From the sequence record NC_052656.1: a DNA stretch of 64,000 nucleotides. One strand, written 5' to 3'. This DNA comes from Escherichia phage anhysbys. A model generated the notes under the pieces. That model did no database searches. It was given only the letters and a program-made list of their open reading frames with translations, and had not been told where the DNA came from. Positions 1-64,000 of this stretch are shown here, in pieces; within the stretch, counting starts at the first letter, position 1; the number at the start of each line of letters is the position of its first letter. The position numbers and the translations under genes were made by a program.

Positions 1-310
1 CACCTTTACGGAAGGGAATATAATGTCCCAATGTGAATGCCTTATTGTTCTTTAAACGTCCAGCTAAATTAAGATTAACAATAAGACTACGAAACACGTA
101 GTATTGATAAAGATTGTCAACAGTATATACAGAGTAGTATGCTCTAAGTGCATTATCTCTACTAAGATTACCAACATCCAAACTGCACCAGTTTAAATTA
201 CTTGGATCGTAGTTGTGATTATCAATCCATTCTTCTCTTTCCTCAAATTCTGCATTAACAGCAGACTGCCCTGCTGTAGATACAAAAAGAGAATTTGCAT
301 CAAAGAACAT
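1..310 (-). CDS. hypothetical protein, C-terminus beyond window edge
   Basis: ATG at 308-310 (minus) after GGGGGAG-like RBS; frame open to position 1 (MFFDANSLFVSTAGQ...). Confidence 0.5.
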   Translation of the reverse strand, partial: MFFDANSLFVSTAGQSAVNAEFEEREEWIDNHNYDPSNLNWCSLDVGNLSRDNALRAYYSVYTVDNLYQYYVFRSLIVNLNLAGRLKNNKAFTLGHYIPFRKG

Positions 311-325
311 ACTCACTCCCCCTTT

Positions 326-736
326 TTAGTTTACATCGTTTAGAGCATTACCAATCTTTAAGATAATAACATCATTAAGAGCTTCTTCTCCATTAAGACC
401 AGAGAAAGCAGGAGTAACGAAAGTTACCATATAATAATGGTCTTCTTGTAGGATTGCGATAACGCCGTCTAGTTTAACATCTCCTGTGAAACGAAAAACT
501 TTCAACTTTTGTTCTAAAGGAAGATCTCCTTCAACATTTAAAACCATATCTCCGACACCAAACTTTTCTGCCCCGATGTAGATGTAAGCTTGGTCCTCTT
601 TTTTATGATAATACAATGTTGCTTGTTTGTCTTGTAGTGTTGTGATACCAAACACATCTACATCAATAATATTTTTCAAAAATTCTCCTCCCAAATCCAA
701 TAATTGTCTACATAAGTGGGATGCCTTTTGTCCCAC
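326..736 (-). CDS. hypothetical protein
   Basis: ORF track 136 aa; start uncertain (ATG at 736 overlaps upstream gene by 61 nt; in-frame TTG near 683 follows GGAGGAG). Confidence 0.55.
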   Translation of the reverse strand: MGQKASHLCRQLLDLGGEFLKNIIDVDVFGITTLQDKQATLYYHKKEDQAYIYIGAEKFGVGDMVLNVEGDLPLEQKLKVFRFTGDVKLDGVIAILQEDHYYMVTFVTPAFSGLNGEEALNDVIILKIGNALNDVN

Positions 737-1044
737 TCTTTTCTAGCCCAAGCTACGGCTGCTACCAATACATCTCCATGACAAGGTTGAGGTGAGCAGA
801 AGCAAACTAAATCTTTCCCTTCTAACTCTAATAAATCTTCAAGAGTGATCTTACCACAACGAATTTGCTCCCACAACCACTCTTTATACCTTTGTATGGT
901 TGATCCTCGTGGTTCATCATCTTTTAACTTAAAAGGATTTGCAAACTTAGAGGCTTTTAGTCCCATATGTGGCATTGCTCTACCAATATAAACAGCACTC
1001 TCTGGGATTGTTTTGCCTAAATGGTAAAAGTTTAATACCTTCAT
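676..1044 (-). CDS. hypothetical protein with Cys/His motif (CFCSPQPCHGD)
   Basis: ORF track 122 aa; co-oriented tight packing. Confidence 0.55.
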   Translation of the reverse strand: MKVLNFYHLGKTIPESAVYIGRAMPHMGLKASKFANPFKLKDDEPRGSTIQRYKEWLWEQIRCGKITLEDLLELEGKDLVCFCSPQPCHGDVLVAAVAWARKEWDKRHPTYVDNYWIWEENF

Positions 1045-1045
1045 A

Positions 1046-1408
1046 TTAACCTAAACACATACGTGCGATCAGACCCTGGATAAGTTTATCTGCTTCTTCG
1101 CGATCATAGTCGGTATCTTCTATACCACCATCTTCGTCACGATAAACTTTACCTTCCAGGTACCCAGCATCGATCAAACCAATAATCAAATCGAACTGCC
1201 AGCAAGAGTTACCGAAAGGGCGTTTTCCACTGAAATTATCTTCTTCTTCCCAAAGCGTAGAGAGCAGTCGTCTGAAATATTCACGCACAGTAACAGTGCC
1301 AAGATCATCGTCTTCAAAAACAACATCTAAAGCATCTGGTTCAGCTTTCTCTACAACAGGCACATAACGTTGACCATTAATAACAACATCTACGATTGTT
1401 TCTCTCAT
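1046..1408 (-). CDS. hypothetical acidic protein
   Basis: ORF track 120 aa; 4-nt overlap with downstream gene. Confidence 0.55.
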   Translation of the reverse strand: MRETIVDVVINGQRYVPVVEKAEPDALDVVFEDDDLGTVTVREYFRRLLSTLWEEEDNFSGKRPFGNSCWQFDLIIGLIDAGYLEGKVYRDEDGGIEDTDYDREEADKLIQGLIARMCLG

Positions 1409-1767
1409 TTTTCCTCCTTTTTGTATTCAATGAACATATCTGCATAGTAAGCTTTACGTTCTTCAAATTTAGCAGGGTTTACCACAATGAACAAAACCTT
1501 TCTGTTGTCTTGTGGTTCTTTGACTGTAATATATAAATCTTTTGTGCAATAGAAACCTGTGGCTTTGTAAGCGTCACCCCAATTATCCACTCCACGATCT
1601 ATACGATCAAACTTGCAGTTATACTTTTTATCATCCACCTGGTAGACAGCTTCACCACCATACCAAGTGAAGAATTGGCTACCTTCCACCCCAATCTTGA
1701 AACCATCACGGGCGGCTGTAGCATTGGTGGCAATCATCAACATCAGGACACAAAGTAGCCTTTTCAT
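1405..1767 (-). CDS. putative secreted protein
   Basis: ORF track 120 aa; N-terminal signal-peptide-like MKRLLCVLMLMIATNATA. Confidence 0.6.
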   Translation of the reverse strand: MKRLLCVLMLMIATNATAARDGFKIGVEGSQFFTWYGGEAVYQVDDKKYNCKFDRIDRGVDNWGDAYKATGFYCTKDLYITVKEPQDNRKVLFIVVNPAKFEERKAYYADMFIEYKKEEK

Positions 1768-2073
1768 TTAGAATTCCTCTTCAGTCTTCTGTCGGTTTTT
1801 GAAGAATACTACGTCATACACCTCTCCGTAACCATCATTTACACAGAACATAATAAAACGATCATCTTCTGCTGTTGGTGCGCGATGTTCAAGTTCAAAA
1901 CTTTCAATAAAACCGCGTGAATTTACGTAGTAGATTTCATCCTCACCAGAGAACATCCAATCCCTGTCTATCAGATAGAAAGCTAAACTCACAGGCGACA
2001 ACTCATCCTTCACAGAATCATTGTACAGCATGTGGGCTGCAACTGCCAAACTTAAAGTCGTATTGTGCTGCAT
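1768..2073 (-). CDS. hypothetical protein (tandem paralog 1)
   Basis: ORF track 101 aa; shares LSLAV..H..Y...VKD...P and YELE(H/Y)RAP..EDD..IM(F/Y).VN.G.GE...VVF with next gene. Confidence 0.55.
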   Translation of the reverse strand: MQHNTTLSLAVAAHMLYNDSVKDELSPVSLAFYLIDRDWMFSGEDEIYYVNSRGFIESFELEHRAPTAEDDRFIMFCVNDGYGEVYDVVFFKNRQKTEEEF

Positions 2074-2384
2074 TACATCTCCTCGTCGGACTTCAAGGCT
2101 TTAGAGAATACTACATTAAACGTTTCACCGCAACCATTATTAACATAATACATGATGTGATTGTCATCTTCGTCTACAGGCGCACGATACTCCAGTTCAT
2201 AACTGTATAAATTAGAGTCACTTGTGCAACCCTGTGGATACCAAAAGTAAAGTTCACCACAAGATTCTACCCACTTAAGACCAGTTCTATCTTCAAACAC
2301 CAATGTAGAAGGATTTTCTGAATCTTTCACAGCTTCTTCATACTGTTGATGTACCATGACTGCTAATGATAATGTACTCATCAC
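2073..2384 (-). CDS. hypothetical protein (tandem paralog 2)
   Basis: ORF track 103 aa; paralog of 1768-2073. Confidence 0.55.
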   Translation of the reverse strand: MMSTLSLAVMVHQQYEEAVKDSENPSTLVFEDRTGLKWVESCGELYFWYPQGCTSDSNLYSYELEYRAPVDEDDNHIMYYVNNGCGETFNVVFSKALKSDEEM

Positions 2385-2584
2385 GCCTCCAAATAGTGTT
2401 TACAAATGACAAAACGCCATGTTTGTTTATAATAGTCTCTTTTTTCAAGAGCCTCTTTGTAAGAGGGTATACGTTGCGACAGAAGCATCCATTCACAATC
2501 TGCACCCATTCTTCCATAAAGCGCGTAACGGATGTTACTTTGTTTATCTCCCATAAATGCCTCCTTAATCTTGTTTACAAGCAT
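2381..2584 (-). CDS. hypothetical protein
   Basis: ORF track 67 aa; ATGA overlap with neighbour. Confidence 0.45.
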   Translation of the reverse strand: MLVNKIKEAFMGDKQSNIRYALYGRMGADCEWMLLSQRIPSYKEALEKRDYYKQTWRFVICKHYLEA

Positions 2585-2597
2585 ACCCTCTAATTAG

Positions 2598-2795
2598 TTA
2601 CACTTTTTCCCAAGTACCAAAAGCACAGGAAGGGTAGATTCCAACTTGAGGGTTTCCGTTATCATCTTTGAAAGTAAAACTGTTGTTGTCTTTATCAAGA
2701 ACTGTAGAATAAATCTTACCAACAGTAACGCAGTTGGAAGCTTGACCCAGTTCAGTGAGAGTAAGACATTTCATTTTCTGTTTCTTTGTAGCCAT
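2598..2795 (-). CDS. hypothetical protein
   Basis: ORF track 65 aa. Confidence 0.5.
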   Translation of the reverse strand: MATKKQKMKCLTLTELGQASNCVTVGKIYSTVLDKDNNSFTFKDDNGNPQVGIYPSCAFGTWEKV

Positions 2796-2877
2796 TTATA
2801 AAATCTCCTTAGTAAGTGAATCTTTATTCTACACAAAGAGCTTTGCACATGTCAAGTAACTCTTTGTCAGATTAGTC

Positions 2878-3147
2878 TTAATGATTAGTGATGTTGATGA
2901 CAATCTTAGTTTCAACCTTAGCCCAACAGTAATCTGCTTCATTAAAACGACTAGTCACAATGTATTCTCCTGCACGAGAACCTGTTAAGCACACTGCACC
3001 TGTATCTGTAGCTAAGTAGTAGTCCCGTTCTTGTTCACTTACTTCTGAATCGTAGTAGTAGAAAACAGACATAGGTTCAATTTCAGATAAACGGTATAAC
3101 TTTGGAACAGGGGATTTCTCGATAAACTCAACAGAAGTTTTACTCAT
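2878..3147 (-). CDS. hypothetical protein
   Basis: ORF track 89 aa. Confidence 0.5.
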   Translation of the reverse strand: MSKTSVEFIEKSPVPKLYRLSEIEPMSVFYYYDSEVSEQERDYYLATDTGAVCLTGSRAGEYIVTSRFNEADYCWAKVETKIVINITNH

Positions 3148-3380
3148 TTGTTTTCTCCTAGATCTAAACTAATTAAGAAGTCACGAAGGATGATCATTTG
3201 TTCTGTAGACAATGATAGTACACCTTCTCCATAAATATCACCAGACCATTCAGCAGTTAGATCTAGTGTACCAGTACCAGGAAACCAATCAACAGTGATC
3301 TGATTACCATTAGAGTCAGGTAATATTTCACTGACTAACATAACACACTCTCCTATTATTGTTCTTGATCTTACGATCAT
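3144..3380 (-). CDS. hypothetical protein
   Basis: ORF track 78 aa; preceded on minus strand by conserved 60-bp element. Confidence 0.5.
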   Translation of the reverse strand: MIVRSRTIIGECVMLVSEILPDSNGNQITVDWFPGTGTLDLTAEWSGDIYGEGVLSLSTEQMIILRDFLISLDLGENK

Positions 3381-3454
3381 CTACCGATAAGAACAAGTAC
3401 TTAAATCTCTGTTCTTCGAACATCTAACGATAGAGATTAATCTATTACATAATC

Positions 3455-3514
3455 TATACTCGCTATCGCTCGACCCTTCGGGGTTAGGGTAGCATATTTT
3501 TTGAAAAAAGTCAA
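3455..3514. repeat. conserved ~60-bp intergenic element, copy 1
   Basis: TACTCGCTATCGCTCG-(hairpin)-TTAGGGTAGCATATTTTTTGAAAAAAGTCAA. Confidence 0.55.
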
Positions 3515-3517
3515 CAC

Positions 3518-3835
3518 TTATTTTTTGGTAAGTAGATAAATCAATTGTTCACCTGCTTCTGGTGCATATAGTGCTTTAGTATCGAAGTCAAAGAAGTGAG
3601 TGACTCCTGTTACTTTGGATGCATGAATAGATAATCGTGCAAGCTTAAGCAGATTATCCATTTCCGCAATCTTTGCACGAAATACTGCACGTGTAGCGTC
3701 AAAAGCTGCATGTGGCATGTATTTACGATTTAGACTACTACGCTTAAATTTACGATAATCTGCAATGATCCTGTTACGTTCTTTGTTCAAATGTTTTACC
3801 AGTGCAGTATATACATGTGGTTCTTTGTTAGCCAT
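3518..3835 (-). CDS. hypothetical basic protein
   Basis: ORF track frame; start refined to MANKEPHVY (AAGAGGAG RBS), overlapping stop of upstream gene. Confidence 0.55.
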   Translation of the reverse strand: MANKEPHVYTALVKHLNKERNRIIADYRKFKRSSLNRKYMPHAAFDATRAVFRAKIAEMDNLLKLARLSIHASKVTGVTHFFDFDTKALYAPEAGEQLIYLLTKK

Positions 3836-4040
3836 TGTTAATCTCCTCTTCATATGTTGGTAGTGCATGGTATGCGATCACAGGTGCCAAGTCAAAATAA
3901 AAATGACCATTGATAACAGCTATCGTGCCATTGCGTGTTTTGTTAACTTCACAGAATCCCTTCTTGCCGTTTGCCATGATTACAAGCCACTCTCCGATAG
4001 GAACATCCTCGGTACCAGATACTTTAATCCATCCACTCAC
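3828..4040 (-). CDS. hypothetical protein
   Basis: ORF track 70 aa. Confidence 0.5.
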   Translation of the reverse strand: MSGWIKVSGTEDVPIGEWLVIMANGKKGFCEVNKTRNGTIAVINGHFYFDLAPVIAYHALPTYEEEINNG

Positions 4041-4297
4041 TTTACTTCCCCTTTGTAATCGGACACTATACCAGGTCTTACTTTTGCCTTAAGATGTTTC
4101 AACTCTGCCATAGGAGTTGCCACTTGTATAAGGTTAATAATTTCAACCTCGTAGATAGTATACTCATAACCCGCATACTTCCCGATGGAATGTAGGTATT
4201 TGATAGCATGTTCAGGCGAATCTGCTTCAACATACCCCAAATCTTTTGTAGTGCGGCCTTCACAGTCGCCTTCTGTAGTTACGTGATAAAGTGTCAT
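4037..4297 (-). CDS. hypothetical protein
   Basis: ORF track 86 aa. Confidence 0.5.
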   Translation of the reverse strand: MTLYHVTTEGDCEGRTTKDLGYVEADSPEHAIKYLHSIGKYAGYEYTIYEVEIINLIQVATPMAELKHLKAKVRPGIVSDYKGEVK

Positions 4298-4443
4298 AAA
4301 ACCTCCTCATAGTAAGGTAAAGCCTTGATCAGTTGTTCTGAAGTGCCATTTTGCACCCACGTAACACCCTTGTCAAGAGAAACATACCCTTTCTTATTGA
4401 TAAATTTACGGAGACAACCAGTGAACTTGTTTTTGTAGATCAT
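4294..4443 (-). CDS. small hypothetical protein (~49 aa)
   Basis: Own translation MIYKNKFTGCLRKFINKKGYVSLDKG...; fills gap between co-oriented genes with start/stop overlaps. Confidence 0.35.
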   Translation of the reverse strand: MIYKNKFTGCLRKFINKKGYVSLDKGVTWVQNGTSEQLIKALPYYEEVL

Positions 4444-4883
4444 TTCTTCTTTCCTTTCTTTAATTTGTTGTGACCTTTACCCTTATAAAGCTTGTGATTA
4501 CGAGTAGACGGGTTATTTTGGTTCTCCAGTCGGCTAACAGGTGTATTCCAAAGGTTTCCTGCTACAAAAGATGCTGCCACAAGTTCTTCCAGGTATACAA
4601 AATCCAAAGCAGGTATCTTTGTTTCCCTCATCTCGCGTTCTACATTAGACAACACGCCTTCTTCCTTACTGTCTTCTTTTTCAATTACAGACCAACCCTC
4701 TTCCTGCCAAGCTTCCCCTCTGAACCAAGTTTCCATGTTATAACCTTGTTCGTCGAGAATAACACCATCTCGCATCTCAAACCATTCACCACCACAAAAA
4801 TGGTGGTGCTCAACACGTCTACCTTCCTTCATTGCTTCTTTAGCTTCGGGCCAAGTCAGTTTGATGTTTTGGATGTTTTGCAT
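4440..4883 (-). CDS. hypothetical protein
   Basis: ORF track 147 aa; first gene of minus block at divergent region. Confidence 0.55.
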   Translation of the reverse strand: MQNIQNIKLTWPEAKEAMKEGRRVEHHHFCGGEWFEMRDGVILDEQGYNMETWFRGEAWQEEGWSVIEKEDSKEEGVLSNVEREMRETKIPALDFVYLEELVAASFVAGNLWNTPVSRLENQNNPSTRNHKLYKGKGHNKLKKGKKK

Positions 4884-4997
4884 TTGTTTTCTCCTTTTGT
4901 TTGGTAGGAGTTGATCTTAACAAGATTAAAAAGTATGTCAATACTTGATCTGAAATTATTTTCAGGTATCATGTATGAACATTAACAAGAGAGGTAG

Positions 4998-5291
4998 ATG
5001 ATGAACATTACTTTAGCAACTAAGAATATTTCTGAAACAATTAACGGTTTTGGTGTGATTGTAGCCTTGCACGGTAACAATGAGAAATGGTTGGCTTCTT
5101 TTGAAGAGGATCGTCAACACAACATTATTTTAGATGCCCCTATAAAAGTTATGCATATCGTTGGTGAAAGCAAAGTGCTCACTTCCTCCCGTTCAAAAGA
5201 ACAAATTACAAATGAATTAGTAAAACTGCTTGACAATGTTCTTAACATGTTTGATAATGCACCCATCGATACAAAACGTGTCTTAATGTGA
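4998..5291 (+). CDS. hypothetical protein
   Basis: ORF track 97 aa; GAGAGG RBS. Confidence 0.55.
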   Translation: MMNITLATKNISETINGFGVIVALHGNNEKWLASFEEDRQHNIILDAPIKVMHIVGESKVLTSSRSKEQITNELVKLLDNVLNMFDNAPIDTKRVLM

Positions 5292-5303
5292 GAGGAGAAC
5301 AAA

Positions 5304-5591
5304 ATGTACTATTCACAAGACGAAGTAGCAAACATTAAACTGGCAGTGGGCGATCTTATTGTGTCACCTAACTACTATTGGGATAACACAGATTTGGTTG
5401 AAGTAGTAACCTATGTTGGAGTTGAAGGTATTGTGCTCTACACATTAGGTGGAGGTGTTGTTGGGGAAATGGAACGTTATACGACAACGAAGAAACTGGT
5501 AAGCTCTTATCACATGTTTTTACACCAAGGTTCGGAAGAGTATACAGCTTTCTTGTTGAAATTAGATGCAGATCGGGAGAAGGCACGATGA
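5304..5591 (+). CDS. hypothetical protein
   Basis: ORF track 95 aa. Confidence 0.55.
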   Translation: MYYSQDEVANIKLAVGDLIVSPNYYWDNTDLVEVVTYVGVEGIVLYTLGGGVVGEMERYTTTKKLVSSYHMFLHQGSEEYTAFLLKLDADREKAR

Positions 5592-5944
5592 AAATTGTAC
5601 ACGATGAAATTCAAATAGAAGAAAGTGACCTGATGGATTTGGATGCAGCTTTGGGGAAGGTAATCTATGCAGGAATTAAAGCCTTCCGTGAGAAGGCAAA
5701 CAATAGCACGTTTGTCATGATCCCCACTAAACTGATGCGTGTTTTGTATCCAAATAGAAGTGCGCCGTATACAGATGAAGAAGAGGAGACAGGTAGAAGA
5801 GAGTGGTTAAATATTTTAGAAAAGATGGAGAATGCTTTTATTGATAGTGGTAATCCAGAAATCGTGTATGCTGAAGATCAAAGGAAGGCACGATTAGAAG
5901 GCCGTCTTTTATTCGCTAGTTATTTTGATAATCTTTGGAGCTAA
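5588..5944 (+). CDS. hypothetical protein
   Basis: ORF track 118 aa; ATGA overlap. Confidence 0.55.
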   Translation: MKIVHDEIQIEESDLMDLDAALGKVIYAGIKAFREKANNSTFVMIPTKLMRVLYPNRSAPYTDEEEETGRREWLNILEKMENAFIDSGNPEIVYAEDQRKARLEGRLLFASYFDNLWS

Positions 5945-5946
5945 AT

Positions 5947-6123
5947 ATGTCTGAATTCTTCACAATGGCTTTCTTAGGGATCTATTTGATTATTAGTGCT
6001 GTTGGCTTAATCATGTCTCTAATAGAGGAAATGGGAATTAAGTGGAATTGTGTATTCGGTATAGCTCTTATGCTCACTCCAGTTTGGATTTACATTTGCA
6101 AATCGGTTGAACTAATTGGTTAA
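5947..6123 (+). CDS. small hydrophobic (membrane) protein
   Basis: Track frame 5935-6123; start refined to MSEFFTMAFLGIYLIISAVG. Confidence 0.5.
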   Translation: MSEFFTMAFLGIYLIISAVGLIMSLIEEMGIKWNCVFGIALMLTPVWIYICKSVELIG

Positions 6124-6133
6124 TGGAGGTAAT

Positions 6134-6472
6134 ATGTTTAGTAAAGAAATGAGAGAGGTGATCGCTACTCTGGTAGTTGATCATGGTGTTGAAGTTGAGC
6201 GTCACGTTTGGAAAGATGAGCCTCCTTTCTTTGATTTGGCATCACGGGCTAAAAGTCACATGTATCTCCTTGAAGATGATAAGGATTTTATTCTGCGTAT
6301 GCGTTATGATCGAGAGTTTAGAATTCCTCTTGACACAGATCCTGATGATGTAGTATTGTGGTTGGCAGAGCATTTCGCATTTAACGCTCTACATGGAAGA
6401 AGTTTTGGTAATGAACGTTGGGATACCATTTGTCGTAAACATAATATTGAACCAGAATACGGGAGTATGTAA
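6134..6472 (+). CDS. hypothetical protein
   Basis: Track frame; start refined to MFSKEM after GGAGG RBS. Confidence 0.55.
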   Translation: MFSKEMREVIATLVVDHGVEVERHVWKDEPPFFDLASRAKSHMYLLEDDKDFILRMRYDREFRIPLDTDPDDVVLWLAEHFAFNALHGRSFGNERWDTICRKHNIEPEYGSM

Positions 6473-6723
6473 TGTTAAGCGTTAAGCCTAAGATGATCAG
6501 TGAAGACCAGAAAGATTTCATTTACAAGTGTGGACGAATCTGGAGAGAGTATACCAAGGGTAACGAGGTCGTGGTGGTTACTGAACACCAGATTGAAATC
6601 TCTGATCTTTTCGGTGATTATTTGCAAGTGATCAAATTAGGCATTGACAGAGGTTTGGTGCAGGTGTTAACATTATCCCAAGTTGAAGCAGAACACTTAG
6701 ACAAAATCATTGTCGAGTTCTAA
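6472..6723 (+). CDS. hypothetical protein
   Basis: ORF track 83 aa. Confidence 0.5.
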   Translation: MLSVKPKMISEDQKDFIYKCGRIWREYTKGNEVVVVTEHQIEISDLFGDYLQVIKLGIDRGLVQVLTLSQVEAEHLDKIIVEF

Positions 6724-6736
6724 GAGGAGAAAGAAT

Positions 6737-6901
6737 ATGATCTCTTTAGAATCAATAGCTTTTAAGAAAGGGTATACCGCAGGGTTCAAGTTTGGTATGT
6801 TTAATAAAGTAAATCCATATTGTCCAAAGACACACAAAAAGGAATTCGAAGAATGGGAAGATGGATTTTCTAAAGGCTATCAGGCAAAAGGTTGGTTGTA
6901 A
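6737..6901 (+). CDS. hypothetical protein
   Basis: Track frame; start refined to MISLESIAF after AAGAGGAG. Confidence 0.45.
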   Translation: MISLESIAFKKGYTAGFKFGMFNKVNPYCPKTHKKEFEEWEDGFSKGYQAKGWL

Positions 6902-6910
6902 GGAGAGAAT

Positions 6911-7075
6911 ATGATTTTAAACTTCATCATCAACTTGTGTTTGACATTGGGATTACTCTGTGCAATAGTATCCCCTCTGGTTGGTGAATATTGTTCTGAA
7001 CTGGCGATGTTTATAGTTCTTGGTGCGGCTATTGCTAATATGTTTGTCGCTGCGATTTGTATGTTGTGGGAATAG
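6911..7075 (+). CDS. small hydrophobic (membrane) protein (~54 aa)
   Basis: Own translation MILNFIINLCLTLGLLCAIVSPLVGEYCSELAMFIVLGAAIANMF...; AGGAGAG RBS. Confidence 0.4.
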   Translation: MILNFIINLCLTLGLLCAIVSPLVGEYCSELAMFIVLGAAIANMFVAAICMLWE

Positions 7076-7086
7076 GAGGGAAGTTT

Positions 7087-7443
7087 ATGAAAAAACTAAT
7101 CTTAGCCACATTGCTGGCTACCGTAAGCTTCACCACTTACGCTCAAAAATTTGTAGCAGTTAAAACGGATATTGGTAAAGATGTTGTGATCACAGGCAAC
7201 AAATTTTACTATACACCTGGAAATGGTGTTCTGGAAGAGTGCCAAGATGTTGAGGCATATACAGGAAAAGAAGATAACACGGAACGTCCTTTTTATTCGA
7301 TTATAGCTACTTGCAAAAATGAAATAGTAGCTATTAAACAATACAAAGATGCCCCTGGAGGAGAATACTTGTTAGTCAAGAATATTAAGAGTGAAAAAAC
7401 TGCAAAGTTTACAGTAATTATTTTAAAAGGAGAAACGTTCTAA
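7087..7443 (+). CDS. putative secreted protein
   Basis: Track frame; start refined to MKKLILATLLATVSFTTYAQ (signal peptide) after AGGAGGG. Confidence 0.6.
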   Translation: MKKLILATLLATVSFTTYAQKFVAVKTDIGKDVVITGNKFYYTPGNGVLEECQDVEAYTGKEDNTERPFYSIIATCKNEIVAIKQYKDAPGGEYLLVKNIKSEKTAKFTVIILKGETF

Positions 7444-8582
7444 TGAAATACACTATTTTTGGAGATGTAGCTGTTGTAAATAAGGAATATGGCGTTGAAG
7501 CTAATAAACTTCCTGCTGGAGTTTGGGTTGTCAACTGCGATCCGCACGGTAACTACTCTTTAGTGCGTGGCGAAAGTTTCTCTCTTCCGAACACTCTTTA
7601 TGGGGAAACTAAAGATCGCGCCGCACATGTTATTAAAACATTTGCTCGTCGTAGTAAAGAAGGTAAAAATACTGGGGTGTTACTGACAGGGACAAAGGGC
7701 AGTGGTAAGACGATGTTAGCTAAACTGATTAGCATGTCCCTAATGTCCACAGAAGGTTTAGGTATTCCAACCATTTTGGTGACACAGCCTTACACAGATG
7801 CTGGATTCTTAGAATTTATGAGTAAAATTACAGATCGTGCTGTTGTTTTATTTGACGAATTTGATAAAGTGTACGCTAAGAAAGAAGATCAGGAAGCACT
7901 GTTGACCTTGTTGGATGGAACAGGAAGTGGGAATAAACTTTACATCCTAACTAAAAATAGTGGTTATATCTCGGAATATTTTGTAAACCGTCCTAGTCGT
8001 ATCTATTATAGTTTCAATTACGATAAACTGTCTAGTGAAACTATGTTAGATTACTTGGATAAGAACTTGGTAAATAAAAAACACGTAGATAACTTCCAAC
8101 GTTTATGGGATGTTAGCACAGAGTTGTCTTTCGATGTTATTCAAGGTATTGTAGAAGAATTGAATTTCTATCCAAAAATGACTTTTAAAGAATGTCTTGA
8201 AATGATGGGTATTTCTTTAGGCAACGATGCTAAATGGAATGTGGCTTCTATCGTAGCTAATGGCAAAACCTTGAAGGTGAATTGGATCAATAACTGGCAC
8301 GACTTCACCCCTACTAAGTTTTTGTCGGGTGCTTGTTCCCTGAACATATATCTGCAAAGCTTGAAAGATGATGAAGTGGAAGCAATGGAAACCAACAGTT
8401 ATGTTATCCTGGATGAAGATGGTGATCCACATATTGATCTATGTGCAACTGCTGATGGTCTAACTTGTGATCTGATTGAAGGTGGTAAGATTCTGGTGAT
8501 GAGCACCACACCAGGAAACACTCTGCGAGTGGTACTGGAGCCTGTAACACAACGTTCCACCACACTGGGTAGCGTGTTCTAA
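7443..8582 (+). CDS. AAA+/P-loop ATPase
   Basis: Walker A GTKGSGKT, Walker B-like VVLFDEFDK; 379 aa. Confidence 0.7.
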   Translation: MKYTIFGDVAVVNKEYGVEANKLPAGVWVVNCDPHGNYSLVRGESFSLPNTLYGETKDRAAHVIKTFARRSKEGKNTGVLLTGTKGSGKTMLAKLISMSLMSTEGLGIPTILVTQPYTDAGFLEFMSKITDRAVVLFDEFDKVYAKKEDQEALLTLLDGTGSGNKLYILTKNSGYISEYFVNRPSRIYYSFNYDKLSSETMLDYLDKNLVNKKHVDNFQRLWDVSTELSFDVIQGIVEELNFYPKMTFKECLEMMGISLGNDAKWNVASIVANGKTLKVNWINNWHDFTPTKFLSGACSLNIYLQSLKDDEVEAMETNSYVILDEDGDPHIDLCATADGLTCDLIEGGKILVMSTTPGNTLRVVLEPVTQRSTTLGSVF

Positions 8583-8587
8583 TAAAG

Positions 8588-8612
8588 ATGCCCCACAAGG
8601 GGCATTTCTTAT
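8588..8612 (+). terminator. rho-independent terminator-like hairpin
   Basis: GATGCCCC-ACAA-GGGGCATT then TCTTAT, after ATPase gene. Confidence 0.5.
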
Positions 8613-8623
8613 AGGATGAAATC

Positions 8624-9832
8624 ATGAGTAAAGCTAAAAGTTGGGAAGAATATAAAGCAGAATGCGAGATCATAGCTCTCTCTAAAGGATATAAAATTTT
8701 AGGCCATAAAGAATGGAAAGGGTGTGAGACTAAACTCCTGATAGAATGTCCTGTGCACGGTGTATGGGATACTTGTAAAATAGCTAACTTTAAAAGTGGG
8801 AAGTCTTGCCCTTCTTGTGGTGAATTAACAAAAAGGGAGAAGAGAACGAAGAGCAGGGAGGACCAAGAGAAAGAGTGTGAAGAAGAAGCGTTAAAAAGAG
8901 GTTGGCGCTTCTTGGGTATCTACGGAGAATGGCTCAAAGCTAAAAAGACACGAGTAATCTTACGTTGTGACAGGGGTCACGAGTTTAACACATCTACCAT
9001 AGACAACTTTAAGAATAATAAACAAGGTTGTCCAGTTTGTCGTTTAGAGGATATAGGTAAACACCATAAGCTTTCAGACGATCAGCACATACAAGATTTC
9101 ATGCGTACGGGTGTGTTTCCCGAAGGCACTACCTTCACTAATACAGGGGAAAGAGCTGGGAGGAGCGAAATACTTTGGAGTGTATTTTGCCCTATCTGTG
9201 CTATAGATGAGTTTTCCAAAGCTGGGGTAGGAACGGGATATTTTATCGGTAGAGGTAGTTCATTAAAACAGGGTATGCGCCCTTGTCGTTGTTCTGCCAG
9301 TTACAAATATTCTGAAGAAGAGATGACATTTAGAGCAAAAAGTGACGTAGAACGTAGAGGGTACGTGTGGTTGGGGTGGATCGGGAAAGCTTCTATACTT
9401 GGGGATTTTGAATATGGTTGCAAGGATCATGGGAAACATGTGTGTAGTGCTAATAATTGGTTAAATAAGGGGTGTGGTTGCCCTGGTTGTGCAGGTATGA
9501 ATCAACAACAAGCCTACATTAATTATATTTACGATGAGCAAGATATTATCTGTGCACTGAAGTTTGGTATTGCTAATAATAGTGATCGCCGTATCAAAGA
9601 ACAAAATAGTCGTAATGTGTTTACTATGAAACAGAACCAAGTGTGGCACTTCCCTACTGTGAAGCAATGCAAAGATGCAGAGAAGCGTTGTAAACGTGTC
9701 CTTAACACGGAAGCGGTGAGCAAATATGCTATGCCAGATGGCTACACAGAAACAGTAGAGTTATCTTGCATGGCCTCAATACAAAACATTTATAAACTTT
9801 ATGGTGGAATATTACAGGAGGAAACATGTTAG
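8624..9832 (+). CDS. cysteine-rich zinc-ribbon repeat protein with C-terminal GIY-YIG-like segment
   Basis: Repeated C..HG...CP.CG / C.RGHEF...CPVCR modules; C-terminal YINYIYDEQD ... FGIANNSDRR resembles GIY / YIG+Arg motifs. Confidence 0.6.
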   Translation: MSKAKSWEEYKAECEIIALSKGYKILGHKEWKGCETKLLIECPVHGVWDTCKIANFKSGKSCPSCGELTKREKRTKSREDQEKECEEEALKRGWRFLGIYGEWLKAKKTRVILRCDRGHEFNTSTIDNFKNNKQGCPVCRLEDIGKHHKLSDDQHIQDFMRTGVFPEGTTFTNTGERAGRSEILWSVFCPICAIDEFSKAGVGTGYFIGRGSSLKQGMRPCRCSASYKYSEEEMTFRAKSDVERRGYVWLGWIGKASILGDFEYGCKDHGKHVCSANNWLNKGCGCPGCAGMNQQQAYINYIYDEQDIICALKFGIANNSDRRIKEQNSRNVFTMKQNQVWHFPTVKQCKDAEKRCKRVLNTEAVSKYAMPDGYTETVELSCMASIQNIYKLYGGILQEETC

Positions 9833-10191
9833 TTGACGTTCAAATTATGCGCAACGAAAGAATGGACTTCTTTGAAGCAGTAGAGAAACATCTGATTCGA
9901 TGGGACTATGAATTTGTTCCTGCTGGATGTGGACCAGTAGAGCATTTAGCGGAAGACGATGATGTATACATGATCATTCGTCAAGTGTACCAGACAGACC
10001 AGTGTGAAGAAACTCCTGAACTAATTTTGTTTGAGTGCAAAGATCTTGCAAAATATTTTGACTATGGCGGAAAAGAGGGTCATAATCTCTCCAGATACAA
10101 TAAACGTCTACTTATCTTAGACTACATGCGGAACAACAAACACAAACTCATCGACGCAGACGCAGTTTATGGCTACTGGTGGATGGATTAA
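9826..10191 (+). CDS. hypothetical protein
   Basis: ORF track 121 aa. Confidence 0.55.
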   Translation: MLVDVQIMRNERMDFFEAVEKHLIRWDYEFVPAGCGPVEHLAEDDDVYMIIRQVYQTDQCEETPELILFECKDLAKYFDYGGKEGHNLSRYNKRLLILDYMRNNKHKLIDADAVYGYWWMD

Positions 10192-10204
10192 CAAAGGAGA
10201 AACT

Positions 10205-10393
10205 ATGGCACGTTTAGCAGATAACCCTGTATTCTACCCCGTTCTTGATCTTTATGATGAATTGACATATGTTGTGGAGCGGTATAATTACAATGAAGAC
10301 CTCTTGGAGACAAACCTTAAAGTAGTTCTGATGAAAGCCTATCAGCAAGGGCAACGTGAAATTTTGGAGAGTATGAAAAATGCGAATAACTGA
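10205..10393 (+). CDS. hypothetical protein
   Basis: Track frame; start refined to MARLADNP after AAAGGAG. Confidence 0.5.
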   Translation: MARLADNPVFYPVLDLYDELTYVVERYNYNEDLLETNLKVVLMKAYQQGQREILESMKNANN

Positions 10394-10922
10394 TGAATAT
10401 GTATTCTTCTTTTCACATAAAGATGTGTTTAGTAATTGGTATATTGCACCCTTTACAGAAACCGAACCAGGTTACAATCAGACATTTAATTGTGTCGAAC
10501 AATACATGATGTGGCGTAAAGCTTTGCTTTTTAATGATCACAACACTGCACAGGCTATTCTGACTCATAGTTTGATACGGAAAGATGAGAAGATCCAAGC
10601 TTATTACAAACGTATGGGTAGGGCAGTGTCAGATTTTGATAACAACGTATGGGAAGAGAACCGTGAGCGTATTGTTATGCGAGGTTTATGCTTGAAATAT
10701 GTACAGAATCCAGATTTGTATGCAGACTTACACCTTTACCAATACAAAACGTTTGTTGAAGCAAGTCCTTACGATAAGGTTTACGGTATTGGAATGGGAA
10801 TGTATGAACCAGGGGTGCTAAATCCGGTCAACTGGAAAGGGCAAAATCTTTTAGGTAAATATCATAACAAACTGATCGAAATACTTTTCCCAGACAAAAT
10901 ACCGCAGAGACGATATTTGTGA
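10380..10922 (+). CDS. NADAR-domain (YbiA-like) protein
   Basis: FSN(W/F), CVEQYMMWRKA, MGR, Y(D/G)IGMG and LLGKYH.. blocks align with E. coli YbiA family from memory. Confidence 0.75.
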   Translation: MRITDEYVFFFSHKDVFSNWYIAPFTETEPGYNQTFNCVEQYMMWRKALLFNDHNTAQAILTHSLIRKDEKIQAYYKRMGRAVSDFDNNVWEENRERIVMRGLCLKYVQNPDLYADLHLYQYKTFVEASPYDKVYGIGMGMYEPGVLNPVNWKGQNLLGKYHNKLIEILFPDKIPQRRYL

Positions 10923-10976
10923 TATTTTAACTTTTTTCATTTTTAGAACAAAGGCGTCACTTTGTAGCACAGAAAT

Positions 10977-11012
10977 AAGGCTCCTACAGCACCGTAGAGA
11001 GCCTATTATTTT
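10977..11012 (+). terminator. rho-independent terminator
   Basis: AGGCTCCTAC...GTAGAGAGCCT stem then ATTATTTT, after NADAR gene. Confidence 0.55.
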
Positions 11013-11166
11013 GTCCTATACAAACCCTTGTCTTTTTCAGTTTGCATCACTAGGATTCGATCTGAGTGGGTTCCTGAAGGTCTGCCAATAAGATTAAAGG
11101 TTATCTCAAATTCCCATTACCTATTATCTCAAAAATCCCTCAAATTATTTAAACTTTTTAAGAATT

Positions 11167-11212
11167 TACAAAAGTGAAAGTTGAAAACCAAAATTTAAAG
11201 TTTAGGAAAATT
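11167..11212 (+). repeat. AT-rich ~45-bp direct repeat, copy 1
   Basis: TTACAAAAGTGAAAGTTGAAAACCAAAATTTAAAGTTTAGGAAAATT. Confidence 0.6.
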
Positions 11213-11303
11213 ATCTTAAAATGTTAGATACAAAACAAAACTCAAAAGTCAAGGAAAATTTTAAAAATTTTGCGCGCCCACAGTATTTAAAGTTTTTTTG
11301 CTT

Positions 11304-11350
11304 TTACAAAAATGAAAGTACAAAAGCAAAATTTAAAGTTTACAAAAATT
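11304..11350 (+). repeat. AT-rich ~45-bp direct repeat, copy 2
   Basis: TTACAAAAATGAAAGTACAAAAGCAAAATTTAAAGTTTACAAAAATT. Confidence 0.6.
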
Positions 11351-11389
11351 TATGCAGATGGGGATGAGAAGAGTTCTCATGTGGAAATG

Positions 11390-11470
11390 CAAATGATAAT
11401 GATTCGCATTTAGGTTTATAAATGAGAATGATTCTTATTTAATAAAGTAAATGATAATCATTCTCATTTA
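11390..11470 (+). promoter_or_regulatory. three tandem Fur-box-like 21-bp palindromic sites
   Basis: AAATGATAATGATTCGCATTT / AAATGAGAATGATTCTTATTT / AAATGATAATCATTCTCATTT, about 30 bp apart. Confidence 0.5.
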
Positions 11471-11727
11471 GAGAATGACGCGCAGGGGCGGTGTTTGTCT
11501 CGCGCTCCCGTGTCCCCTCGCCATGTAATAAGAATAACAGATCCAACCAGGAAAGCAAGCGATTATTTTATCTTTACATTTCTTTACGAATATATAGCGC
11601 CCAGCCTACCGGCGATCAACCTTCCAACCAGTGCCCCTGGTATGTTAGCCCCGCCTTTACGCCGTGGGGTGGCGCTTCCTCTTCTGTATGTAAAACAGTA
11701 TAAGCCCTATCCCTGGGCTTGTCAAGA

Positions 11728-11994
11728 TTATTTTTTGTTTTCTTGCCAGGTCAGGACACCTAGCCAAAAATGAATATCACCTTTTCCCCAATGTGGTATA
11801 TTGCTTTCTTTCCCACCTTCACGCGCCCAGGTAAAACCGCCCGTGTAACTTTGTAATTGATAACTATCCTCGACCTTATAATCTGATAGGTTGAGAACGG
11901 TTTCAACCTTTAAGCCCGTTGCGCTTGCTACCTGGTGTACCGTGCCGCCTTGCCAGCCCAATGAGTGCATAAGGTGTAATGTAGTAGTTGTCAT
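11728..11994 (-). CDS. hypothetical protein in GC-rich island (doubtful)
   Basis: ORF track 88 aa; atypical GC-rich composition; isolated on minus strand. Confidence 0.25.
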   Translation of the reverse strand: MTTTTLHLMHSLGWQGGTVHQVASATGLKVETVLNLSDYKVEDSYQLQSYTGGFTWAREGGKESNIPHWGKGDIHFWLGVLTWQENKK

Positions 11995-12104
11995 GGTATC
12001 GCCCTTTCTTTGTTGTGCGCCCTGGTTGGCGCGGTAGAAAGATGATAGCCTTTTCCTTTATATATAGCAAGCAAAAAGAAAATAAAAAAGATTGAAAAAG
12101 TGGT

Positions 12105-12132
12105 TGACGTTCCTCACCTGGTAGCGTAGTAT
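12105..12132 (+). promoter_or_regulatory. candidate promoter for first gene of plus array
   Basis: TTGACG-16-TAGTAT; ~130 nt leader to ATG 12268. Confidence 0.4.
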
Positions 12133-12267
12133 TCATCTTGTCGAGGGGGGCGCGGCACAACGACAATAAACAACAGGAGGGCGCAATGTAGGACGGGCAA
12201 AGGTGAGGATCTCCATAATCCACCGTCAACCAACAAAAAACATCATTCATCACCTGGAGTTAAAATC

Positions 12268-12465
12268 ATGGCAACATTGCACATAGTAGCGAAAGCAGGA
12301 CAAATCAGCGTCGTGGTAAACGGTTTTACTGAGTTCAGTCATCCCCAGGATGATCATGAAACGGTTTTATCTTTCATTGATTCCCTGTTAGAAATGGGAG
12401 TCATTACAGAAGACCAGCACGCTACAAAGTGCAAGCGCGTTAATCAAATTGCAGGGATAGAATAA
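12268..12465 (+). CDS. hypothetical protein
   Basis: ORF track 65 aa; GGAG RBS; first gene of plus array. Confidence 0.5.
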   Translation: MATLHIVAKAGQISVVVNGFTEFSHPQDDHETVLSFIDSLLEMGVITEDQHATKCKRVNQIAGIE

Positions 12466-12471
12466 AAAGTA

Positions 12472-12530
12472 TTGACAACAAACAACAACCTGATAAGATG
12501 TATCACATAGGGCGGGAAGTGGTTTCCCGC
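12472..12530 (+). promoter_or_regulatory. promoter + 5' stem-loop cassette (PeSL-like)
   Basis: TTGACA, -10 TAAGAT, then GCGGGAA-GTGGT-TTCCCGC hairpin before gene 12556. Confidence 0.6.
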
Positions 12531-12555
12531 TCGTAACAGAAGAGAGATTATCATC

Positions 12556-12828
12556 ATGGCATCATATAGCGCAACAATGATCGTAGCTGGCACAACTGGT
12601 AAACCTATGAGCGGTGGCGGATCTTTCGCTAATATCAACATTGACGGGCGTTTATCCCTGGACGCAGCGATCACCGTGGCGCGGGAAACATTTAAGAAAG
12701 AATGTAAATTCAATAAACAAGATTATCTCGGTTTCGCTATTGAAAAAACCGCGCGTTTTGTTGATTATAAAAGCCCAAAAATGGTTGATACTACACTAAA
12801 AGCGCAAGATGTAGCGTTTTTGCTTTAA
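12556..12828 (+). CDS. hypothetical protein
   Basis: ORF track 90 aa; preceded by promoter/stem-loop cassette. Confidence 0.6.
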   Translation: MASYSATMIVAGTTGKPMSGGGSFANINIDGRLSLDAAITVARETFKKECKFNKQDYLGFAIEKTARFVDYKSPKMVDTTLKAQDVAFLL

Positions 12829-12831
12829 GGC

Positions 12832-12886
12832 TTGACATTAACGAATAATTTGTTAATATGTTACATAAAGCGGGAATAGTTCCCGC
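12832..12886 (+). promoter_or_regulatory. promoter + 5' stem-loop cassette
   Basis: TTGACA, TTAATAT, GCGGGAA-TAG-TTCCCGC. Confidence 0.6.
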
Positions 12887-12904
12887 TATTTGTAAGGTGG
12901 TAGA

Positions 12905-13162
12905 ATGTTTTACATCAAATTAAAAGGTCACGTGATCGCGTTCAAAGATAACGCTTTTTACAGATTAGCAAAATATGCGTTAATACATCCCCACTATGTT
13001 TATATAAGGGGGCGTGATGAAATAAATATCTTTGATCAAACAACATGCGAGAACATCGAGATCCGCAAGGTTGGCGTACGTGATTATCGTACATCTTTCT
13101 ACCCTTGCAAGGATTCAGCAAGTCTTTTTAAAGTATGCCAATTGTTGAAAAAAGGTGGTTAA
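12905..13162 (+). CDS. hypothetical protein
   Basis: ORF track 85 aa; cassette upstream. Confidence 0.55.
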   Translation: MFYIKLKGHVIAFKDNAFYRLAKYALIHPHYVYIRGRDEINIFDQTTCENIEIRKVGVRDYRTSFYPCKDSASLFKVCQLLKKGG

Positions 13163-13721
13163 TATGGGCCGCGAATATGTGATCCAGTCTTGGGTAAAAC
13201 ATGAAGCAGATGATCCGCGCATCGTTCCCGATCATCTTATCGATGAATCCACGGGATATAGCGGTGAGCAAATAGGTAACAGATTAGCACGTAGTAACGG
13301 CAACGTAAAAGCGCGTTATGTGCGCCCTGGTTGGCTGGCAAATGGTAACGCTGATTTATCCAGTGCGGAAGATGCGAGCGACGGCGCGAAAGATAATCCT
13401 TTGTACAAAATTGATCCGGCTTTTCGTGTCCTGGATGAATACCCCAGCAAGATAGCGGCGCTTGATGAAGCTCTGGAAAGTAAGCGCATCACCTGGACCG
13501 CTTACAACATGGCAAAAAACGTACTTGATGGTAAATTGATTCAAGCCGAAAGAAAATTAGCCAAAATTGCAGCCATAGCCCAGGAGGAAGACGAGGAGAC
13601 AACGGAAGAGGAAGAGTACGAAGAGATCCCGCCGTTGTTGTGTGTTGATGCTTTTCCTGATTATCAGCCGACAGAGGAAGAAAAAAGGATCGCACTAGAA
13701 AACTTTGAAAATAGTCTTTGA
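13155..13721 (+). CDS. hypothetical protein with acidic C-terminus
   Basis: ORF track 188 aa. Confidence 0.6.
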   Translation: MVNMGREYVIQSWVKHEADDPRIVPDHLIDESTGYSGEQIGNRLARSNGNVKARYVRPGWLANGNADLSSAEDASDGAKDNPLYKIDPAFRVLDEYPSKIAALDEALESKRITWTAYNMAKNVLDGKLIQAERKLAKIAAIAQEEDEETTEEEEYEEIPPLLCVDAFPDYQPTEEEKRIALENFENSL

Positions 13722-13775
13722 CATATCGCCGCCACTGGCATAATATTTACCACGTAGGGCGGCAATGGTGCCGCT
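13718..13775 (+). promoter_or_regulatory. promoter + 5' stem-loop cassette
   Basis: TTGACA, CATAAT, GGCGGCA-ATGG-TGCCGC. Confidence 0.6.
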
Positions 13776-13783
13776 CATAGTGA

Positions 13784-13879
13784 AATTATGCAAGAGGTTT
13801 ACAATGATTAATAAAGAAAATAGCTTGACGGTTGGAACGATTAACGCTATCATTTTCGCCGTTCCATTTTGGGTTGTAG
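13784..13879 (+). CDS. tiny hydrophobic protein (~31 aa)
   Basis: Own translation MINKENSLTVGTINAIIFAVPFWVVVAAIIF; sits between two cassettes. Confidence 0.4.
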
Positions 13880-13887
13880 TAGCGGCT

Positions 13888-13949
13888 ATTATTTTCTAAA
13901 AAATATTCTTGACAACGTTTTTTAATCTGATAAGATGTATCACATAGGG
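13888..13949 (+). promoter_or_regulatory. promoter + 5' stem-loop cassette
   Basis: TTGACA, TAAGAT, GGCGGCGGAA-TAC-TTCCCCGCC. Confidence 0.6.
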
Positions 13950-13989
13950 CGGCGGAATACTTCCCCGCCAAAACAAAAAGGGTAACACA

Positions 13990-14352
13990 ATGAGCAAGCA
14001 AATTAATACTATCATGTTTAATCTGGTATCTTTCCGCGACGATATGAAAAATTTACCACGTGAAACGGTTGATATTCATGTTTCAGCTTATCGCGCCCTT
14101 ATTGACATGTTACCGCTAAAACGTGATCAATATGCCGCTAACACGATGCTTAATGCTATGCTTAAAAAGATGATTCAAACGGATCTCACCCTAGCGTATG
14201 AGTATCAAGGGCGCTTATATGCAACTTATAACAAGGCGGTACCTGGTCTGGGAAGTACCGAAGAGTTGCACGGCTTAAACCTGGATCAAAACACTTGGGA
14301 TAGTATGCGCCGCGTTATGGTATGGGCCGAAAGCGGTAAAATTTACGAATAA
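13990..14352 (+). CDS. hypothetical protein
   Basis: ORF track 120 aa; cassette upstream. Confidence 0.6.
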   Translation: MSKQINTIMFNLVSFRDDMKNLPRETVDIHVSAYRALIDMLPLKRDQYAANTMLNAMLKKMIQTDLTLAYEYQGRLYATYNKAVPGLGSTEELHGLNLDQNTWDSMRRVMVWAESGKIYE

Positions 14353-14358
14353 AAACGG

Positions 14359-14417
14359 TTGACACTGTTTAAACTTCTGGTATAGTTTACCACATAGGGC
14401 GGGAAGTGGTTTCCCGC
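14359..14417 (+). promoter_or_regulatory. promoter + 5' stem-loop cassette
   Basis: TTGACA, TATAGT, GCGGGAA-GTGGT-TTCCCGC. Confidence 0.6.
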
Positions 14418-14440
14418 CAACAATGAAAAAGGTTATCATC

Positions 14441-14806
14441 ATGGCTATTAATATTAATGTTTCCGCTTATGCTACCCTGGCTGCCACGGCTAAAATTGAA
14501 TTGTCCAGCATTGAGGCGGTGCACATTAGCGCCCGTCGCTGGTTTCAACAGTCTTACGGTAACACATATTTTTCTTTAATGGTTGACGTTGAGATCGGCG
14601 GTAAACTGATCGAGGTGGTTAACGTTCCGTTTCAATATGGCTATGGTGATCATTTTGATACCGTCGCCCTGGAAGAATTTAGCAAGGTTATTAATATGGA
14701 AGGTAAAGAGTTTTCACGCGGCGCGTATCTTTCCCGTTTTTGCCGTGACAATGGGATCACTGTATACAGTCATGCGAGCGATGTTAAACGTAAAAAAGAT
14801 TTATAA
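14441..14806 (+). CDS. hypothetical protein
   Basis: Track frame 14423-14806; start refined to MAININ (pattern ..ATCATCATGGC shared with other array genes). Confidence 0.6.
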   Translation: MAININVSAYATLAATAKIELSSIEAVHISARRWFQQSYGNTYFSLMVDVEIGGKLIEVVNVPFQYGYGDHFDTVALEEFSKVINMEGKEFSRGAYLSRFCRDNGITVYSHASDVKRKKDL

Positions 14807-14813
14807 AAAGCAT

Positions 14814-14872
14814 TGACAGCACGAATAAAAAGAGTAAACTGTATTACATAGAGAGCGGGAACACTTCCCGCC
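14814..14872 (+). promoter_or_regulatory. promoter + 5' stem-loop cassette
   Basis: TTGACA, TAAACT, GCGGGAA-CAC-TTCCCGC. Confidence 0.6.
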
Positions 14873-14895
14873 TCACTGAAAAAGAGAGAAAAATC

Positions 14896-15135
14896 ATGGC
14901 TAAATCTAAAATGTACAACGGTCACAAAAACAAAACTCATTGGAATGTAAACCTTTGGATTAATAACGATGAATCGTTATACCGGTTGGCCCAAGATTTT
15001 ATTAACGCTAATGCTAATCGTAATGATGCGGCGCGGGATATGATGCTTTTTCTGGAACAAACTGGACAAGATAAAACGCCAGACGGTTTCAAATATAGCA
15101 CTACTGCGATCCGTGCCGCGATGGTTGGAATGTAA
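14896..15135 (+). CDS. hypothetical protein
   Basis: ORF track 79 aa; cassette upstream. Confidence 0.6.
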   Translation: MAKSKMYNGHKNKTHWNVNLWINNDESLYRLAQDFINANANRNDAARDMMLFLEQTGQDKTPDGFKYSTTAIRAAMVGM

Positions 15136-15144
15136 TAAAAACAG

Positions 15145-15203
15145 TTGACAACGTTTAAAATTAGTGTAAGATGTATCACATAGGGCGGGAAGTGGTTTCC
15201 CGC
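15145..15203 (+). promoter_or_regulatory. promoter + 5' stem-loop cassette
   Basis: TTGACA, TAAGAT, GCGGGAA-GTGGT-TTCCCGC (same as 12472 copy). Confidence 0.6.
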
Positions 15204-15225
15204 CAAAACAGAGAGATTAAAGATT

Positions 15226-15453
15226 ATGGCTATCAATATTGTTCGCGTATCTGGCACCGTTGGCACTTCCCAGGTCATTGCCGTTGTAACAAACAAAAAG
15301 ATTAATGATGTATGTGAGATCTTGAATAAGTGGGCTGTTGCTAATTTTGGGGAATATGCAAGCGTTGAGTACATCGAATCCTACCAGGTGCCAACCATCA
15401 GCCTAACCGATCTCAACGTTGATCGCCTGTTATGCCTGGACGAATTAATCTGA
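15226..15453 (+). CDS. hypothetical protein
   Basis: ORF track 75 aa; cassette upstream. Confidence 0.6.
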   Translation: MAINIVRVSGTVGTSQVIAVVTNKKINDVCEILNKWAVANFGEYASVEYIESYQVPTISLTDLNVDRLLCLDELI

Positions 15454-15462
15454 AAAAGATTG

Positions 15463-15519
15463 TTGACACCGGAAAGAAAAAGAGTAAACTGTATTACGTA
15501 GGGCGGCAATGGTGCCGCT
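15463..15519 (+). promoter_or_regulatory. promoter + 5' stem-loop cassette
   Basis: TTGACA, TAAACT, GGCGGCA-ATGG-TGCCGC. Confidence 0.6.
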
Positions 15520-15543
15520 CACAACAGAAGAGAGATTATTACG

Positions 15544-15759
15544 ATGGCCAATATCCGCACACTGTTAAAAAATGCAAGTCAAGTTTTATTTTCAGATGAC
15601 GAGTATTTCAATAAAGACATTACAGGCGTAAAAAATCTTAAAGATGTAAAGGATGTGATAGGTATTCGCGGATCTTTACGTAAAGGTGACTACTACGGCA
15701 ATAAAGTACAATATAAATTAAATCAGTCTTATGATTTTACTTTGACAATTATTTCATAA
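15544..15759 (+). CDS. hypothetical protein
   Basis: ORF track 71 aa; cassette upstream. Confidence 0.55.
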   Translation: MANIRTLLKNASQVLFSDDEYFNKDITGVKNLKDVKDVIGIRGSLRKGDYYGNKVQYKLNQSYDFTLTIIS

Positions 15760-15764
15760 AACCG

Positions 15765-15827
15765 CTTGCAATCTTAATAAAATAAAGTAAACTGTATTAC
15801 ATCAAGGCGGCGGAATGGTCCACCGCC
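15765..15827 (+). promoter_or_regulatory. promoter + 5' stem-loop cassette
   Basis: CTTGCA, TAAACT, GGCGGCGGA-ATGG-TCCACCGCC. Confidence 0.55.
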
Positions 15828-15851
15828 TAACAAAGAGAAGAGGAAAACACC

Positions 15852-16019
15852 ATGATCACTTTCGCTACCCGTGAAGCCGCTCGCAACGTTGCCCGTAAAG
15901 TTAACGCCGCCAACCTGGGCGCTACGTTTAAAGCACCTGTAAAAGATGAATCAGGAAAATGGATCTTCCCTGGTCTGCGTCACGCTGATAAGCTAGGCAC
16001 TTTAAGCCTTAAAAAATAA
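15852..16019 (+). CDS. small hypothetical protein (~55 aa)
   Basis: Own translation MITFATREAARNVARKVNAANLG...; cassette upstream; shares 5' leader and first codons with 16094 gene. Confidence 0.45.
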   Translation: MITFATREAARNVARKVNAANLGATFKAPVKDESGKWIFPGLRHADKLGTLSLKK

Positions 16020-16022
16020 TCG

Positions 16023-16059
16023 TTGACTTTTCGTTATAGCGCCTTATAATGGGCGCTAT
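16023..16059 (+). promoter_or_regulatory. near-consensus sigma70 promoter with -10 inside a palindrome
   Basis: TTGACT-16-TATAAT; inverted repeat ATAGCGCC-TTATAATG-GGCGCTAT encloses -10. Confidence 0.6.
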
Positions 16060-16093
16060 AGAGAAGAGAAACCACTACTGACAAGGAAACACC

Positions 16094-16315
16094 ATGATCA
16101 CTTTCGCTATTGTCGCCGTTGTTGCTGGTCAAGTTTACGTAAACGATACATTCACCACAGAAGACAAGGCCGCAGGAGATATAACCGCCGTTTACAACGA
16201 GTGCAAGGCAGTAGAAAGGATGTTAGCGCCTTGTATGTTAATGAGTGAACGCCAGGACGGGATAACAGTGTTTACTAACATTGAGACAGGGTACCAAATG
16301 GTAGTAACAAAATAA
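16094..16315 (+). CDS. hypothetical protein
   Basis: ORF track 73 aa; TTGACT-16-TATAAT promoter upstream. Confidence 0.55.
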   Translation: MITFAIVAVVAGQVYVNDTFTTEDKAAGDITAVYNECKAVERMLAPCMLMSERQDGITVFTNIETGYQMVVTK

Positions 16316-16318
16316 AGC

Positions 16319-16375
16319 TTGACACGGATTTAATTTTCAGTAAACTGTTACACGTAGGGCGGGAATAGTTCCCGC
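16319..16375 (+). promoter_or_regulatory. promoter + 5' stem-loop cassette
   Basis: TTGACA, TAAACT, GCGGGAA-TAG-TTCCCGC. Confidence 0.6.
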
Positions 16376-16393
16376 TAAAAAGAGAGAAAAACC

Positions 16394-16747
16394 ATGAAAG
16401 CACAAAATGCAATTAAAGAGTACATCCTTGCCGCTATCGATTTTAATGATTACGGTATTACAACCGAAAAAGAGAAGATCGCGGAATTGATGCGCCGTTT
16501 TAATTCCGAGTACTGGTACCCTGATAACCAATCACGTTTTAATTATAGTATTGTTAAAGCACTTGCATCATGGTTACAAGGTTTGCCATCAGATATTAAT
16601 ATCGCTTTCGAATATTGGGAAATTGATCGCTTGTTAACATCCTGGGGATACATTAAAGAGAATAGCAGCGATGATAAAATCCAACGAGAAAGGGAAAATT
16701 ATTGGCTTTATATTGCAGGCGTGATCCTTGCTTGCTCTTATGAATGA
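16394..16747 (+). CDS. hypothetical protein
   Basis: ORF track 117 aa; cassette upstream. Confidence 0.6.
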   Translation: MKAQNAIKEYILAAIDFNDYGITTEKEKIAELMRRFNSEYWYPDNQSRFNYSIVKALASWLQGLPSDINIAFEYWEIDRLLTSWGYIKENSSDDKIQRERENYWLYIAGVILACSYE

Positions 16748-16753
16748 TAAACC

Positions 16754-16807
16754 TTGACAATTTTACAAAACAGTTTAAATTAATAATATAGCGGCAATGG
16801 TGCCGCT
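16754..16807 (+). promoter_or_regulatory. promoter + 5' stem-loop cassette
   Basis: TTGACA, TAATAA/AATATA, GCGGCA-ATGG-TGCCGC. Confidence 0.55.
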
Positions 16808-16826
16808 CATATAAAGAGGAAACAAA

Positions 16827-16973
16827 ATGAATACATCTAATCGCGCAGAAAAAATCCAATCTTCCAAGATCCGCAAGGCCTGGAACGAGGAAGTGATCCG
16901 CAAAGGCGACAAGCGCAATAAAACAAAGCGCGGGAAGAGTGACAAATATAATTGGATGGATTTAGAGGATTAA
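16827..16973 (+). CDS. small basic protein (~48 aa)
   Basis: Own translation MNTSNRAEKIQSSKIRKAWNEEVIRKGDKRNKTKRGK...; cassette upstream, terminator downstream. Confidence 0.45.
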   Translation: MNTSNRAEKIQSSKIRKAWNEEVIRKGDKRNKTKRGKSDKYNWMDLED

Positions 16974-16979
16974 CATAAC

Positions 16980-17007
16980 AAGGGCGCACCAAGCGCCCTT
17001 TCTTTTT
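16980..17007 (+). terminator. rho-independent terminator
   Basis: AAGGGCGC-ACCA-AGCGCCCTT + TCTTTTT. Confidence 0.7.
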
Positions 17008-17028
17008 ACATGTAGAGGATAAACAAAG

Positions 17029-17214
17029 ATGACTTTAAGCGAGCTTAAAACAGCCTACAACGCAACGTTAAAAATAGCCGTGCGTTACCGTGATGCGTAC
17101 GGTTTTATCGCGCAGGGCGTGATCCTGGGCTTTTCTGACGATGGTTTGATCTATGTTGATGCACATTATAACAAGGTAAAACCTGAAAACGTCATTAGCA
17201 TAAAATATCTTTAA
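17029..17214 (+). CDS. hypothetical protein
   Basis: ORF track 61 aa. Confidence 0.5.
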   Translation: MTLSELKTAYNATLKIAVRYRDAYGFIAQGVILGFSDDGLIYVDAHYNKVKPENVISIKYL

Positions 17215-17220
17215 AAGTGG

Positions 17221-17280
17221 TTGACACCATAACCGGACCTGTTAAACTGTATTACATCAGGCGGGGAATAGTTCCCCACC
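17221..17280 (+). promoter_or_regulatory. promoter + 5' stem-loop cassette
   Basis: TTGACA, TAAACT, GCGGGGAA-TAG-TTCCCCAC. Confidence 0.6.
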
Positions 17281-17299
17281 ATACAAAAAGGTAAATATT

Positions 17300-17506
17300 A
17301 TGATCACCGCAAAACAAGAGAAAATCATTATCGACGTTGCAGCCGTTGCCGCTATTGCTATTATTGGATCTTATTATGATACCCGTTTCCCGTCGGCTAT
17401 GCATGAGATCGCCGCCGTTGCATCAGTTGGCGTACTGTTTTACGTTGGTAAACGCTATTTATCACCAATGATTAACAAGCTGACACCGTGGAAAAATAAA
17501 GGTTGA
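17300..17506 (+). CDS. small membrane protein
   Basis: ORF track 68 aa; hydrophobic IIIDVAAVAAIAIIGSYY / AAVASVGVLFYVG. Confidence 0.55.
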   Translation: MITAKQEKIIIDVAAVAAIAIIGSYYDTRFPSAMHEIAAVASVGVLFYVGKRYLSPMINKLTPWKNKG

Positions 17507-17557
17507 TCCTGTTTTATATTGTGTTATAGTTATCGTGTAGGGCGGCAATGGTGCCGC
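17503..17557 (+). promoter_or_regulatory. promoter + 5' stem-loop cassette
   Basis: TTGATC, TATAGT, GGCGGCA-ATGG-TGCCGC. Confidence 0.55.
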
Positions 17558-17577
17558 GCCCCTTTGAGGATGCAATC

Positions 17578-17862
17578 ATGAGTAAAGCTAACACCGTGCT
17601 AATGTTTTCCCTGATTAATGATCCCGCTTACTTGTCCAACATGACGCAGGAGGGTAACACATTAACGGCAACATTCACCAATAAGCTTGACCGGGTGATC
17701 ATCATCTCACTGAAAACAGTTAGTAAAGGCTTTTACTCGTTAGCTTATCATTGGATCACCGATACCGATGAGACAAGCCAGGACTATAGCGCCCCTTTCC
17801 CTGAATCAATGGCACGGGAGATCATCGCCGCCGTTGTAAATGATGGTTTGTTTACTGCATAA
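17578..17862 (+). CDS. hypothetical protein
   Basis: Track frame; start refined to MSKANTVLMF downstream of cassette. Confidence 0.6.
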   Translation: MSKANTVLMFSLINDPAYLSNMTQEGNTLTATFTNKLDRVIIISLKTVSKGFYSLAYHWITDTDETSQDYSAPFPESMAREIIAAVVNDGLFTA

Positions 17863-17880
17863 AATAATTTAGAAAAAGGC

Positions 17881-17937
17881 TTGCAATCATTTTGAGATAG
17901 TGTATATTTAATTCATAGGGCGGCGGGAATAGTTCCC
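17881..17937 (+). promoter_or_regulatory. promoter + 5' stem-loop cassette
   Basis: TTGCAA, TATATT, GGGAA-TAG-TTCCC. Confidence 0.55.
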
Positions 17938-17960
17938 AAAGCAAACGAGAGGATTACACG

Positions 17961-18080
17961 ATGAGCAAGTACACAGTAGAATACACGGTAGAAAATCCGG
18001 CAGTATCCGAAGGTAAAAAGATGACATTTGCCATCAGTATAATCGCTTTCGTTGTCACTATCTTATCAATCATCTTATAA
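17961..18080 (+). CDS. tiny membrane protein (~39 aa)
   Basis: Own translation MSKYTVEYTVENPAVSEGKKMTFAISIIAFVVTILSIIL; cassette upstream. Confidence 0.4.
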   Translation: MSKYTVEYTVENPAVSEGKKMTFAISIIAFVVTILSIIL

Positions 18081-18090
18081 GGTGCACACC

Positions 18091-18252
18091 ATGAAAACAA
18101 CAGATATTATCAAAGAGATCGCCCATGCCGCTGGCGTTGAGATCGAGGAAGTGATCGCGCTCAATCTTACAGAAAACGATCTGCGCAACTATGAAGCGGA
18201 AAGCGTGAAAGCAAGCGGCGCGGTCCTGGTATATGATCCGGCTAACAAGTAA
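18091..18252 (+). CDS. hypothetical protein
   Basis: Track frame 18052-18252; start refined to MKTTDIIKE after AAGGTG. Confidence 0.5.
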   Translation: MKTTDIIKEIAHAAGVEIEEVIALNLTENDLRNYEAESVKASGAVLVYDPANK

Positions 18253-18261
18253 GGGGATAAC

Positions 18262-18372
18262 ATGAATCCGAAAGATATGCAAGCATGGAAAGGGTACGAC
18301 GATCTAAGCGCCTTGCGCAATAAGTCAAGCCGTAACCTTAGACGGTTGGAAGCAAAGAAAAAGAAAAAATAG
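18262..18372 (+). CDS. tiny basic protein (~36 aa)
   Basis: Own translation MNPKDMQAWKGYDDLSALRNKSSRNLRRLEAKKKKK; AAGGGGA RBS. Confidence 0.35.
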   Translation: MNPKDMQAWKGYDDLSALRNKSSRNLRRLEAKKKKK

Positions 18373-18373
18373 T

Positions 18374-18430
18374 TTGACAAGTCCGCCTAGTCTGATAATA
18401 TGTATCTTGTAGGGCGGCAATGGTGCCGCT
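18374..18430 (+). promoter_or_regulatory. promoter + 5' stem-loop cassette
   Basis: TTGACA, TAATAT, GGCGGCA-ATGG-TGCCGC. Confidence 0.6.
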
Positions 18431-18450
18431 CACAAGAAGAGAGAAAAATC

Positions 18451-18735
18451 ATGAAAATCACAAAAAGCCTAACTAATTATGCAGCACGTCGCGGATTATG
18501 TTTAACCGTTGAAAACTTAGGGAAAGAAGACTTTTTGTGTTTTTGGGAGCTTGAAAATGATTGCGAGTGGATGTTTTCTTATTCTATCTGCGAAGATCAA
18601 AACGGTTGTTTGTTAACCTGGCGCGGTAATATCTATTTACCGGAAGAAATTAAAGAAGAGTTACCAGGTACGATCATGACAGAGAGACAGCTTAAGGAAA
18701 TGATTAATTTTGTAGGGCAAAACATTAAAAAATAA
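18451..18735 (+). CDS. hypothetical protein
   Basis: Track frame; start refined to MKITKSL downstream of cassette. Confidence 0.6.
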   Translation: MKITKSLTNYAARRGLCLTVENLGKEDFLCFWELENDCEWMFSYSICEDQNGCLLTWRGNIYLPEEIKEELPGTIMTERQLKEMINFVGQNIKK

Positions 18736-18736
18736 T

Positions 18737-18797
18737 TTGACAGCACGCAAACAACGTAGTAAAGTTTACCACATAGGGCGGCGGAATGGTCCACCGC
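18737..18797 (+). promoter_or_regulatory. promoter + 5' stem-loop cassette
   Basis: TTGACA, TAAAGT, GGCGGCGGA-ATGG-TCCACCGC. Confidence 0.55.
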
Positions 18798-18820
18798 TCA
18801 CAACAGAAGAGAAACAAATC

Positions 18821-18991
18821 ATGATCCCGACTATGTTTTATGTATCGCGCAAAGGTCACAATATTTTTTGGTCTGAAGATTTAAATGAAGCTATGACGTT
18901 TGCCCGTGATCGTGTTGCTATCGGTGGCGTTAACATCACCGTAACCGATGAAAATGGCATTGAATACTATAACGGCGACGATGAAGAATAA
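18821..18991 (+). CDS. hypothetical protein
   Basis: Track frame; start refined to MIPTMFYVSRKG downstream of cassette. Confidence 0.5.
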   Translation: MIPTMFYVSRKGHNIFWSEDLNEAMTFARDRVAIGGVNITVTDENGIEYYNGDDEE

Positions 18992-19038
18992 TTAATGAGG
19001 CGGGGGAGTATTCCCCGCCGTCAATAAAGAGGTAAATC

Positions 19039-19308
19039 ATGAAAATATCATTGGACGTTGCAATCAAGGCCATCGAATCCGGTTACATCCTGGTAAAAGA
19101 TGATAAGGCTAAAATAGTGCATCATGTTAACAAGGAAACAGGCGAAAGCATGATCACATATAAAGCCGCCTACTTTCTCCAATCAGTAGCAGATCCGCGC
19201 GTACAACGCCAGGTTATGGCGGCTATTGCTAAAAAATTATGTGCTTTACAGGGTACAAGTTTTAACGAGATCGCCCCGTGTTTTGAGTGGTCAAGCTTGA
19301 AAAAATAA
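19039..19308 (+). CDS. hypothetical protein
   Basis: ORF track 89 aa; GC hairpin upstream. Confidence 0.55.
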   Translation: MKISLDVAIKAIESGYILVKDDKAKIVHHVNKETGESMITYKAAYFLQSVADPRVQRQVMAAIAKKLCALQGTSFNEIAPCFEWSSLKK

Positions 19309-19309
19309 T

Positions 19310-19370
19310 TTGACAACAATTATAAATCGGGTAGAATGTATTTCGTAGGGCGGGGCAATAAAGCAACGCC
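19310..19370 (+). promoter_or_regulatory. promoter + degenerate 5' stem-loop cassette
   Basis: TTGACA-16-TAGAAT; GGGCG...CGCCC weaker stem. Confidence 0.5.
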
Positions 19371-19389
19371 CATTAATGAGGGTAGAATC

Positions 19390-19494
19390 ATGTTAGAGAA
19401 AATTTTCACGGTTGTAATAGTGGGCCTGGCGTTATCGGTTGGAGTGGTTGCAACTATGGCTAACATGATCCTATCTTCCCACGGTATCGGTTAA
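19390..19494 (+). CDS. tiny membrane protein (~34 aa)
   Basis: Own translation MLEKIFTVVIVGLALSVGVVATMANMILSSHGIG; cassette upstream. Confidence 0.35.
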   Translation: MLEKIFTVVIVGLALSVGVVATMANMILSSHGIG

Positions 19495-19504
19495 GGTGAA
19501 ACAA

Positions 19505-19720
19505 ATGATCACGAACAAAACAGGCAAAACGGAATTTTTACGCGGCTTACAAGTTGGTAAGCCTGAGATCTGGCATTGCACGAAGTCCGCGCATAATGAA
19601 ATGAAAGATTTTACCGCTACTTTACAACGTGTTAAAATATCTATCACACAGAAAAAAGCCTTGTTAGTAGTAGAAAACGAGATCCCGCAAACTATTATTA
19701 TTGTCGAGCGTACAGCATGA
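19505..19720 (+). CDS. hypothetical protein
   Basis: Track frame 19496-19720 (GTG) ; ATG at 19505 preferred. Confidence 0.5.
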   Translation: MITNKTGKTEFLRGLQVGKPEIWHCTKSAHNEMKDFTATLQRVKISITQKKALLVVENEIPQTIIIVERTA

Positions 19721-20103
19721 AAACAGAAATCATTATTGAAATCATCAACGGCTATAAAGAAGCCTTTATTTTTGCTGAATCAGCAAGGGATCATGAAGGT
19801 AATTTTATTGATAACTTAGACGATTATGATTTTTCTCCTAGCGCGGATCAACGGATCGCACAGGATGTAACAGCCTTTATTAATGCTAATCTTGCCGCTA
19901 TCTCTGAGGCAATGAGCGACGGCGCAACAGCCAACCAGATCGGGAATGATTTACATTTTACCCGTAACGGTCACGGCGTAGGCTTTTGGGATCGCCCTGA
20001 AATATACACCACTAACACGGCGAACCGCCTAACCAATGCAGCTAAGTTTATGCCGAACGTGTCGGCTTACGTTGGTGAAGATAATTTTATTTATATTGAA
20101 TAA
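19717..20103 (+). CDS. hypothetical protein
   Basis: ORF track 128 aa; ATGA overlap. Confidence 0.6.
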   Translation: MKTEIIIEIINGYKEAFIFAESARDHEGNFIDNLDDYDFSPSADQRIAQDVTAFINANLAAISEAMSDGATANQIGNDLHFTRNGHGVGFWDRPEIYTTNTANRLTNAAKFMPNVSAYVGEDNFIYIE

Positions 20104-20109
20104 AAAGTA

Positions 20110-20166
20110 TTGACACAGATCGCCAGTGTGCTAATATTTACCACGTAGGGCGGCAATGGTGCCGCT
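20110..20166 (+). promoter_or_regulatory. promoter + 5' stem-loop cassette
   Basis: TTGACA-16-TAATAT, GGCGGCA-ATGG-TGCCGC. Confidence 0.6.
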
Positions 20167-20187
20167 CCCCGAAAAAGGTAAAACATT

Positions 20188-20379
20188 ATGAAAACTATCA
20201 GCTACCTGGAATCGAATAACATGTTTTTTGCGCCCGTTGATGAAATCATCGAAGCATTAAACAACGAGGAAGGGATCAATGGTTTATCTTATAGCCAGCT
20301 TTTAGGAATGGTTGCAGCAAATGAGGAGCTTGCTTACTATGTTGAAAATTTTGATGAAGCTGTAATCTTTACAAAATAA
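20188..20379 (+). CDS. hypothetical acidic protein
   Basis: ORF track 63 aa; cassette upstream. Confidence 0.55.
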   Translation: MKTISYLESNNMFFAPVDEIIEALNNEEGINGLSYSQLLGMVAANEELAYYVENFDEAVIFTK

Positions 20380-20382
20380 TCC

Positions 20383-20439
20383 TTGATCTAATCTCTCAGA
20401 TAACTTATATTTAATGCGTAGGGCGGCAATGGTGCCGCC
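20383..20439 (+). promoter_or_regulatory. promoter + 5' stem-loop cassette
   Basis: TTGATC, TATATT, GGCGGCA-ATGG-TGCCGCC. Confidence 0.55.
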
Positions 20440-20457
20440 GATAATGAGGAAAACAAA

Positions 20458-20757
20458 ATGGAAACTATCGCTATTGTTACCGTAGAAAAACTGGTTGTTG
20501 GTGATGTATTCGCGTTAATGGTGCCTAACAGCAGCAAGCTGGGCGCTTATGAAGTAATGGATCATAAAAATGAATCATTTGGCGACGGTTGCACAATGGC
20601 GGTAAAATCTTTAAAGGATGGAATCATCCGCCAGGCTAACTGGCACAAAGGGAATCAAGTCGGTTTAATATCAGCTAATTTCTTGCCAGAAGAGCAAACA
20701 TTAGATCAACTATCAGGCGGTAAGACGTTAGCCGAACTACTGGAAACAGCGATCTAA
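20458..20757 (+). CDS. hypothetical protein
   Basis: ORF track 99 aa; cassette upstream. Confidence 0.6.
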   Translation: METIAIVTVEKLVVGDVFALMVPNSSKLGAYEVMDHKNESFGDGCTMAVKSLKDGIIRQANWHKGNQVGLISANFLPEEQTLDQLSGGKTLAELLETAI

Positions 20758-20810
20758 TCGACAAGGGGCGGCAACGCCCCCATTAAACGCAATAGGAAGA
20801 GGATAGACAC

Positions 20811-21095
20811 ATGAAAAAGATGATCGCAGTAGTTGCCCTGGTTGTTGGTATTAACGCGCCTGTAATGGCGAAAGAGTTGCCAGAATCCATCACGTTAACC
20901 GATATTAACGCAGTGAATCGGATCGGTGTTAATTATCGCCTATGCCTTGCCGCTAAAACTTTCCAGGACGGCACAACAGAGTACTACGGATTCGAGGGTA
21001 TCCGCTGCGGTGAGCTTTCACGCGACCTTAAGGAAGATCCAGACCTTGAGGCCATACCGATGACCGTAAACGGTAAAGCCCACGTAAACCGCTAA
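20811..21095 (+). CDS. putative secreted protein
   Basis: ORF track 94 aa; signal-peptide-like MKKMIAVVALVVGINAPVMA. Confidence 0.6.
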   Translation: MKKMIAVVALVVGINAPVMAKELPESITLTDINAVNRIGVNYRLCLAAKTFQDGTTEYYGFEGIRCGELSRDLKEDPDLEAIPMTVNGKAHVNR

Positions 21096-21097
21096 CC

Positions 21098-21232
21098 ATG
21101 AGAAAGGTAATCATCACAATGGGGATCGTAGTAGCAACGCTGGCGCTTATCCCTTTCATGGTTGAATATGTGCTGATTAATGTTGTCCTGGTAGTCAGTG
21201 ACCTATTGGAAACGGTTGGCACCTGGTTTTAA
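21098..21232 (+). CDS. tiny membrane protein (~44 aa)
   Basis: Own translation MRKVIITMGIVVATLALIPFMVEYVLINVVLVVSDLLETVGTWF. Confidence 0.4.
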   Translation: MRKVIITMGIVVATLALIPFMVEYVLINVVLVVSDLLETVGTWF

Positions 21233-21405
21233 GATAATAAATAGGGCTTGCAATAGTCCTATTTTTTGTTATACTTATTGAACGGGCGGCACCTGGGAGC
21301 AGGGGAAGATAATCACCGGAAGACCCCGCTATATATTGATAACTAACGCCTATCAAACAACAAAACATCAAAGGAACAAACTATCAAATCTTTACAATTC
21401 TACCT

Positions 21406-21467
21406 ATTGACACCGGATCACGCTTACATTATTATTTATCACGTAGGGCGAGCAATACAGCAAGCCC
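21406..21467 (+). promoter_or_regulatory. promoter + degenerate 5' stem-loop cassette
   Basis: TTGACA, ATTATT, GGGCGAGCAA...GCAAGCCC imperfect stem. Confidence 0.45.
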
Positions 21468-21484
21468 ACAAAGAGGAAAAGAAG

Positions 21485-21853
21485 ATGAGCAAATCAGCAA
21501 TTAAAGCAGTTGAAAAAGCGCAAGAAGTGATCGCAACGTCTACCACTGGCGCAAAGGTTAATCTGATCGGTTATCTGACAGATGAAACTATCCGTAAAAA
21601 TTGGCGTAATGCTGATTTACTGGCTTGCTTATTGATTAATAGTGTCGCTAATGCTTTCCAGTGTGAAACAGCCGAGAGCCTGGAGGAAAACTTGTTTGAT
21701 AATATGGATCAAGCCATTGAAACCTATATACAATCAAACCTGGATAGCTGGAACAGTAAAACATGGCCAGACAGTTTACGCGATACAACTGATCAACTGA
21801 TCCGCCTTGCCGTGATGGTTGAACGCGATAACGTTTACAACAGCACAAAGTAA
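21485..21853 (+). CDS. hypothetical protein
   Basis: Track frame; start refined to MSKSAIKAVEKAQ after AAGAGGAAAAG; terminator downstream. Confidence 0.6.
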   Translation: MSKSAIKAVEKAQEVIATSTTGAKVNLIGYLTDETIRKNWRNADLLACLLINSVANAFQCETAESLEENLFDNMDQAIETYIQSNLDSWNSKTWPDSLRDTTDQLIRLAVMVERDNVYNSTK

Positions 21854-21861
21854 GATTATAC

Positions 21862-21890
21862 AAGGGGCGCACCAAGCGCCCTTTCTTTTT
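21862..21890 (+). terminator. rho-independent terminator (same sequence as 16980 copy)
   Basis: AAGGGGCGC-ACCA-AGCGCCCTT + TCTTTTT at end of plus array. Confidence 0.7.
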
Positions 21891-22097
21891 GCCCGAACAA
21901 TGTTGATAGCTTTCGCCTATGAAAAACCGACACAGAACAAAATTGAATAAATCGCGGTATCGAGCTAATCAACCATTAAACGAATAACCATACCTCCCAG
22001 GGTAACAGGCTGTTAGAGAGCCATTTATAGCGGTTAAAATCGATCAACAACCAACAACAAACCATCAAAAACACCCTTTTACCTCCTTTCTAGTGCA

Positions 22098-22539
22098 ATG
22101 ATAACCATTATCATCTACCCATGATTATCTATGCAATATAAGCGCATAATTATAATGTTGATAATAGTTCGCAACAACTAACCAACAAACAACATAAAAC
22201 AAGAAGCAAACTAATCATAATCAAAGGAATAATAGCAAGATGATTGATAACGACAAACAATCAAACCATGATGAATACTAAGCAAGATAACGATAACACG
22301 ACAAAACAACCAACTAACGAACAATAACAAACGAAACCATTAAAATAATAACTATTGCCATAATAGTGACTGAATGAAATCATTACAAAACGAATCATTC
22401 CCAGGATCATCATTAGCACGCTATGCCGGACACATAGCGAGCTAATAATAAGCCAACTACACCCCAACAATCATAACCATCGGTGATGGTTATTTCTTGT
22501 TACTGCGTAGCTTGCAATAATTGCAAGCGTAATTACGCT
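22098..22539. repeat. cluster of perfect palindromes in ORF-free region
   Basis: ATGATAACCATTATCAT (22098), ATAACCATCGGTGATGGTTAT (22474), GCTTGCAATAATTGCAAGC (22510), AGCGTAATTACGCT (22526). Confidence 0.5.
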
Positions 22540-22732
22540 TACACTTATTGCGCTGGCTTATTATTAGCATTATATGTAATTACCAAGATCATAACATTAA
22601 CGCAATAACAATAATCATTGTAATGGTTACAATATGAAATCATTGGCAAGATGAATAATTGCACGTAGCAACATGAGCGAATAGCGACAGGTTGCATAGT
22701 GTGCACATAATAGAATAAAAGTCAATAATTTT

Positions 22733-22855
22733 GGGGGCGAAATGTTACCGCCACAGGCGGGAATGTTGAGCACTAAGAAAAGAGATAAACCTTAATCATG
22801 GGGGCGTAAATATCCGCAGGATTGCCAACGGCGATCCGGTAGGATGTTGAGCATC
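22733..22855 (+). repeat. two tandem related units beginning TGGGGGCG and ending GATGTTGAGCA
   Basis: Unit 1 ~22733-22775, unit 2 ~22799-22855; internal GC stems. Confidence 0.4.
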
Positions 22856-22923
22856 TTCTCTTAAACGTAAATAAAATCAGAAAATTCTTGATTTATTTTA
22901 GTTTTTATGTTAATAAACGTTTA

Positions 22924-22950
22924 AATAATAATCATTCTCATATGAATAAT
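22924..22950 (+). promoter_or_regulatory. Fur-box-like site
   Basis: AATAATAATCATTCTCATATGAATAAT. Confidence 0.4.
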
Positions 22951-23101
22951 AGTCTGCTTGTCATGAGCGGGATTAGTTGACATTGTTCCGTCATATGATG
23001 AGGTTGCCAACCTATTGATAAATAAGTGTTTGTGTGATTTATAATCAAGTGGCCCACCTTGTCGCTATGTTGGCATGAGCCTTGCATAAGTCATTGAATA
23101 C

Positions 23102-23130
23102 GAATGATAATTATTCTCATTCGCATGATA
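23102..23130 (+). promoter_or_regulatory. Fur-box-like site
   Basis: GAATGATAATTATTCTCATTCGCATGATA. Confidence 0.4.
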
Positions 23131-23462
23131 TTTGGGAATTGTCGCTGCGTGGACCTGACGGCCCGAAAATTCGCGTTAAGCACTTCTTACGTATGCGCCA
23201 TGATTTTTGCCATATGATATTGATTCTATTAGATATTCTTGCCATGATTGCCATGAAACAGGGTGTCCCGAAATAATCTCTCCCCGTAGATATTTTGGGT
23301 TACTTTTTATACAAGAGTGGGGTGTCAAAAATAATCGATATATATGGGATAATTGATAGGAATCCCCTATGGTAATTCGATTGTAATTGCCGAAGATTGA
23401 TCGTATGATGTTGGTGATTGATGATTGCCATGAAAGATGGCTAACGATGAGAGGAGATTGTC

Positions 23463-23807
23463 ATGCAAGAGAGTAAAAATGTTCCGTTAAGTAGTTTACG
23501 TCTAATGAAGTTTTACAAAGCTTGGCTTGCTGGTGAGGTAGAAGGTCACACAACGAGTGGTTTGTGCATATGTTTGATTAAGTATGTGGAGGGAACATAT
23601 CCTGATGAACTGTTACCTCGTCTACAACAAGAGATGAAATCCCAGTTTATTGGTGCAGGACTAGATTACAATTTTCCGTTTAATGAAGGTGGTTATGAGG
23701 AATACACCTTCGAACATAAAAAACATATTTGCCATAAAAACAAACATCGTATACAATGGGTGTTAGATAGAATTCAGGATTATGAAGGAGAGAAAAATGA
23801 CAAATAA
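23463..23807 (+). CDS. FY-WL/GLC/WVKDR family protein, paralog 1
   Basis: ORF track 114 aa; family motifs FYKAWL, SGLCICL, QFIGAGLDYNFPFN, RIQWVLDRI. Confidence 0.65.
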   Translation: MQESKNVPLSSLRLMKFYKAWLAGEVEGHTTSGLCICLIKYVEGTYPDELLPRLQQEMKSQFIGAGLDYNFPFNEGGYEEYTFEHKKHICHKNKHRIQWVLDRIQDYEGEKNDK

Positions 23808-24165
23808 TATTCCGTTGAGCAGTGCAGCATTGCTTCGCTTCTACAAAGCATGGATTGCCAACTATCCTGCAATGAATCGCACAACGAGTGGCTTATGTGG
23901 TTGTCTGGTAGATTATGTAGATGATTTTGTTGGTGAGACAACTAGAGAAGAAGATAGAAGATGGCGGGATAGTTTGTTAGACCGTTTGAAATATGAAATG
24001 AGGAAACAATTTACATGTGCAGGGCTGGACTACAATCTTCCGTTCAATGCAGATTGCATGGATTACCTTTCAGAGTGTATAAACTTGGCGTGTCATACCA
24101 ACACGTTACGTCTTCAATGGGTGAAAGATCGCATTGAAGATGCAAATAATGCTTGCATTGAATAA
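23797..24165 (+). CDS. FY-WL/GLC/WVKDR family protein, paralog 2
   Basis: Track frame; start refined to MTNNIPLSS; FYKAWI, SGLCGCL, LDYNLPFN, RLQWVKDRI. Confidence 0.65.
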   Translation: MTNNIPLSSAALLRFYKAWIANYPAMNRTTSGLCGCLVDYVDDFVGETTREEDRRWRDSLLDRLKYEMRKQFTCAGLDYNLPFNADCMDYLSECINLACHTNTLRLQWVKDRIEDANNACIE

Positions 24166-24223
24166 AAATGTCTGTATAGTGGTTTGCATACCGCGCATAA
24201 CAAATAGCCAATGAGGAGATGAA

Positions 24224-24445
24224 ATGAAGAATTTGAAAACTGTCACAATGTTCTTGACTGATCCTACACGTGTGCAAGCACTGGCTAAAGCCAGCCGTGT
24301 AGCTGTAGAATTCCAAAACTTTAAGCCGTCCGTTGTGACAGGCAGTGAAACGTGTGTTATCGATTTCATTAACGAATACTTCCGAGGGAATCCGGTTAGT
24401 CGTTACTTCATTAAAAACTTGAAGGATGTGGAGCAGGTACAATGA
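24224..24445 (+). CDS. hypothetical protein
   Basis: ORF track 73 aa. Confidence 0.5.
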   Translation: MKNLKTVTMFLTDPTRVQALAKASRVAVEFQNFKPSVVTGSETCVIDFINEYFRGNPVSRYFIKNLKDVEQVQ

Positions 24446-24681
24446 TCCTTCCAGTAGATAATGAGATAGCTATGAATGTTCTGGATACAGAATACTTCTA
24501 CAATCACTACTCTGAGACAGAGTGGATGAACACGCAAACTCTAAAAGAGAAGACGCAAGCTTTGATTAAGTGTGATCGCTACTTGCAACGTGCCGAGGAA
24601 GATAATATAACATTAGCATCTCGCGCACGACGCGTTTCCATTTTCAATAAAATGTTAGCATTATGGGGAGGTAGAAAATGA
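24442..24681 (+). CDS. hypothetical protein
   Basis: ORF track 79 aa. Confidence 0.5.
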   Translation: MILPVDNEIAMNVLDTEYFYNHYSETEWMNTQTLKEKTQALIKCDRYLQRAEEDNITLASRARRVSIFNKMLALWGGRK

Positions 24682-25139
24682 GACAATTCACTATACTGGC
24701 AGCTTATGTGCAATGTGTTCACGATTATGTTAGTGCTCATACAGGTGTGCTGGAAGTTACCAGTAAAATTGAAGGTAATATGGGTACTGTCTGTGTGCAA
24801 CATACTTTATCCAATGTGCCGTTTAAAGTGTTCACTGTTGTAGCTGCCGATTACAATCGCGTAGATGTGCGTTTCTTGGATCGTAATTTTCGTAACGCAC
24901 TAGATAATATCGAAGATTATCTTCCCGTGAAACCTTTGTCATTTCCACCGAGTCGTGCAAATAATGTAGTGACAAATCTTAATGAAAGAAATGTGGCTAT
25001 GCACAAAAAAGTCCGTCAATTGAAAATGCTGATGGAAATGCAAGAAGAGATTGAAAAAGAACTAAAAGAAGATTTTGGTATGCTTCCAAAAGACGCTTTG
25101 AAATGGTATGATGAACTAGGAGGAGAAAGCTATGAATAA
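24678..25139 (+). CDS. hypothetical protein
   Basis: ORF track 153 aa. Confidence 0.55.
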   Translation: MRQFTILAAYVQCVHDYVSAHTGVLEVTSKIEGNMGTVCVQHTLSNVPFKVFTVVAADYNRVDVRFLDRNFRNALDNIEDYLPVKPLSFPPSRANNVVTNLNERNVAMHKKVRQLKMLMEMQEEIEKELKEDFGMLPKDALKWYDELGGESYE

Positions 25140-25326
25140 AGGAACTACTGTATATTTAGTGACTAAGAATACCCCAGGTTGGAGCCAATGCAGCACTGTT
25201 CCTTACAAGATCTGTGCAACATTAGAACTAGCACAACGTGCAGAAGCAGAAGTTGATGCTATGCGATACAGCTACGGTGAAATCATTCCTTTTACTCTTG
25301 AACAAGAAGGAGCACATCATGTTTAA
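25132..25326 (+). CDS. hypothetical protein
   Basis: ORF track 64 aa. Confidence 0.5.
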   Translation: MNKGTTVYLVTKNTPGWSQCSTVPYKICATLELAQRAEAEVDAMRYSYGEIIPFTLEQEGAHHV

Positions 25327-25774
25327 AGTAGGGTTTACTTATAAATTCAAAAGTGTTGTTGACCAAGGAGCTATGGCAACACAGGACAAAGCAAATATTG
25401 CTGTTTGCCAAGCAATTGGAAACGAAGTTTTCAAAGTTATGAATACAGATGATAAGTATGGTCATGTTCTTGAGTTTTATATCAATGGTACCCTCTATAC
25501 AGCAGGTGTTACCCCAGGGTTTAATTCGTATACTTATTTGATTGATAACGAAGAATTTAAATATTTTGAAGAAGTAAAGGAGGAAACAATGGGTAAAGCA
25601 GAACCACAATGGCATGTTGTGATCGTAGGATCAGAGTGTGTAGATGTTTGTTCTAGTTTTGAAAAAGCTTCTGAAGTCGCTACAAAAGCTAAGAAGGATT
25701 ATCCGTCGAAGACGGTTGAGATTTACGCTCGTGTTGCAGTAGCAAACGCCACAATCACTATTGATAAGGAGTAA
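25319..25774 (+). CDS. hypothetical protein (MFK-family tandem paralog 1)
   Basis: Track frame; start refined to MFKVGFTYKFKS; C-terminal region similar to next gene. Confidence 0.55.
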   Translation: MFKVGFTYKFKSVVDQGAMATQDKANIAVCQAIGNEVFKVMNTDDKYGHVLEFYINGTLYTAGVTPGFNSYTYLIDNEEFKYFEEVKEETMGKAEPQWHVVIVGSECVDVCSSFEKASEVATKAKKDYPSKTVEIYARVAVANATITIDKE

Positions 25775-25779
25775 AGCCA

Positions 25780-26235
25780 ATGTTCAAAGAAGGTCATGTC
25801 TACCGTTTCCAGGATGAAGATTATATGCGATTATATTCTACCTTTGATAACAGTATGGCTGCTATCATTGGAGAGAATTTTTTCGAGGTGTTGAGCACTG
25901 ATGCAAATGGTAATATCTTGTCAATTGTTGTGATAGGGAGAGACGGTATTATCACTGCTAGTGATGGGGATCGTTACATAATCAATTCTGCTCATATAGA
26001 TTATTTTGTTGACGGTGGTATTCGTGGTAGTCGTGGAAAACCCCAAGAAGAACCTGTTGATACAACAAAAGAAGAGTGGTATGTTGTAATGACTGATGAC
26101 ACCTGTATTTCTGGATTTGAAAGTTATGAAGAAGCTTTGAAAGAAGCAGCAGAGCATAAAATGGCTAATCCTACAGAAGAGGTTGAAGTTTATAAACGTT
26201 TGGTTGTTGCTACCATCGGCGTATCTTTTGTTTAA
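25780..26235 (+). CDS. hypothetical protein (MFK-family tandem paralog 2)
   Basis: ORF track 151 aa; MFKEGHVYRFQD; C-terminal ..W(H/Y)VV..(S/D)...(F/S)..(A/E)...A....(D/N)P...VE(I/V)Y.R. Confidence 0.55.
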   Translation: MFKEGHVYRFQDEDYMRLYSTFDNSMAAIIGENFFEVLSTDANGNILSIVVIGRDGIITASDGDRYIINSAHIDYFVDGGIRGSRGKPQEEPVDTTKEEWYVVMTDDTCISGFESYEEALKEAAEHKMANPTEEVEVYKRLVVATIGVSFV

Positions 26236-26247
26236 AAGGGGAATGTT

Positions 26248-26685
26248 ATGTTTAAAGTTAATGCTGTTTACTGTTTCAAAAGTAAAGCTGCCTGTGAAGC
26301 TTTCTCTATGATCTCTGATGAAAATTTCAAAATGGCAGCTTTGATTGAAGGGTCTTGTTTCCGCGTCGAAGATGTTAGTGAATCAGGTTCTGTTTGCTCA
26401 TTGACTTTATTGGACAGCGGGGATATTATTGAAGCTGGACAGTATCCGTTCAGAAGTTGGGAGATATTGTTAGCTCGCGGAGAGCGTAACTTTTTTATGT
26501 GCGTGTCTGCGGGGGAAGTTGTGAAAGAAACTAAGGATGTTTCTGTTTACAATTCTGAATTTATAAGTTATAGTGAGTATCAACATCTGGAAGGCATTGT
26601 TGGTCACTTGTTATCTCTGATTGACATTGAATGTGACTTGCCTGAATCATTGAAAGAAGAGTTGAAAGCATTAGATCTGCTGTAA
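26248..26685 (+). CDS. hypothetical protein (MFK-family tandem paralog 3)
   Basis: ORF track 145 aa; MFKVNAVYCFKS. Confidence 0.55.
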   Translation: MFKVNAVYCFKSKAACEAFSMISDENFKMAALIEGSCFRVEDVSESGSVCSLTLLDSGDIIEAGQYPFRSWEILLARGERNFFMCVSAGEVVKETKDVSVYNSEFISYSEYQHLEGIVGHLLSLIDIECDLPESLKEELKALDLL

Positions 26686-26712
26686 TGTTTGACACAACGA
26701 AAGGAGAATAAG

Positions 26713-27012
26713 ATGAATCTGACTGAACAGTTACGCCGTATTGCAAAAGAAGCTTCCTTCAACTTCCCTGTTGAAGAAGTGATCGAGACATGTTTTGCTG
26801 AAGCACGAGCGGGAAACTCTTCAAGAAATTTCACACCATCTGATTTTGGTTTGGATAATTCTCCTACTCATCCAGGGGAAATCTACAATCAGGTGAAGTG
26901 GATGGATGAAGCAGTAGCAATTCTTCGTGAGCGTGGGCTTATTGTTTATAAAGAAATGGATCTGAACGGGGCATACGAGTGGATCACTATTGATTGGTCC
27001 GAGGTGAAATGA
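26713..27012 (+). CDS. hypothetical protein
   Basis: Track frame; start refined to MNLTEQLRR after AAAGGAG. Confidence 0.55.
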   Translation: MNLTEQLRRIAKEASFNFPVEEVIETCFAEARAGNSSRNFTPSDFGLDNSPTHPGEIYNQVKWMDEAVAILRERGLIVYKEMDLNGAYEWITIDWSEVK

Positions 27013-27245
27013 TGAAAGGTAACAAGATGAAAGTTAATCAAGTGCCGAGCGCATACACTTTGTGGCTTGCGCGAGCGTTACACCAGACGATCAAAAACCC
27101 TAAGAAGCCAATGAAGAGCGGGAAGAAGTTTATGTCTAAGGGCAAAACAACCTTTGGCTTCACTCGTATGTCTGTTAAGATGAAAAGACTGGGGTACAAG
27201 CCAAACTACGCTCGTTACCCTTCTGAATACAACTGGTTTGACTAA
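27009..27245 (+). CDS. hypothetical basic protein
   Basis: Track frame; Lys/Arg-rich. Confidence 0.5.
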   Translation: MMKGNKMKVNQVPSAYTLWLARALHQTIKNPKKPMKSGKKFMSKGKTTFGFTRMSVKMKRLGYKPNYARYPSEYNWFD

Positions 27246-27257
27246 AAGGAGAAAGCA

Positions 27258-27731
27258 ATGGCAGGTTTGAAACTGGAGATGTTGACAAAGCAAGAATTTG
27301 TTCCCGAACACGGTGAAACTTACATTGCTTTCTTGATTAGTGATTTTTATGGGGATTTAGAGTATGTTGAACTGGAATGTGAGTTTCACTACCAAATGAT
27401 TGACGCAGAAACTGGTCATTGTCTGGGTACGTCTGCGGTGTATAATGGTGATAATGGCATTCCTTTTCATACCCCAATGAGGTACGAAGCGAAAAACCGA
27501 TTCAAACTTCTCACAGAAGAAGAAAAAGAGACATATAAATATCACGAAGAGGAGGATCAACGCTTCTGGTGGGAGAAAACTTGGTTCCTGTCTGATCGCC
27601 GTAATCTTCAGATTCACCCAGAAGAACTGGATGAAATGTCTATTGGCATTATGAAGAAGAAAGACTTCATGTTCCAGGTGAGAGAAGCTAATAAGCTCCG
27701 TATTGCAATTAAAGAGGAGAACAAAACATGA
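27258..27731 (+). CDS. hypothetical protein
   Basis: ORF track 157 aa; AAGGAG RBS. Confidence 0.55.
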   Translation: MAGLKLEMLTKQEFVPEHGETYIAFLISDFYGDLEYVELECEFHYQMIDAETGHCLGTSAVYNGDNGIPFHTPMRYEAKNRFKLLTEEEKETYKYHEEEDQRFWWEKTWFLSDRRNLQIHPEELDEMSIGIMKKKDFMFQVREANKLRIAIKEENKT

Positions 27732-28012
27732 AAACATCTATTCGCGTAAAACATGATCCAAACAGCAGTTACCCATACGCGGATGTTGAACGTCATGAAG
27801 GAGACTATTACACCATAAAACGTAAAGTCCCAACTGATACAGGGTTTAACTTTGATGTTATTGCGCTGGATGATCAAGGTGTTGATAATCTGGTGAACGC
27901 ATTACTCGCATTGAAGGAAGTACGACATGAAAATCAGACTAAAGGTAAAGTGGCTTTCGATTCTTGTGATCGTTTAGCCGAAGAGATTGCCGAATGGCGT
28001 GACACTAACTAA
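27728..28012 (+). CDS. hypothetical protein
   Basis: ORF track 94 aa. Confidence 0.55.
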   Translation: MKTSIRVKHDPNSSYPYADVERHEGDYYTIKRKVPTDTGFNFDVIALDDQGVDNLVNALLALKEVRHENQTKGKVAFDSCDRLAEEIAEWRDTN

Positions 28013-28027
28013 AACAGGAGAAAGATT

Positions 28028-28204
28028 ATGGCTACTTTTCAACAACTGAAAGATGTTTCACGTTTAGTAAGAAAAATCCGAGAAGCAGACGCTGCTGTGC
28101 GGAATGCACTAACGCCAGCAGAGCGTGAAGATCTTGAAGAGGAGGTGAAAACAGCCGAGAATGCTTTTGCTGTGTATCTTGCAACACTGCATACAGGAGG
28201 TTAA
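28028..28204 (+). CDS. small hypothetical protein (~58 aa)
   Basis: Own translation MATFQQLKDVSRLVRKIREADAAVRNALTPAERED...; AGGAGAAAG RBS; fills gap. Confidence 0.4.
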   Translation: MATFQQLKDVSRLVRKIREADAAVRNALTPAEREDLEEEVKTAENAFAVYLATLHTGG

Positions 28205-28519
28205 ATGTCAGAGGAACTTAAAGAATTTTATCAGGCATATCATAACTGGCTATTAGCTGGTGCTCCAGATAATAATCCTTTCTGGCATGATAAAGGATTA
28301 TGTAGTTGTCTCTACCTTTGGACTGGTGGTTACGATGATCTAAATTATGAAATGCAAATGCAATTTCGAGAAGCAGGGTTGTCTGAAGAATACCCGTTTG
28401 ATGACGGAGACTGGTTTAAATATGATTTTGCACAAAGAAACGGGCTATTGCATTTGAATGCTGCCCGTATAAAATGGGTAAAAGATCATGCTACACAGGA
28501 GGATGTGCAATGCCAATAG
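28205..28519 (+). CDS. FY-WL/GLC/WVKDR family protein, paralog 3
   Basis: ORF track 104 aa; FYQAYHNWLLAGAP, KGLCSCL, RIKWVKDH. Confidence 0.65.
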   Translation: MSEELKEFYQAYHNWLLAGAPDNNPFWHDKGLCSCLYLWTGGYDDLNYEMQMQFREAGLSEEYPFDDGDWFKYDFAQRNGLLHLNAARIKWVKDHATQEDVQCQ

Positions 28520-28710
28520 TGTTTAGTTTCTTGGTAATTGTTATGGTTGTTCTTTTCGCAGCATGGCTTTGGGATTTTGACCCAGGAGCAGCGCAGCAAA
28601 GAGCTACAGACTGGAAAGAACAATGTATTGTGCTCAAACATGAACGAAATGCGGAGAAATTTCTTGACCTGGAGTGTGATCGCCTTGTAAGATACAAGCA
28701 AGATAAATAA
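28510..28710 (+). CDS. small membrane protein
   Basis: Track frame; start refined to MPIVFSFLVIVMVVLFAAWLW. Confidence 0.45.
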   Translation: MPIVFSFLVIVMVVLFAAWLWDFDPGAAQQRATDWKEQCIVLKHERNAEKFLDLECDRLVRYKQDK

Positions 28711-28724
28711 CTTTGAGGTGCAAA

Positions 28725-28913
28725 ATGGTAATTGAGATTAAACTTGAATATGCTGGCGCTGTTGCTCTGATCGCACAAATGCTTGGAGCAAAGATTGAAG
28801 AAGTGTATATCAATGCCTGGAGCGTAGAGATTGATGTTCCTATGGACAACATTGCTAATCGCTTGCTGGTGGCAGAGTGTGAACGCACCAACATAATCTA
28901 CAAAGGAGCATAA
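28725..28913 (+). CDS. hypothetical protein
   Basis: Track frame; start refined to MVIEIKLEY. Confidence 0.45.
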   Translation: MVIEIKLEYAGAVALIAQMLGAKIEEVYINAWSVEIDVPMDNIANRLLVAECERTNIIYKGA

Positions 28914-28914
28914 T

Positions 28915-29136
28915 ATGAAAATTAGAGTTTGTGATGTATTGGGTTATGTTGGTTTTGAGAATGTTCAGATTCCTTTTGTTGTTGAAGCACATCTTGTTAG
29001 CGATGACATGACAACATTCTTTGTTACGATAGAAGAAATGTCCAAAGTTGAGGGATGGGAGTGGTTTGAAGAAGATGTTTGGGAAGGTTGTGATTACGTA
29101 TTTTTCTCTGATGAAGTGAATGTTCTTTCGGAGTAG
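28915..29136 (+). CDS. hypothetical acidic protein
   Basis: ORF track 73 aa. Confidence 0.5.
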   Translation: MKIRVCDVLGYVGFENVQIPFVVEAHLVSDDMTTFFVTIEEMSKVEGWEWFEEDVWEGCDYVFFSDEVNVLSE

Positions 29137-29138
29137 GT

Positions 29139-29345
29139 ATGTCTTGTTTTACAAAAGCAGTATCCATATGTAAGAAACAGTATGAAAGTGACTACGGAAT
29201 ATTTAATATTCCAGTGGATCATACGGAGTATTGTTCATGTGGTGGCAGAATGAAGAAAACAGTGATTTATGCGGATAATGGAGATGAACTTGTTCCGGTT
29301 ATGGTTTGCAAAGCTTGTCATTCTGTTAAAACATTAAAAGCGTAA
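29139..29345 (+). CDS. small zinc-ribbon protein
   Basis: ORF track 68 aa; C..C ... CSCGG ... CKAC. Confidence 0.5.
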   Translation: MSCFTKAVSICKKQYESDYGIFNIPVDHTEYCSCGGRMKKTVIYADNGDELVPVMVCKACHSVKTLKA

Positions 29346-29440
29346 GGAGTCGGGACACCCGACGATTGGAGCTAAAAATTTTGCGTACAACCCTTTCCGC
29401 CCAACAGGGGCGCGTCGGGTAAATAAAGAGGAGAGTTTAT

Positions 29441-29839
29441 ATGAAAAAGATCATCGTAGGTTTATTGTTACTCATTGCGTCACTTGGAACAGCAAATGCG
29501 TCTCAAGTTTATGAGTGTGTGTCAGATGTGGTTGTTAAAAATCTGAAAGGTGAAGTGATTTCTGGTCCTAAGAAAATGGCTTCTGTTGTCATTAATAAAG
29601 ATAACTCCTTTATCCTTAAAAATTCAGGTGGTGCTTTGATGAGTGGCATTCTGCAATACACAGGAGAAAAAAGTAAAGATGGTAGTGCTATGTACGGTTC
29701 GCAACAGTTTATTGGCACTACTGAAGTTGTGATGATGCGCACAGAGTATCGAGACACTTTAGCTTGGTTTGCATTTCTAAAAAATGATAAAACAATAACG
29801 AATGTTCTTACTCTAGAAGCTGATTGTACGCAACGATAA
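29441..29839 (+). CDS. putative secreted protein
   Basis: ORF track 132 aa; signal peptide MKKIIVGLLLLIASLGTANA; AGGAGAG RBS. Confidence 0.6.
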   Translation: MKKIIVGLLLLIASLGTANASQVYECVSDVVVKNLKGEVISGPKKMASVVINKDNSFILKNSGGALMSGILQYTGEKSKDGSAMYGSQQFIGTTEVVMMRTEYRDTLAWFAFLKNDKTITNVLTLEADCTQR

Positions 29840-29849
29840 GGGGGTATTT

Positions 29850-30296
29850 ATGACTAAAGTGCGACATTATGCTGTAAACTGCAATGATGTTTGGCGTTTG
29901 TGTCCTGATGATCCGACAGAAGGCACATTTGTAAAATATGAGGATTATAAAGAGTTATCGGATGCTGTGATCGCATTGTTAACTGATATCCGTTCACGTT
30001 ATCCAGGACAAGATTTCACTTGCCCTCACATCAAACTTCTTGCTTGTCTGGTAGAAGATGAGAAAGAAGTGGAAGATGGCTTCAAGCGTGTAGAGTATCA
30101 AGGTGAAACTTTAGATGTTCCTGAATTTGTTAATTATATTGCAACAGACTCGGATGGTGATCGTTATGGTTACAGCCATAAGCCAGAGATTCCTGATTGG
30201 ATTCCCGCTTGGCGTATTTCCGTTAGTACCGGAGACTATATCTTCCTTGGCGTAGGTAGTAGTAAGGATTGGCGTTTCTCTTTGACAGAGGTTTAA
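29850..30296 (+). CDS. hypothetical protein
   Basis: ORF track 148 aa. Confidence 0.55.
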   Translation: MTKVRHYAVNCNDVWRLCPDDPTEGTFVKYEDYKELSDAVIALLTDIRSRYPGQDFTCPHIKLLACLVEDEKEVEDGFKRVEYQGETLDVPEFVNYIATDSDGDRYGYSHKPEIPDWIPAWRISVSTGDYIFLGVGSSKDWRFSLTEV

Positions 30297-30300
30297 TAAT

Positions 30301-30564
30301 ATGAAAGAGACATTGCCAGCAGCATACCGTTTGAATGATGAGCGTATTTGGGAGTGGACCGACGTTTCTTGTTTTTACCCTGAGATAGTTCAATATTGGC
30401 GAGCGAAAGGGTGTGTTGTAGTTATCAACCCTTGTGGACCAGTAGATGAAGATTGCTTGTATCTCGATGGAAAGTGGCACAGTTATTGTCGCTGGCCTTT
30501 TGAGTGGATGTGTAAAGAAGATCTCCCAGAGGGTTGGGAGTATCCAAAAGCAAATAGGAGATAA
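30301..30564 (+). CDS. hypothetical protein
   Basis: ORF track 87 aa. Confidence 0.5.
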   Translation: MKETLPAAYRLNDERIWEWTDVSCFYPEIVQYWRAKGCVVVINPCGPVDEDCLYLDGKWHSYCRWPFEWMCKEDLPEGWEYPKANRR

Positions 30565-30565
30565 T

Positions 30566-30928
30566 ATGTCTAAAGATTTTGTTGAAGTATTTGTCAAAGA
30601 TGAAGAAACTGGTTTAGGCACGGGTTTCATTTGTGAAGAAACTTTTAAGCGTGAACAAGAAAAAGCCATTCTTATGCACCGCTATGATCATGCATTAGAA
30701 CAATGGAAAAATGCAGAACAAAAATGCAAAAACCTTTACGCAGAAAATAGAAAACTACAAGATCAAATGGAGTTGTTAGCTATCAGTTTACGATCTCTCA
30801 TTTTGGCTGTAGAAGATGGTTTTAAAAATCCAGATGGTTTTCCTGTGAGCGATATTGAACATGATTTGTATCTTGCTCGTGGTGCTTACTTTTATGTTAA
30901 ACAGAAGCCTGTAGAAGGAGAGAAATGA
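30566..30928 (+). CDS. hypothetical protein
   Basis: Track frame 30446-30928; start refined to MSKDFVEVF after AGGAGA. Confidence 0.55.
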   Translation: MSKDFVEVFVKDEETGLGTGFICEETFKREQEKAILMHRYDHALEQWKNAEQKCKNLYAENRKLQDQMELLAISLRSLILAVEDGFKNPDGFPVSDIEHDLYLARGAYFYVKQKPVEGEK

Positions 30929-31125
30929 TGGAAGAAAAACTGGAACGTATTATCGAGTTAGCCATGTCTATTGGCTACGACGATTGTTTTCTCCAAACTA
31001 TTGGAGAAACACAGAACGATTACGACTCTTGGGTGAAAGAGTTGGAAGAACTCAAAACTTCCTTGATTGCTGACTTTGCTTACGCAGAGAATAAAGCAGA
31101 TCGTTACAACTATCTGTGTCGATAA
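30925..31125 (+). CDS. hypothetical protein
   Basis: ORF track 66 aa. Confidence 0.5.
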   Translation: MMEEKLERIIELAMSIGYDDCFLQTIGETQNDYDSWVKELEELKTSLIADFAYAENKADRYNYLCR

Positions 31126-31187
31126 GCCTTGACATTTATTTTATGTATGGTATACATACATTATCAACGTGAGAAAGGTGGTGTAAT

Positions 31188-31460
31188 ATGAATAAAGATC
31201 GGTTTCTTTCTTTAGTCGCGGAAGCGCCTTTTGATGTTCTTGGGGTGAGATTATGGAAAGACAGAAACTATGGGTTAGATGTTCAAACATATTCTCTTTG
31301 GTTGGTTGGGGAGCACAGCTTAGATGAAAGCTTGTGCATGGGTAGGGATTCTCGTTCCCTTTGTTTAAAGTTTAGAAGCTTAGAACGCGCAAACAAAGAG
31401 CAAGAAAAACTAACGAGGTGGCTAAATGAAAACAAGCGCAGGGTTGATGGAGTTTTATAA
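31188..31460 (+). CDS. hypothetical protein
   Basis: ORF track 90 aa; TTGACA promoter-like upstream. Confidence 0.5.
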   Translation: MNKDRFLSLVAEAPFDVLGVRLWKDRNYGLDVQTYSLWLVGEHSLDESLCMGRDSRSLCLKFRSLERANKEQEKLTRWLNENKRRVDGVL

Positions 31461-31752
31461 AATTTATCTAGCATGGATTGATGTTGGTGCTCCTGATGGT
31501 AAACCTTTTCGGCGAGATTGCGGTTTGTGTGCCAACTTGTTCGATTATGTGCACGCAGATGGCTACAATCTCCTTATAACAACCTTGTCAGACGAAATGC
31601 ACTCACAGTTCTACTACAAAGGGTTGAGTCAACAACTCCCTTTCAATGAGAACTACGATGCATATGTCTTAGAATCAGATGCAGAGGTATGTCACCTGAA
31701 CGTGGACAGGATTAATTGGGTAAGAGATCGTATTGCAGAGGAGGATGAATAA
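31426..31752 (+). CDS. FY-WL/GLC/WVKDR family protein, paralog 4
   Basis: ORF track 108 aa; FYKIYLAWIDVGAPDGKPF, CGLCANL, RINWVRDRI. Confidence 0.65.
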   Translation: MKTSAGLMEFYKIYLAWIDVGAPDGKPFRRDCGLCANLFDYVHADGYNLLITTLSDEMHSQFYYKGLSQQLPFNENYDAYVLESDAEVCHLNVDRINWVRDRIAEEDE

Positions 31753-31979
31753 TGTCGGATTATAACTGGTATGAACTTGAGGCTGTTTGTCAGTTTTATG
31801 ACTCAATAGTTCTGCGTGATCCAATCTGTCAAGAATTGAGTCGCCGTGCAAGTGCATTGGCAATCAATGTTAAAGTGCACGATTGGAACGCAGATCTGGA
31901 AAAAGAATTGGAATTCCTTTTGGAAACAACCTGTGTCTTCCATAAAGTGTTCCCTGAATGGTTTGAGATGGAGGAATAA
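31752..31979 (+). CDS. hypothetical protein
   Basis: ORF track 75 aa. Confidence 0.5.
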   Translation: MSDYNWYELEAVCQFYDSIVLRDPICQELSRRASALAINVKVHDWNADLEKELEFLLETTCVFHKVFPEWFEMEE

Positions 31980-31981
31980 GC

Positions 31982-32194
31982 ATGTGGATTGTCCGTCTTA
32001 AGTATGATGGCAAGTTTCCGTGGGAGAAAGATGTTTGTGCCTGTGATTCAGCAGCACATGCCAAAGCAGCGGGTCAGGCAGTAGTTGACATGTATAACAA
32101 CACCCCCTTTGATCCAGAAATGGCAGGTGTTACAATGAGCATGTTCACTTACTATTCTTTTGAGGTTTACTATCACGAAGGAGAGTGGAAATGA
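31982..32194 (+). CDS. hypothetical protein
   Basis: ORF track 70 aa. Confidence 0.5.
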   Translation: MWIVRLKYDGKFPWEKDVCACDSAAHAKAAGQAVVDMYNNTPFDPEMAGVTMSMFTYYSFEVYYHEGEWK

Positions 32195-32511
32195 GCGAAG
32201 AGCTATTAACATTTTACCGCACGTATTTGGCATGGTTGGAAGCTGGTGCTCCTGAAGGTGAACCGTTCACCCGTTGCACAGGTTTGTGCACGAACCTCTA
32301 TGATTTTTACGACATAGGAGAAAGCGAACGATACGAACCTGTACTGGATGAAATGCATGAGCAGTTCTACCTCAAAGGTTTGGTTATGGTGTTGCCTTTC
32401 AACAGTAATTTTGGAAAGTACACCTTAGAAGCGGAAAAAGGCCGTTGTCATTTGAATGTGGATCGTGTGAACTGGGTAAAAGAACGTGTAGCAGAAGAAA
32501 TAATTGGTTGA
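32191..32511 (+). CDS. FY-WL/GLC/WVKDR family protein, paralog 5
   Basis: Track frame; FYRTYLAWLEAGAPEGEPF, TGLCTNL, RVNWVKERV; closest to paralog 4. Confidence 0.65.
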   Translation: MSEELLTFYRTYLAWLEAGAPEGEPFTRCTGLCTNLYDFYDIGESERYEPVLDEMHEQFYLKGLVMVLPFNSNFGKYTLEAEKGRCHLNVDRVNWVKERVAEEIIG

Positions 32512-32565
32512 CAGAAGGATCTGTCTTTGTCATAATCGTCTCATCGAAACAGAGAGGAGAAAATC

Positions 32566-32979
32566 ATGAAAAAGTTTATTTGCACCCGTTCCACTAACAG
32601 TGATATCCTTGTAGGTAAAGTTATCAAAGGAGAACTCTTCCATGCAAACGGTAAGAAATATATTCTGCTGAAAGATTCTTTCAACGGGGAATATCCGCGC
32701 TGCACTTTCTTCAATTACAATACTCCATTTGCTTTAGAAGGAGATGCTTGGGACTGGGCTGAACTTCATCCTTGTTGTGAGGAAGAAGAATCTATGTTCT
32801 TAGGTTTAAACGTTTACCGTGTAGATTACACCATGTGCGGAGCGGAATATTCTGTTCGCGTAGAAGCCGAATCCAAACTACAAGCACCTTTCAAGGCGGG
32901 ATTGACTTTGGGTCATTGTTTGGCAAACATTGAAGATGTTGTGATCCAAAGAGTTGTTTTAGAGAAAGAGGCTATTTGA
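32566..32979 (+). CDS. hypothetical protein
   Basis: ORF track 137 aa; GAGAGGAG RBS. Confidence 0.55.
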   Translation: MKKFICTRSTNSDILVGKVIKGELFHANGKKYILLKDSFNGEYPRCTFFNYNTPFALEGDAWDWAELHPCCEEEESMFLGLNVYRVDYTMCGAEYSVRVEAESKLQAPFKAGLTLGHCLANIEDVVIQRVVLEKEAI

Positions 32980-33031
32980 CAGAAGACGGTACAATATTTA
33001 AAATATAAAGATTAACCACAAAGGAGAGAAT

Positions 33032-33331
33032 ATGCAAGTTGAAGACCTGATCCACATTCTGAATAAAGCTAAAGAGAAGGGTGCTATCAAAGACTGGAAA
33101 CGTGAAACAAGTGAAGATTTATCTCATTGTTGCCGAGAATTTTACATCGAAGGTATTGCTGACGATCATTATACTATTGAATGGTATATCAACTTAATGA
33201 CTCTTAAGCACGGTTCATTTGAGGTTTGGTTTGATGATATTGATGTAAATGGTTTCCATCCTGGCTATAAAATCGCTATGCAGTTATCTTATCGTAGAGA
33301 AGTTGTAGCACATTTGGGTTTACATAACTAA
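33032..33331 (+). CDS. hypothetical protein
   Basis: ORF track 99 aa. Confidence 0.55.
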   Translation: MQVEDLIHILNKAKEKGAIKDWKRETSEDLSHCCREFYIEGIADDHYTIEWYINLMTLKHGSFEVWFDDIDVNGFHPGYKIAMQLSYRREVVAHLGLHN

Positions 33332-33341
33332 GGAGAAAAGA

Positions 33342-33665
33342 ATGCAAGCAGTTGTTAACGAAGCTATTATGAACTTATCCTTCTTGTTAGCTGGTTTAGG
33401 AGGTGTTCTCATAGGTTTGGCTCTTATCTGGTGTATTCGTCGATTAATCGGGTACCGACAAAAAGGTGTTTCATGTTTTGTATCTTACAATTTTACAACT
33501 GCTTACAGCAATGAGGTTGGATCTGGCAATGCTCAAGCATTTTTACCAACATATCCTCCTACGGTGGAAGATATTCGAAACTTGGAAGTAGAACTTATGG
33601 GACTAGGTGATAACTATACATCTCTAGTTATTCAAAATATTTTTCGACTAAAACAGGGGGCGTGA
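33342..33665 (+). CDS. membrane protein
   Basis: ORF track 107 aa; hydrophobic LSFLLAGLGGVLIGLALIWCI. Confidence 0.5.
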   Translation: MQAVVNEAIMNLSFLLAGLGGVLIGLALIWCIRRLIGYRQKGVSCFVSYNFTTAYSNEVGSGNAQAFLPTYPPTVEDIRNLEVELMGLGDNYTSLVIQNIFRLKQGA

Positions 33666-33878
33666 ATGAAGGTATATTACCCTCATCCGTTTGATCCTAA
33701 AAACAAAGCCGTAATTCTTCGTCAGTGGCAACGGGTTTGTCGTACTAAATGTCCAATCAATAGCCCACACAATGTAGACAAGGACTATCTTGGGACATTT
33801 GTTGAATACACTTACATAGACAAAAACAAGCGTAAACAACATGTCGAGGAATACTGCTTAAGAGTAGAATGGCTGTAA
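33666..33878 (+). CDS. hypothetical protein
   Basis: ORF track 70 aa. Confidence 0.5.
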   Translation: MKVYYPHPFDPKNKAVILRQWQRVCRTKCPINSPHNVDKDYLGTFVEYTYIDKNKRKQHVEEYCLRVEWL

Positions 33879-33948
33879 ATAATAAATACCTTGACAAGTG
33901 TTTATTCATTTTGTAAAGTGAGAATACAGCAATGGTTTAGGAGTGGTT

Positions 33949-34620
33949 ATGAAAAAGTTTGTTGTTTACAGTCGTCTTTCTAAACAGAAAAAAGGCGAGG
34001 CACAATATGGTATGGAGAGCCAAGAGAACGATATCCGTTACTTCTTAGACTCTGTGCCTGATGCGGAAGTTATTGGTCAATTTTCTGAATACTATTCGGG
34101 TAAGGGCGATTGGAAGCAACGTAAGGAACTGGTTAAAGCGGTTGAAATGTGTAAAGCTACCGGAGCAACTTTATTGGTAGCTAAAGTTGACCGCTTGGGT
34201 CGTAACAACGCCTCCGTAGCAACTCTTCTAGAAATGATTGATGTTAAGATAGCCATTATGCCAGATGCAGATAAAATGGTTATACAGCTTCTGTCTGTTC
34301 TGGCTGAACAAGAGGTTAGAGGTATTGCTGATCGTATTAAAAAGGGTCTTGCTGTAGCAAAAAGCAAAGGTGTTTTATTAGGCAGTGCTAATCCTAAAAC
34401 TGCCGCTGCACGTAGAAAAGGAAAAATGGAATACAACTCTGTTAAAGCAGACGCTTTTGCAGAGACATTTCGTGAACGTTTGGAGATCCTGAGAGATTTA
34501 AATACACCTTACAAAACTATTGCTGAAAAATTCAATAGTAAGAAAATAGCAACAGCACGTGGTGGTAAATGGGATGCTAAGACTGTTTCTCGTTTGTGTG
34601 CCAGACTGAACATTAAATAG
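33949..34620 (+). CDS. serine recombinase (resolvase/invertase family)
   Basis: N-terminal VYSRLS (catalytic Ser context), LLVAKVDRLGRN, E.R.I..RIKKGL..AK; C-terminal ARGGKWDAKTVSRL; own TTGACA promoter upstream. Confidence 0.7.
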   Translation: MKKFVVYSRLSKQKKGEAQYGMESQENDIRYFLDSVPDAEVIGQFSEYYSGKGDWKQRKELVKAVEMCKATGATLLVAKVDRLGRNNASVATLLEMIDVKIAIMPDADKMVIQLLSVLAEQEVRGIADRIKKGLAVAKSKGVLLGSANPKTAAARRKGKMEYNSVKADAFAETFRERLEILRDLNTPYKTIAEKFNSKKIATARGGKWDAKTVSRLCARLNIK

Positions 34621-34628
34621 GAGAGGAT

Positions 34629-35051
34629 ATGAAACAAGAAAATGAATCTGTAGATCACTTAATCATGCTGTCAGCCCTTTTTGCAGGATGGGACGTATTT
34701 TTTGAAAATTTGTTCAATTCTGCTACAGATGGTTCCGATTTTATGCGCCAATTTAAACGACGAACTGTTGAGGACTATACCTTCTATTCAGGTCTGATTG
34801 AAAAAGGTTACGAAGATACAAATACAACACTCACCATTAAAGTTTTAGATGTGATGTTTAGTGTTATAGATGCTATCGACGAAAGTCTTCCGATCCTAGA
34901 CAATTGTAATACGAAAGCCTATGTTTACAAAATAGCTCGTGCTTATGTGTCTGCAAACAGTTGTCTTCTTTCCACCCAGATTGCCGTGAACAATCTTGCC
35001 AACTTGTTTGATGAAGGAGAAACTTTTTATGACAATCGATTTGAAGTGTAA
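34629..35051 (+). CDS. hypothetical protein
   Basis: ORF track 140 aa. Confidence 0.55.
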   Translation: MKQENESVDHLIMLSALFAGWDVFFENLFNSATDGSDFMRQFKRRTVEDYTFYSGLIEKGYEDTNTTLTIKVLDVMFSVIDAIDESLPILDNCNTKAYVYKIARAYVSANSCLLSTQIAVNNLANLFDEGETFYDNRFEV

Positions 35052-35394
35052 GAGGATTCTTTTAGATTTCTATAATAATTGGTTAGAACACCTCCGTCTC
35101 TTTCCAAGAGAAAGTGGTTACGCTGATGTTGGCTTATGCCGAGGTCTGCGTATGTATATAAGCGATGAATTTCGGGCAGAGCATTCTTTAGCATATTCTG
35201 TTTATGGTATGCAATTAGCCAGTTTTGAAAACGCTGGCTTAGATACAACTTTCCCATTTAACACAGCAAAATCTTTTGAGCAAGAGTGTAAGGAAAAACG
35301 TTGTATGTTTAATGAAAAACGTGTACAGTGGGTTAAGGATCGAGTTAAACAACTGGAACAAGAGTTGGATTTCTTTTATGACGAGGCAGAATAA
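35029..35394 (+). CDS. FY-WL/GLC/WVKDR family protein, paralog 6
   Basis: Track frame; LLDFYNNWL, VGLCRGL, FENAGLDTTFPFN, RVQWVKDRV. Confidence 0.6.
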   Translation: MTIDLKCKRILLDFYNNWLEHLRLFPRESGYADVGLCRGLRMYISDEFRAEHSLAYSVYGMQLASFENAGLDTTFPFNTAKSFEQECKEKRCMFNEKRVQWVKDRVKQLEQELDFFYDEAE

Positions 35395-35666
35395 TGGATA
35401 GACAAACCTTAAAAACAATGGCAGATGCTACTAATTCTCCGTACTTTGAAAAAGTAAGTAAATTGGTAGCTCAAGCCGCAGAGGAAGGATATTATAACAT
35501 AAACATCCACAACCCAAGTCTTATACTAGAAATGCCAAGTGATAAAAAGATACAAGAGAGTATCTGTGAAGGTATTGTTAGTTACTGGCGCGAGCGTGGG
35601 TGTGGTGCAAACATGGCTTTAGACAGTGCAAACATTGTAAGATATATAAATATTTCTTGGGGGTGA
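35394..35666 (+). CDS. hypothetical protein
   Basis: ORF track 90 aa. Confidence 0.5.
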   Translation: MDRQTLKTMADATNSPYFEKVSKLVAQAAEEGYYNINIHNPSLILEMPSDKKIQESICEGIVSYWRERGCGANMALDSANIVRYINISWG

Positions 35667-35670
35667 TTTT

Positions 35671-36282
35671 ATGATTCAATGCACTCATATCCAAATTACT
35701 TGGAGAGATGAACTTTACCATTTGGGACAATTTACTGTAGGGGAAACATACCCTATCATTAAACATAATCCTAACATCGCAAACTTTGACAGGATGGTTC
35801 TTGTTGAGGACGATCTAGGTCAAACTTATTCTTTAGATCTAAAATATCCGTTTTCTTACGGCTACGATTGGATCGTTACTTTTGAAGACGCGGAGGAAAA
35901 TAAAACAATGAACGAAAAAAATTCTTGGTATTATCGTTGCGAACTGCCGCCAGTAGGTGAAAAGGTTATCTTTGTTCCCGATTTGGAAAGATATTCTTGG
36001 GATAGTTCTTATTCTGTTCCTAAAGAAGGCACCGAAGTTGAAGTTATTGCACATCGCACAACTTCGCATGGTAACGACGTAGCAGTTGTTTTCTGGGATG
36101 ATGAAGGTGCTGCTTGTGCAGGTGGCTTTGTTGCAGGTAATTTTGAACCCCTGCCAGATCCTCTGAAGGAGGCAATTTTAGGCGTAGCTTCTTTTGGACT
36201 CTCTTACACGTCTGCACAAGAGATTGTAGAAGGTATTTTAAACGGTACCGTTCCAAACGAAATTTTCAAACAGATTAAATAA
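35671..36282 (+). CDS. hypothetical protein
   Basis: ORF track 203 aa; hairpin/terminator downstream. Confidence 0.6.
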   Translation: MIQCTHIQITWRDELYHLGQFTVGETYPIIKHNPNIANFDRMVLVEDDLGQTYSLDLKYPFSYGYDWIVTFEDAEENKTMNEKNSWYYRCELPPVGEKVIFVPDLERYSWDSSYSVPKEGTEVEVIAHRTTSHGNDVAVVFWDDEGAACAGGFVAGNFEPLPDPLKEAILGVASFGLSYTSAQEIVEGILNGTVPNEIFKQIK

Positions 36283-36287
36283 CAGTT

Positions 36288-36312
36288 GCACCCCGTTCTT
36301 CGGGGTGTTATT
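36288..36312 (+). terminator. terminator-like hairpin
   Basis: CACCCCG-TTCTT-CGGGGTG + TTATTGTAT. Confidence 0.45.
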
Positions 36313-36333
36313 GTATACGTAAAGGAGGAGATA

Positions 36334-36672
36334 ATGTATTACACTGAAGACTACATACTGTATAACTTTTTTAAAGGCTGGTTGGAATGGGCGGAAAAAG
36401 CTCCTGTTGGAGATTGTGTTTTTCCTTGGGACTCTCGTCAAGGTTTGTGTCGTTGTTTGGAAGACTGGCTTATAACCACAAGCTACAACTCAGAAACTAA
36501 GAAATCTACATCACAAAGGTTAAAAATTTTATTTGAAGAAGATGGTTTAGATCCAATTTATCCTTTCGGTGAGGAAAGTTTCCACAATGGTCTTTTCCTT
36601 GGCACTCAACATTATGATAAAGATCGTGTAGATTGGGTAAAAGAAAAGGTAGCACAGTATGAATGGGGTTAA
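36334..36672 (+). CDS. FY-WL/GLC/WVKDR family protein, paralog 7
   Basis: Track frame; start refined after AAAGGAGGAG; FFKGWLEWAEKAP, QGLCRCL, RVDWVKEKV. Confidence 0.6.
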   Translation: MYYTEDYILYNFFKGWLEWAEKAPVGDCVFPWDSRQGLCRCLEDWLITTSYNSETKKSTSQRLKILFEEDGLDPIYPFGEESFHNGLFLGTQHYDKDRVDWVKEKVAQYEWG

Positions 36673-36862
36673 GAATTATCACCGCTGGTTACAAAGCTAT
36701 CTTAAGAAATGTGAACTTGGTGTTCCAGGTTATACTTACGACACAGACGAGATCCTTGATGAAATGGAAGTTTGGTTTAAAGAACCTCGTGAGCTATTGG
36801 CAAATATTCTAATGGCTTGGGATGGTACGGCACAAAGCATCGAAGGGGGTAGAAATGAGTAA
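36659..36862 (+). CDS. hypothetical protein
   Basis: ORF track 67 aa. Confidence 0.45.
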   Translation: MNGVKNYHRWLQSYLKKCELGVPGYTYDTDEILDEMEVWFKEPRELLANILMAWDGTAQSIEGGRNE

Positions 36863-36989
36863 GAAATTGTTTAATATTCGTGAGAATCGTGATGGATCGT
36901 TCTCTGTAGTCAATGAATTTAACGTTTCGGTTGGGACTTTTATTACTAAACGTCAAGCAGAACAAGTAAGAGATACTTTAAACAAGTAA
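36855..36989 (+). CDS. small hypothetical protein (~44 aa)
   Basis: Own translation MSKKLFNIRENRDGSFSVVNEFNVSVGTFITKRQAEQVRDTLNK. Confidence 0.35.
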   Translation: MSKKLFNIRENRDGSFSVVNEFNVSVGTFITKRQAEQVRDTLNK

Positions 36990-37006
36990 ATTTTTAAGGG
37001 GGACTT

Positions 37007-37426
37007 ATGTTAGGTAAGATCAAAGCTTTTTTCAAACGTATTGTTGAAGGAAGTCCAACAGAAGGTGCATTAGGAAGATCTCTAACAGGAGAACCACTTG
37101 CCATAATTTCTATCAGTCGGCATGGCGGATATTCCATTCGACAAACACCTTTAGGTATAAAAGGTAGTATGCTTTCTTGGACAATATCTCAAGTTGGTGA
37201 TAACAGACTTGCAGCTATAGCATTGCTTCGTGGGGAGTATGACTATTGTTTATCAGCATCTTGTAAAAAGCACCTCATAGAGCACATTAGAGACAGAGTA
37301 GAAAGAGAAGGCGGATACTTCTTCGAAACTAAGAGAAACGAACAAGGAACTCTTGACTTCACTAAGGTTTACTGGGACAATCATACTCGTCAAACTGTTG
37401 AACAACTTCTGGAGGAAAGATGTTAA
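37007..37426 (+). CDS. hypothetical protein
   Basis: ORF track 139 aa; AAGGGGGA RBS. Confidence 0.55.
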   Translation: MLGKIKAFFKRIVEGSPTEGALGRSLTGEPLAIISISRHGGYSIRQTPLGIKGSMLSWTISQVGDNRLAAIALLRGEYDYCLSASCKKHLIEHIRDRVEREGGYFFETKRNEQGTLDFTKVYWDNHTRQTVEQLLEERC

Positions 37427-37629
37427 AAGCTTTTGCTGTATACTCTACTGTAGGATTCTTTTATTGGATTATAGTTATTGTCGGATGTTGGTTAGGTTCT
37501 TGTGTTGTGATGGGAGAATGGTTAACATACAACGTATTTGAATGGGATGTAGTTTGTAGATCATTACTTGTTATATGGACTGCTATTGTTTGTTGGACAA
37601 CTGTTAGTCTAACATTGGATCTATACTGA
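37420..37629 (+). CDS. small membrane protein
   Basis: ORF track 69 aa; hydrophobic, Trp/Cys-rich. Confidence 0.5.
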   Translation: MLKAFAVYSTVGFFYWIIVIVGCWLGSCVVMGEWLTYNVFEWDVVCRSLLVIWTAIVCWTTVSLTLDLY

Positions 37630-37730
37630 TTAATAGATGGTAGATAGATGATCATAGTTTATCTACCTTCACTTACGTTTCATACCTCACTATCGTGAGT
37701 AACATGAAACATTATTATATAGAAATCTAC

Positions 37731-37788
37731 TACTCGCTATCGCTCGTAAACATATGTTTAGGGTACCATATTTTTTTGAAAAAGTCAA
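37731..37788. repeat. conserved ~60-bp intergenic element, copy 2
   Basis: TACTCGCTATCGCTCG-(AAACATATGTTT palindrome)-TTAGGGTACCATATTTTTTTGAAAAAGTCAA. Confidence 0.55.
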
Positions 37789-37797
37789 TGCTGATTC

Positions 37798-37889
37798 ACC
37801 TATCAATTATCTGTTTAAGATAAGTCTTACCTATCAATCTAACTCTTAACTAGTATTGCACCTATAGTAAGATTATTCCTATGGTTATT
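37798..37889 (+). repeat. iteron-like ACCTAT(C/A) repeats (4 copies)
   Basis: CACCTATCAATTA, TACCTATCAATCTA, CACCTATAGTAAG, TCCTATGGTTATT. Confidence 0.45.
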
Positions 37890-37989
37890 AACCCTCTTCT
37901 TCTATAGAATGTAATTAGATCCTTGACAAACTCACAAAACTTGTGTTACATTGTGTCTCACAGGTGAATAATACCGAACAGGAGGAAGA

Positions 37990-38205
37990 ATGAGTTCCAA
38001 TTTTCTATACAAAGCAAAAGATTCACGAGATGGAGAGAAACATTGGTGGTTGATCACAGGAGATGGTGTTATCATCCTACCGTGGGACGGAGAGACAAAA
38101 GTTCAAATACTGGAGAAAGTAAAAGGTGTTAGTTTTAATGTTAGTCATGACATAACAACTTTCAAAGCTTTTGCAATGAATCCCAGTCTTGTTGCTGAAT
38201 GGTAA
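37990..38205 (+). CDS. hypothetical protein
   Basis: ORF track 71 aa; TTGACA promoter and AGGAGGAAG RBS upstream. Confidence 0.5.
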   Translation: MSSNFLYKAKDSRDGEKHWWLITGDGVIILPWDGETKVQILEKVKGVSFNVSHDITTFKAFAMNPSLVAEW

Positions 38206-38218
38206 TCCAGGAGAAAAT

Positions 38219-38437
38219 ATGACTAAAATGTATGCAGCCGTTGATAAGCTGGATGGGTCTGATTCTGTTTTTATTTTGAATAAAATGGGTGTCTTAGTTT
38301 ATGCCCGAACTTCTCAAAACATAGAGCACCAAGTGGAAGCAGCACAAATTTTAGAGCAAATAACCCCTCCATACCTATACTCAAATGTTGAGCGTTTTAA
38401 CGATGCACTTGGTTTGACGTTAATAGCGGAATGGTAA
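38219..38437 (+). CDS. hypothetical protein
   Basis: Track frame 38189-38437; start refined to MTKMYAAV after CAGGAGAAAA. Confidence 0.5.
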   Translation: MTKMYAAVDKLDGSDSVFILNKMGVLVYARTSQNIEHQVEAAQILEQITPPYLYSNVERFNDALGLTLIAEW

Positions 38438-38439
38438 TA

Positions 38440-38637
38440 ATGGCGAAAATGTTGAAAATTGATAATGTCGTAACAATCACTACGTCTATACCTTGTCCTC
38501 CTATGCCTTGCCCCTATTGTGGTGGTGCAGGATATGTTATGGCGGATGTAGGTCAAATTTACGAGTGTAACCCGTGCAAAACCACAGGTTATATCCAAAT
38601 AGAATCAGAGGAGAAACACTATGAGCCAAAACGCTAA
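38440..38637 (+). CDS. small zinc-ribbon protein
   Basis: Track frame; CPPMPCPYCGG ... CNPCKTTG. Confidence 0.45.
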   Translation: MAKMLKIDNVVTITTSIPCPPMPCPYCGGAGYVMADVGQIYECNPCKTTGYIQIESEEKHYEPKR

Positions 38638-39070
38638 AGAAAAAGAAGTAATCACGGTAATCCGTCAGATGGAAGGTGCCGAAAACAATGCTTTTGTTAC
38701 TAAGATTCTTCTTAATATCTTTGAAGATGTTATTTTAAACAACCCTGGTCATAAAGATTATCAGTATGATGTTATGATGGGTGCTTTACTTGAGATTAAC
38801 AAAAACACTTTTGCTGAATATGAGCAACACATGCTTTTACCAGAGGAAGATCAGGATTATTTGTTATCTGGTGCTTTAAGTGCACAAGAAAATTTCTACC
38901 ACGTTCTTAATATGGCTTATGCAGATGAACTTGCTGTTTCCCTTGAAGAGCGGATTCAAATGGTTCGTGACGTAATGAATGAACAAATCCAAGAAGTTGA
39001 AGACTTGGTAGCAGAACCTTTAGCAGAAATTCGTGCAGCTATTGAAAAACAAAAAGGAACTCAATCATGA
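38621..39070 (+). CDS. hypothetical protein
   Basis: ORF track 149 aa. Confidence 0.55.
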   Translation: MSQNAKEKEVITVIRQMEGAENNAFVTKILLNIFEDVILNNPGHKDYQYDVMMGALLEINKNTFAEYEQHMLLPEEDQDYLLSGALSAQENFYHVLNMAYADELAVSLEERIQMVRDVMNEQIQEVEDLVAEPLAEIRAAIEKQKGTQS

Positions 39071-39234
39071 TGCAAGTAGGTGATGTGGTTTGTCTTAAAG
39101 GTGCAAACAAACAAATGACAGTAATAGAAAGTTATGGTGAATCTTGTAAAGTAACTTGGTTCGATGAAAACGGGGAATTGCAACACGCCATATTCGATCA
39201 AAAAGCTTTGAGGAAGGTTGAAGAAAAAGAATGA
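39067..39234 (+). CDS. small hypothetical protein (~55 aa)
   Basis: Own translation MMQVGDVVCLKGANKQMTVIESYGESCKVTWFDENGELQHAIF... Confidence 0.4.
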   Translation: MMQVGDVVCLKGANKQMTVIESYGESCKVTWFDENGELQHAIFDQKALRKVEEKE

Positions 39235-39494
39235 GCCATCCGTCAATATTTTTCTGTTTTGTAGATCTTGAAAACGAGTCTTTAATCGTTGATAGTGAGG
39301 GTTACTTCACTTATTGGGAATCCGAGCACGAAACTATAAGTGTAGTGAAAGAAATTATGCAAACCAATCCAAGCCTACCAGCGCATAAGTACGGTATTGC
39401 AAAAGTGTTTGTTACTAAAACAGAGTACACAAAAGAGCGAAGCACTTTGTACCATAATATTGAAGTGATTCACTATTTCAAAGATGTTATTTAG
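39231..39494 (+). CDS. hypothetical protein
   Basis: ORF track 87 aa. Confidence 0.5.
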   Translation: MSHPSIFFCFVDLENESLIVDSEGYFTYWESEHETISVVKEIMQTNPSLPAHKYGIAKVFVTKTEYTKERSTLYHNIEVIHYFKDVI

Positions 39495-39502
39495 GAGGTT
39501 AT

Positions 39503-40111
39503 ATGGAAGAGAAGATTTGGGATGGTAAAGATCCTTTAGAAGTTGGACACGTAGCGCGTGTCAAAAAATCTACTACAGGTCCTGGTTTTTCTGGTTTGTA
39601 TCATATACCAGAAGAAGGTCAGCACGTTACAATTTTGGCTCGTGACAAACAAAACGGAGCAACGCCTGTGTGGATTGTTCGTTGGTATGACAAAGATCTT
39701 AACATTTGCTTGTCACCTATTATGGCTCATTTGCTGGAAGCCCCTTGCTCTGAAGAAGCTCTAATTTTTGTTTCGGCTTTTCAGAAAGCCACAGGTTTAA
39801 CATTAGATGCAAAAGATGTGCAAAAAGCATTTGACATTATTCAGGAAGACAACGATACTACATCTAACGACGAACTGGTTGAAGTTACAATCTTATCTTC
39901 AGCAGATATCCGAGAGATTGATAATTGTGATTTTCCAATCACATTTAAAATGTCGCAGAAAGACATGCAGTCATCTGGAAGTTGTTTTGGTATACCTCGT
40001 TGGTTTTTTGATTCTATCAAAAATTCTACTACAGAGGGATCAGACTATGATCAAGATGACGTGCTTTGGTTCTTAAAAAACCGAGAGATTGTTCTCTCAC
40101 CACTTAAATAA
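39503..40111 (+). CDS. hypothetical protein
   Basis: ORF track 202 aa; AGGAGG RBS. Confidence 0.6.
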   Translation: MEEKIWDGKDPLEVGHVARVKKSTTGPGFSGLYHIPEEGQHVTILARDKQNGATPVWIVRWYDKDLNICLSPIMAHLLEAPCSEEALIFVSAFQKATGLTLDAKDVQKAFDIIQEDNDTTSNDELVEVTILSSADIREIDNCDFPITFKMSQKDMQSSGSCFGIPRWFFDSIKNSTTEGSDYDQDDVLWFLKNREIVLSPLK

Positions 40112-40121
40112 GGAGAAATAA

Positions 40122-40223
40122 TGGTTTCATTTATCGTAGGTGTAGTTGTAGGCTATCTTATTAACAAATATCAAGACGTTATCACGGCAAAAGTAAAAGA
40201 CATTTTAGACTCATCTAAATAAT
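40122..40223 (+). CDS. tiny membrane protein (~33 aa)
   Basis: Own translation MVSFIVGVVVGYLINKYQDVITAKVKDILDSSK; AAGGAGA RBS. Confidence 0.3.
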
Positions 40224-40274
40224 CTATCAAAGCTGCATCTTCAATAGGTGCAGCCTTTTAAAAGGAGATATGGC

Positions 40275-40448
40275 ATGACTAAACGCACTGATTTTAAATG
40301 TATGCATTGTGGGAAATCTTTTGGGGATCATCAAGCTCGCACATTCAACTGTCCACGTAAAGGTCGCGGAAATTTTAAAGGTTTTAATCCCGCACATGTT
40401 TATTCTCCAGATTACGATAAGCCAGAAGAAGAAAAATTTGTTATTTAA
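40275..40448 (+). CDS. small zinc-ribbon protein
   Basis: Track frame 40248-40448; start refined to MTKRTDFKCMHCGKSFGDHQARTFNCPRKG. Confidence 0.5.
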   Translation: MTKRTDFKCMHCGKSFGDHQARTFNCPRKGRGNFKGFNPAHVYSPDYDKPEEEKFVI

Positions 40449-40460
40449 TAAGGAGGTCAT

Positions 40461-40742
40461 ATGGAACTCGTTCAAGAATTGTATAATGCTTTAGGAGCAA
40501 AAGGAAAAGATTGGCCCGAACATGCGCTTATTGCTATAAGAGACTCCGATGGTGAGATTAAGTTTTCAAGCGTAAGTAAAGAGCACATCGTAGAAACAAA
40601 ACTGGGTATTTACATGCGTGGAACTTATTGCTTATTCAACACCAGAATGGTAGAAGCCCCTGTTATCGAGGATGGAACAAAAGATTGCCCCACAATCGTA
40701 ACAAAATCTGAATATGAGAAGTTTTTCTACGCTAAGGCTTGA
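40461..40742 (+). CDS. hypothetical protein
   Basis: ORF track 93 aa; AAGGAGG RBS. Confidence 0.55.
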   Translation: MELVQELYNALGAKGKDWPEHALIAIRDSDGEIKFSSVSKEHIVETKLGIYMRGTYCLFNTRMVEAPVIEDGTKDCPTIVTKSEYEKFFYAKA

Positions 40743-40782
40743 CACAGAAACAATACTATAGGATAGTGATCCTATCGTAGCA

Positions 40783-40806
40783 ATAGAACCCGCTTCGGCG
40801 GGTTTT
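40783..40806 (+). terminator. rho-independent terminator
   Basis: AACCCGC-TTCG-GCGGGTT + TTTTCAT. Confidence 0.65.
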
Positions 40807-40833
40807 TTCATATCTGTAGCAATAGGAGGTCGT

Positions 40834-41064
40834 GTGTTAAATAAAATCGAAGAAGGTTGTATGGCATTTTTGGTAGATAACCCGTTTCCCTTTATGGTTA
40901 AGGTCCATGTAGGAGAGTATTTAGGTTATGACGAATGGGATTGTAGTATCAATAGTGAAATGCACCACTACCAACCAACAATACTTAAGACGGATCAAAT
41001 GGCGCGTATTACAGTAGAGGATGAATTGATCATTGAGTTATACGAGAGAGCACTACACAAGTAA
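40834..41064 (+). CDS. hypothetical protein
   Basis: ORF track 76 aa (GTG start after AGGAGG; alternative ATG ~40861). Confidence 0.45.
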   Translation: MLNKIEEGCMAFLVDNPFPFMVKVHVGEYLGYDEWDCSINSEMHHYQPTILKTDQMARITVEDELIIELYERALHK

Positions 41065-41107
41065 GCTAGAACCCACCTAAATCGAACAGAGACGCTCTAA
41101 AATAGAA

Positions 41108-41139
41108 AAGGCACCCACTTGGGTGCCTTTGTTTTATTC
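41108..41139. terminator. bidirectional terminator between convergent blocks
   Basis: AAAGGCACCCA-CTT-GGGTGCCTTT flanked by T-runs on both strands. Confidence 0.65.
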
Positions 41140-41406
41140 TTCGTTAGATTGCGTCTCAGACGCGTTAAATTCGGTTTCAGTACAACTTGCTAAGTAACTT
41201 ATATTTTGCATCACTACAACTACAGGTGTTTGAAGTTTATCTTCTAGCCCCGCAGCCACTTGAGCCAAGGCATTATCAATATTTGATTTCCTAACGCCTG
41301 TTCCATGTCCTGTTGCCAAGTAAAGATTACCTTCCCCTTTTTGTGTAGCATTGGCAAAGTAGTAAACGTAATGTGCAAGGTAGTAATCACGGATTTCTTC
41401 AGTCAT
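41134..41406 (-). CDS. hypothetical protein
   Basis: ORF track 90 aa; AGGAGAA RBS; last gene before bidirectional terminator. Confidence 0.55.
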   Translation of the reverse strand: MTEEIRDYYLAHYVYYFANATQKGEGNLYLATGHGTGVRKSNIDNALAQVAAGLEDKLQTPVVVVMQNISYLASCTETEFNASETQSNEE

Positions 41407-41424
41407 TTTATTCTCCTAATAAGA

Positions 41425-41442
41425 AAGGGGCCGAAGCCCCTT
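41425..41442 (-). other. intercistronic CUUCGG-type hairpin
   Basis: Minus-strand AAGGGGC-UUCG-GCCCCUU between Sir2 gene and 41134 gene. Confidence 0.55.
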
Positions 41443-41449
41443 GAGTGGT

Positions 41450-42265
41450 TTATTTGTTTAAGTGGTCTTCGACCATTTTAATGAAACCTTCATTGCTGAA
41501 GGCTGTTGCAGCTTTTTCTCGGTAAACAAAAACTCCACGATCTTCATAGAGAAGTGTTTCTTCGTAATTAACTCCAGGGTTAACTACAACCATTTTTGTA
41601 CCCATACTAAGTGCAGGAAATAATTCCCAATTAAAATTGATAATTTGGTTTGAACATCCTACTACTACAACCAAATCTTGCATGGTCAAAGTATCGAACA
41701 AGTGAGCCATATCTGCATACAAAGGTGCAGCCTCACCAAAAAATACAACATTAGGCTTCACCCAGTTATAATCATCTATGTTTATACTATTGTAACCAAT
41801 ATCTACCAGTGTTTTGTAATCTCCAGGATGCATACGGTAAACTACTTCAGGAAGATAGCCGTGTACGTGAATAACAGAATCTCTGTCTACACCTGCTCGC
41901 TCTAGTAGATCATCAACGTTTGTTGTCAAGTTTACTATTTGGTTAGGATATTCCTTAAACCACTTTGCTATTTGAATATGTGCAGCATTAGGTTGTACAT
42001 CTTTAAGCTCAACACGTCTTTTGTTATAAAATTCGTGTGTTTTGGCATACAAATCCATACCGTTCTCGTCTACACCACCGACCACTGGAAGATCTGGAGA
42101 TGTTCTAACACGATAACCTGCTTGGAAAGCTCCAATATCGCAGACCTCTTCTAAATCATATTCTTCCCATAAAGCACGACCACTATCTGTGTCTGTTCTA
42201 AATGTTCGAATCCCACTGTCTGCACTTAAACCTGCACCGCTTACAAAAATCACTCGTCTTGGCAT
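41450..42265 (-). CDS. SIR2-family NAD-dependent protein
   Basis: N-terminal VIFVSGAGLSADSGIRTFR resembles sirtuin GAG(I/L)S..GIP.FR NAD-binding motif; 271 aa. Confidence 0.7.
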   Translation of the reverse strand: MPRRVIFVSGAGLSADSGIRTFRTDTDSGRALWEEYDLEEVCDIGAFQAGYRVRTSPDLPVVGGVDENGMDLYAKTHEFYNKRRVELKDVQPNAAHIQIAKWFKEYPNQIVNLTTNVDDLLERAGVDRDSVIHVHGYLPEVVYRMHPGDYKTLVDIGYNSINIDDYNWVKPNVVFFGEAAPLYADMAHLFDTLTMQDLVVVVGCSNQIINFNWELFPALSMGTKMVVVNPGVNYEETLLYEDRGVFVYREKAATAFSNEGFIKMVEDHLNK

Positions 42266-42735
42266 TCTTCCTCCTCAAATGGATCATAAGAATTGTACTC
42301 GTAAGTATCATCTTCTGAAAATTCTACTTCGAAATAAATATCAAACTCTGCAAACAGACGTAGGATGTTAGACATGCTGTAATAATTATCGTAGGCAGAT
42401 TCAGCTTCATAGTAAACATAAAGCAAATGGTTAGCCTTATCATCTTCCAAATATTTCCCGTCTGCATACGCATAGTCTGCATATGCTTTACCTGCATCTT
42501 CCACAAGAGAACGATCAAGCAGAGTAGGAAATGGTTTCTCTTTTTCTTTTAGTTTGCTCACTAACCAATGTGCAATATCATTCCATTCTGCATCCATACC
42601 ACTAAAGCAACTTGCTTCTTCTCCAAAAGAAGCTTCTCCTAAATCGCCACTAATACGAATAACATTAGATGAATTATAGCCACACGTTTCACAATCAGAG
42701 TAACTATTATGCACATTGACATTTACTTGAAACAT
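42250..42735 (-). CDS. hypothetical acidic protein
   Basis: ORF track 161 aa; overlaps Sir2 start by 16 nt. Confidence 0.55.
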   Translation of the reverse strand: MFQVNVNVHNSYSDCETCGYNSSNVIRISGDLGEASFGEEASCFSGMDAEWNDIAHWLVSKLKEKEKPFPTLLDRSLVEDAGKAYADYAYADGKYLEDDKANHLLYVYYEAESAYDNYYSMSNILRLFAEFDIYFEVEFSEDDTYEYNSYDPFEEEECQDE

Positions 42736-42793
42736 ATTCCCTCCTATAAAAGAAAAGCCCCCTGAAACAGGAGGCTTTGTTCAGATGCTGGCA

Positions 42794-43447
42794 CTATACC
42801 AGACTTTGTAGGTATTTGTCAAGGGCTTCTTGATCGCCTTGACAAACATAGCAACGGAAGTCTTGAGCCGAAGGTTGTTTATTTTCATCCCAGTCCCAAT
42901 AAACATTACCCTTATAACGTGAACCAGGAAACTCAAAAGAGGCTGTATGTGTAATGTATCCTGGGCCACCAGTGAAATCACAGAATGAGAATTGGGGGTA
43001 TGCCGCCTTTACTGCCTCAATAAACCAAGCTTTACGATCTAAAGCTTCATTGATGCTATACGCATGTCTCTCCATTTCTTCCCACGTTTTCCAGACACTT
43101 CTCTCATCAGGAGAAAAGACAAGCCATTCTGGAAGGTATAGAGTGTCATAGTAATCATCATATTCGATCTCGGAGGCGCACGAAGCTGACTCCTCCAGTT
43201 TTGAGTAATCAAAAGCAGAATATACCCACCAACCATCTTCCAGTAACGCTTTGATAGGGACGAAGCCTTTATCAGCATATTGATCGAATTGTTTGACACG
43301 GTGGCTTGTGCAGTCTTCAAACTCACATTCTAAACGATATGCACCTTTTCGACGAGCCTCAAGACCGTGTGTACTGAAAATAACAACACTTCCTTCACCA
43401 TCATTACGATCTACTTGATAAGCAACCACTGGTTTTGAATTTGACAT
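42794..43447 (-). CDS. hypothetical protein
   Basis: ORF track 217 aa. Confidence 0.6.
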   Translation of the reverse strand: MSNSKPVVAYQVDRNDGEGSVVIFSTHGLEARRKGAYRLECEFEDCTSHRVKQFDQYADKGFVPIKALLEDGWWVYSAFDYSKLEESASCASEIEYDDYYDTLYLPEWLVFSPDERSVWKTWEEMERHAYSINEALDRKAWFIEAVKAAYPQFSFCDFTGGPGYITHTASFEFPGSRYKGNVYWDWDENKQPSAQDFRCYVCQGDQEALDKYLQSLV

Positions 43448-44130
43448 TATTTCTCCTTATCTAGAAGATTGTTAGACAAAAACACTGCACGAGCAAAACC
43501 ACGTGCGGTTAGTGATCTAAGTTGTTTTGTTTTTGCACTAGCTCCACCTAAGCTTTTCCAACCCCAGAAGCAGCCTATATGATCTACTGGTTTCTTAACT
43601 GGTTGAACAAAACCATTGCCGTGCCAAATACAAGTTTTCTTTGTATACCCATCACGGGTAGGCATTTTAGGATGAAAGCTTCCTTCCTCTTCAAACAAAT
43701 ACCCACCATACTCATAAGGATCAAAGTAAAAATCGGGTTTACGCCATAAGGTTGAAAGTTTACCTACTGGGTTCTCAATCATCCAAGGAACATTATATTT
43801 GTTACCCAAAGCTTCCACTACACGAATATTAGCTAAAGCTTCATCCAATTCCTCTGTGCTGCGTTCGTGTTTGCTACCACTACCTGCTAACATAGTGCAA
43901 GGTGGAAATCCAAAAATAATATCGGGTTTAGGTATCCCATGATCTTCAGGGTTGAATGTAGAATCTATCCAGGCATTCACATAGGTTATGTTTGGGTGCT
44001 CCATCCTAACCTCGTATTTACCGTGATCCCCTTCATCAGCGTTTACACAAAAACACTTGTGACCTGCTTCGGCATAACGTAACACCATGATCCCAGATCC
44101 GTCAAACATAGACAAAACTGTTTTACTCAT
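43447..44130 (-). CDS. C5-cytosine methyltransferase-like protein
   Basis: Start refined to MSKTVLSMFDGSG (motif I-like F.G.G), FGFPPCT (PC motif IV-like), IENPVG (ENV motif VI-like); short for a complete MTase. Confidence 0.5.
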   Translation of the reverse strand: MSKTVLSMFDGSGIMVLRYAEAGHKCFCVNADEGDHGKYEVRMEHPNITYVNAWIDSTFNPEDHGIPKPDIIFGFPPCTMLAGSGSKHERSTEELDEALANIRVVEALGNKYNVPWMIENPVGKLSTLWRKPDFYFDPYEYGGYLFEEEGSFHPKMPTRDGYTKKTCIWHGNGFVQPVKKPVDHIGCFWGWKSLGGASAKTKQLRSLTARGFARAVFLSNNLLDKEK

Positions 44131-44536
44131 TACCCCTCCATTCAAGACAAGCCATAACTTTACGCCAATCACTTTCTGTAAGAAAAATCTCGTTTGCTTT
44201 CTTCCACAAATCTAAATCGTGAAGGGTTGGAATACGATATGTTAGTTCACAGAATCTATGCTCTTCTTCTGTAATATAACCAAAATGCAGAGCCACATCG
44301 TGAAACCAACACCAACCATGCATCTCTCGAACAACATGGTCATGTTGAGACATTATTTTATGCCGTAAACCTAACCAACAAGGAACAGATACTTTAGTAG
44401 TCTTTAATCTGTGATCAACAGTATTAGAGTATTCAATAATAGCTGTCAGTTTCAATCGTGCTTTTTCTAAATCCTCATGCGTCACTTTGAAATAACTTTC
44501 TGAAAGATATCCACACATATTAATAACCTCCTTCAA
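44123..44536 (-). CDS. hypothetical protein
   Basis: ORF track 137 aa. Confidence 0.55.
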   Translation of the reverse strand: MKEVINMCGYLSESYFKVTHEDLEKARLKLTAIIEYSNTVDHRLKTTKVSVPCWLGLRHKIMSQHDHVVREMHGWCWFHDVALHFGYITEEEHRFCELTYRIPTLHDLDLWKKANEIFLTESDWRKVMACLEWRGNE

Positions 44537-45461
44537 AAGGCTTTACTACATGTTGATTAGCTTTAAAACGTTCAACATAGTCGTTTTCGCCCATGTTTTC
44601 ATATAGCTTAATAACAACATAAAAGTTTTCCCAAGCATATTCCCTAAACCAACCACTAGTGATGGATGTGCAGACTTTAGATAAAGCCATTATAAAACTT
44701 TGCTTAGGGGTTGGACCTCCGATCTCTCCACCGAAAGGAATTTGTGAACGTTCCAAAGCCAAAACACACGCTTCTTCATAAACACCTAACAGGCGCACAT
44801 GTTTTGGTTGAGCAAAAAACTTTTCTTTGCTGGTCATAACTTCACTTCCATCTTTCATATAAGATTTATATGCTGGGGCATCCATTACCGCGATTGCTTC
44901 ATGGATAGAATCATGATCATAAACATACGGAACCTCATCACCTTTAAAAAAGTCTTTACTTTTTACGTTTAAGTTCGGATGAGAGTAAGTGTATGTTTCT
45001 TTCTCACGCAACTCATAAATACTCTTAAGATTTTCTGGGATCTTTGCGCCAAGTGACCGCATGAAATGAATATCTTTCATAGTTTTAAAGAAGTGAGGAC
45101 TATCCTTTTTAAAACGATGACTCATTTTAAGAAGGTAGAGCACATCTAAAGGAGCAACAACATGTCCAGCATAAGTTCGACGAACATCATCAGAATCTTC
45201 ACAATAACTAATCAAAGCTTCTGTGCTATCTCCTTGAGAAGCAATATCGTATTCCAAATGTGCACCAGCTATCATTTTGACATGGCCTTTGTTCCCTTTA
45301 CGTTCTACAAGTTCAACAAACTCATCTTGAGAGAACATTTTTGATAATTCTTCCCACTCTTGTTCTGTACACAGGTAATCTAAATCTACACAAGGGCGAT
45401 ACAAGTCTTTTCCCATGTCCATAGCATGAATTTGTAATGCACGGCTACCAATTAACACCAT
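44520..45461 (-). CDS. hypothetical protein (possible nucleotidyltransferase-like N-terminus)
   Basis: ORF track 313 aa; N-terminal LIGSRAL...DMGKD...DLDYL loosely resembles GS..D.D motif; TTGACA-17-TAAACT promoter upstream. Confidence 0.55.
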   Translation of the reverse strand: MVLIGSRALQIHAMDMGKDLYRPCVDLDYLCTEQEWEELSKMFSQDEFVELVERKGNKGHVKMIAGAHLEYDIASQGDSTEALISYCEDSDDVRRTYAGHVVAPLDVLYLLKMSHRFKKDSPHFFKTMKDIHFMRSLGAKIPENLKSIYELREKETYTYSHPNLNVKSKDFFKGDEVPYVYDHDSIHEAIAVMDAPAYKSYMKDGSEVMTSKEKFFAQPKHVRLLGVYEEACVLALERSQIPFGGEIGGPTPKQSFIMALSKVCTSITSGWFREYAWENFYVVIKLYENMGENDYVERFKANQHVVKPFEGGY

Positions 45462-45474
45462 AATATTTCTCCTC

Positions 45475-45520
45475 TATTGGTTGATAGGTTAAGTTTATCA
45501 AGCTTCCAGATTCCTGTCAA
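45475..45520 (-). promoter_or_regulatory. candidate promoter (minus strand)
   Basis: Reverse complement TTGACA-17-TAAACT upstream of gene 44520-45461. Confidence 0.45.
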
Positions 45521-45524
45521 TAAA

Positions 45525-45544
45525 AAACCCGCCGAAGCGGGTTA
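45525..45544 (-). terminator. rho-independent terminator (minus strand)
   Basis: Minus-strand AACCCGC-TTCG-GCGGGTT + TTTTTATT. Confidence 0.6.
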
Positions 45545-45551
45545 TTATTTA

Positions 45552-45824
45552 CTAACACATTGAGGAAGAAGAGATCCAAACACCTCTTGTGGTTAAACCA
45601 TTTTCATCCAACTCTACACCATAATCTTCACAAATGAAATCAATATAGTGATCTGCGGCTGGCGTTCCTGTAGGGTAATAAGTTTCTCCGTTACCGTAGT
45701 CACCTATCCAAGCTTGTTCCTGAAACTGTTCACAAAGTTCTTCAATTTCCTTACGAAACTTTCTTTGTGCTTGTTCCATCTCTTTAACTTTCTTTTTTAT
45801 CAGCAGTTCGCCTTCAGACTCCAC
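45552..45824 (-). CDS. small acidic protein with C-terminal GVWISSSSMC
   Basis: ORF track 90 aa; terminator hairpin downstream. Confidence 0.55.
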   Translation of the reverse strand: MESEGELLIKKKVKEMEQAQRKFRKEIEELCEQFQEQAWIGDYGNGETYYPTGTPAADHYIDFICEDYGVELDENGLTTRGVWISSSSMC

Positions 45825-45833
45825 AATCTCTCC

Positions 45834-46052
45834 TTAACAGCTACTACTGTGCCAAACGCCTTGAGAATTAACGACGAAACCATCATCACCTTCACCATAA
45901 CAAGAAGAGGATTGCCAATCTTCAAAACAGATTGCGTCATTTTCTAAACTAAGACCAAAACCAGCATCTTCAGCTTCTTTTGTAAGTTCGTCCACTAAAG
46001 CCATAATAGCTTGGGCTTTTTCAGTTAATTCTTCAACATTACGATCACTCAT
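45834..46052 (-). CDS. small acidic protein with C-terminal GVWHSSSC
   Basis: Track frame 45834-46094; start refined to MSDRNVEEL after AGAGGAGAAA. Confidence 0.5.
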   Translation of the reverse strand: MSDRNVEELTEKAQAIMALVDELTKEAEDAGFGLSLENDAICFEDWQSSSCYGEGDDGFVVNSQGVWHSSSC

Positions 46053-46360
46053 TAGTATTTCTCCTCTGGTTGGAAAACTGAACGACAGGCCCACATAGAA
46101 GCTTCTTTCAACTTAGTCTTTGCTATTGAAATTTGGTCAAGGCGGGTGGATATATTGGTAGACTCTTCCAAATCTTCACAATCATCCAGTTCAGCCCACA
46201 ATTCAGACATTAGAGCATCAAAGATTAATCCTAATCGAACTTCAGCATCTTTAATAGCATTCACTTTACCAATTTTGTCATCGGTATGCGGTTTATAACC
46301 TTTGATATCTTCGATTCCCACTTTACCTCCTATTAACAACTTAAAGAAGATGGATGCCAA
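46052..46360 (-). CDS. hypothetical protein
   Basis: ORF track 102 aa. Confidence 0.5.
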   Translation of the reverse strand: MASIFFKLLIGGKVGIEDIKGYKPHTDDKIGKVNAIKDAEVRLGLIFDALMSELWAELDDCEDLEESTNISTRLDQISIAKTKLKEASMWACRSVFQPEEKY

Positions 46361-46530
46361 TTTGTTCCAGTATTCTCATTTTCATCTTCTGGATCATAAT
46401 AACCTCCCATCCCATATTCAGGGGAGAAACTGAAACCTTCACCAGTCTCGTCTGCTAACTGTTCTGCTTCCGCTAAAGCCTCATAAGCTGCTTTTACGGC
46501 TTCTTCTACTGTTTTAAACTTGGTCGTCAT
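46333..46530 (-). CDS. small acidic protein with C-terminal NWHPSSLSC
   Basis: ORF track 65 aa. Confidence 0.5.
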   Translation of the reverse strand: MTTKFKTVEEAVKAAYEALAEAEQLADETGEGFSFSPEYGMGGYYDPEDENENTGTNWHPSSLSC

Positions 46531-46804
46531 AAAATTTCTCCTCTCCTAAAGACATGTTGACATGAAATGCACGATATGTAAATTCGTTGTCCGTTGTGTT
46601 TGAATAAAACTCAAATTGAACAACACCGTCTTGAGAAGACAGATACATGCCAATTTGAACTGTTCCTTCTGGTACCAGGTAAGCATACTCTGGACGTAGT
46701 GTTACATTGTAAAAATAAAGTTCCCCAACACCCATTTCATCCCAAGCTTCCCAAGCGGTAACGAAGTTACTTTCAAAACTTGTTACTGATCCGAACTCTG
46801 CCAT
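46514..46804 (-). CDS. hypothetical protein
   Basis: ORF track 96 aa. Confidence 0.55.
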   Translation of the reverse strand: MAEFGSVTSFESNFVTAWEAWDEMGVGELYFYNVTLRPEYAYLVPEGTVQIGMYLSSQDGVVQFEFYSNTTDNEFTYRAFHVNMSLGEEKFYDDQV

Positions 46805-47295
46805 AAAACCTCCTCAATCTTGTAGTTTGACTCCATCTCCAACACATTTCCACGAACGTCTCTCCGAAGAAAGGCATAAGCTTTATTAGGTATTGTAGAC
46901 TCATATTTAACCATATCTGGCACAGCAAAAGATACTACTACTCCTGCTGGGCTTCTGTCAAGAGCCTTATTAATATTTCTAAGGATATCGTTAGCCAAAA
47001 TTTCTGCCAATTCTCCAAGAACGGTTTCGGTTATATCTTTATATCCCATTAAGTATTTGTTGATATCTTTCATCTCTGTATTGTTCAGAGTATAATCCAA
47101 AGGATAGAAATTCAAAGCGGAGTCACTTTTATGTGTCCACATGAAATGCACCCGATCCGAGCAGAATCGTAACCCTCTTTGAAGAATATCTTCTACAACA
47201 GGCAGAATTTCTTTTGTCACATCATTAACCATGTTGTAATCTAAGATTTCTGCCAAGTTTGTTCTTTGTTCACCACGTTTACGTTTAGGAATCAC
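46783..47295 (-). CDS. hypothetical protein
   Basis: ORF track 170 aa. Confidence 0.55.
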   Translation of the reverse strand: MIPKRKRGEQRTNLAEILDYNMVNDVTKEILPVVEDILQRGLRFCSDRVHFMWTHKSDSALNFYPLDYTLNNTEMKDINKYLMGYKDITETVLGELAEILANDILRNINKALDRSPAGVVVSFAVPDMVKYESTIPNKAYAFLRRDVRGNVLEMESNYKIEEVLWQSSDQ

Positions 47296-47890
47296 TTGTT
47301 ATTGCCCTCATTACCAAAGGTCGTAGAAAATCGTAAATCTCTTGTTTTGTTTTCCCACGAATGTTTAAACAAGGAACATTATTGGCTTTAGCTATCTTCC
47401 AAGCCGTAGCTGTTCCACCTTTTGCATCTCCATGTTTATCAGTATTAGCACAAGCCAACAAGAAACATGATGGAGCAGGATTCTCCAAATCTCTACCTAA
47501 CACTTGATGCACATTACGTTGGTGCAATTTTCTAGCACCCTGCTTAAGCTTTTCATAGGCTGGGTGAACATCTTTGATCCATTGCACAGAGATAGCATAG
47601 TTCATTGTATCTGGTTTTGCAAGAACAATAACATCCCCTGGAATCTGATTACCTTTGAAATTTTCCCAAGGAACATAAATCTCCTTGTTAGTAGGATTTT
47701 CAGACTCTTGGACACCTGTTTCAAAAGCAGAATCACTACCCTCTGCCTTCCCAGACCTTAATTTAAACCCAAGGTTTGAAAGCCATTTCCCTATGCCTAC
47801 CATCAAAGCCCACTCTTCTTCGGATATGTCTCTACTTCCAACTCCCGTATAGAACAGTTCTGCCATAATCACCTCAACAAGTAATTTCAA
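47285..47890 (-). CDS. DprA/Smf-like Rossmann-fold protein
   Basis: TGVGSRDIS..., RSGKAEGSDSAFETG, GGTATAWKIAKANNVPCLNI resemble DprA/SLOG-type nucleotide-binding fold (by eye). Confidence 0.5.
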   Translation of the reverse strand: MKLLVEVIMAELFYTGVGSRDISEEEWALMVGIGKWLSNLGFKLRSGKAEGSDSAFETGVQESENPTNKEIYVPWENFKGNQIPGDVIVLAKPDTMNYAISVQWIKDVHPAYEKLKQGARKLHQRNVHQVLGRDLENPAPSCFLLACANTDKHGDAKGGTATAWKIAKANNVPCLNIRGKTKQEIYDFLRPLVMRAITSDS

Positions 47891-48182
47891 AAGGTGTATA
47901 GGGTTCCGTATTTCTCATGATCCAAGGACTGCTAGGATTGCTCGGATCATAAGGGCCAAAAGGTTTTATGGTAGGTTGTGTTTCTTTCTTCTGAATCTCT
48001 TCAAAAATACGACGAAGTTCAGAATATTCTTGATCCACCATAAGATTCGGTGCATCTGATTCTACAGCTTGCAGGTTATCTTCCTTAAGAACAATCTCAC
48101 GAACAAGATTAACATCTTCTGTTTCTAAGATAACTTCTTTACGGATATTACCTACACTTTGAATAATTGTAATCTTATACAT
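47874..48182 (-). CDS. hypothetical protein
   Basis: ORF track 102 aa. Confidence 0.5.
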   Translation of the reverse strand: MYKITIIQSVGNIRKEVILETEDVNLVREIVLKEDNLQAVESDAPNLMVDQEYSELRRIFEEIQKKETQPTIKPFGPYDPSNPSSPWIMRNTEPYTPFEITC

Positions 48183-48925
48183 TAATCCTCCTCAAGAGTT
48201 GAATAAAATTGAAGACCACCGTCCATATCGAAATAAGCAAATGTTAAGTTATTATTGAACACAGATCCAGTATCCATATAAACACGATTCGCATTGATAA
48301 TAGGTGTTTTTACATAAGAGTGTCCATGAAACACATAATCCACACCCATCACAACAGGAAGTTTCATTCCCTCTTTAGCACAATCCACCATATCTCTGTC
48401 CCACATAAGTGCTTCAGCAAAACGGTTTTCCTGTGTTTTTGTCATCTTCGAAGTGTATTCTGGAATATCTGTTACAGGGAGATATTCCAAAGAAGACGGA
48501 TACCCACCATGAATAAACGCAAGTTTCATGCCTCTGTAGTTAACAATGAGAACAACAGGTAAATCTTCTGTCATCATTGCTAAGGCTGTAGCTCCTTCTT
48601 CACCACATTCTTCAAAGACCGTATATCCTCCATTTTGATACCAACACTCGTAGTAGCTACGATCTCCTTCCAGCATACCTTTAATCATCATGTCTTCATG
48701 ATTGCCACGAATAGCGTAGCGATTGTGTTTACGAGTAAATTCTAAAACACAACGAAAATTTTGCTTTCCACGGTCAGTAAGATCTCCTAGAGATACAACC
48801 ACATCTGTATCTCGGATACCTAACTTTGCCTTTCCTTTTTCATACAAATTATAACAACCGTGTAGATCTCCAATTATAAAAAGATCTTGATCGCTTTTAA
48901 CAGTAATTTCTCTGTGTATGATCAC
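48182..48925 (-). CDS. Ser/Thr protein phosphatase (calcineurin-like metallophosphoesterase)
   Basis: GDLHGC, GDLTDRG, GNHE signature motifs in order. Confidence 0.8.
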   Translation of the reverse strand: MIIHREITVKSDQDLFIIGDLHGCYNLYEKGKAKLGIRDTDVVVSLGDLTDRGKQNFRCVLEFTRKHNRYAIRGNHEDMMIKGMLEGDRSYYECWYQNGGYTVFEECGEEGATALAMMTEDLPVVLIVNYRGMKLAFIHGGYPSSLEYLPVTDIPEYTSKMTKTQENRFAEALMWDRDMVDCAKEGMKLPVVMGVDYVFHGHSYVKTPIINANRVYMDTGSVFNNNLTFAYFDMDGGLQFYSTLEED

Positions 48926-49251
48926 TTATCCTCCTCAAAATCTAAGAAAATAAAAATATTCACCTTTCCTTCAATCTCTTGTTCTAAAACAAGATCGGCA
49001 AATTCTGCATAAGCTTTCTCTTCAACTTTTTCAATATGTTCTGCGGCATCTTTAAAAGGCGTATCCCCATCCACCTTTACTAATAAGAAAAGAGATCGCA
49101 TTTCGACGTTTTTACTGTTACGAGGAAGGAAATCTACAGCTTCAACAATTCTCCAACCCAAATAGCCAGGGGTTTTATGAATCTCCCCTAAATACTTTTC
49201 TAAGATTTTACGACCCTCGTCGATAAGGGCTTGTTCTGTAGTAATTTCCAT
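48922..49251 (-). CDS. hypothetical protein
   Basis: ORF track 109 aa. Confidence 0.55.
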   Translation of the reverse strand: MEITTEQALIDEGRKILEKYLGEIHKTPGYLGWRIVEAVDFLPRNSKNVEMRSLFLLVKVDGDTPFKDAAEHIEKVEEKAYAEFADLVLEQEIEGKVNIFIFLDFEEDK

Positions 49252-49261
49252 TCCTTCCTCC

Positions 49262-49852
49262 TCAAATTATTAACGAAACCGCATGACTAAATCTTGGTTC
49301 AGATATAACCTCTGCTACAGTCACATATGTATCGTGCAGCCAAAAAGATTCTACTCTACAAACACAAATACCGTTGATAATGAAATCTACACAGGCTTTA
49401 TTATTTTCGCACACTTGTTGACTATAAACAACCCCTAAAGAGTCATAAAGTGATCTCACTGTTGCTACCATTTCATCTGTTTCGTCTTCCTGTGAAACAA
49501 AGAAAACGAATACAGACAAGTTATTAGCGAAAGTATTGCTATTCTCTACTTCAACCGACTTACAAGGTAAAAAGGAGTAATATTTACCGTTAGGTATCAA
49601 TTTCGCCTCAACCTGGTTAAGTATGCTTTGAGATGGTTTTGTTACATAAAAAAGATTTTCTGTTGGGTTTTCAACATTGCTCCTTACTATGCAACGAGTG
49701 GGGTTCGAAGGATCAAAAACATGATCGAAATCGACACACACAGGTAAGTTAACAACTTTAAACTTTTTGCTAAGAATGCTTACTGCTGTAAAAATCAAAC
49801 CAGCATTTATTTTGCCAGTGAAAGTTGAACGCATAACTACTCCTCGGATCAT
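49262..49852 (-). CDS. hypothetical protein
   Basis: ORF track 196 aa. Confidence 0.55.
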   Translation of the reverse strand: MIRGVVMRSTFTGKINAGLIFTAVSILSKKFKVVNLPVCVDFDHVFDPSNPTRCIVRSNVENPTENLFYVTKPSQSILNQVEAKLIPNGKYYSFLPCKSVEVENSNTFANNLSVFVFFVSQEDETDEMVATVRSLYDSLGVVYSQQVCENNKACVDFIINGICVCRVESFWLHDTYVTVAEVISEPRFSHAVSLII

Positions 49853-50043
49853 TCTACCAAAGAGAATTCCGCCTCTTCTAGGTAGATTACAGACCTTGTT
49901 GCATGATATTTAACGCTCCAGAAATTACCTTCGCGCCGTAAAAGTATCTCATTCACATCAAGATTGCTTAGAAAAACCATATAACTTAAAGCTTGTTGAC
50001 GCGTTGAGAATTGTTTCTCTAAAAGTTCTTCTCCGCTCTGCAT
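49849..50043 (-). CDS. hypothetical protein
   Basis: ORF track 64 aa. Confidence 0.5.
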   Translation of the reverse strand: MQSGEELLEKQFSTRQQALSYMVFLSNLDVNEILLRREGNFWSVKYHATRSVIYLEEAEFSLVE

Positions 50044-50089
50044 AATCCCTCCTTAAAAATACTCCCTCCGAAAAGGGAGTATAAGTATA

Positions 50090-50293
50090 TCACGTAGTTG
50101 TTATGTTGTCTTCTTGGATACTAGAATCCACTTCTGCAAACATATCTTCTGCACTGTAATTATTTCCAGTCCAGCGTGATAAAAGGATAGCACCAATCTC
50201 TTTTGCATGAGATTCGGACTCCGCATAAACGTTAGTCCCAGTGTCACCTTTTTTCTTTTCATGTGCATAAATGCAGTAATAATTGTAAGCCAT
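50090..50293 (-). CDS. hypothetical protein
   Basis: ORF track 67 aa. Confidence 0.5.
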   Translation of the reverse strand: MAYNYYCIYAHEKKKGDTGTNVYAESESHAKEIGAILLSRWTGNNYSAEDMFAEVDSSIQEDNITTT

Positions 50294-50529
50294 TAATCTT
50301 CCCAGTCATTGCCCTCGGTAGAGTGAACTAAAGCTCGCACGATACCACCGTAATCTACTGCCTGATTTGCAGCATGTTCGGCATAAACTTCAATGGCTTT
50401 TTTGAAGAAAAGAGCAGTAGCTGCTTCAATATTATCCATTTCGCCATCTACGTCAGTAGAAAGTGAAAGGTTGAGGCTTTCATCTACTTCATCAAAATCA
50501 ATAGCCACTGTCATAATTAGTTTACCCAT
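50293..50529 (-). CDS. hypothetical acidic protein
   Basis: ORF track 78 aa. Confidence 0.5.
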   Translation of the reverse strand: MGKLIMTVAIDFDEVDESLNLSLSTDVDGEMDNIEAATALFFKKAIEVYAEHAANQAVDYGGIVRALVHSTEGNDWED

Positions 50530-50541
50530 AGTTCACACTCC

Positions 50542-51051
50542 TTAAACAAAATAAAATGGTTGAGAGAGGCCCAAACGATTCTTTGGGTCGTATACATACC
50601 AAGCGTATGCTGTTTTATCTGTTCCACCTGCAACAAACGAAGGCCGTTCTGAAAGGACTATAAGGTTTGTTGGTGGATTCTTTTGATGGAACTCTCGTCG
50701 TTTCTTTGACTCCAAGAAGCCCAACCGAAGAAGATAAATACAAACATCCGCCTCTTTTAAGCTCTTTTCCAAGAACTCCATTGCTAACTTAAATGGAGGA
50801 TTTGTGATTATAATGTCGGGACGATTTTCCCATTCATGACTAAAATAATCTTTACCTTCTTCAAGTTCGCAATATTCTGAACCTTCAGGAAAATGGCGAT
50901 AAATCGCTTCAGCTTCACCTCTGCAAGGTTCTGCAAAAACCCAACCTTCTTCCTTTAGATTTTTGAAATCTATAACACTAAACAAACTATTGATTGCTTT
51001 TTGCGGTGTCGGATAATAATCGCTCGTTGGGCGATCATAATCTAATGCCAT
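50542..51051 (-). CDS. putative DNA N6-adenine/N4-cytosine methyltransferase (small, NPPF motif)
   Basis: IIITNPPF catalytic tetrapeptide; YYPTP near N-terminus; 169 aa. Confidence 0.55.
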   Translation of the reverse strand: MALDYDRPTSDYYPTPQKAINSLFSVIDFKNLKEEGWVFAEPCRGEAEAIYRHFPEGSEYCELEEGKDYFSHEWENRPDIIITNPPFKLAMEFLEKSLKEADVCIYLLRLGFLESKKRREFHQKNPPTNLIVLSERPSFVAGGTDKTAYAWYVYDPKNRLGLSQPFYFV

Positions 51052-51469
51052 CTAAAATCTCCTCTTTTGTAATATTATCCAACTCTTTAAAGGATGAAAT
51101 CTCGTTTAATAATCCTATTTGATCAGCTTCTAGAGGATAAGTGTTTTTATCTGTTTTTCTAGACAGAATATCTTCAACAAACTTATCAATAGCCAAAGAA
51201 GAATCATAAAATTTTAAAAGTTGGTAATCCATAGGAGATATTTTGTCATCTCTTAGAAATATTTCTAACATGTTTTCAGGAGTATCATGGTTTAGTTTAT
51301 GTTCACCAAAAATATTAACTTCGTAAACATCTTTGCCAAACCAACGTTTCTTCTTTTCAACAGTATAGGTTTTTTCCACCAGACCATCTAAACAGTTTCT
51401 TGCCCTCTTACATGTTTGACGGTAAGAGTGGATAGCGCCTTCAACAAACTTAGCAGGAACTTGTAACAT
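51035..51469 (-). CDS. hypothetical protein
   Basis: ORF track 144 aa. Confidence 0.55.
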   Translation of the reverse strand: MLQVPAKFVEGAIHSYRQTCKRARNCLDGLVEKTYTVEKKKRWFGKDVYEVNIFGEHKLNHDTPENMLEIFLRDDKISPMDYQLLKFYDSSLAIDKFVEDILSRKTDKNTYPLEADQIGLLNEISSFKELDNITKEEILDGIRL

Positions 51470-51493
51470 TATTAATCTCCTATGTTTAAGAAA

Positions 51494-51509
51494 TGCCCCC
51501 GAAGGGGCA
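51494..51509 (-). other. intercistronic CUUCGG-type hairpin
   Basis: Minus-strand UGCCCC-UUCG-GGGGCA after HslV-like gene. Confidence 0.5.
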
Positions 51510-51514
51510 GTTTG

Positions 51515-52207
51515 TTAAATAGCGGTTCCTTCGAAATCCGCCACATTTACGAGATTAATATTTTCAGATTTAGAAGTCAAGTTGTTTTCTGCAACAGATT
51601 TTTCTTCAGTATCCGCCTCGTTACCTGCCACGTTACGAGGTTCTTCTTCACCGTAGGGATTACCGAATTTCAAAAGATTGATCAATTCTTCTTTGGAGAA
51701 GTTTTCTAAATCATCATCTGTTAATTCAATAATCTCGTCTTGTTCTTCAATAAATGTTTCACCACCAGAAAAAGCATCTCGCTTTTTAGCTACTTCCATA
51801 GCCTGTTCTGGTGTTGCTCCTGCATCAAGAGCAGCTAAAGCAAAGTCTGACCCGCTTCCTACCGCATAATATTCTTCATCAATCGGATATGCACGTGTTG
51901 GGTTGTTACCTTCGTGCAGGAAAATACGTCCGTCTGGATGAACAACAAGTGCAATAAACTCTTCATCTTCTTTATCTGGATCAGAGTGAATCATCAAACC
52001 AGGGACAGCATCACGTGCTGCTTCGCACTGTAGATTTTGTTCAAACCATTGAAAGAAAGAAAGCACGGAGGTCAGACGACCAGCACCACCTACAAGGTAA
52101 TCTCCAATTTTTCGGACCTTTTTGAAATTAATAGAATCTACACGTCCACCAAAAGTTACCTTACCGTCACTCAAAATCTTATTTTTGGTCGCAATAATTG
52201 TCGTCAC
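51515..52207 (-). CDS. HslV-like N-terminal-threonine peptidase with acidic C-terminal extension
   Basis: MTTIIATKNK (Thr after Met), KKVRKIGDYLVGGAG, YAVGSGSDFALAALDAG match HslV/ClpQ blocks from memory. Confidence 0.65.
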   Translation of the reverse strand: MTTIIATKNKILSDGKVTFGGRVDSINFKKVRKIGDYLVGGAGRLTSVLSFFQWFEQNLQCEAARDAVPGLMIHSDPDKEDEEFIALVVHPDGRIFLHEGNNPTRAYPIDEEYYAVGSGSDFALAALDAGATPEQAMEVAKKRDAFSGGETFIEEQDEIIELTDDDLENFSKEELINLLKFGNPYGEEEPRNVAGNEADTEEKSVAENNLTSKSENINLVNVADFEGTAI

Positions 52208-52710
52208 TATTCTTCCTCCTCTGTTAATGTTTTAAGAACCGCTTTCCCGCCATTCACATATTTGCAGATGTATTCTATCGCACGTAGTGTCTCTTTGTCA
52301 ACAAAAATTTGATCAGACGTTGCGAGCGGGTTATTAAGAAGATCACTGCAATCACGAACAAGCAGTGCTTTCTTATTAAACAAATTACTTAAGAACAGTA
52401 ACTTCGCCTCTTCTTCTGTTATGTGCAGAAGGCTAGGATCGGAGCCAGCTATTCCTATTATACAATCAAACAAGCTTTCTTTACTATCAGAAAGTTCTTG
52501 AAAATGGTTTAAAAGCCAATCTTCTCCTAGACACCAACATTTAAACATTTCCAGTTTATCTCGGAGGGTCATATTCTCTAAAGTAAGAGCAATCTCTTTT
52601 TCAATATGGTTTACACAAATTTGACGAAATTCGTTAGGTTTTACGAGTCCCGTTTGATAGCACTCATCTATACCGCTTCTTCCGATAGCTATTGTTGCTA
52701 CACCCATCAA
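52207..52710 (-). CDS. hypothetical protein
   Basis: ORF track 167 aa; ATGA-coupled upstream of HslV-like gene. Confidence 0.55.
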   Translation of the reverse strand: MMGVATIAIGRSGIDECYQTGLVKPNEFRQICVNHIEKEIALTLENMTLRDKLEMFKCWCLGEDWLLNHFQELSDSKESLFDCIIGIAGSDPSLLHITEEEAKLLFLSNLFNKKALLVRDCSDLLNNPLATSDQIFVDKETLRAIEYICKYVNGGKAVLKTLTEEEE

Positions 52711-52742
52711 TCCTCCTTATAAATGGCTTCCCTGCCACATTA

Positions 52743-53501
52743 TTAAATAAACACTTCAGTAATCAGTTTAGACAAACGTCCACGTTTATTATCGTCCGTT
52801 GTCAGTTCAACATATCCAATAAAATCTACAATTGGCTCACGAACACCTTCTTCATTCTCTGGATATAAAAGTTCCAAAATTTGATGCAGACCATTGCTAC
52901 GTTTTTTAATTGCATATGTCTGGCGAACATCGCCTAATACAATAACATGCGTATTAATACCTGCACGTTCAATAAGAAGTTTAAGTGTTTCTGTTGACAT
53001 AAGTTGTGCTTCGTCAATAATGACGATTGTATTATCCAGGGTAGCCCCCAACAAATAGTTAGGAATATTCAATTCGATCTTACCTGATCCAATATCGTTT
53101 TCCAATTTGTTGGCTGTCATGAATTGCTGGAAAATACGTTTTGTAGATTCATAGTGTGCTGCTAGTTTATCTGTTTTATCCCCAGACAAGAAACCAATCT
53201 GGTCATCTCCGACTTCAGTAGGGTTCTTGATAAAAAGTAGTTTACGGAAGTCTCCTGAACGAAGCATCTGCAAAGCTTTCCATAAAGCAACAGAGGTTTT
53301 ACCAGTCCCTGCCGGAGCATTTACAACAGTCAGATCATTCCAAATCATGCTTTGAACAATCTTATTTTGGTCCCCTTCAGGCATAAATTCATCTAAACGG
53401 TAATCGTCATTACCTACCGCTTTTGCTGCATAACGGCTTTCAATCTTTGCTGAATTAGCCAGTTTCTGCCGTTGTGTTTTAGCTGCGGTTTTATTTCCCA
53501 T
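52743..53501 (-). CDS. phoH: PhoH-like ATPase
   Basis: Walker A NAPAGTGKTS; Walker B VIIDEAQ; start refined to MGNKTAAKT (AAAGGAG RBS) to clear hairpin and lysozyme. Confidence 0.8.
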   Translation of the reverse strand: MGNKTAAKTQRQKLANSAKIESRYAAKAVGNDDYRLDEFMPEGDQNKIVQSMIWNDLTVVNAPAGTGKTSVALWKALQMLRSGDFRKLLFIKNPTEVGDDQIGFLSGDKTDKLAAHYESTKRIFQQFMTANKLENDIGSGKIELNIPNYLLGATLDNTIVIIDEAQLMSTETLKLLIERAGINTHVIVLGDVRQTYAIKKRSNGLHQILELLYPENEEGVREPIVDFIGYVELTTDDNKRGRLSKLITEVFI

Positions 53502-53518
53502 AGTAGCACTCCTTTTAG

Positions 53519-53536
53519 AAGGGGCCGAAGCCCCTT
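53519..53536 (-). other. intercistronic CUUCGG-type hairpin
   Basis: Minus-strand AAGGGGC-UUCG-GCCCCUU between lysozyme and phoH. Confidence 0.55.
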
Positions 53537-53538
53537 TA

Positions 53539-54039
53539 TTAGTTGTAAGCATCTAAAGTTCCAGAAGTCAGAACTTTAATTACTCGTTCAGCACGGTTTG
53601 GCGTCTGGCTATACCATCGGCTTTTACGCATGTTTTTACCTGCTTGAGTATAATATGCATTGCTGATTAAAGTCAAGCTATTTTGAAACCCTTCAGCACC
53701 TTTTAACCCCAACTGGAAAACCATGTTGATTATTCCCAATTTACGAGTATCACTAACCTTATCATAGATTGGTGATAAGATAGTACTGTTTTTTATGTCT
53801 CTCTTCACTTTTGCAACATCGTCAGCAAAGATTTGACGGGCTTCTTTTTCTGTGATAACTCCATTAGTCTTACGACCAAGAAGATTATCTAAGATTTGAA
53901 TAGCCTTTGCTTTATCTTTTATTTTAGTCAGAAGGTGTCCTATGCCGACTGTCCAATAACCAAGATGGTCTTGATAAACAGTAAGCTTCAGTCCTTCATC
54001 GACTCGTAGCATATCAAACTCATCTACTACTTTAGCCAT
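53539..54039 (-). CDS. T4-type lysozyme (endolysin)
   Basis: MLRVDEGLKLTVYQDHLGYWTVGIGHLLTK ... INMVFQLG ... KSRWYSQTPNRAERVI closely parallels T4 gene e. Confidence 0.9.
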   Translation of the reverse strand: MAKVVDEFDMLRVDEGLKLTVYQDHLGYWTVGIGHLLTKIKDKAKAIQILDNLLGRKTNGVITEKEARQIFADDVAKVKRDIKNSTILSPIYDKVSDTRKLGIINMVFQLGLKGAEGFQNSLTLISNAYYTQAGKNMRKSRWYSQTPNRAERVIKVLTSGTLDAYN

Positions 54040-54046
54040 TTACTTC

Positions 54047-54196
54047 CTACTCGTCGTCTCCTACTCCGTGATCCAACTCGTTAAACAACAGATGTTCTGG
54101 AGAAGTTTCACGTTTTGGTTTCGTTTTCTTTATGTTGGACTTCAGCTCATTTGCCAAAGCACGAGAAAAGATCTTACGTTTCTGTTTACTTTTCAT
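54047..54196 (-). CDS. small basic protein (~49 aa)
   Basis: Own translation MKSKQKRKIFSRALANELKSNIKKTKPKRETSPEHLLFNELDH... Confidence 0.35.
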   Translation of the reverse strand: MKSKQKRKIFSRALANELKSNIKKTKPKRETSPEHLLFNELDHGVGDDE

Positions 54197-54201
54197 AATT
54201 G

Positions 54202-54462
54202 TTACTCCGCAATTTGAGCCATGAGATCACGCAGTTCGGTAAAACCGCCTACGTATGTTACCTCCCCGTTCACTTCAGACAGAATTTGTGGAAATGTGCG
54301 TGGAGGAACTCCGGTAAGATCAACAACTGTTTTAGTCATTGATTCTAAATCATAGTCTTGATCAAGACTTAAATATTCAAACTGTTTATTGCGCATGGTT
54401 AATAGTTGTTTTGACATTTCGCAAAATTGACAGTTAGGTTTACCAAAAATTACAAATTCCAT
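54202..54462 (-). CDS. glutaredoxin/NrdH-like redoxin
   Basis: CQFC active site near N-terminus (FGKPNCQFCEMSK); 86 aa; adjacent to nrdAB. Confidence 0.75.
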   Translation of the reverse strand: MEFVIFGKPNCQFCEMSKQLLTMRNKQFEYLSLDQDYDLESMTKTVVDLTGVPPRTFPQILSEVNGEVTYVGGFTELRDLMAQIAE

Positions 54463-55304
54463 TACCTCTCCTTATTAAGTAATACTGCTAAAGACTGTTC
54501 AATACCTTTATTTAAATCTGATTTTGTAAGATAGTGACTGGTTACTAATTGTGACTTCACCGGACGTGCTGCTGGAGCATTATAGGTTGAAGCTGATACC
54601 GCCGATATCTTAACAGGTTCTGGCATCTGTGTCAAGATCTTTTCCGCAAACTCCGCCCAAGAAATAAAATGGCTTCCTGCAAAATGGTAAGTCTTAACAG
54701 ACCTTGACCAACCTGTTTTTAATACTTCAAAAATAGCTTCTGCTAAATCTGGAGCATATGTTGGACAAGAGAACTGATCAGCAACAACAATAAAATCACG
54801 TTGTCCATCATTATAGCGAGACAACATGGTTTTTAGAAAGTTATTTCCAAATTCGCTATATACCGAGGCTGTTCGAATAATATATGCATTTGGGTTAACT
54901 CCTCGCACCATTTTTTCACCGAGTTCTTTCGTATACCCATAATTGTTTATTGGGTTAGGTGTAGTATCTTCAAAAATAGGATGAGAATAATTAAAAATAT
55001 AATCTGTAGAAATATGCACAAAATCAATTTTAAGTTTGCTGCACACTGCCGCAATATTTGCAGGTCCATACGCATTAACAGCCAAAGCAGTAGCAAAATC
55101 ATGTTCTGCTTTATCTACAGCCGTATAAGCAGCGCAGTTAATAACACCGTCTACATAATCTTCAACAATAGCGTTTCGCACAGCTTCAAAATTTGTAATA
55201 TCTACACGTTCTTTAGGATAAATTAAAGATACATTCGAAGGAACCACTTTACGTAAAGCTTGTCCCAGTTGTCCATTACCACCTAATACCAGATATGTTA
55301 GCAT
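54462..55304 (-). CDS. rmlD: dTDP-4-dehydrorhamnose reductase-like (RmlD family)
   Basis: N-terminal Rossmann LVLGGNGQLGQAL; 280 aa; overlaps rmlC by 7 nt. Confidence 0.75.
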   Translation of the reverse strand: MLTYLVLGGNGQLGQALRKVVPSNVSLIYPKERVDITNFEAVRNAIVEDYVDGVINCAAYTAVDKAEHDFATALAVNAYGPANIAAVCSKLKIDFVHISTDYIFNYSHPIFEDTTPNPINNYGYTKELGEKMVRGVNPNAYIIRTASVYSEFGNNFLKTMLSRYNDGQRDFIVVADQFSCPTYAPDLAEAIFEVLKTGWSRSVKTYHFAGSHFISWAEFAEKILTQMPEPVKISAVSASTYNAPAARPVKSQLVTSHYLTKSDLNKGIEQSLAVLLNKER

Positions 55305-55864
55305 ACACCCTCACTACGTAGCTGTTGAAAAGATTTAGCCATTGCATCTTTTGTTGATAAAATAGGTTTAAAATCTTCATCAAAAATCATATCAAAGCCC
55401 CAATCGATCCCTATATCAGGATCATCCCAACGTAAACTTTGTTCACTAGAAGGGTCGTATGGAGTTGTGCATTTGTATTCAAAGATAGCATCCATACTCA
55501 AAACTATAAAACCGTGTGCCAAACCAGGTGGAAGCCAAAACTGCGTATGGTGTCGTGCACGAAGAACAACACCGTCCCAAGCACCGTAAGTTGGACTATC
55601 TTTACGTAAATCTACAGCGAAATCCAATACTTCTCCACTTACACAACGAACAAGCTTACCTTGCGGGTTGTTTGTTTGGAAGTGCATTCCTCGCAAAACA
55701 CCGAAGTTTGATTTAGACATGTTATCTTGAACGAAAGTTTGTCTACCAATAATATCTTCGTATTTTTGTTCATTGTATGTTTCTAAAAAGAAACCACGAT
55801 CATCTTTATAAACGTCTGGTTTGATAATTACCGCACCTTCAATTTTTGTTTTTTCTACTTTCAT
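55298..55864 (-). CDS. rmlC: dTDP-4-dehydrorhamnose 3,5-epimerase (RmlC cupin)
   Basis: DDRGFFLETY, LRGMHFQ, KLVRCVSGEVLDFAVDLRKDSPTYG, PPGLAHGF match RmlC. Confidence 0.85.
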   Translation of the reverse strand: MKVEKTKIEGAVIIKPDVYKDDRGFFLETYNEQKYEDIIGRQTFVQDNMSKSNFGVLRGMHFQTNNPQGKLVRCVSGEVLDFAVDLRKDSPTYGAWDGVVLRARHHTQFWLPPGLAHGFIVLSMDAIFEYKCTTPYDPSSEQSLRWDDPDIGIDWGFDMIFDEDFKPILSTKDAMAKSFQQLRSEGVC

Positions 55865-55873
55865 TTTCTCTCC

Positions 55874-56200
55874 TTACCAGACATGTTGAGAAATAATAGT
55901 TTCCGTTTTAATGTTATATTTTTCAAGTAGCTCTGCATAGGCTTCTTTTGCATTCTCATTTAATTGCTCAAGATCTACAGCTACGCTTCCTTCTCCGCCT
56001 TCTAAATAAATACCATATATGCAATAAGACTCATCAGCATCGTAGAAAGGAGAGATGCGACTTAAGTCCAGACCTTCTTGTAAGAACCAGTTAAAATCTC
56101 CGTCAAATTCTTCTTCAATTCTAGGATCTTCTCCTACAGCCTCTTCCCACTTATTAAAAGGTGCACCCTGTAACATACGCCATTCGATATCAATACCCAT
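55874..56200 (-). CDS. hypothetical acidic protein
   Basis: ORF track 108 aa. Confidence 0.55.
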   Translation of the reverse strand: MGIDIEWRMLQGAPFNKWEEAVGEDPRIEEEFDGDFNWFLQEGLDLSRISPFYDADESYCIYGIYLEGGEGSVAVDLEQLNENAKEAYAELLEKYNIKTETIISQHVW

Positions 56201-56354
56201 TTTTCATCTCCTCCTCTTCTTGAGCAGCTTTAATAATTGCTTCATAAATATCGTAAGCAATGCCTCCACAACATCTAGCTTCGAAAGCTATTGCTTCTGC
56301 AATGTGGTCTGTTAATTCTCGTGGAATTCGGACATACTCTTTTTCACTCTCCAT
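56190..56354 (-). CDS. small hypothetical protein (~54 aa)
   Basis: Own translation MESEKEYVRIPRELTDHIAEAIAFEARCCGG...; GGAGG RBS. Confidence 0.35.
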   Translation of the reverse strand: MESEKEYVRIPRELTDHIAEAIAFEARCCGGIAYDIYEAIIKAAQEEEEMKNGY

Positions 56355-56496
56355 CTTCTACCTCCGACCCTGCTTTTTCAAATACTACTACTCGTCCTTC
56401 ACCATGACAATTCAGGCAAGGAAATGTTACCATAATTTCCACTTCCATCTGTCCAGTCCCACCACACACAGGACAAAAAATAAGTTTTTCAGCCAT
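56344..56496 (-). CDS. small zinc-ribbon protein (~50 aa)
   Basis: Own translation MAEKLIFCPVCGGTGQMEVEIMVTFPCLNCHGEGRVVVFEKAG...; AGGAGGAA RBS. Confidence 0.4.
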   Translation of the reverse strand: MAEKLIFCPVCGGTGQMEVEIMVTFPCLNCHGEGRVVVFEKAGSEVEDGE

Positions 56497-56705
56497 TATT
56501 CCTCCTTAATTATTTCAAACTTGGCAACACCATTTACAATAATATGACCACAAGACATAACTCCTAGCCAAGGATCGCCGTTTTTCTTCAGGCGTTTACC
56601 GAATACATCACAAAAACCATTCTTCATTTCGGAGGCTTCATAAGAAGCCCCTTTGTCAAAAACGTCTTTGAATGTGTCGATTATACCAACACATCTCAAA
56701 ATCAT
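56496..56705 (-). CDS. hypothetical protein
   Basis: ORF track 69 aa; immediately downstream of nrdB. Confidence 0.5.
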   Translation of the reverse strand: MILRCVGIIDTFKDVFDKGASYEASEMKNGFCDVFGKRLKKNGDPWLGVMSCGHIIVNGVAKFEIIKEE

Positions 56706-57790
56706 TAGAAGTCAAGCTCCTCATCATCAGAGAGATCTTTGTTAGCTGAATTCAATTTGTAATTAGTTAACTGAATCTCTTGGGCTGCTGACTGAATCAA
56801 ATCAGGATTCAACCATTTTTCCATCCAAGCTAAAGGACTATGTTTAGGTGCTTTAAACTTGGCTTTCATTTTCAATCGACGATAAATAGGAGCAGCATTG
56901 AAATAAACCCACTGTTTAGACAATTCGGCGTTAAGACCTACAATAAAACGACCTTCACTAAACAGGTAGTCACACCACTGTTCCTCTTGTTCAACAACAG
57001 TGTCGAGGATCAAAGTCAACTCTTCAATATTGTCTTCGTAAATTTTACGCCAAATTGGGTCATGCATCAATGCATCAATTACAGCATAATCCATCTTAAC
57101 ATGCAAGATTTCATCTAGCATAATTTTCTGGATCAGCTTACAAGCCCCAACAAACAATTGTTGTTCTGCCATAGCAAAAGTAGCAGAGAAGGAAGATATA
57201 AACTGAATACCTTCTAATCCAATCAGGGCTACCATCCCTTTAAGAATCAGCAATCGAAGTTCATCGTTAGCTTCAATCAATCCTAGAGCATACTTATGAC
57301 CAGCTTCTTCCAACTGACCCATGATATCAGCAATGATACCCATACGATTGAAAATTTTATCATTAATCATAATCTGATTGATGACTTCAATTGGATCTGG
57401 AGTACATTGACGGATTATTTCAGAATACGTTAACGCATGGAGAACTTCCATTTCACTCTGCTTCATCATCATAGCACAGGCTTCATTGTTACTCAAGAAT
57501 GGAGAGAACAAAGTGATGATTGATTTTGCAAGAGAATCATTTTCCCATTGGAACGATAAGTTTTTAATCATAACATCATAGTTGTTTTTAGAACAAGCTA
57601 CGAAATCTTTACGTGTCTGATCCAAGTTAACTTCGTTTTCATCCCAATCTTGTGCTTTTTGAAGTTTGTAGAGTTTGTGCATTTCTGGATAAGTTACGTT
57701 AACAGAATCAAAGATCCCTAATTGCTCCCCCAAAAATACTGGATATTTTCCTGTTTTGTAAACTTCGTTGTGTAAATTAATTGCTGCCAT
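56705..57790 (-). CDS. nrdB: ribonucleotide reductase class Ia beta subunit
   Basis: Di-iron/tyrosyl radical blocks EMEVLHALTYSE and DEILHVKMDY; 361 aa. Confidence 0.9.
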   Translation of the reverse strand: MAAINLHNEVYKTGKYPVFLGEQLGIFDSVNVTYPEMHKLYKLQKAQDWDENEVNLDQTRKDFVACSKNNYDVMIKNLSFQWENDSLAKSIITLFSPFLSNNEACAMMMKQSEMEVLHALTYSEIIRQCTPDPIEVINQIMINDKIFNRMGIIADIMGQLEEAGHKYALGLIEANDELRLLILKGMVALIGLEGIQFISSFSATFAMAEQQLFVGACKLIQKIMLDEILHVKMDYAVIDALMHDPIWRKIYEDNIEELTLILDTVVEQEEQWCDYLFSEGRFIVGLNAELSKQWVYFNAAPIYRRLKMKAKFKAPKHSPLAWMEKWLNPDLIQSAAQEIQLTNYKLNSANKDLSDDEELDF

Positions 57791-57810
57791 TTAAAATTCT
57801 CCTCAATAAA

Positions 57811-57827
57811 AAGGGGCCGAAGCCCCT
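57811..57827 (-). other. intercistronic CUUCGG-type hairpin
   Basis: Minus-strand AGGGGC-UUCG-GCCCCU + UUUUUAUU between nrdA and nrdB. Confidence 0.6.
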
Positions 57828-57834
57828 AGTTTCA

Positions 57835-60075
57835 TCACATCTTGCAAGCTTCACAACCACCATCAGAATCTTCTTGTGCTAAAGAGTCTGCTGATTTTGT
57901 TCTACTATTAAGGTAATACAACGACTTACCACCCAGTCTAGCAAAATTCAGAATAAACTGCATCTCAGCTTTCACTGATAAACGTCCACCTACCAATTTA
58001 GAATAATCTAGCCAAGAATCACAAGAAATTCCTTGGTCCGTAAACTTGGTAAAGATACCATACATTTCTGCAAGGTCTTTAGCAGGAGTGTCCCAGGCGG
58101 ACTGGTAGAACATTTTCAGTTTTTCGTAGTCTGGAACAATAAATAATACACTACCTTTCTGACTTTGTTTATACATAATAGTATCACGAACAGGATACAG
58201 AGAGTTAGTAGTATTGCTTACCAAACTGCTGGACTCATTAGGTGCGATAGCAGCCAAGACACTGTTACGGATACCACCTTGTTCAATGATTTCAGCACGT
58301 AAGCCTTCCCAATCCATTTTAAGATCAAAATTACCGATACTATCTACTGTTTTAGCATAAGTGTCAATTGGTAGCCAACCTTGAGGCCATTTGGTCTTAT
58401 CGATCCATTCCGCATTACCTTTTTCCTTAGCCAGACGCAGAGAGGCTTTTGCCAACCAAAAGTAATGACGTTCTGCAAGTTCATGCATTAATTTTTTAGC
58501 ATAAGCATCTGAATAATTTACAAAATTACTTGCCAAGTAATGTGCTAAGTTTGTAATACCTACACCAATAGATCTACGTGCTTTAGCAGTTATTTCGTTA
58601 TGTTTAAATGGATAATCCATTGTTTCAATAACGTTGTCAATTGTCAATACAGTGTAGTATGCAACATCCTCATATTCTTCAGGTAAGACACGACCAGCAA
58701 CAATAGAAGATAAGAAGCATAAAGCCAATTCTTGATCTTCTGTATTCTCACCAGTAAAGAGATCCGGCATACTGTGGAAAGCTTTAGTTGGTAAGAAGAT
58801 CTCTTGACACAGGTTTGATTGATACACCGTATCCAGGAAAGGTGTATGGTTGTTAACGTTGTCCGCAAAGAACATGTAAATACGTCCTGTTTCTGCACGT
58901 TGAACAATAATCTCTGTCAGAAGATCACGAGCCTTAACAAATTTTTTCTTAATGCGACGACGGCTTACTTTGTCATAAACTGCATCAAACTCTTCTTCAC
59001 TTTTATACAAAGCTTCATAAAGTTCAGGAGCATCATCACAACTAACTAACATCCAATCTTCGTTTTTTGCTGCTCGACGCAAGAACGAACGGTTAACAAC
59101 AATAGAATAATCCAGTTTGTCTACTCGTTTATCTATAGGTGTTGTTGGATTCTTCAGTCGAATCAGATCGTCGAAGTCTGGTTCAAGTATGGTAAAGGTA
59201 ACTGTAGCACTACCTCCACGGCTTGCTTGCTTCGAAGCTCCAACACTATCTTCCATCCATTTCAGATACGGAAGAAGACCACCATGAATAATACGATTAT
59301 TCTTAACACCTTGACCTGTGGCACGAGTTTGAAGATTAACACCAATACCTGCGTTATTCAACGTATACTCATGAGCTAAGTAATTAGCAATGGCTAAAGA
59401 CTCTGCTGTGTCATCTGCACGGAATAAACAACAAGACGCACTTCCTTTGATTGGAGTTCGTAGAGTTGTCAGATATGGTGATGGCAGATTAATCTTAAGA
59501 TCGCTAACATAAGTATACAGTTTTTTAATATCTTCTATACGGCGTTCTTTTGGTTGGATCTCCATAACCTTCATTGCGATACCAATGAAAAGAAACTGTG
59601 GAGACTCATGCACCACATCGTTTACTGCATCTCGGATAAGATATTTATCCACCATCTGACGTAAAACAGAATAGCCATAAGTTAGATTTTTATTATGCTT
59701 TACAATCTTACCAATTTCTTTGATCTCTTCATCAGTATAATCCATTTTAGCCCAATGTCCACGTTCTACCATATCATGATAAAAGGTATTCAGTGAAGGG
59801 ATACTGTGGTATCCCCCATGAGCCTGTTTGTAAATCATACCCAGAAGAAGTCTTCCTGCCATATCACTGTAAGCTTGTGTTTTCTTGTCAATACACGCTG
59901 CAATCATTGCTTTATGCAGATCACGTGTAGACACACCGTCATAACACCGCTTCACAGCTTCTAATTCAATTTCAGACCAGTTTAGTTTACCTGCTGCAAA
60001 TTCAGACCACTTGCGAAGTTTTTCTGGATTAAACTCCTCTATCTTACCGTTAGATTTAGTTACAAAACGAATCAA
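57835..60075 (-). CDS. nrdA: ribonucleotide reductase class Ia alpha subunit
   Basis: 746 aa; N-terminal ATP-cone-like region, C-terminal Cys pair; paired with nrdB. Confidence 0.9.
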   Translation of the reverse strand: MIRFVTKSNGKIEEFNPEKLRKWSEFAAGKLNWSEIELEAVKRCYDGVSTRDLHKAMIAACIDKKTQAYSDMAGRLLLGMIYKQAHGGYHSIPSLNTFYHDMVERGHWAKMDYTDEEIKEIGKIVKHNKNLTYGYSVLRQMVDKYLIRDAVNDVVHESPQFLFIGIAMKVMEIQPKERRIEDIKKLYTYVSDLKINLPSPYLTTLRTPIKGSASCCLFRADDTAESLAIANYLAHEYTLNNAGIGVNLQTRATGQGVKNNRIIHGGLLPYLKWMEDSVGASKQASRGGSATVTFTILEPDFDDLIRLKNPTTPIDKRVDKLDYSIVVNRSFLRRAAKNEDWMLVSCDDAPELYEALYKSEEEFDAVYDKVSRRRIKKKFVKARDLLTEIIVQRAETGRIYMFFADNVNNHTPFLDTVYQSNLCQEIFLPTKAFHSMPDLFTGENTEDQELALCFLSSIVAGRVLPEEYEDVAYYTVLTIDNVIETMDYPFKHNEITAKARRSIGVGITNLAHYLASNFVNYSDAYAKKLMHELAERHYFWLAKASLRLAKEKGNAEWIDKTKWPQGWLPIDTYAKTVDSIGNFDLKMDWEGLRAEIIEQGGIRNSVLAAIAPNESSSLVSNTTNSLYPVRDTIMYKQSQKGSVLFIVPDYEKLKMFYQSAWDTPAKDLAEMYGIFTKFTDQGISCDSWLDYSKLVGGRLSVKAEMQFILNFARLGGKSLYYLNSRTKSADSLAQEDSDGGCEACKM

Positions 60076-60091
60076 CTTCTCCTCCCTATTA

Positions 60092-60346
60092 TTAATGCAT
60101 ATTCAAAACATCTACATCATAACCGAACTTCATTTCATTAAAAAGTCCATTAGCATATAGAAAACCTTCAAAATGAGTTATGTCATCAAACCCTTTTGCT
60201 TTTGCTCGACGGTCTGCTTCTTGTCTTTTAGGAGATAAACGTTTTGAAGTGTCTAGAATTACAGTTACATTACAACCAACAGTTTCATCAAAATAGACTT
60301 CGATTTCACAGCCTTCATATTTATTATCAGTCATTGTCCCTCTCAT
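60092..60346 (-). CDS. hypothetical protein
   Basis: ORF track 84 aa. Confidence 0.55.
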   Translation of the reverse strand: MRGTMTDNKYEGCEIEVYFDETVGCNVTVILDTSKRLSPKRQEADRRAKAKGFDDITHFEGFLYANGLFNEMKFGYDVDVLNMH

Positions 60347-60753
60347 TGATTAGTATCATCTGCTTTCGCAGGATCATAAGAGTTACCGAAATCATCCATC
60401 TTAATATGTGACGCACCCCAACCTGTAAATTCTTCATCACCAAAATGAAAAATATCGTTTTCTTGATAGATTCGTTTAAAACCACAATTAGGTGAAACAG
60501 GGAAAGTGAAAAGCGTTGTATTTGCAAACACTACTCGCTTATCGTTATTGCTTCGGATATTCACATTACGCTCAACAGAATAGTGTGAATCTTCAGCCAT
60601 ACCCAGCATTACAAGCGACGCTCTAATAACAGCATTTTGTTTCTCGTGTGGGATATTGCCATTGTGTTTATTTGATTCTAGTTTCCAGATAGGGGTAGAC
60701 ATTACAGTAGACATGCTTACGGTAGCCCAAGTTGTAGTATTTACTAATGACAT
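60343..60753 (-). CDS. hypothetical protein
   Basis: Track frame 60343-60786; start refined to MSLVNTTTWA after GAAGGAGAAAA. Confidence 0.55.
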   Translation of the reverse strand: MSLVNTTTWATVSMSTVMSTPIWKLESNKHNGNIPHEKQNAVIRASLVMLGMAEDSHYSVERNVNIRSNNDKRVVFANTTLFTFPVSPNCGFKRIYQENDIFHFGDEEFTGWGASHIKMDDFGNSYDPAKADDTNQ

Positions 60754-60851
60754 ATTTTCTCCTTCATTTTGAATGGGAGGACTCACCTCCTCCCAGTATT
60801 GTGCTATATTATACTAAAACTAATACTAAAGTCAATAATTATTTAAACAGA

Positions 60852-61850
60852 TCACCATTTAGTATGATTTGTTAAAAGTTGACGATGTTGAATCCAGCCT
60901 TTGAAATTGCCAGACCAAAACTTACCATTACGATCTACATGGGTAATACCTGGTTCCCAAGAGTTAAAATCCCAAGGAGCATTGATAAACAAATCTTCAA
61001 AACAGTTCTCCCCATATTGTTCGCATGTTTCTTGCATTGGGGTGGCTTGATGTTCAAACGGAGAAGCATGAACCTTGCGCCCAGTCAGCAAACGACCATA
61101 GATATCTAAAGCTTTATCTTTAGTTGCATTCAAACGACGATAGCTAACCTGTGCACAACACGAAGCTGAAATAGCTTTGGCTTCTTCCAAAGTAAGCACA
61201 ACAACTTCTCCAGATTCATCTTGAACATAGTATCCACCAAAAACAAAATGATCGTCACCTTCTGTGCCAATATTATCATAGAAATGGTCTACATAAGGTG
61301 TGTGCCATTGCCCTGGTTTCAGCACTTCTGGTGTAGATTCTTCATACTCTTTGTGCATCTCTTTAGCCAAAGCTTCGATAGTAGGATCGGCTTCTTTGTC
61401 ATCACGTAGCCACCAGAAATTTTCATATTCTGTTGCTGTCAGAACTGTTTTAATTCGTTGGAAAGGTTCCAGAAGACGGTTTGCAACTTGTTTGTGGTAC
61501 CCTGCCAAAGAGAATTCTTCTGCAAAACGTGCTGCACTAAGCGCGGCAAGATCCCACCACTCTTGAGCAGTATAACCTGCATCAATAAGAGCATCATGGT
61601 CAACACCTTTGTCCTGCATACCAGGTTGGTTAGCCCCAAAACGATAAGGACGAGCAGGCTGATTTCGAACCATTTCGATCAGTGTTTTAACAGGTATAGC
61701 ACGGCTAGAAGCAGCATTACGACTGAACAGGCGGTGAGTCATCAGTTCTGAATGAATAATACGTGGATATTCAAGTTCGAAAGTTACAATCTCTTTTCCG
61801 TCTTCAGTGATGGAATGCGCAATAATACTAGCCGAAATCTGTTTTGTCAT
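60852..61850 (-). CDS. thyX: flavin-dependent thymidylate synthase-like (ThyX family)
   Basis: HRLFSRNAASSRA fits ThyX HR.FS....S.R signature; 332 aa, longer than typical. Confidence 0.7.
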   Translation of the reverse strand: MTKQISASIIAHSITEDGKEIVTFELEYPRIIHSELMTHRLFSRNAASSRAIPVKTLIEMVRNQPARPYRFGANQPGMQDKGVDHDALIDAGYTAQEWWDLAALSAARFAEEFSLAGYHKQVANRLLEPFQRIKTVLTATEYENFWWLRDDKEADPTIEALAKEMHKEYEESTPEVLKPGQWHTPYVDHFYDNIGTEGDDHFVFGGYYVQDESGEVVVLTLEEAKAISASCCAQVSYRRLNATKDKALDIYGRLLTGRKVHASPFEHQATPMQETCEQYGENCFEDLFINAPWDFNSWEPGITHVDRNGKFWSGNFKGWIQHRQLLTNHTKW

Positions 61851-61859
61851 TTTTTCTCC

Positions 61860-62468
61860 TTAGTTTTTAAAATTGTTCAAAGTGTTAAAAACATCCAAAC
61901 ATGTTAGCCACTGATCTTCTAAACCTGTGATCACAACATTTGGTTTTTTCTTTAGTTCTTCTAGATGGTTATCTTTATAAGGCGTATTAAAATATATTTT
62001 AACCACTTCATCTGGAAAATATAGTAGGTTATCAGCCCTGTCATCTATTGCTATATCACAAGGCAATAAGTATTTTTCTTTCGTAGCAAAAAAGCCGTTG
62101 CCAGATCCTTTGCTAAAATCAATCGTATCTAATGTTCTTAAAACATGCTTATGTTTAGAACTTAAGTGACCACCTTTTGTCACACTTGCGATCAAAAGAT
62201 TGCTACCTTTCCTTGAAACATACTTTAAGAAATCTGGCATACCTGGAACAAAACCCATTGTATCATAGAGATGAGGATTATCCAGAAATCCGTAAGGATC
62301 TATATTGAACTCCTCCCTGAAACCAGGAAAGTAGTTGGTAAGATCATAGTCTGCATTTTTTGTGAATGTGTCTATCTTAACACCAAGTCCACTAATCTTA
62401 TTCAACCATTCTAACCAAGCAACATCTAATGGAGCCACAACTAAATCCCAATCACATACTATCTGCAT
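61860..62468 (-). CDS. HAD-superfamily hydrolase (possible 5'-nucleotidase)
   Basis: N-terminal DWDLV fits HAD motif I D.D.(T/V); later IASVTKGG and IAIDDRADN. Confidence 0.55.
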   Translation of the reverse strand: MQIVCDWDLVVAPLDVAWLEWLNKISGLGVKIDTFTKNADYDLTNYFPGFREEFNIDPYGFLDNPHLYDTMGFVPGMPDFLKYVSRKGSNLLIASVTKGGHLSSKHKHVLRTLDTIDFSKGSGNGFFATKEKYLLPCDIAIDDRADNLLYFPDEVVKIYFNTPYKDNHLEELKKKPNVVITGLEDQWLTCLDVFNTLNNFKN

Positions 62469-62504
62469 AAAACCTCCTCTCTCTTTTAGTATAGTTATCT
62501 TATA

Positions 62505-63080
62505 CTAACTTTCAATTTCCTGCAATAGGATTTTGACTATTTGTTTACGGCGTTTTGCTACTGTGCTTTCAGGTTCTATTTTACGCTTCTTCAGCCATGC
62601 TTTATCTTTCTTAGCTCTGCACAAAGCTATCGCTTCTTTTTCAGCTTTCGCTTCTTCAAAAGATATACCTTGTTTATCTGCATAAGCAAGAATAGAGTTG
62701 CACAATTTACAAACCATTCGCAAATCTTCTTCTTTCACATAGATTAAACGGAAAACAAAAAGAGGAATATCATCAAAACATTGAAGTTGTTTTGCTGCGT
62801 GAATATGATCCACTTGGAAGTCTTTCATTCCTCCTCTATGTCCACATATTTCGCACTCACAATTCCAAACTTGTTTTGGTTTTCCAGTTTTCTTGTCTAT
62901 CATCACATTGCCGTCTTTATCTACTCGATCAACTTTAAAACGCCTTGCATTGATAACCTTAATTTTATTAGGGTGTCTCATCCATGCTTTTCTAAAACAT
63001 CCCCTAAGATAAGTATAAAATTCAGCTTGTGTTTTCCAGGGTGTTCCTTCACCCCACATTATTTTTGGTTCACCTGCCAA
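62505..63080 (-). CDS. HNH endonuclease (likely free-standing homing endonuclease)
   Basis: CECEICGH ... QVDHIHA ... CKLCNSILA; flanked by terminator and own promoter region. Confidence 0.75.
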   Translation of the reverse strand: MAGEPKIMWGEGTPWKTQAEFYTYLRGCFRKAWMRHPNKIKVINARRFKVDRVDKDGNVMIDKKTGKPKQVWNCECEICGHRGGMKDFQVDHIHAAKQLQCFDDIPLFVFRLIYVKEEDLRMVCKLCNSILAYADKQGISFEEAKAEKEAIALCRAKKDKAWLKKRKIEPESTVAKRRKQIVKILLQEIES

Positions 63081-63138
63081 TATTGCTCACCTTTTTAGCT
63101 GTATATTCCCCTGGTGGGATATTGTGTTTAAAAAACAA

Positions 63139-63175
63139 AAGGCGGTCTAACCCCGCCTTGCACATTGTTTCTGGA
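63139..63175 (-). terminator. rho-independent terminator (minus strand)
   Basis: Minus-strand AAGGCGGGG-TTAGA-CCGCCTT + TTGTTTTTT between 63248 gene and HNH gene. Confidence 0.55.
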
Positions 63176-63247
63176 ATAGTCAAAGTTAGTAAAAGTTTAT
63201 CACCTTTTCGGTTGAATATTTTATAAACTTCTCCTGCTCCATATTGT

Positions 63248-63649
63248 TTAGTATTGCTCGCCACTAATACGTTCCTTAAGTTGTTTAATAGCTTCGATTG
63301 CATCTACATAAGAAGAGTTATACATGTGTTTCAGTGCTACTCGTACTAAAGGATCTTTTGTGAAGAAATCAATAAGAAGCATAGCTTGATCATGTTTAGC
63401 TGCATTTGTCATAGATGGATAATTTTCACGAACCATATACGTGTTATTTTGCATAAGGGTTCTTTCTAGTTCAATACAATGAATAGCTTTATCTAGGTTA
63501 ATCTGACGTTCACCTTTAATACGTGTTGCGTATTTTGCCAATTTGCAAAAACAAGGTGTGCCACCAACCAAATAAGCTAGTTCAATAGGTTGCATTGCCA
63601 TTTTTGTGTAGTGATCACCGTCAACCTGATTATCAAAAGCATTAGACAT
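63248..63649 (-). CDS. hypothetical protein
   Basis: ORF track 133 aa; terminator hairpin downstream. Confidence 0.55.
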   Translation of the reverse strand: MSNAFDNQVDGDHYTKMAMQPIELAYLVGGTPCFCKLAKYATRIKGERQINLDKAIHCIELERTLMQNNTYMVRENYPSMTNAAKHDQAMLLIDFFTKDPLVRVALKHMYNSSYVDAIEAIKQLKERISGEQY

Positions 63650-63869
63650 AATTTTCCTCCTGAATTCCTACTGCGCCTTCTTCTGGGTAATCTGTATAAT
63701 AAGCTACCCTACCTTGATAGATAACATCACCATCATCATTGTAGATTGCTGTATCTTCTTGAATTGTTATTTCAACGTCAAGTAAATCTGGGTCTTTCTC
63801 GATGGTATAGTTTAAACCTAACATTTCAAACAGTTCGAAAATTTCGTTACCTGTTAATGTAATGCTCAT
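63642..63869 (-). CDS. hypothetical protein
   Basis: Track frame 63642-63914; start refined to MSITLTGNEIF after AAAGGAGGAAA. Confidence 0.5.
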   Translation of the reverse strand: MSITLTGNEIFELFEMLGLNYTIEKDPDLLDVEITIQEDTAIYNDDGDVIYQGRVAYYTDYPEEGAVGIQEENYV

Positions 63870-63896
63870 ATTTCCTCCTTTTATTGTGGTTAGCAG

Positions 63897-63925
63897 AGTA
63901 TACACTAATATCAAATTTTTGTCAA
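63897..63925 (-). promoter_or_regulatory. near-consensus sigma70 promoter (minus strand)
   Basis: Reverse complement reads TTGACA-17-TATACT; drives gene starting ~63869. Confidence 0.6.
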
Positions 63926-63938
63926 TAAAAAAGGGAGC

Positions 63939-63957
63939 AATAAGCTCCCTGATTATT
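63939..63957 (-). terminator. rho-independent terminator (minus strand)
   Basis: Minus-strand GGGAGC-TTATT-GCTCCC + TTTTTTATT upstream of promoter 63897-63925. Confidence 0.55.
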
Positions 63958-64000
63958 AGATTCCAATAATAGTTGCTGCTCGTTTATCTTTGGATCTGGT

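Follow-up and report, generated by a model that had tools for sequence, protein, structure and literature searches.

Two methyltransferase genes on the minus strand

The window analysed in this study, 64,000 nt of Escherichia phage anhysbys (NC_052656.1), was assigned to Phapecoctavirus (phAPEC8-like coliphages); across 8.5 kb, its nucleotide sequence is 99.4% identical to those of phAPEC8_ev052, ESCO13 and tuntematon. Two genes, ORF A and ORF B, are located on the minus strand among other minus-strand genes, mostly of nucleotide and DNA metabolism. The original prediction, made from the sequence alone, had described both as methyltransferases of different classes. Both reading frames were confirmed, with motifs and Shine-Dalgarno sites present, and the difference in class was supported: ORF A carries C5-cytosine motifs and matches phrog_757 (E 1.8e-84, residues 1-225), while ORF B carries NPPF gamma-class motifs and matches phrog_799 (E 2.8e-59), both matches being far beyond chance. 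The mapped features are listed below.

43447-44130, minus strand: ORF A, compact Dcm-like C5-cytosine DNA methyltransferase, 227 aa from ATG, phrog_757 match
44135-44139, minus strand: Shine-Dalgarno GGAGG for ORF A, read from the sequence, 4 nt to the ATG at 44130
44092-44106, minus strand: ORF A motif I, F9-D-G-S-G13, SAM-binding loop; D10, G11, S12 and G13 invariant in the alignment
43894-43908, minus strand: ORF A motif IV, F75-P-P-C78-T79, with the catalytic cysteine; C78 invariant in 61 diverged family members
43765-43776, minus strand: ORF A motif VI, E119-N-P-V, with the ENV-type glutamate; E119 and P121 invariant in the 61 diverged members
43537-43722, minus strand: ORF A residues ~137-198, conserved insert at the position of the target-recognition domain (TRD), including K164 and K165
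50542-51051, minus strand: ORF B, compact gamma-class N6-adenine DNA methyltransferase, 169 aa
51059-51064, minus strand: Shine-Dalgarno GAGGAG for ORF B, read from the sequence, 7 nt to the ATG at 51051
51004-51015, minus strand: ORF B motif X, YPTP, residues 13-16, preceding motif I
50917-50931, minus strand: ORF B motif I, E41-P-C-R-G45, SAM binding; E41, P42 and C43 invariant, G45 nearly so
50845-50850, minus strand: ORF B D68-Y69, acidic SAM-pocket residue; D68 nearly invariant, Y69 invariant
50791-50817, minus strand: ORF B motif IV, D79-I-I-I-T83-N84-P-P-F87, catalytic NPPF and flanks; T83, N84, P85 and P86 invariant, D79 nearly so

The Shine-Dalgarno sites before the ATGs of ORF A and ORF B support the chosen starts, and public annotations of both genes begin at the same positions. 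For ORF A, an alternative GTG start 14 codons upstream of the ATG would give a protein of 241 aa. The ~6.4 kb separating the two genes are filled with unrelated genes, thus ORF A and ORF B are two separate genes and not a single locus. In agreement with the orphan status that had been proposed, no nuclease-like partner was detected adjoining either of them. The evidence therefore supports two orphan genes for enzymes of distinct chemistry, one a C5-cytosine and the other an N6-adenine DNA methyltransferase. Proteins 100% identical to ORF A and ORF B are on record in published phages, and the published genomes of phAPEC8_ev052, ESCO13 and tuntematon label both genes 'DNA methyltransferase' or 'Dcm'. 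Little of this is new, as the public record already contains both genes with their annotation, as well as the activity of close family members; since the genes are annotated in public genomes and relatives have been tested, the finding is real but ordinary. Methylation data for phage anhysbys or any other Phapecoctavirus were not found in the literature searched.

ORF A and the compact C5-cytosine family

ORF A and ORF B fall below every Pfam and NCBIfam threshold, therefore their class was assigned from motifs, predicted fold and homologues. ORF A had no Pfam match at E <= 0.1, PF00145 included, and none in NCBIfam; its N-terminal half gave weak PADLOC matches to type II and DruM methylases (E 1e-4 to 4e-3). 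A PDB sequence search with the ORF A family profile gave no match, and no structure was found in this way for the family of either protein. With 227 aa, ORF A is also shorter than classical bacterial C5 enzymes (>300 aa). Shortness and the lack of PF00145 and PDB matches are what speaks for the earlier suggestion of a degenerate or repurposed C5 remnant, which has lost its TRD and no longer methylates DNA. However, this reading is hardly tenable and has already been largely refuted. The database holds 870 homologues of 215-245 aa, and the compact C5 family of ORF A comprises 1,862 clusters at 50% identity, nearly all of 200-260 aa; the length of ORF A is thus the norm of its family and not a sign of decay. 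Loss of the catalytic Cys or of the SAM motif in alignments had been named as evidence that would speak against an active enzyme, and ORF A keeps both. In addition to the invariant residues listed above, N120 of motif VI is nearly invariant in the 61 diverged members, and the C-terminal motif is invariant or nearly so. The alignment shows clear purifying selection on C78, E119 and the C-terminal motif. Furthermore, a 50%-identical relative, the Dcm of phage K42, is catalytically active and makes 5mC, whereas its C82A-containing mutant is inactive.

That ORF A is short was correctly noted in the original prediction; a target-recognition region, however, does not seem to be missing altogether, as ~60 conserved residues (~137-198) occupy the classical TRD position between motifs VIII and IX. 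In this insert Y162, K164, T166, W169 and P177 are invariant or nearly so. In the AlphaFold model of ORF A (pLDDT 89.4) it sits between strand 134-136 and the C-terminal helices, and we infer a role in DNA recognition. The sole low-confidence loop of the model follows the PC motif, as expected for a mobile catalytic loop. Foldseek searches with the model gave the methyltransferase domains of DNMT3A/3B, eukaryotic de novo C5 enzymes, as the closest structural match (E ~6e-8, prob 1.0), together with M.HaeIII, the matches to both ranging from E 6e-8 to 5e-6 (prob 1.0). Motif I of ORF A, which is of the FxGxG type, aligns with motif I of M.HaeIII. ORF A and the DNMT3 catalytic domain both possess an unusually small target-recognition region, although they share just 14-18% sequence identity in the structural alignments. 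DNMT3 enzymes form dimers or tetramers, contain regulatory domains and target CpG.

E. coli Dcm is a classical C5 enzyme of 472 aa with a large recognition domain. It belongs to a different protein family than ORF A, but the two probably have the target CCWGG in common, judging from the homologues of ORF A. ORF A and ORF B gave no match to the Pfam models of E. coli Dcm and Dam. The Dcm-like protein of Bas06 (KarlJaspers), encoded by a 711-bp gene, is 50% identical to ORF A over its full length (BLASTP, E 1e-71). Together with the Dcm of K42, a member of the Drexlerviridae related to KarlJaspers/Bas06, it forms one compact family with ORF A, and both sides have a DNMT3A-like predicted fold. 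The catalytic C82/E128/K175/K176 of K42 Dcm correspond to C78/E119/K164/K165 of ORF A. The proteins differ slightly in length (227 aa for ORF A, 236 aa for K42/Bas06 Dcm), and the gene resides in a 150-kb myovirus in the case of ORF A versus a 51-kb siphovirus in the case of K42/Bas06. K42 Dcm was shown to activate retron Ec86 and raised the 5mC content of msDNA (LC-MS), in contrast to its catalytic mutant; this inactive Dcm-mut is a quadruple mutant, in which C82, E128, K175 and K176 are altered together (bioRxiv 10.1101/2023.08.16.553469). The assignment of CCWGG to K42 Dcm is indirect, based on msDNA site mutants and bulk 5mC in a dcm+ host (bioRxiv 10.1101/2023.08.16.553469).

ORF B and the compact gamma-class adenine family

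The motifs of ORF B are arranged in the order X (13-16), I (41-45) and IV (84-87), which is the order of the gamma class, and the gamma-class catalytic-domain fold was found as well. Besides phrog_799, with 247 homologues in the database, the single Pfam match was PF13651 (EcoRI_methylase), which covers the NPPF stretch alone and scores 14.7 bits against a cut-off of 26.4; NCBIfam gave no match. None of the Pfam models of the M.TaqI, type I HsdM and MmeI families matched ORF B above threshold. These enzymes have a separate recognition domain or subunit and comprise 380-750 aa or more, whereas ORF B is the catalytic core alone: neither a separate TRD nor an adjacent S-subunit-like gene was found beside its 169-aa core. 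ORF B might instead act on RNA (rRNA or tRNA), as an m6A methyltransferase like METTL5/PH1948/TrmM, and not on DNA; we consider this very improbable.

A DNA methyltransferase function of ORF B is suggested by its homologues. The Bas51 enzyme bas51_0176 (177 aa) belongs to the same compact gamma-class family, and its Bas52 orthologue shares 48% identity with ORF B (E 4e-47). In Bas51 (WalterGehring, a Vequintavirus), this N6 adenine methyltransferase acts specifically at GATC and activates Retron-Asa1 and Retron-Squ1; retron escapers carried the loss-of-function mutations D69G, D79G and T83P, and in the T83P phage nanopore m6A at GATC was almost lost (PMC12548924). In bas51_0176, D69, D79 and T83 are found exactly at the published positions, and they correspond to D68, D79 and T83, which are kept in ORF B. 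The other methyltransferase of vequintaviruses, of 441 aa (Bas55), does not carry D69, D79 and T83 at those positions. Both compact genes adjoin a gene for a protease-like protein, which is ClpP-like in Bas51 and HslV-like beside ORF B. However, the predicted DNA-facing loop (residues ~138-150) of ORF B differs in sequence from that of the Bas51 enzyme, therefore we infer GATC specificity from the homologue. E. coli Dam, an alpha-class enzyme, belongs to a different protein family than ORF B, although by the same comparison both probably target GATC.

Restriction sites, DNA methylation and retrons

Broad anti-restriction protection had been predicted for the two enzymes. Orphan methyltransferases of phages are generally expected to provide it, and non-specific adenine methyltransferases such as M.EcoGII are known in prophages. 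Nevertheless, that ORF A and ORF B as a pair protect the phage broadly from host restriction systems appears quite improbable, and the composition of the window and the behaviour of related phages both argue against it. Many restriction-type palindromes are strongly avoided in the window, and broadly protected DNA would have no need of this: CCGG, GGCC, GTAC and CTAG reach just 0.33-0.47 of the expected counts, and seven 6-mer palindromes do not occur at all. GATC and CCWGG are exempt from this avoidance. GATC is the most over-represented 4-mer palindrome (329 observed, where a Markov model predicts 300 and base composition 226), and CCWGG is not depleted (94 observed versus 87 expected). That neither is depleted is expected anyway because the E. 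coli host methylates both sites; the lack of GATC depletion is compatible with m6A formation at GATC by ORF B, but not diagnostic. In the BASEL study, Vequintavirinae and relatives, which by definition include the phAPEC8 cluster although no Phapecoctavirus isolate was phenotyped, were exceptionally susceptible to restriction-modification (RM), and the vequintaviruses phenotyped there carry homologues of both ORF A and ORF B. In a later preprint, Stephanstirmvirinae were grouped with the families targeted by RM systems. Moreover, the Bas51 enzyme is specific for GATC and thus not a non-specific methyltransferase.

The analysis establishes for ORF A and ORF B that the genes are intact and belong to the families named above, and that the proteins keep the conserved catalytic residues and the fold of their class. 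The explanation that we regard as probable is that of a phAPEC8-type coliphage carrying two independent, intact, orphan DNA methyltransferases (C5-cytosine and N6-adenine), with targets and consequences predicted from their homologues. In this reading, ORF A is a compact phage 'Dcm-like' C5 enzyme that keeps the FDGSG SAM loop, the Pro-Cys C78 and the ENV-type E119, and in which the ~60-residue insert would replace the large TRD, as in the DNMT3 catalytic domain; ORF B is a bare gamma-class N6-adenine core (YPTP - EPCRG - NPPF). By analogy to the 50%-identical homologue, ORF A would produce 5mC, probably at Dcm-type CCWGG, and by analogy to the 48%-identical homologue, ORF B would produce m6A, probably at GATC; these sites are extrapolated over 48-50% identity, a distance at which methyltransferases can change specificity. 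Methylation would follow replication and affect new copies of the phage DNA as well as any other DNA present in the cell. Protection would then be limited to nucleases that read the enzymes' own sites, with no general shield against restriction. The likely cost lies in retron msDNA, as enzymes of this kind are known to set off retron abortive infection by methylating it.

Alternatively, both enzymes may be active with a main role other than the protection of phage DNA. They might modify host DNA or replication intermediates and thereby influence mismatch repair (MutH), replication, packaging or gene expression, at targets that may differ from GATC and CCWGG. As E. coli already methylates GATC and CCWGG, copying these marks would give little extra protection in dam+ dcm+ hosts. 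Toxicity points in the same direction: expression of the Bas51 enzyme is toxic to cells (PMC12548924), and overexpression of K42 Dcm was described as likely toxic (bioRxiv 10.1101/2023.08.16.553469). The ORF A family is also highly conserved (at least 60% identity) across phages of many hosts. However, the almost complete loss of GATC methylation from the DNA of the Bas51 T83P phage argues that host Dam does not keep up and that the phage enzyme does this work, and we regard a main role away from phage DNA as unlikely.

Within the explanation by two intact orphan DNA methyltransferases, it is tempting to speculate further. With 169 aa and 227 aa, respectively, ORF B and ORF A might rank with the smallest DNA methyltransferases that are both self-sufficient and sequence-specific; they would read GATC and CCWGG, or other sites, by just a short loop or a 60-residue insert, possibly dimerising on DNA like DNMT3. 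Their value in dam+ dcm+ hosts might then be to keep fast-replicating phage DNA fully methylated, and not to evade restriction, at the price of visibility to retrons that sense msDNA. We offer this only tentatively. The practical value of the analysis is predictive. Retrons that respond to msDNA methylation, of the Ec86/Eco1 type for the cytosine enzyme and of the Asa1/Squ1 type for the adenine enzyme, should block a therapeutic phage of the phAPEC8 type with both enzymes, and such a phage should stay sensitive to most restriction systems. Being compact, ORF A and ORF B lend themselves reasonably well to structural studies of how a DNA sequence is recognised with minimal means.

Gene organization of the two methyltransferases

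ORF A, a predicted compact Dcm-like C5-cytosine DNA methyltransferase gene, and ORF B, a predicted compact gamma-class N6-adenine DNA methyltransferase gene, are both located on the minus strand at the positions given in the original prediction. The genes of this region are as follows:

41450-42265, minus strand: Sir2-like gene
43447-44130, minus strand: ORF A (227 aa counted from ATG)
44520-45461, minus strand: gene for a DUF7277+DUF7275 protein
47285-47890, minus strand: DprA-like gene
48182-48925, minus strand: NinI-like Ser/Thr phosphatase gene
50542-51051, minus strand: ORF B (169 aa)
51515-52207, minus strand: HslV-like peptidase gene
52743-53552, minus strand: PhoH-like gene

The region 43000-51500 shares 99.4% identity with phAPEC8_ev052, ESCO13, tuntematon, phAPEC8 and ~60 more records of Phapecoctavirus, a genus placed in the Stephanstirmvirinae. 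In related records both genes are labelled 'DNA methyltransferase', 'DNA methylase', 'Dcm' or 'DNA N-6-adenine methyltransferase', and 100%-identical proteins are public for ORF A in phages BI-EHEC and ukendt and for ORF B in ESCO5 and others. Both genes, the way they are annotated and the activity of homologues with 48-50% identity are thus already public.

ORF A starts with the ATG at 44130, which has a Shine-Dalgarno sequence (GGAGG) 4 nt upstream, and ORF B with the ATG at 51051, preceded by GAGGAG 7 nt upstream. A GTG at 44172 was rejected as the true start of ORF A: the GGAGG belongs to the ATG at 44130, which is also where family members begin. Each gene overlaps with the stop codon of its predecessor, and both are therefore part of tightly packed minus-strand operons. 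The interval of ~6.4 kb between them is filled with unrelated genes, including those for the DUF7277/DUF7275 protein, the DprA-like protein and the NinI-like phosphatase; thus, ORF A and ORF B are separate genes and not a single system. No restriction-enzyme partner was detected next to either of them, the neighbors being without Pfam or PADLOC match, and the gene partners of both methyltransferases vary from one phage lineage to another. Therefore, both genes are considered orphan. A 217-aa ORF (42794-43447, minus strand; phrog_8514, function unassigned, no match in Pfam and PADLOC scans) begins on the final base of the stop codon of ORF A, which makes translational coupling of the two probable. 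As the downstream neighbors of the ORF A family vary among other phage lineages, this ORF does not count as a conserved partner.

The cumulative GC skew has its maximum at ~40000-42000, where the skew flips from positive to negative, and this switch coincides with the change from plus-strand to minus-strand genes. Beyond the PhoH-like gene, two genes of the dTDP-rhamnose pathway were detected:

54462-55304: RmlD-like gene (PF04321, E 1.5e-73)
55298-55864: RmlC-like gene (PF00908, E 1.1e-66)

The RmlA and RmlB genes, next in line in tuntematon and phAPEC8, are missing from 54462-56704, and the RmlC-like gene is followed by small ORFs only, up to NrdB at 56705. Thus, the phage has genes for just half of the pathway; the identical contiguous junction was observed in 18 of 119 related records.

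The ORF A family and its demonstrated C5 methyltransferase

No usable Pfam or NCBIfam match was obtained for ORF A. Its best PDB sequence match, M.HaeIII, was marginal (E 0.08) and spanned motif I and the Pro-Cys motif, and the family profile gave no match to PDB sequences. Therefore, the class was assigned via the predicted fold and the homologues. Over its full length ORF A matches the PHROGs family phrog_757, 'DNA methyltransferase' (E 1.8e-84), and 870 homologues were found in a large protein database, essentially all of them 215-245 aa long. An exhaustive profile search yielded 1,862 clusters at 50% identity, 761 of them with E <= 1e-10; the clusters are almost without exception 200-260 aa long and span the profile end to end. 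Thus, the shortness of ORF A, earlier suspected to reflect a degenerate enzyme, is the normal architecture of the family and does not indicate truncation or decay.

The motifs FDGSG, FPxCT, ENP and a C-terminal TKQLRSLTxRGFARAV show no or almost no variation in 39 close homologues, and C78, E119 and P121 are still invariant in 61 members with 30-58% identity to ORF A. In C5 enzymes, a mobile catalytic loop directly follows the Pro-Cys motif. The sole weak stretch of the ORF A AlphaFold model (pLDDT 89.4) comprises residues 81-90, right after this motif. In a Foldseek search of the model against the PDB, the catalytic domains of DNMT3B and DNMT3A ranked first (E ~6e-8 to 5e-6, probability 1.0), and M.HaeIII was also among the matches. 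It had further been proposed that ORF A may lack a target-recognition domain. The region is indeed reduced, but it is not absent, as a small conserved insert (residues ~137-198) is located where classical enzymes have this domain.

A homologue was characterized in a preprint on retron Ec86, which used the Drexlerviridae phage K42, a relative of KarlJaspers/Bas06 at 95.4% identity. In 4/4 escape mutants of this phage, a 711-bp 'dcm' gene was disrupted (10.1101/2023.08.16.553469). Expression of K42 Dcm led to higher 5mC on msDNA as measured by LC-MS, no increase was obtained with C82A/E128A/K175A/K176A, and the AlphaFold model built by the authors likewise superposes on DNMT3A (10.1101/2023.08.16.553469). 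The KarlJaspers counterpart of the 711-bp gene is bas06_0055, 'Dcm-like C5 cytosine methyltransferase', to which ORF A is 50% identical over the full length (E 1e-71). The K42 residues were mapped via the tuinn homologue, numbered from the internal Met that yields the 711-bp gene; its C82, E128 and K175/K176 align with C78, E119 and K164/K165 of ORF A. From this similarity and residue mapping it follows that ORF A belongs to a family containing a demonstrated C5 methyltransferase. CCWGG is the probable target of K42 Dcm, a specificity deduced from mutants of the msDNA site and by analogy to the Dcm of the host (10.1101/2023.08.16.553469). By extension from K42, CCWGG is probably also the target of ORF A, although less securely so.

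The ORF B family and its GATC-methylating homologue

ORF B likewise has no usable Pfam or NCBIfam match, and the PDB sequence search gave nothing meaningful; in Pfam, the NPPF stretch alone matches EcoRI_methylase below threshold (14.7 bits vs a cut-off of 26.4). ORF B matches phrog_799 'DNA methyltransferase' of PHROGs (E 2.8e-59) and has 247 homologues, mostly of 165-200 aa. Invariant or nearly invariant are Y13, T15 and P16 of motif X, E41-P-C-x-G45 of motif I, D68-Y69, and D79-x-I-I-T83-N-P-P of motif IV; R136-P-x-F139 and W151 are likewise conserved. F87, next after the NPP of motif IV, is not conserved and is Y in some members. The motifs follow the gamma-class order and the structure model is confident (pLDDT 89.7). 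Judged by sequence and model, ORF B comprises the predicted catalytic core alone of an N6-adenine methyltransferase, a fold that by itself cannot distinguish a DNA from an RNA substrate.

Several ORF B homologues carry a zinc-ribbon-like Cys-rich insert of ~25-30 residues (CxxC...CxCGG), namely P0158, P0171, P0190, P0203, P0225 and P0235 in A2, the alignment of ORF B homologues. The insert sits between the RPSF and TD motifs, where the ORF B model has its lower-confidence loop (residues ~138-150); it is a candidate for an element that reads DNA.

Escapers of the vequintavirus Bas51 from Retron-Asa1 and Retron-Squ1 were all mutated in an 'N6 adenine methyltransferase', and D69G, D79G and T83P, rebuilt in a clean background, abolished defence (PMC12548924, PLoS Biology). 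In wild-type Bas51, m6A was detected at GATC by nanopore and was nearly all gone in the T83P phage; the enzyme is toxic when overexpressed (PMC12548924). Vequintaviruses have two annotated adenine methyltransferases. Bas51 is phage WalterGehring, whose 177-aa bas51_0176 carries D69, D79 and T83. The R87* mutation of the paper (PMC12548924) agrees with the R87 present in bas51_0171, a 'glycosidase' encoded nearby. The other adenine methyltransferase, a 441-aa beta-class enzyme (Bas55 sequence), was rejected as the Bas51 trigger, having C69, G79 and E83 at the mutated positions. bas51_0176 is a homologue of ORF B (48% identity, E 4e-47, for ORF B vs the Bas52 orthologue), and the ORF B counterparts of its D69, D79 and T83 are D68, D79 and T83, conserved family-wide. 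That ORF B is a homologue of a GATC-methylating enzyme and keeps the mutated residues argues strongly against an RNA-only role, and by analogy GATC would be the best guess for its target.

The 441-aa enzyme is a third vequintavirus methyltransferase with DPPF at residues 73-76 (JeffSchatz/Bas55, record 63941-65266), encoded just upstream of the vequintavirus Dcm-like gene; no counterpart is annotated in the tuntematon genome parts corresponding to the window. A 196-aa ORF at 49262-49852 was rejected as counterpart of the Bas51 'glycosidase' co-trigger, as the two have no similarity. Some RefSeq records show two separate 'histidyl tRNA synthetase' CDSs in place of this ORF, a split that is apparently an artefact of annotation.

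Relation to Dam and Dcm, site avoidance and role for the phage

By sequence, ORF A and ORF B are members of the compact phage families phrog_757 and phrog_799, which fail curated Pfam models and, judged from motifs and fold, fit the C5 and gamma-N6A superfamilies; a PDB sequence search found no structure of either family. By analogy with their homologues, ORF A would act like Dcm and ORF B probably like Dam, yet both lie outside the respective protein families.

Broad anti-restriction protection by the two enzymes, as originally envisaged, is at odds with the restriction-modification susceptibility reported for relatives and with site avoidance in the window. In the BASEL study, Vequintavirinae and relatives were 'exceptionally susceptible' to restriction-modification systems and seemingly lacked effective protection; this group was defined to include the phAPEC8 cluster, the phenotyped isolates being Vequintavirus and phi92-like, with no Phapecoctavirus. 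Homologues of ORF A and ORF B are present in the BASEL-collection vequintaviruses. A later preprint likewise grouped Stephanstirmvirinae with families targeted by restriction-modification systems; it is one of two Druantia preprints whose statements on restriction sensitivity are general only. The literature searched contained no methylation data for phAPEC8, Phapecoctavirus or Stephanstirmvirinae.

In the window, CCGG, GGCC, GTAC and CTAG occur at 0.33-0.47 of Markov expectation, and GGATCC, CTGCAG, CGATCG, GGCGCC, CCATGG, CAGCTG and GCATGC have zero copies in 64 kb. Since a shielded phage needs no purging of restriction sites, a general shield is unlikely. Among palindromic tetramers, GATC shows the strongest over-representation (329 observed vs 300 expected), and CCWGG occurs at expectation (94 vs 87). 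These two unpurged motifs are those reportedly methylated by the homologues, and the host methylates both too. GGATCC and CGATCG are absent despite containing GATC, with TGATCA present in 36 and AGATCT in 25 copies.

The most economical reading would be methylation limited to particular sites on fast-replicating phage DNA. In Bas51, host Dam evidently does not keep pace, because the T83P mutant loses nearly all GATC methylation. Such enzymes come at a cost, as their methylation of retron msDNA leads to abortive infection (10.1101/2023.08.16.553469; PMC12548924).

Follow-up and report, generated by a model that had tools for sequence, protein, structure and literature searches.

Three small ORFs with a common serine-rich ending and the gene for a predicted nucleotidyltransferase lie on the minus strand of the 64-kb window, by which we mean the whole stretch of phage anhysbys DNA that was analysed. 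The source genome is that of a phAPEC8-like Phapecoctavirus, and annotated coding sequences for the orthologues of all three proteins (here called A, B, and C) are present in phage phAPEC8. A GGAG/GAGG ribosome-binding site is found 5–9 nt 5' of each of the three ORFs. The features of the locus are as follows.

44520-45461, minus strand: predicted nucleotidyltransferase (phAPEC8 gp192), 313 aa, DUF7277 plus DUF7275, phrog_2141
45492-45520, minus strand: sigma-70-like promoter match between the terminator and the enzyme gene (TTGACA, 17-nt spacer, TAAACT, TG extension)
45526-45543, minus strand: intrinsic-terminator-like hairpin, 7-bp stem with 5 GC pairs followed by a T-run, 9 nt past the stop of A
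45552-45824, minus strand: protein A (phAPEC8 gp191), 90 aa, GTG start, end GVWISSSSMC, AlphaFold2 pLDDT 94.6
45555-45578, minus strand: tag codons of protein A
45834-46052, minus strand: protein B (phAPEC8 gp190), 72 aa from ATG, end GVWHSSSC
45837-45854, minus strand: terminal tag of protein B, VWHSSSC, a short form minus two spacer residues
45900-45917, minus strand: internal tag of protein B, DWQSSSC, followed by YGEG
46052-46321, minus strand: Acb2/Vs.4-family gene between B and C (phAPEC8 gp189), 89 aa, GTG start, Pfam PF24729
46333-46530, minus strand: protein C (phAPEC8 gp188), 65 aa, AEQLADETGEGFSFSPEYGMGGYYDP ... NWHPSSLSC
46336-46359, minus strand: tag codons of protein C
46514-46804, minus strand: protein without the tag (phAPEC8 gp187, phrog_4991), 96 aa, overlapping the start of C

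The three ORFs had been singled out in an earlier note on this DNA as small acidic proteins with a shared motif at the extreme C-terminus; their endings and positions are confirmed, on the minus strand, and so is their acidity (pI 4.05–4.40, net charge −10 to −13). The internal tag of B, the full-length homology of the three proteins, the Acb2 gene between B and C, and the downstream partner gene had gone unmentioned there.

When the 64-kb window was scanned in six frames, A, B, and C alone among 470 stop-to-stop ORFs of 50 aa or more had the motif at their end, and in the near-identical complete genome MG065650 (150 kb) the motif-ending ORFs are the same three, so that the proposed search for the motif elsewhere returned nothing further from either sequence. 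With about 0.015 such ORFs expected in the window from composition and three observed, and with the motif conserved over hundreds of clusters, chance is ruled out as its source. A shared nucleotide repeat, the explanation that had been set against a protein motif, is ruled out as well because the Ser codons of the tag come from different families among the paralogues (TCT/TCC/TCA in A and C, AGT/AGT/AGC in B); conservation at the protein level is also wide.

The phrog_899 family and its C-terminal tail

On the evidence of their matches to phrog_899 (E 5.1e-14 for A, 1.4e-5 for B, and 1.4e-13 for C), all of which terminate at profile positions 218–221 of 221, A, B, and C are paralogues of one large family. 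This family comprises at least 574 clusters at 50% identity; its function is unannotated, and neither Pfam nor NCBIfam holds a model for these proteins. In an alignment of 65 diverse members, each of which matches phrog_899, the sole invariant columns are W(-7), S(-4), S(-3), and C(0) of the tail together with the Tyr-Gly of YG.GG. Among the 148 best family representatives (50%-identity clusters, ranked with a profile that itself includes the motif), 144 have Cys as the very last residue and agree without exception at W(-7), S(-4), S(-3), and C(0), which bears out the placement of the motif at the extreme C-terminus.

Besides the tail, the family-wide motifs are an N-terminal helix AE.[IL]ADE, a hairpin YG.GG..Y.P, and YGMGG, while the sequence outside these constant motifs is variable and includes an insert of 1 to 108 residues. 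A member consists of an acidic N-terminal helix, a small YG.GG hairpin, a variable acidic insert, and the invariant tail G-W-x-[S/P/A]-S-S-x-x-Cys-COOH; in many members, for example C, the acidic linker is merely 10–20 residues long. A and C both have the C-terminal W-x-[S/P/A]-S-S-x-x-C, the YG.GG hairpin, and the acidic N-terminal helix that define the family, and C, which matches the family HMM with E 7.6e-25, is the most canonical member among the window proteins. In B these features take a variant form, with a short tag, YGEG for YGMGG, and the extra internal tag. JS98 orf126 and 27 enzyme-anchored loci share this two-tag architecture, and we assign B to a divergent two-tag subfamily; short-form tags (W-x-S-S-S-C) occur in 36 of 269 tagged proteins, B included. 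Because A, B, and C all match phrog_899 and share helix and hairpin motifs beyond the tail, they are homologous over their full length, and the description of them as otherwise divergent proteins does not hold.

The family occurs almost only in lytic phages, with hosts from many genera, and its genes are arranged as tandem arrays of one to six paralogues. Bacterial genomes yielded nine matches among 185,579 species genomes, every one on a MAG contig, ruling out a prophage or bacterial origin. T4-like homologues of protein A were found, and the label 'inhibitor of prohead protease' on the ESCO10 homologue is an annotation artefact because T4 late-gene names were assigned in order to unrelated small ORFs. 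Neither the tag family nor the enzyme was found in the 58–76 kb region of T4, the counterpart of the JS98 locus.

In the AlphaFold2 model of protein A (pLDDT 94.6), the chain forms a compact mini-domain with a predicted long N-terminal helix; no PDB relative of this predicted mini-fold was found. Because the model puts the Trp within β-strand 82–85 and SSSM within a short helix at 86–89 (motif pLDDT about 88–98), the prediction makes the motif part of the fold too, and not a free tail. The proposal that it is a recognition tag rather than a fold element is therefore only half sustained: the conserved end position speaks for a tag, while the modeled position inside the mini-domain speaks against setting the fold aside.

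The partner enzyme and its coupling to the tag genes

The product of the gene at 44520-45461 matches DUF7275 with 254.7 bits and DUF7277 with 52.5 bits (Pfam cut-off 27). It contains the catalytic signature hG[GS]...[DE]h[DE]h...h[DE]h, with G5, S6, D26, D28, and E70 invariant in 28 homologues that are 51–81% identical to the window protein, and it has the alpha/beta core fold of nucleotidyltransferases. Its fold matches are MenT1, MenT3, MenT4, ANT(2''), and LnuA, of which MenT1 is structurally closest and ANT(2'') and LnuA are given in the match descriptions as adenylyltransferases with antibiotic substrates. The enzyme is thus predicted to be a pol-beta-fold nucleotidyltransferase of the MenT/ANT/Lnu type, and it looks catalytically competent because the hG[GS]...DxD...E signature is invariant and the fold matches known nucleotidyltransferases. 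Its likeness to MenT and AbiEii is one of fold only; no match to AbiEii/DUF1814 or AbiE models was found at E <= 0.1 (Pfam, PADLOC), and no PDB sequence match at E <= 10. An invariant helix after the core, K112-x-S-H115-R116, could be the counterpart of DUF1814 motif III. The C-terminal domain is large, conserved, and helical, the DUF7275 domain is conserved and rich in His/Asp/Cys, and the whole protein is mildly acidic, with a median pI of 5.8.

The tag family is genetically coupled to this single enzyme, a protein of about 310 aa across the loci. Viral loci anchored on the family were collected by matching DNA to a degenerate version of AYGMGG.Y. In 37 of 48 of them the enzyme is encoded on the same strand at a distance of 0–1.3 kb, 33 times downstream; the other 11 have less than 1.75 kb of downstream flank, and all 37 loci with enough flank contain the enzyme. 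Conversely, one to six tagged ORFs lie upstream on the same strand in 76 of 80 enzyme-anchored loci, against 3 of 80 for the downstream control zone and 0 of 80 for either opposite-strand zone under the same criterion, and when the enzymes are clustered at 70% identity, a tagged ORF precedes the enzyme gene in 29 of the 30 clusters. No gene besides the enzyme is common to the loci across lineages, and the pair is kept in T4-like phages, in which unrelated genes intervene between tag genes and enzyme gene, in phAPEC8-like phages, and in metagenomic viral contigs of about 10 kb to >400 kb. No tagged neighbour was found for the distant enzyme relatives in KVP40 or a Gordonia phage. Co-inheritance in nearly every locus examined gives strong indirect support to the idea, raised from the three ORFs alone, that the motif serves a partner enzyme. 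Because the tag family almost always stands directly upstream of one predicted enzyme, the pair probably constitutes an as yet undescribed module of lytic phages made up of an enzyme and its clients; literature searches on phrog_899, DUF7275, DUF7277, phage YGMGG proteins, and Straboviridae nucleotidyltransferase/C-terminal cysteine found nothing relevant.

The other features around the array are more local. The product of 46052-46321 scores 70.7 bits (cut-off 27; E 1.2e-19) with PF24729 (Acb2_Tad1_hairpin) and is linked by jackhmmer to T4 vs.4, but jackhmmer found no Acb2 homologue in other tag-family loci; because the adjacency is confined to phAPEC8-like sequences, we place the gene outside the conserved module and reject a general linkage to Acb2/anti-CBASS. 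The gp187 protein, a homologue of which lies inside the tag-gene arrays of nine enzyme-anchored loci, is possibly a lineage-specific accessory. Linkage to tRNA genes was also rejected, since proximity to tRNA clusters is limited to T4-like and Gordonia phages; the 64-kb window contains no tRNA genes. Counter-defence or accessory genes, namely Acb2, DNA methyltransferases, Sir2, and a DprA-like protein, are also found in the neighbourhood. Finally, the hairpin at 45526-45543 is an ARNold terminator in the phAPEC8 annotation, and the promoter call is a consensus match only (nine such matches in the region vs 8.6 expected from shuffles); because both stand between the tag genes and the enzyme gene, the enzyme may be transcribed apart from the tag genes in phage anhysbys.

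Possible roles of the tail

We consider it probable that the invariant tail is the part of the small proteins that engages the enzyme. As to the outcome of this contact, we tentatively favor a model, to which we give somewhat less than an even chance, whereby the small proteins are the enzyme's protein clients and the tail is most likely a site of Ser nucleotidylation. In this model, the acidic body would dock in the cleft that MenT-type enzymes use for the nucleic-acid acceptor, the tail would then enter the active site, and an NMP would be moved from an NTP onto the hydroxyl of the invariant Ser(-4) or Ser(-3), with the Trp and the terminal Cys/carboxylate acting as positioning elements. Paralogues with different inserts would represent different payloads of a single enzyme, probably for host takeover or counter-defence. 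The model is supported by the conservation of the tail while the remainder of the protein varies, by the coupling to the enzyme and its specificity, no other gene being shared across lineages, and by the apparent catalytic competence of the enzyme; moreover, one enzyme with several diversified tandem tag genes is the pattern expected of an enzyme and its substrates. In agreement with this model, pol-beta-type MntA adenylylates the neighbour-encoded HepT (PMC7641770).

Several points weigh against the small proteins being clients. The packed Trp and the SSS turn of the predicted fold would suit a structural role, and the tail would have to unfold or be surface-exposed; short-form tags alter the Ser-to-Cys spacing, which is awkward for a strict active-site register; the tag genes are parted from the enzyme gene by the terminator and the promoter-like site here and by unrelated genes in T4-like phages; and the distant enzyme relatives of KVP40 and the Gordonia phage lack a tagged neighbour. 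Charge complementarity is not evident at the whole-protein level because the enzyme is itself slightly acidic. By analogy, the closest structural relative, MenT1, acts on tRNA and is inhibited by MenA1 (PMC10435456).

This last point leads to a different relation between the same partners, which we judge unlikely: the enzyme would be MenT-like, with tRNA or another host or phage nucleic acid as its substrate, and the small proteins would inhibit it, set its timing, or retune it. As acidic helical proteins they would lie across the active-site cleft, with the tail plugging the nucleotide or acceptor site or triggering self-modification in the manner of MenA1. MenA1 (68 aa, with a long central helix) neutralises MenT1: it is bound to two protomers of the enzyme, has been proposed to occlude the active site, and brings about auto-phosphorylation (PMC10435456, PMC11375011). 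In MenAT1/AbiE (DUF1814) systems, the gene of a small helical protein precedes that of the enzyme (PMC10435456); likewise, A, B, and C are small (65–90 aa) and strongly acidic, their predicted N-terminal helix is long, and their genes precede the enzyme gene. However, the enzyme lies outside DUF1814/AbiEii by sequence, with no match to these models in Pfam or PADLOC, and in place of a single small partner there are one to six diversified ones, when as many as six diversified paralogues per enzyme gene are unexpected of a stoichiometric inhibitor. Furthermore, the C-terminus of MenA1 is dispensable (PMC10435456), whereas the invariant C-terminal W-x-S-S-S-x-x-C is the most conserved part of the tag family. 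The module is also limited to phages, being missing from bacterial genomes save the nine MAG contigs. Toxin–antitoxin pairs are typically tightly coupled, whereas here the spacing is variable and terminator-like and promoter-like sites separate the tag genes from the enzyme.

It is improbable, in our estimation, that the motif serves the fold only, with the Trp as core, Ser-Ser as a helix cap, and the Cys as a packing residue or metal ligand. The small proteins would then be stand-alone effectors, for example nucleic-acid mimics or anti-defence proteins, and the nucleotidyltransferase would be merely syntenic or in the same pathway and leave the tail untouched. The strand and helical turn modeled for the motif (pLDDT about 88–98), the high acidity of the proteins, and the presence of Acb2 within the array of phage anhysbys are consistent with such a role, but synteny alone leaves unexplained why exactly one pair is retained while all other neighbours differ. 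Structural Ser caps usually accept Thr, Asp, or Asn, whereas none of the 144 sequences shows a substitution at S(-4) or S(-3). The chain ends exactly at the Cys in 144 of 148, which points to a function of the free C-terminus.

The small proteins could also be adaptors or specificity subunits, the constant helix-hairpin-tail docking on the enzyme and the variable acidic insert recruiting a host target for nucleotidylation. Such a role would account for a constant module joined to a hypervariable insert (1–108 residues), for several paralogues per phage beside a single conserved enzyme, and for a neighbourhood with Acb2, DNA methyltransferases, Sir2, and a DprA-like protein; we nevertheless see little chance of it, since an acidic linker of 10–20 residues, as in C and many other members, is hardly a target-binding domain, and adaptors of pol-beta nucleotidyltransferases have, to our knowledge, no precedent. 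That the tail is a signal for host machinery (degron, secretion, lipidation, or packaging) is very unlikely indeed: its extreme C-terminal position, from which a secretion or proteolysis tag had been suggested, is the one point in favor, the proteins have no signal peptide or transmembrane segment, the tail resembles no bacterial C-terminal sorting or degradation signal known to us, and across many host genera the phage-encoded enzyme is almost always alongside.

Returning to the small proteins as clients, we regard it as possible, if doubtful, that the DUF7277/DUF7275 nucleotidyltransferase puts onto the invariant tail W-x-S-S-S-x-x-Cys-COOH a protein modification of a hitherto unknown kind. 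Minimally, this would be O-nucleotidylation of Ser(-4)/Ser(-3) or the priming of a short nucleotide chain there. More speculatively, the nucleotidylated Ser would be eliminated and the terminal Cys thiol would attack to give a lanthionine-like C-terminal ring, a step that the His/Asp/Cys-rich DUF7275 domain might catalyse.

Known systems and implications

Type VII HEPN-MNT (HepT/MntA) systems resemble the proposed module in that a minimal pol-beta nucleotidyltransferase adenylylates the protein of the adjacent gene (PMC7641770), a reaction that is only proposed here. The partner here is not a HEPN RNase, the gene order is different, and there are multiple paralogous partners and no evident toxin. 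The acceptor in HepT is a Tyr near the active site, whereas the candidate acceptor here is a Ser of the C-terminal tail. RiPP clusters may contain many precursor paralogues, as for the prochlorosins and ProcM, and share with the locus tandem diversified small ORFs, an invariant Ser/Cys-rich motif, and a single conserved enzyme gene adjoining them. Unlike RiPP clusters, the locus encodes folded proteins of 65–150 aa instead of leader-plus-core peptides, a nucleotidyltransferase instead of LanM, LanB, YcaO, or radical-SAM enzymes, and no protease or exporter, and the setting is a lytic phage; searches with PHROGs, Pfam, and PADLOC found no RiPP maturase domain (LanB/C/M, YcaO, radical SAM) at 44123-47890. 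In microcin C, the E1/ThiF-like MccB adenylates the terminal Asn carboxamide of the heptapeptide MccA, so that in both cases an encoded polypeptide is nucleotidylated (here as proposed) at the extreme C-terminus with an invariant last residue, although the enzyme here has a pol-beta fold and the last residue is Cys. Lastly, the anti-CBASS sponge Acb2 (T4 Vs.4) offers a parallel as a small phage counter-defence protein with a true homologue embedded in the array, but it has no sequence relation to the tag family and adjoins the array only in phAPEC8-like sequences.

If our inference holds, many large virulent phages possess an undescribed two-component system made up of one nucleotidyltransferase and a variable set of small acidic proteins with an invariant C-terminal tail. 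Its carriers include most non-T4 relatives among the T-even phages, the phAPEC8 group, Pseudomonas and Acinetobacter myophages, and large metagenomic viral contigs, and the genes concerned lie in accessory/counter-defence regions of phages used for therapy. DUF7275, DUF7277, and PHROG 899 thereby gain a concrete hypothesis that is open to mass spectrometry and might lead to a new protein modification or a new control of MenT-type enzymes, and the motif would be a simple sequence handle by which the enzyme's clients could all be found, whatever the phage genome. Should the tail prove to be the site of a new modification, lytic phages would draw on tandem paralogues for families of post-translationally 'armed' acidic effectors, in effect a RiPP-like strategy carried over to folded proteins.

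Three tailed proteins of a phAPEC8-like phage

The window derives from a phAPEC8-like Phapecoctavirus (Stephanstirmvirinae), and its segment 44500-47900 shares 99.3% identity with several Escherichia phages. The three minus-strand ORFs whose C-termini the earlier note had quoted, here called proteins A, B and C, are present and are also annotated CDSs in phAPEC8; each is preceded by a Shine-Dalgarno sequence, and all are strongly acidic (pI 4.05-4.40, net charge -10 to -13).

Features in minus-strand order
46514-46804, minus: gp187-like gene, which recurs within the arrays of 9 other loci
46333-46530, minus: protein C, 65 aa, C-terminus NWHPSSLSC (phAPEC8 gp188)
46052-46321, minus: homologue of the Acb2/T4 Vs.4 family of anti-CBASS sponges (Pfam PF24729, E 1.2e-19)
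45834-46052, minus: protein B, 72 aa from ATG, C-terminus GVWHSSSC (phAPEC8 gp190)
45552-45824, minus: protein A, 90 aa, C-terminus GVWISSSSMC (phAPEC8 gp191)
45526-45543, minus: terminator-like hairpin
45492-45520, minus: promoter-like site TTGACA-17-TAAACT
44520-45461, minus: enzyme gene (313 aa)

The six frames of the window contain 470 stop-to-stop ORFs of 50 aa or more, and of these A, B and C alone end in the tail, or tag, W-x-S-S-S-(x-x)-C, against about 0.015 expected from composition; a search of a near-identical complete genome (150 kb) returned the same three and no further motif-ended ORF. The possibility raised earlier that a nucleotide repeat is the source of the shared tail is ruled out, because the tag serines are encoded by TCN or AGY codons that differ between genes, which argues that the likeness of the tails is selected at the protein level. 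Protein B has a second, internal copy (DWQSSSC, 45900-45917). In this protein and its T4-like counterparts (for example, retrieved locus L002, 4914-5138) the internal W-x-S-S-x-C directly precedes YGEG, where canonical relatives have YGMGG, and the terminal tag is without the two spacer residues; the internal tag has the appearance of a tail duplicated within the protein or inserted into it.

The Acb2 homologue, 'hypothetical' in phAPEC8 (gp189), is inserted between tag genes B and C, its stop overlapping the start of B by one base (TAATG), and its adjacency to the array is specific to phAPEC8-like sequences. The gp187-like protein (96 aa, phrog_4991, motif ...SF..W.GWDE...G..YFY.V.L...) overlaps the start of C and has no tag; examples within other arrays are L084 3183-3476 and L089 3692-3958. 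The wider neighbourhood contains accessory genes, among them a DprA-like protein, a NinI-like phosphatase, DNA methyltransferases and Sir2. The gene annotated as a 'DprA-like DNA recombination mediator' (47285-47890, minus) belongs to the operon of the tag genes, encodes only 201 aa, has only a faint ShosA match (E 0.02) and occurs close to the family in one further lineage (L059). The anti-TIR protein Atd1 has been listed in Phapecoctavirus by the AntiDefenseFinder paper (PMC11724313).

A family with an invariant tail

A, B and C all match phrog_899, a PHROG family of unknown function, to the end of the profile, and have no match in Pfam, NCBIfam or PADLOC. Judged by their sequences they are paralogues of one large family, and not the 'otherwise divergent' proteins first supposed. 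A word-indexed search returned orthologues among related phages as well as T4-like homologues; tblastn with protein A hit 414 phage records, the majority from T4-like phages of Escherichia, Klebsiella, Enterobacter and Aeromonas, and when 1.84 billion 50%-identity representatives were searched exhaustively with a profile, 574 clusters reached E <= 0.001. The 148 best-scoring representatives were ranked by a profile containing the motif, making counts of tail conservation somewhat circular; 144 of them end exactly on Cys and, counting back from this residue as 0, all 144 have Ser at -4 and -3 and 143 have Trp at -7; Ser, Pro or Ala occupies position -5. The same set shows an AE.[IL]ADE helix followed by an F.F strand, YGMGG (127/148) and a mean net charge of -7; 88 have a single Cys, so that neither an intramolecular disulfide nor a zinc site is a general feature. 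In an alignment of 65 diverse members, all matching phrog_899, the only invariant columns are Y, G, W, S, S and C, and across the family the segment from hairpin to Trp spans 1 to 108 residues.

The members are also multiplied in tandem. Arrays of 1-5 were present in 44 of 78 viral contigs retrieved via a degenerate pattern for AYGMGG.Y, and in JS98, a T4-like phage, a run of five consecutive genes has the endings AWVSSSAMC, GWVSSSSEC, SWVSSSYEC, FWFSSSMSC and IWYPSSC, the last having the two-tag architecture of protein B.

In an AlphaFold2 model of protein A (21-sequence alignment, pLDDT 94.6), a long N-terminal helix (4-34) accompanies a small sheet, with the Trp within strand 82-85 and SSSM forming a short helix (86-89). 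The tail is thus predicted to be part of a compact, apparently new mini-fold rather than a disordered appendage. The earlier note had proposed a recognition tag that is not a fold element; the extreme C-terminal position is borne out across the family, but the model packs the tail within the fold.

The GenBank annotation of the T4-like phage ESCO10 (L003, OM386655.1) gives T4 late-gene names (head vertex protein, RNA ligase 2, hoc, 'inhibitor of prohead protease', helicase, baseplate proteins) in order to unrelated small ORFs at 3941-4234 and neighbouring positions; the labels mismatch their ORFs and are not usable for this stretch. MG065650.1 ('Campylobacter phage B15', flagged UNVERIFIED) and OP562383.1 ('Acinetobacter phage vB_AbaM_ABPW7') are ~99% identical to E. 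coli Phapecoctavirus genomes here, and their host labels look doubtful.

Near-obligatory coupling to a predicted nucleotidyltransferase

The family is genetically coupled, near-obligatorily and directionally, to a predicted, catalytically intact nucleotidyltransferase. Neighbour clustering around family members gave one dominant neighbour, homologous to the 313-aa protein whose gene lies directly downstream of that for protein A. Of 48 family loci (the 44 viral contigs, the window and three phage-record loci), 37 contain this enzyme, always on the same strand and in 33 cases downstream at 0-1.3 kb; the other 11 all have < 1.75 kb of downstream sequence. Conversely, 73 of 80 loci anchored on the enzyme have 1-6 upstream same-strand ORFs matching the family HMM or the tail pattern, and visual inspection adds three with variant tails (W.QSSC, W.TSS..C). 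When a single, slightly relaxed criterion is used for four zones of about 1,100-1,300 ORFs each, tagged ORFs lie upstream on the same strand in 76/80 loci, downstream on the same strand in 3/80 and in either opposite-strand zone in 0/80. When enzymes are collapsed at 70% identity, 29 of 30 clusters have a tagged upstream ORF, and besides the tag-gene families no gene cluster near the anchored enzymes is common to several lineages. Some larger proteins encoded upstream (139-155 aa) go undetected by the family HMM, yet have the same tail after a similar helix-hairpin segment.

The enzyme comprises Pfam DUF7277 and DUF7275 and belongs to phrog_2141, all uncharacterised families; its homologues fill > 2,200 clusters, none informatively named, one homologue being labelled 'putative nucleotidyltransferase' in a GenBank record. 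Across 28 diverse homologues G5-S6 ... D26-x-D28 ... E70, the pol-beta nucleotidyltransferase signature, is invariant, and the C-terminal two-thirds contain many invariant His, Asp, Tyr, Lys and Arg residues and one Cys (for example, in SPHF.K, Y.YDHD..H and KVCTSITSG.FR). Membership in AbiEii/DUF1814 was not found by sequence; the closest fold relatives include the toxin nucleotidyltransferase MenT1, the best match, together with ANT(2'') and LnuA.

Distant relatives in Vibrio phage KVP40 (L173 3043-4100) and Gordonia phage Aphelion (L172 3312-4393) are shorter (253-263 aa), keep GS...DxD and have no tagged neighbour. Both adjoin another small acidic protein, starting M..RY.[FW].EI[IL]GE, which lies upstream of the enzyme relative in KVP40 and downstream of it in Aphelion and may represent a different partner family; in Aphelion a tRNA cluster is found 1.2 kb away from the pair. 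Bacterial and archaeal species genomes yielded the enzyme at 9 loci only, all on MAG contigs, and the module is therefore essentially confined to phages. These contigs (L163-L171; some of them 70-380 kb long), assigned to Saccharibacteria, Chitinophagales, Bacteriovoracales, Thermosynechococcus and Flavobacteria, probably represent phage sequence that was binned into MAGs. The NinI-like Ser/Thr (calcineurin-type) phosphatase gene (48182-48925, minus) occurs in 11/80 enzyme-anchored loci (12/81 including the window), an association much weaker than that of the enzyme; the phosphatase might act on the same tag serines.

Possible roles of the small proteins

The tail is quite probably the feature by which the small proteins engage the enzyme. 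Our preferred reading, held tentatively, is that they are its protein substrates and that the enzyme would nucleotidylate the invariant tail serines. We favor this reading because one enzyme pairs with many diversified small genes, as enzymes and substrates do; because ANT(2'') and LnuA, two adenylyltransferases with antibiotic substrates, are among its closest relatives in fold; and because MntA, a pol-beta enzyme, adenylylates the neighbour-encoded protein HepT (PMC7641770). Against it stand the predicted packing of the tail in the fold, the short forms of some tags and, in some phages, intervening genes or a terminator between tag genes and enzyme. The main rival, which we regard as rather unlikely, is that the small proteins regulate the enzyme as MenA1 does its toxin: MenT1, the best fold match, has a 68-aa helical partner, encoded upstream, that blocks it and also triggers its auto-phosphorylation (PMC10435456, PMC11375011). 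Adaptor proteins, a purely structural motif and a signal read by the host are possible at lower probability.

No paper mentioning the tag family, the enzyme or the tail motif was found, and both families are catalogued only as being of unknown function. The pairing of a nucleotidyltransferase with a small partner encoded next to it is of a kind known in toxin–antitoxin biology. What appears to be new here is the tail motif, the multi-paralogue arrays, the extra DUF7275 domain and the restriction to phages; that the tail is the site of a new C-terminal protein modification, possibly beyond nucleotidylation, is a more doubtful proposition than the substrate reading.

Follow-up and report, generated by a model that had tools for sequence, protein, structure and literature searches.

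Background

The described systems closest to the locus treated here are proteasome homologues of phages and bacteria. Fuchs, Alva and Lupas (2021) named a phage branch PPH, described as proteins of about 140 residues without C-terminal elements, and gave the name RPC to relatives with a C-terminal extension, which were listed as bacterial (proteobacterial) only; the reference sequences are WP_042125023.1 for PPH and WP_140207863 for RPC (Fuchs et al. 2021). The absence of helix H2 is unique to PPH and RPC (PMC8665760). With respect to regulation, short pore loops go with rings that are controlled by an unfoldase, and long acidic loops go with unregulated rings; the C-termini of superfamily members point away from the ring and are possible interaction sites (PMC8665760). 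In HslV (ClpQ, HslUV protease, MEROPS T1B), the helices H1 and H2 make up the apical face and the pocket for the C-terminus of HslU; in the E. coli protein, this pocket comprises Phe54, Phe57, Ala79, Lys80, and Gln114 (PMC6429459). BPH from Thiobacillus denitrificans (5ovs) is a stand-alone protein with a long acidic pore loop and no known unfoldase. In the literature that we searched, the phage members are mentioned only in genome notes and in the bioinformatic survey of 2021, and we found no experimental work on them; among the papers searched that cite this survey and mention phage, the only hit was an unrelated ESCRT study, and no characterisation of a PPH was found.

The DNA analysed here, called the window in the following, is a stretch of 64,000 nucleotides from Escherichia phage anhysbys (NC_052656.1). 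It shares 99.7% identity with Escherichia phage vB_EcoM_Schickermooser, and a further 62 phage records, mostly labelled as Escherichia phages, are at least 95% identical to it. The group belongs to the genus Phapecoctavirus of the subfamily Stephanstirmvirinae (phAPEC8-like E. coli myophages). An earlier note, made from the sequence alone, had proposed that the window encodes an HslV-like peptidase which might hijack the host's HslU or act as a decoy. In RefSeq, the same protein is named "peptidase HslV family"; it is identical to HOV53_gp078/phAPEC8_0094. Public annotations and published work thus already cover both the gene and its family. We present here how the locus compares with the systems described above.

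The gene and its distribution

The peptidase is encoded on the minus strand at positions 51515 to 52207 (230 aa), ending with a TAA stop codon at 51515-51517. The earlier note had given its N-terminus as MTTII; the start codon, however, is GTG (52207-52205) and not ATG. A Shine-Dalgarno sequence, GAGGAGG (52215-52221, minus strand), lies 7 nt 5' of the GTG, within the 3' end of the upstream gene orf166. In most relatives the position of this GTG is occupied by an ATG. Of 27 related loci examined, every one has a threonine codon directly after the start (Thr-Thr in 26) and a Shine-Dalgarno sequence before it. The TAG stop codon of orf166 and the GTG start codon form a TAGTG junction with an overlap of 1 nt, which replaces the ATGA overlap proposed earlier.

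The reading frame is a true gene and not a chance ORF, because it matches PHROG 1040 (E = 1.6e-63, spanning residues 1-229) and has homologues in 232 phage records. The eight most common organism groups among these records (213 of the 232) all infect Proteobacteria. In addition, 44 loci with a homologue were found in IMG/VR, and the BFVD structure library contains 47 viral entries with the same fold.

Family placement

At the level of the superfamily, the protein is related to HslV and to proteasome β subunits alike. The Pfam model Proteasome (PF00227, MEROPS T1) scores 25.6 bits, compared with a gathering cut-off of 22.4. In a single-sequence search of the PDB, the nearest solved sequence was HslV of T. 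maritima (4.9e-9); a profile of 50 sequences found HslV with 6e-16, followed by proteasome β5 with 1.7e-10. The AlphaFold2 monomer model (pLDDT of 86, with values above 90 across most of the core) shows the sandwich fold of proteasome β and HslV, and a Foldseek search with this model matched HslV, archaeal 20S β, and BPH about equally well (about 1e-10; probability 1.00 each). For BPH, the fold match was about 4e-10, TM-scores were lower (0.51-0.55), and the protein was not among the best 60 of 146 profile matches. Features shared with HslV, the nearest relative by sequence and fold, are the Met-Thr-Thr start, the context KKVR of Lys33, and Gly-Ser-Gly. The claim of a phage peptidase with an N-terminal threonine nucleophile, belonging to the proteasome/HslV superfamily and having HslV as its nearest solved relative, is thereby borne out.

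The name "HslV-like" holds at this level and fails at the level of the family. Both curated HslV equivalog models were missed by a wide margin (NF003964: 32.2 vs 137 bits; TIGR03692: 31.4 vs 157.75 bits), and the sequence is about 22-25% identical to that of E. coli HslV. In the AlphaFold2 model, helix H1 comprises residues 45-67 and is followed by a coil (residues 68-83). This segment, DAVPGLMIHSDPDKEDEE, is predicted to be an acidic, proline-containing coil at the place where HslV and the β subunits carry helix H2. Further differences from HslV are the long acidic loop instead of its short pore loop, an Asp-x-x-Ser-Gly-Gly motif where E. coli HslV has GDICIYT, the C-terminal extension, and the lack of an adjacent hslU. 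BPH shares the long acidic pore loop and the stand-alone arrangement; it differs in that it keeps H2 and forms heptameric double rings.

When the family profile was run against 1.84 billion representative sequences, it returned 62 clusters at E-values up to 1e-30. The top matches are tailed proteins of 183-350 aa, and a continuum leads from these to the many forms of 137-156 aa that begin with MTT. A profile derived from 57 forms of at most 160 aa, which were themselves chosen with the family profile, gave 138.6 bits for the peptidase of the window (residues 1-151) and 52.6 bits for E. coli HslV, whose H2 segment was aligned as an insertion.

With PPH and RPC, the protein appears to share the type (a Group I proteasome-like homologue in tailed phages), the missing propeptide, the Thr/Asp/Lys triad, the oxyanion glycine, and, according to the model, the absence of H2. 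In contrast to the PPH description of about 140 residues without C-terminal elements, it has a core of 155 aa, in which the acidic loop is longer, and an extension of 75 aa. Like RPC, it has extra C-terminal sequence which is expected to face off the ring; RPC, however, is listed as proteobacterial only, whereas this peptidase is encoded by a phage. By size, the protein is nearer to the RPC description; by sequence, it grades into the forms of 137-156 aa. We class it as a proteasome homologue of the PPH type that bears a C-terminal extension, and we place it there by means of the published description and of its similarity to the forms of about 140 aa. This assignment was preferred to HslV because H2 is absent from the model, the HslV cut-offs were failed, and the short-form profile scored 138.6 vs 52.6 bits; judged by these comparisons, the peptidase is not an HslV orthologue.

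Catalytic residues

The catalytic core (residues 1-155; 51743-52207, minus strand) contains Thr2, Asp14, Lys30, GGAG at 40-43, Gly117-Ser118-Gly119, and Asp144-x-x-Ser147-Gly-Gly. These residues align with Thr1, Asp17, Lys33, Gly45-47, and Ser124/129 of HslV and the proteasome. The sequence begins with (V/M)TTIIATK, and it contains KKVRK, GGAG, and YAVGSGSDFALAALDAG. The likeness of these four elements to HslV, which had been pointed out before, was confirmed: in the alignment they correspond to the regions of Thr1, Lys33, Gly45-48, and Gly-Ser124-Gly, and the equivalents of Thr1, Lys33, and the Gly-rich loop are all present. Asp144-x-x-Ser147-Gly-Gly we take to be the Asp166/Ser169 motif of 20S β subunits; the alignment places GDICIYT of E. 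coli HslV at this position.

Residues M1, T2, T3, I4, D14, K30, G117, S118, and G119 are invariant in 50 diverse relatives; GGAG and D144, S147, G148, and G149 are at least 90% conserved in the same set. Among 145 newly returned database representatives examined, 131 start with MTT. There is no propeptide, as the protein opens with Met-Thr-Thr. Bacterial methionine aminopeptidase removes a methionine that precedes threonine; therefore, the Thr nucleophile would be bared without autoprocessing, as in HslV. The conservation pattern points to catalysis: a dead decoy seems unlikely, because the catalytic set is invariant across the 50 relatives. In this respect, the decoy proposal made earlier conflicts with the data.

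The question of an unfoldase partner

HslV usually shares an operon with its partner, the ATPase HslU. We found no HslU-like ORF in the window, in a further 50 kb of the 99.7% identical genome, or at distances of up to 6 kb from the peptidase gene in 48 related loci. The statement of the earlier note that no HslU-like ATPase is adjacent is correct and can be extended to this larger area. A tblastn search with E. coli HslU matched 164 phage records; at most four of these are labelled Escherichia, and none of these four is among the best 30 matches listed. HslU-like genes were detected by tblastn in jumbo phages of Erwinia and Salmonella. Pairs of HslV-like and HslU-like proteins occur in the Erwinia phages Ea35-70, Special G, and Simmy50 and in the Salmonella phage SPAsTU. 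Their peptidases have the same fold (BFVD matches); in contrast to these phages, Phapecoctavirus and its relatives do not encode an HslU-like ATPase.

The residues of the peptidase that align with Phe54, Phe57, Ala79, Lys80, and Gln114 of the HslU-tail pocket are Leu, Phe, Met, Ile, and Tyr. Two of these five positions, those of Ala79 and Lys80, fall into the segment that is predicted to be non-helical. Since this segment, which lacks H2, bears two of the five pocket residues, the model makes docking of the host's HslU less likely. The hijacking of host HslU suggested earlier is accordingly weakened by the predicted lack of H2 in the Ala79/Lys80 segment and by the long acidic loop.

The C-terminal extension

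The extension comprises residues 156-230 (about 75 aa) and contains 20 acidic and 5 basic residues, giving a net charge of -15. It consists of two parts. Residues ~160-183, IELTDDDLENFSKEELINLLKFGN (51659-51730, minus strand), form a conserved two-helix motif; AlphaFold2 predicts helices at 164-169 and 172-181 with a pLDDT of 91-94. The motif core, [ST]-K-E-E-L-hydrophobic, is retained in homologues from phages of Klebsiella, Vibrio, and Aeromonas which are 34-48% identical. The acidic end (residues 184-230; 51518-51658, minus strand) is predicted to be disordered, with a pLDDT of 45-58 and a column conservation of 0-4 of 9; its sequence and length vary even among close relatives. An acidic extension of about 55 aa, not typical of HslV, had been described before; it is indeed foreign to HslV, its length however is about 75 aa, and only residues ~185-230 are disordered.

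Other clades carry 40-220 further C-terminal residues, which include unrelated domains; from the short forms, an extension is missing altogether. A Pfam search of the extensions of this peptidase and its relatives recognised no domain. The C-termini of some relatives look, by sequence, like a helix-extended-helix arrangement. For the phage family of this peptidase, an extension is normal, as the PHROG profile spans residues 1-229. We infer that it is a modular docking or targeting arm, which is here pared down to the conserved motif and an acidic remnant.

A built-in mimic of the HslU C-terminus, suggested by the resemblance of DDDLENF to DEDLSRFIL of HslU, was considered and rejected: the relatives carry TKEKAEGM, SEEDIKAM, or TREVAENL at this place. 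Moreover, the conserved S/T-K-E-E-L part is internal and is not a free C-terminus, which also speaks against mimicry of the HslU tail.

Operon and genomic neighbourhood

The peptidase gene is the last cistron of a unit of three genes. The first one encodes a PhoH-like P-loop ATPase (52743-53501, minus strand; Pfam PF02562, E = 1.2e-36), with an ATG at 53501 as in RefSeq. The second one, orf166 (phrog_14834; 52207-52707, minus strand), shares the last base of its TAG with the first base of the peptidase's GTG. Its product had been taken for a protein of 167 aa; most likely it has 166 aa and starts with the ATG at 52707, as in RefSeq. The alternative TTG at 52710 is only 1 nt away from the Shine-Dalgarno core. 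The peptidase gene is followed, 5 nt past its stop, by a hairpin that is rich in GC and resembles a terminator, TGCCCCTTCGGGGGCA, with the T-rich tail TTTCTT (51494-51509, minus strand; fold -15.3 kcal/mol, z = -2.3). Another hairpin (53518-53537), located in the gap between the lysozyme and PhoH genes, was rejected as a terminator because the coding strand lacks a T-run there. A scan for sigma-70 promoters performed no better than on shuffled sequences.

In the same strand, the gene order is glutaredoxin, a small ORF, T4-type lysozyme, PhoH, orf166, peptidase, orf144, and a DNA methyltransferase; this is the nucleotide-metabolism/replication arm of the genome, to which the genes for ribonucleotide reductase, thymidylate synthase, ligase, and exonucleases belong as well. 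The PADLOC models of defence and anti-defence systems gave no match for the peptidase, orf166, or orf144, and only generic helicase matches for PhoH.

The gene orf166 is found directly upstream of the peptidase gene in all 20 Stephanstirmvirinae-type loci, where the two genes overlap by up to 4 nt or are up to 37 nt apart. In the other 28 peptidase loci, which include those from Vibrio and Aeromonas phages and those with short forms, a profile search found no homologue at E-values up to 10. This distribution weakens the earlier suggestion of a partner or substrate adaptor; as far as homology searches can tell, orf166 is a clade-specific neighbour and not a general partner. Its predicted fold is confident and mainly helical, without a solved relative. 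All 27 loci with tailed homologues have a PhoH gene upstream of the peptidase gene and on the same strand; none of the 21 tail-less loci does. As the tailed loci all belong to large myophages that are related to each other, this pattern could be explained by shared ancestry, which is the simpler reading.

The deposited genome of phage VEcB contains an in-frame fusion of PhoH (residues 1-115) with the peptidase (residues 63-217). The underlying deletion removes the rest of PhoH, the homologue of orf166, and the Thr nucleophile. Because VEcB, a sequenced viable phage, is deleted across the unit, the peptidase appears to be dispensable. There is a second VEcB record with an intact gene, and the deletion could be an assembly artefact.

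Discussion

We propose that the protein is a catalytically competent N-terminal-Thr peptidase of the PPH branch which acts autonomously and in an accessory role; we assign to this reading as a whole a probability of about 0.6. The host's methionine aminopeptidase would expose the Thr nucleophile, and the subunits would stack as rings. Inside the infected cell, these rings might then act on peptides or on unfolded proteins and cleave them with no AAA+ partner of their own, as has been proposed for BPH. The C-terminal extension would face off the ring and serve as a docking or targeting module, which in relatives may be swapped for other domains. The role would be accessory, for example in host takeover or protein recycling, and not essential.

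The main idea of the earlier note was that the protein substitutes for HslV: it would form double hexameric rings, onto which the host's HslU docks and feeds substrates, so that ATP-dependent proteolysis is redirected. HslV is the best match among solved sequences and in the profile search, the propeptide-free Met-Thr-Thr start is as in E. coli HslV, and the residues of H1 are partly conserved, Phe57 being matched by a phenylalanine. As the phage brings no unfoldase of its own, an ATP-dependent activity would need that of the host; the hosts named (213 of the 232 records) are all Proteobacteria. These bacteria are known to carry HslU, so the peptidase could make use of it. We nevertheless consider such a substitution unlikely: the scores are far below the HslV equivalog cut-offs, the profile of phage forms of about 140 aa favours the peptidase over E. 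coli HslV by 138.6 vs 52.6 bits, and the predicted structure is devoid of H2, the site of Ala79 and Lys80 (PMC6429459), to which Met and Ile are aligned. In addition, a long acidic loop, of the kind linked to unregulated rings (PMC8665760), stands in place of the short pore loop of HslV. A quite improbable explanation, in our estimate, is an Ntn enzyme with a non-degradative chemistry, i. e. a processing peptidase, an amidase, or a ligase as in connectase, which would act on a few targets recognised via the extension. The superfamily does include such enzymes, and divergent members may not close rings (PMC8665760); an unfoldase partner is absent, and C-terminal modules that differ between clades suggest target recognition. 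On the other hand, the peptidase lacks the S3/S4 lid insertion which is the signature of connectase (PMC8665760), it keeps the complete catalytic set of the proteasome type including Asp-x-x-Ser-Gly-Gly, and no candidate substrate is evident.

The remaining explanations have very low probabilities. It is conceivable, though a long shot, that the tailed peptidase is a self-contained phage proteasome which does not use HslU, whose two-helix motif docks PhoH or orf166 from the same transcription unit, and which degrades selected host proteins during takeover, as a new pairing of a peptidase with an ATPase or adaptor; the support for this idea is genomic, namely the PhoH gene upstream of the tailed homologues. 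We give still less credit to a catalytically irrelevant decoy or inhibitor, which would titrate the host's HslU or poison HslV rings by means of its surface or its acidic end. A disordered acidic end could mimic a substrate or nucleic acid, and the gene is an early/middle accessory gene of the phage; the catalytic residues, however, are invariant in the 50 relatives and are kept in about 90% of the examined representatives from the database. Moreover, no part of the protein is less conserved than the acidic end, and at an identity of about 22-25% to E. coli HslV, mixed rings are improbable. Finally, a phage-encoded protease might be the prohead protease needed for capsid maturation. In a related genome, a separate head protease, HOV53_gp277 (Peptidase_S78_2), is encoded between the portal and the scaffold/major-capsid genes on the other arm, and this S78_2 protease in the head module effectively refutes the assignment. 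The peptidase itself sits among genes for PhoH, lysozyme, glutaredoxin, Nrd, and methyltransferase, and the viable phage VEcB is deleted for the end that carries Thr1.

The peptidase is no new kind of system; what was "HslV family" in the annotation can now be described more precisely as a PPH-type homologue whose C-terminal motif is conserved. Proteasome homologues are common in phages, as is evident from the 232 phage records and the 47 viral entries of BFVD. The unit of PhoH, orf166, and peptidase, together with the natural deletion, provides testable handles. Should the peptidase prove to need no unfoldase, or to have a new partner, it would illustrate the way in which large lytic phages remodel the proteome of their host, and it would offer a simple, propeptide-free model for the evolution of the proteasome.

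Peptidase homologues and an apparent deletion

An apparently natural deletion within the three-gene unit formed by the PhoH-like ATPase gene, the ORF designated orf166 and the peptidase gene is seen in Escherichia phage VEcB (NC_052663.1/MT932211.1, 21498-22298). In the encoded protein P0066, residues 1-115 of PhoH are joined in frame to residues 63-217 of the peptidase; the fusion corresponds to a deletion of about 1.2 kb, through which the orf166 homologue was lost together with the remainder of PhoH and the catalytic threonine of the peptidase. A second VEcB record (OZ035773.1) contains an intact peptidase gene.

In many of those homologues that possess a C-terminal extension, the last 35 or so residues form a motif (L..L...LGI......K..L...I) that is helix-extended-helix in appearance. 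It occurs in the related proteins P0075, P0141, P0145, P0149 and P0175, as well as at 3501-4367 and 3501-4385 of the retrieved stretches L003 and L005, respectively. The motif is absent from the window's peptidase, and a comparison with Pfam gave no match to it.

Genomic surroundings

Between the stop codon of the lysozyme gene and the start codon of the PhoH gene lies a GC-rich hairpin (GGGGCTTCGGCCCC; window 53518-53537). Since the coding strand shows no T-run here, the hairpin does not qualify as a canonical terminator at this junction; it could be an element of RNA processing or stability. The phage also has a complete complement of genes for dTDP-rhamnose synthesis (rmlA/B/C/D-like), which lies directly upstream of the glutaredoxin-lysozyme-PhoH block and was placed at approximately 54462-58000 of the window by correspondence with 12463-15741 of the retrieved stretch L001. 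This gene set is already annotated in phAPEC8-like genomes.

Annotation of related records

Records of Campylobacter phage B15, Acinetobacter phage vB_AbaM_ABPW7 and Klebsiella phage ZCKP1 are 99.5-100% identical to window 51000-53600; for a genus of E. coli phages, these three host labels look doubtful. HOV53_gp277, flanked by the portal gene and the scaffold/capsid genes (NC_048196.1 63491-63970; 23492-23971 in L051, the stretch retrieved from that record), is named "DNA methyltransferase" in RefSeq, and its RefSeq note cites Peptidase_S78_2. Most likely, it is a misnamed prohead protease.

The host gene hslV of E. coli K-12 (L002 2258-2788, RefSeq coordinates) begins with GTG followed by Thr-Thr, as does the window's peptidase gene. 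Among the phage homologues, P0023 of vB_EcoM-Ro121c4YLVW is publicly annotated with 159 residues, begun at an internal methionine, and CcrColossus gp057 (L004 3501-3926) with 131 instead of 141 residues, likewise from an internal start codon. Probably, a GTG or an upstream ATG start was overlooked in these cases; the annotation from internal codons conceals the Met-Thr-Thr start and hence the nucleophile.
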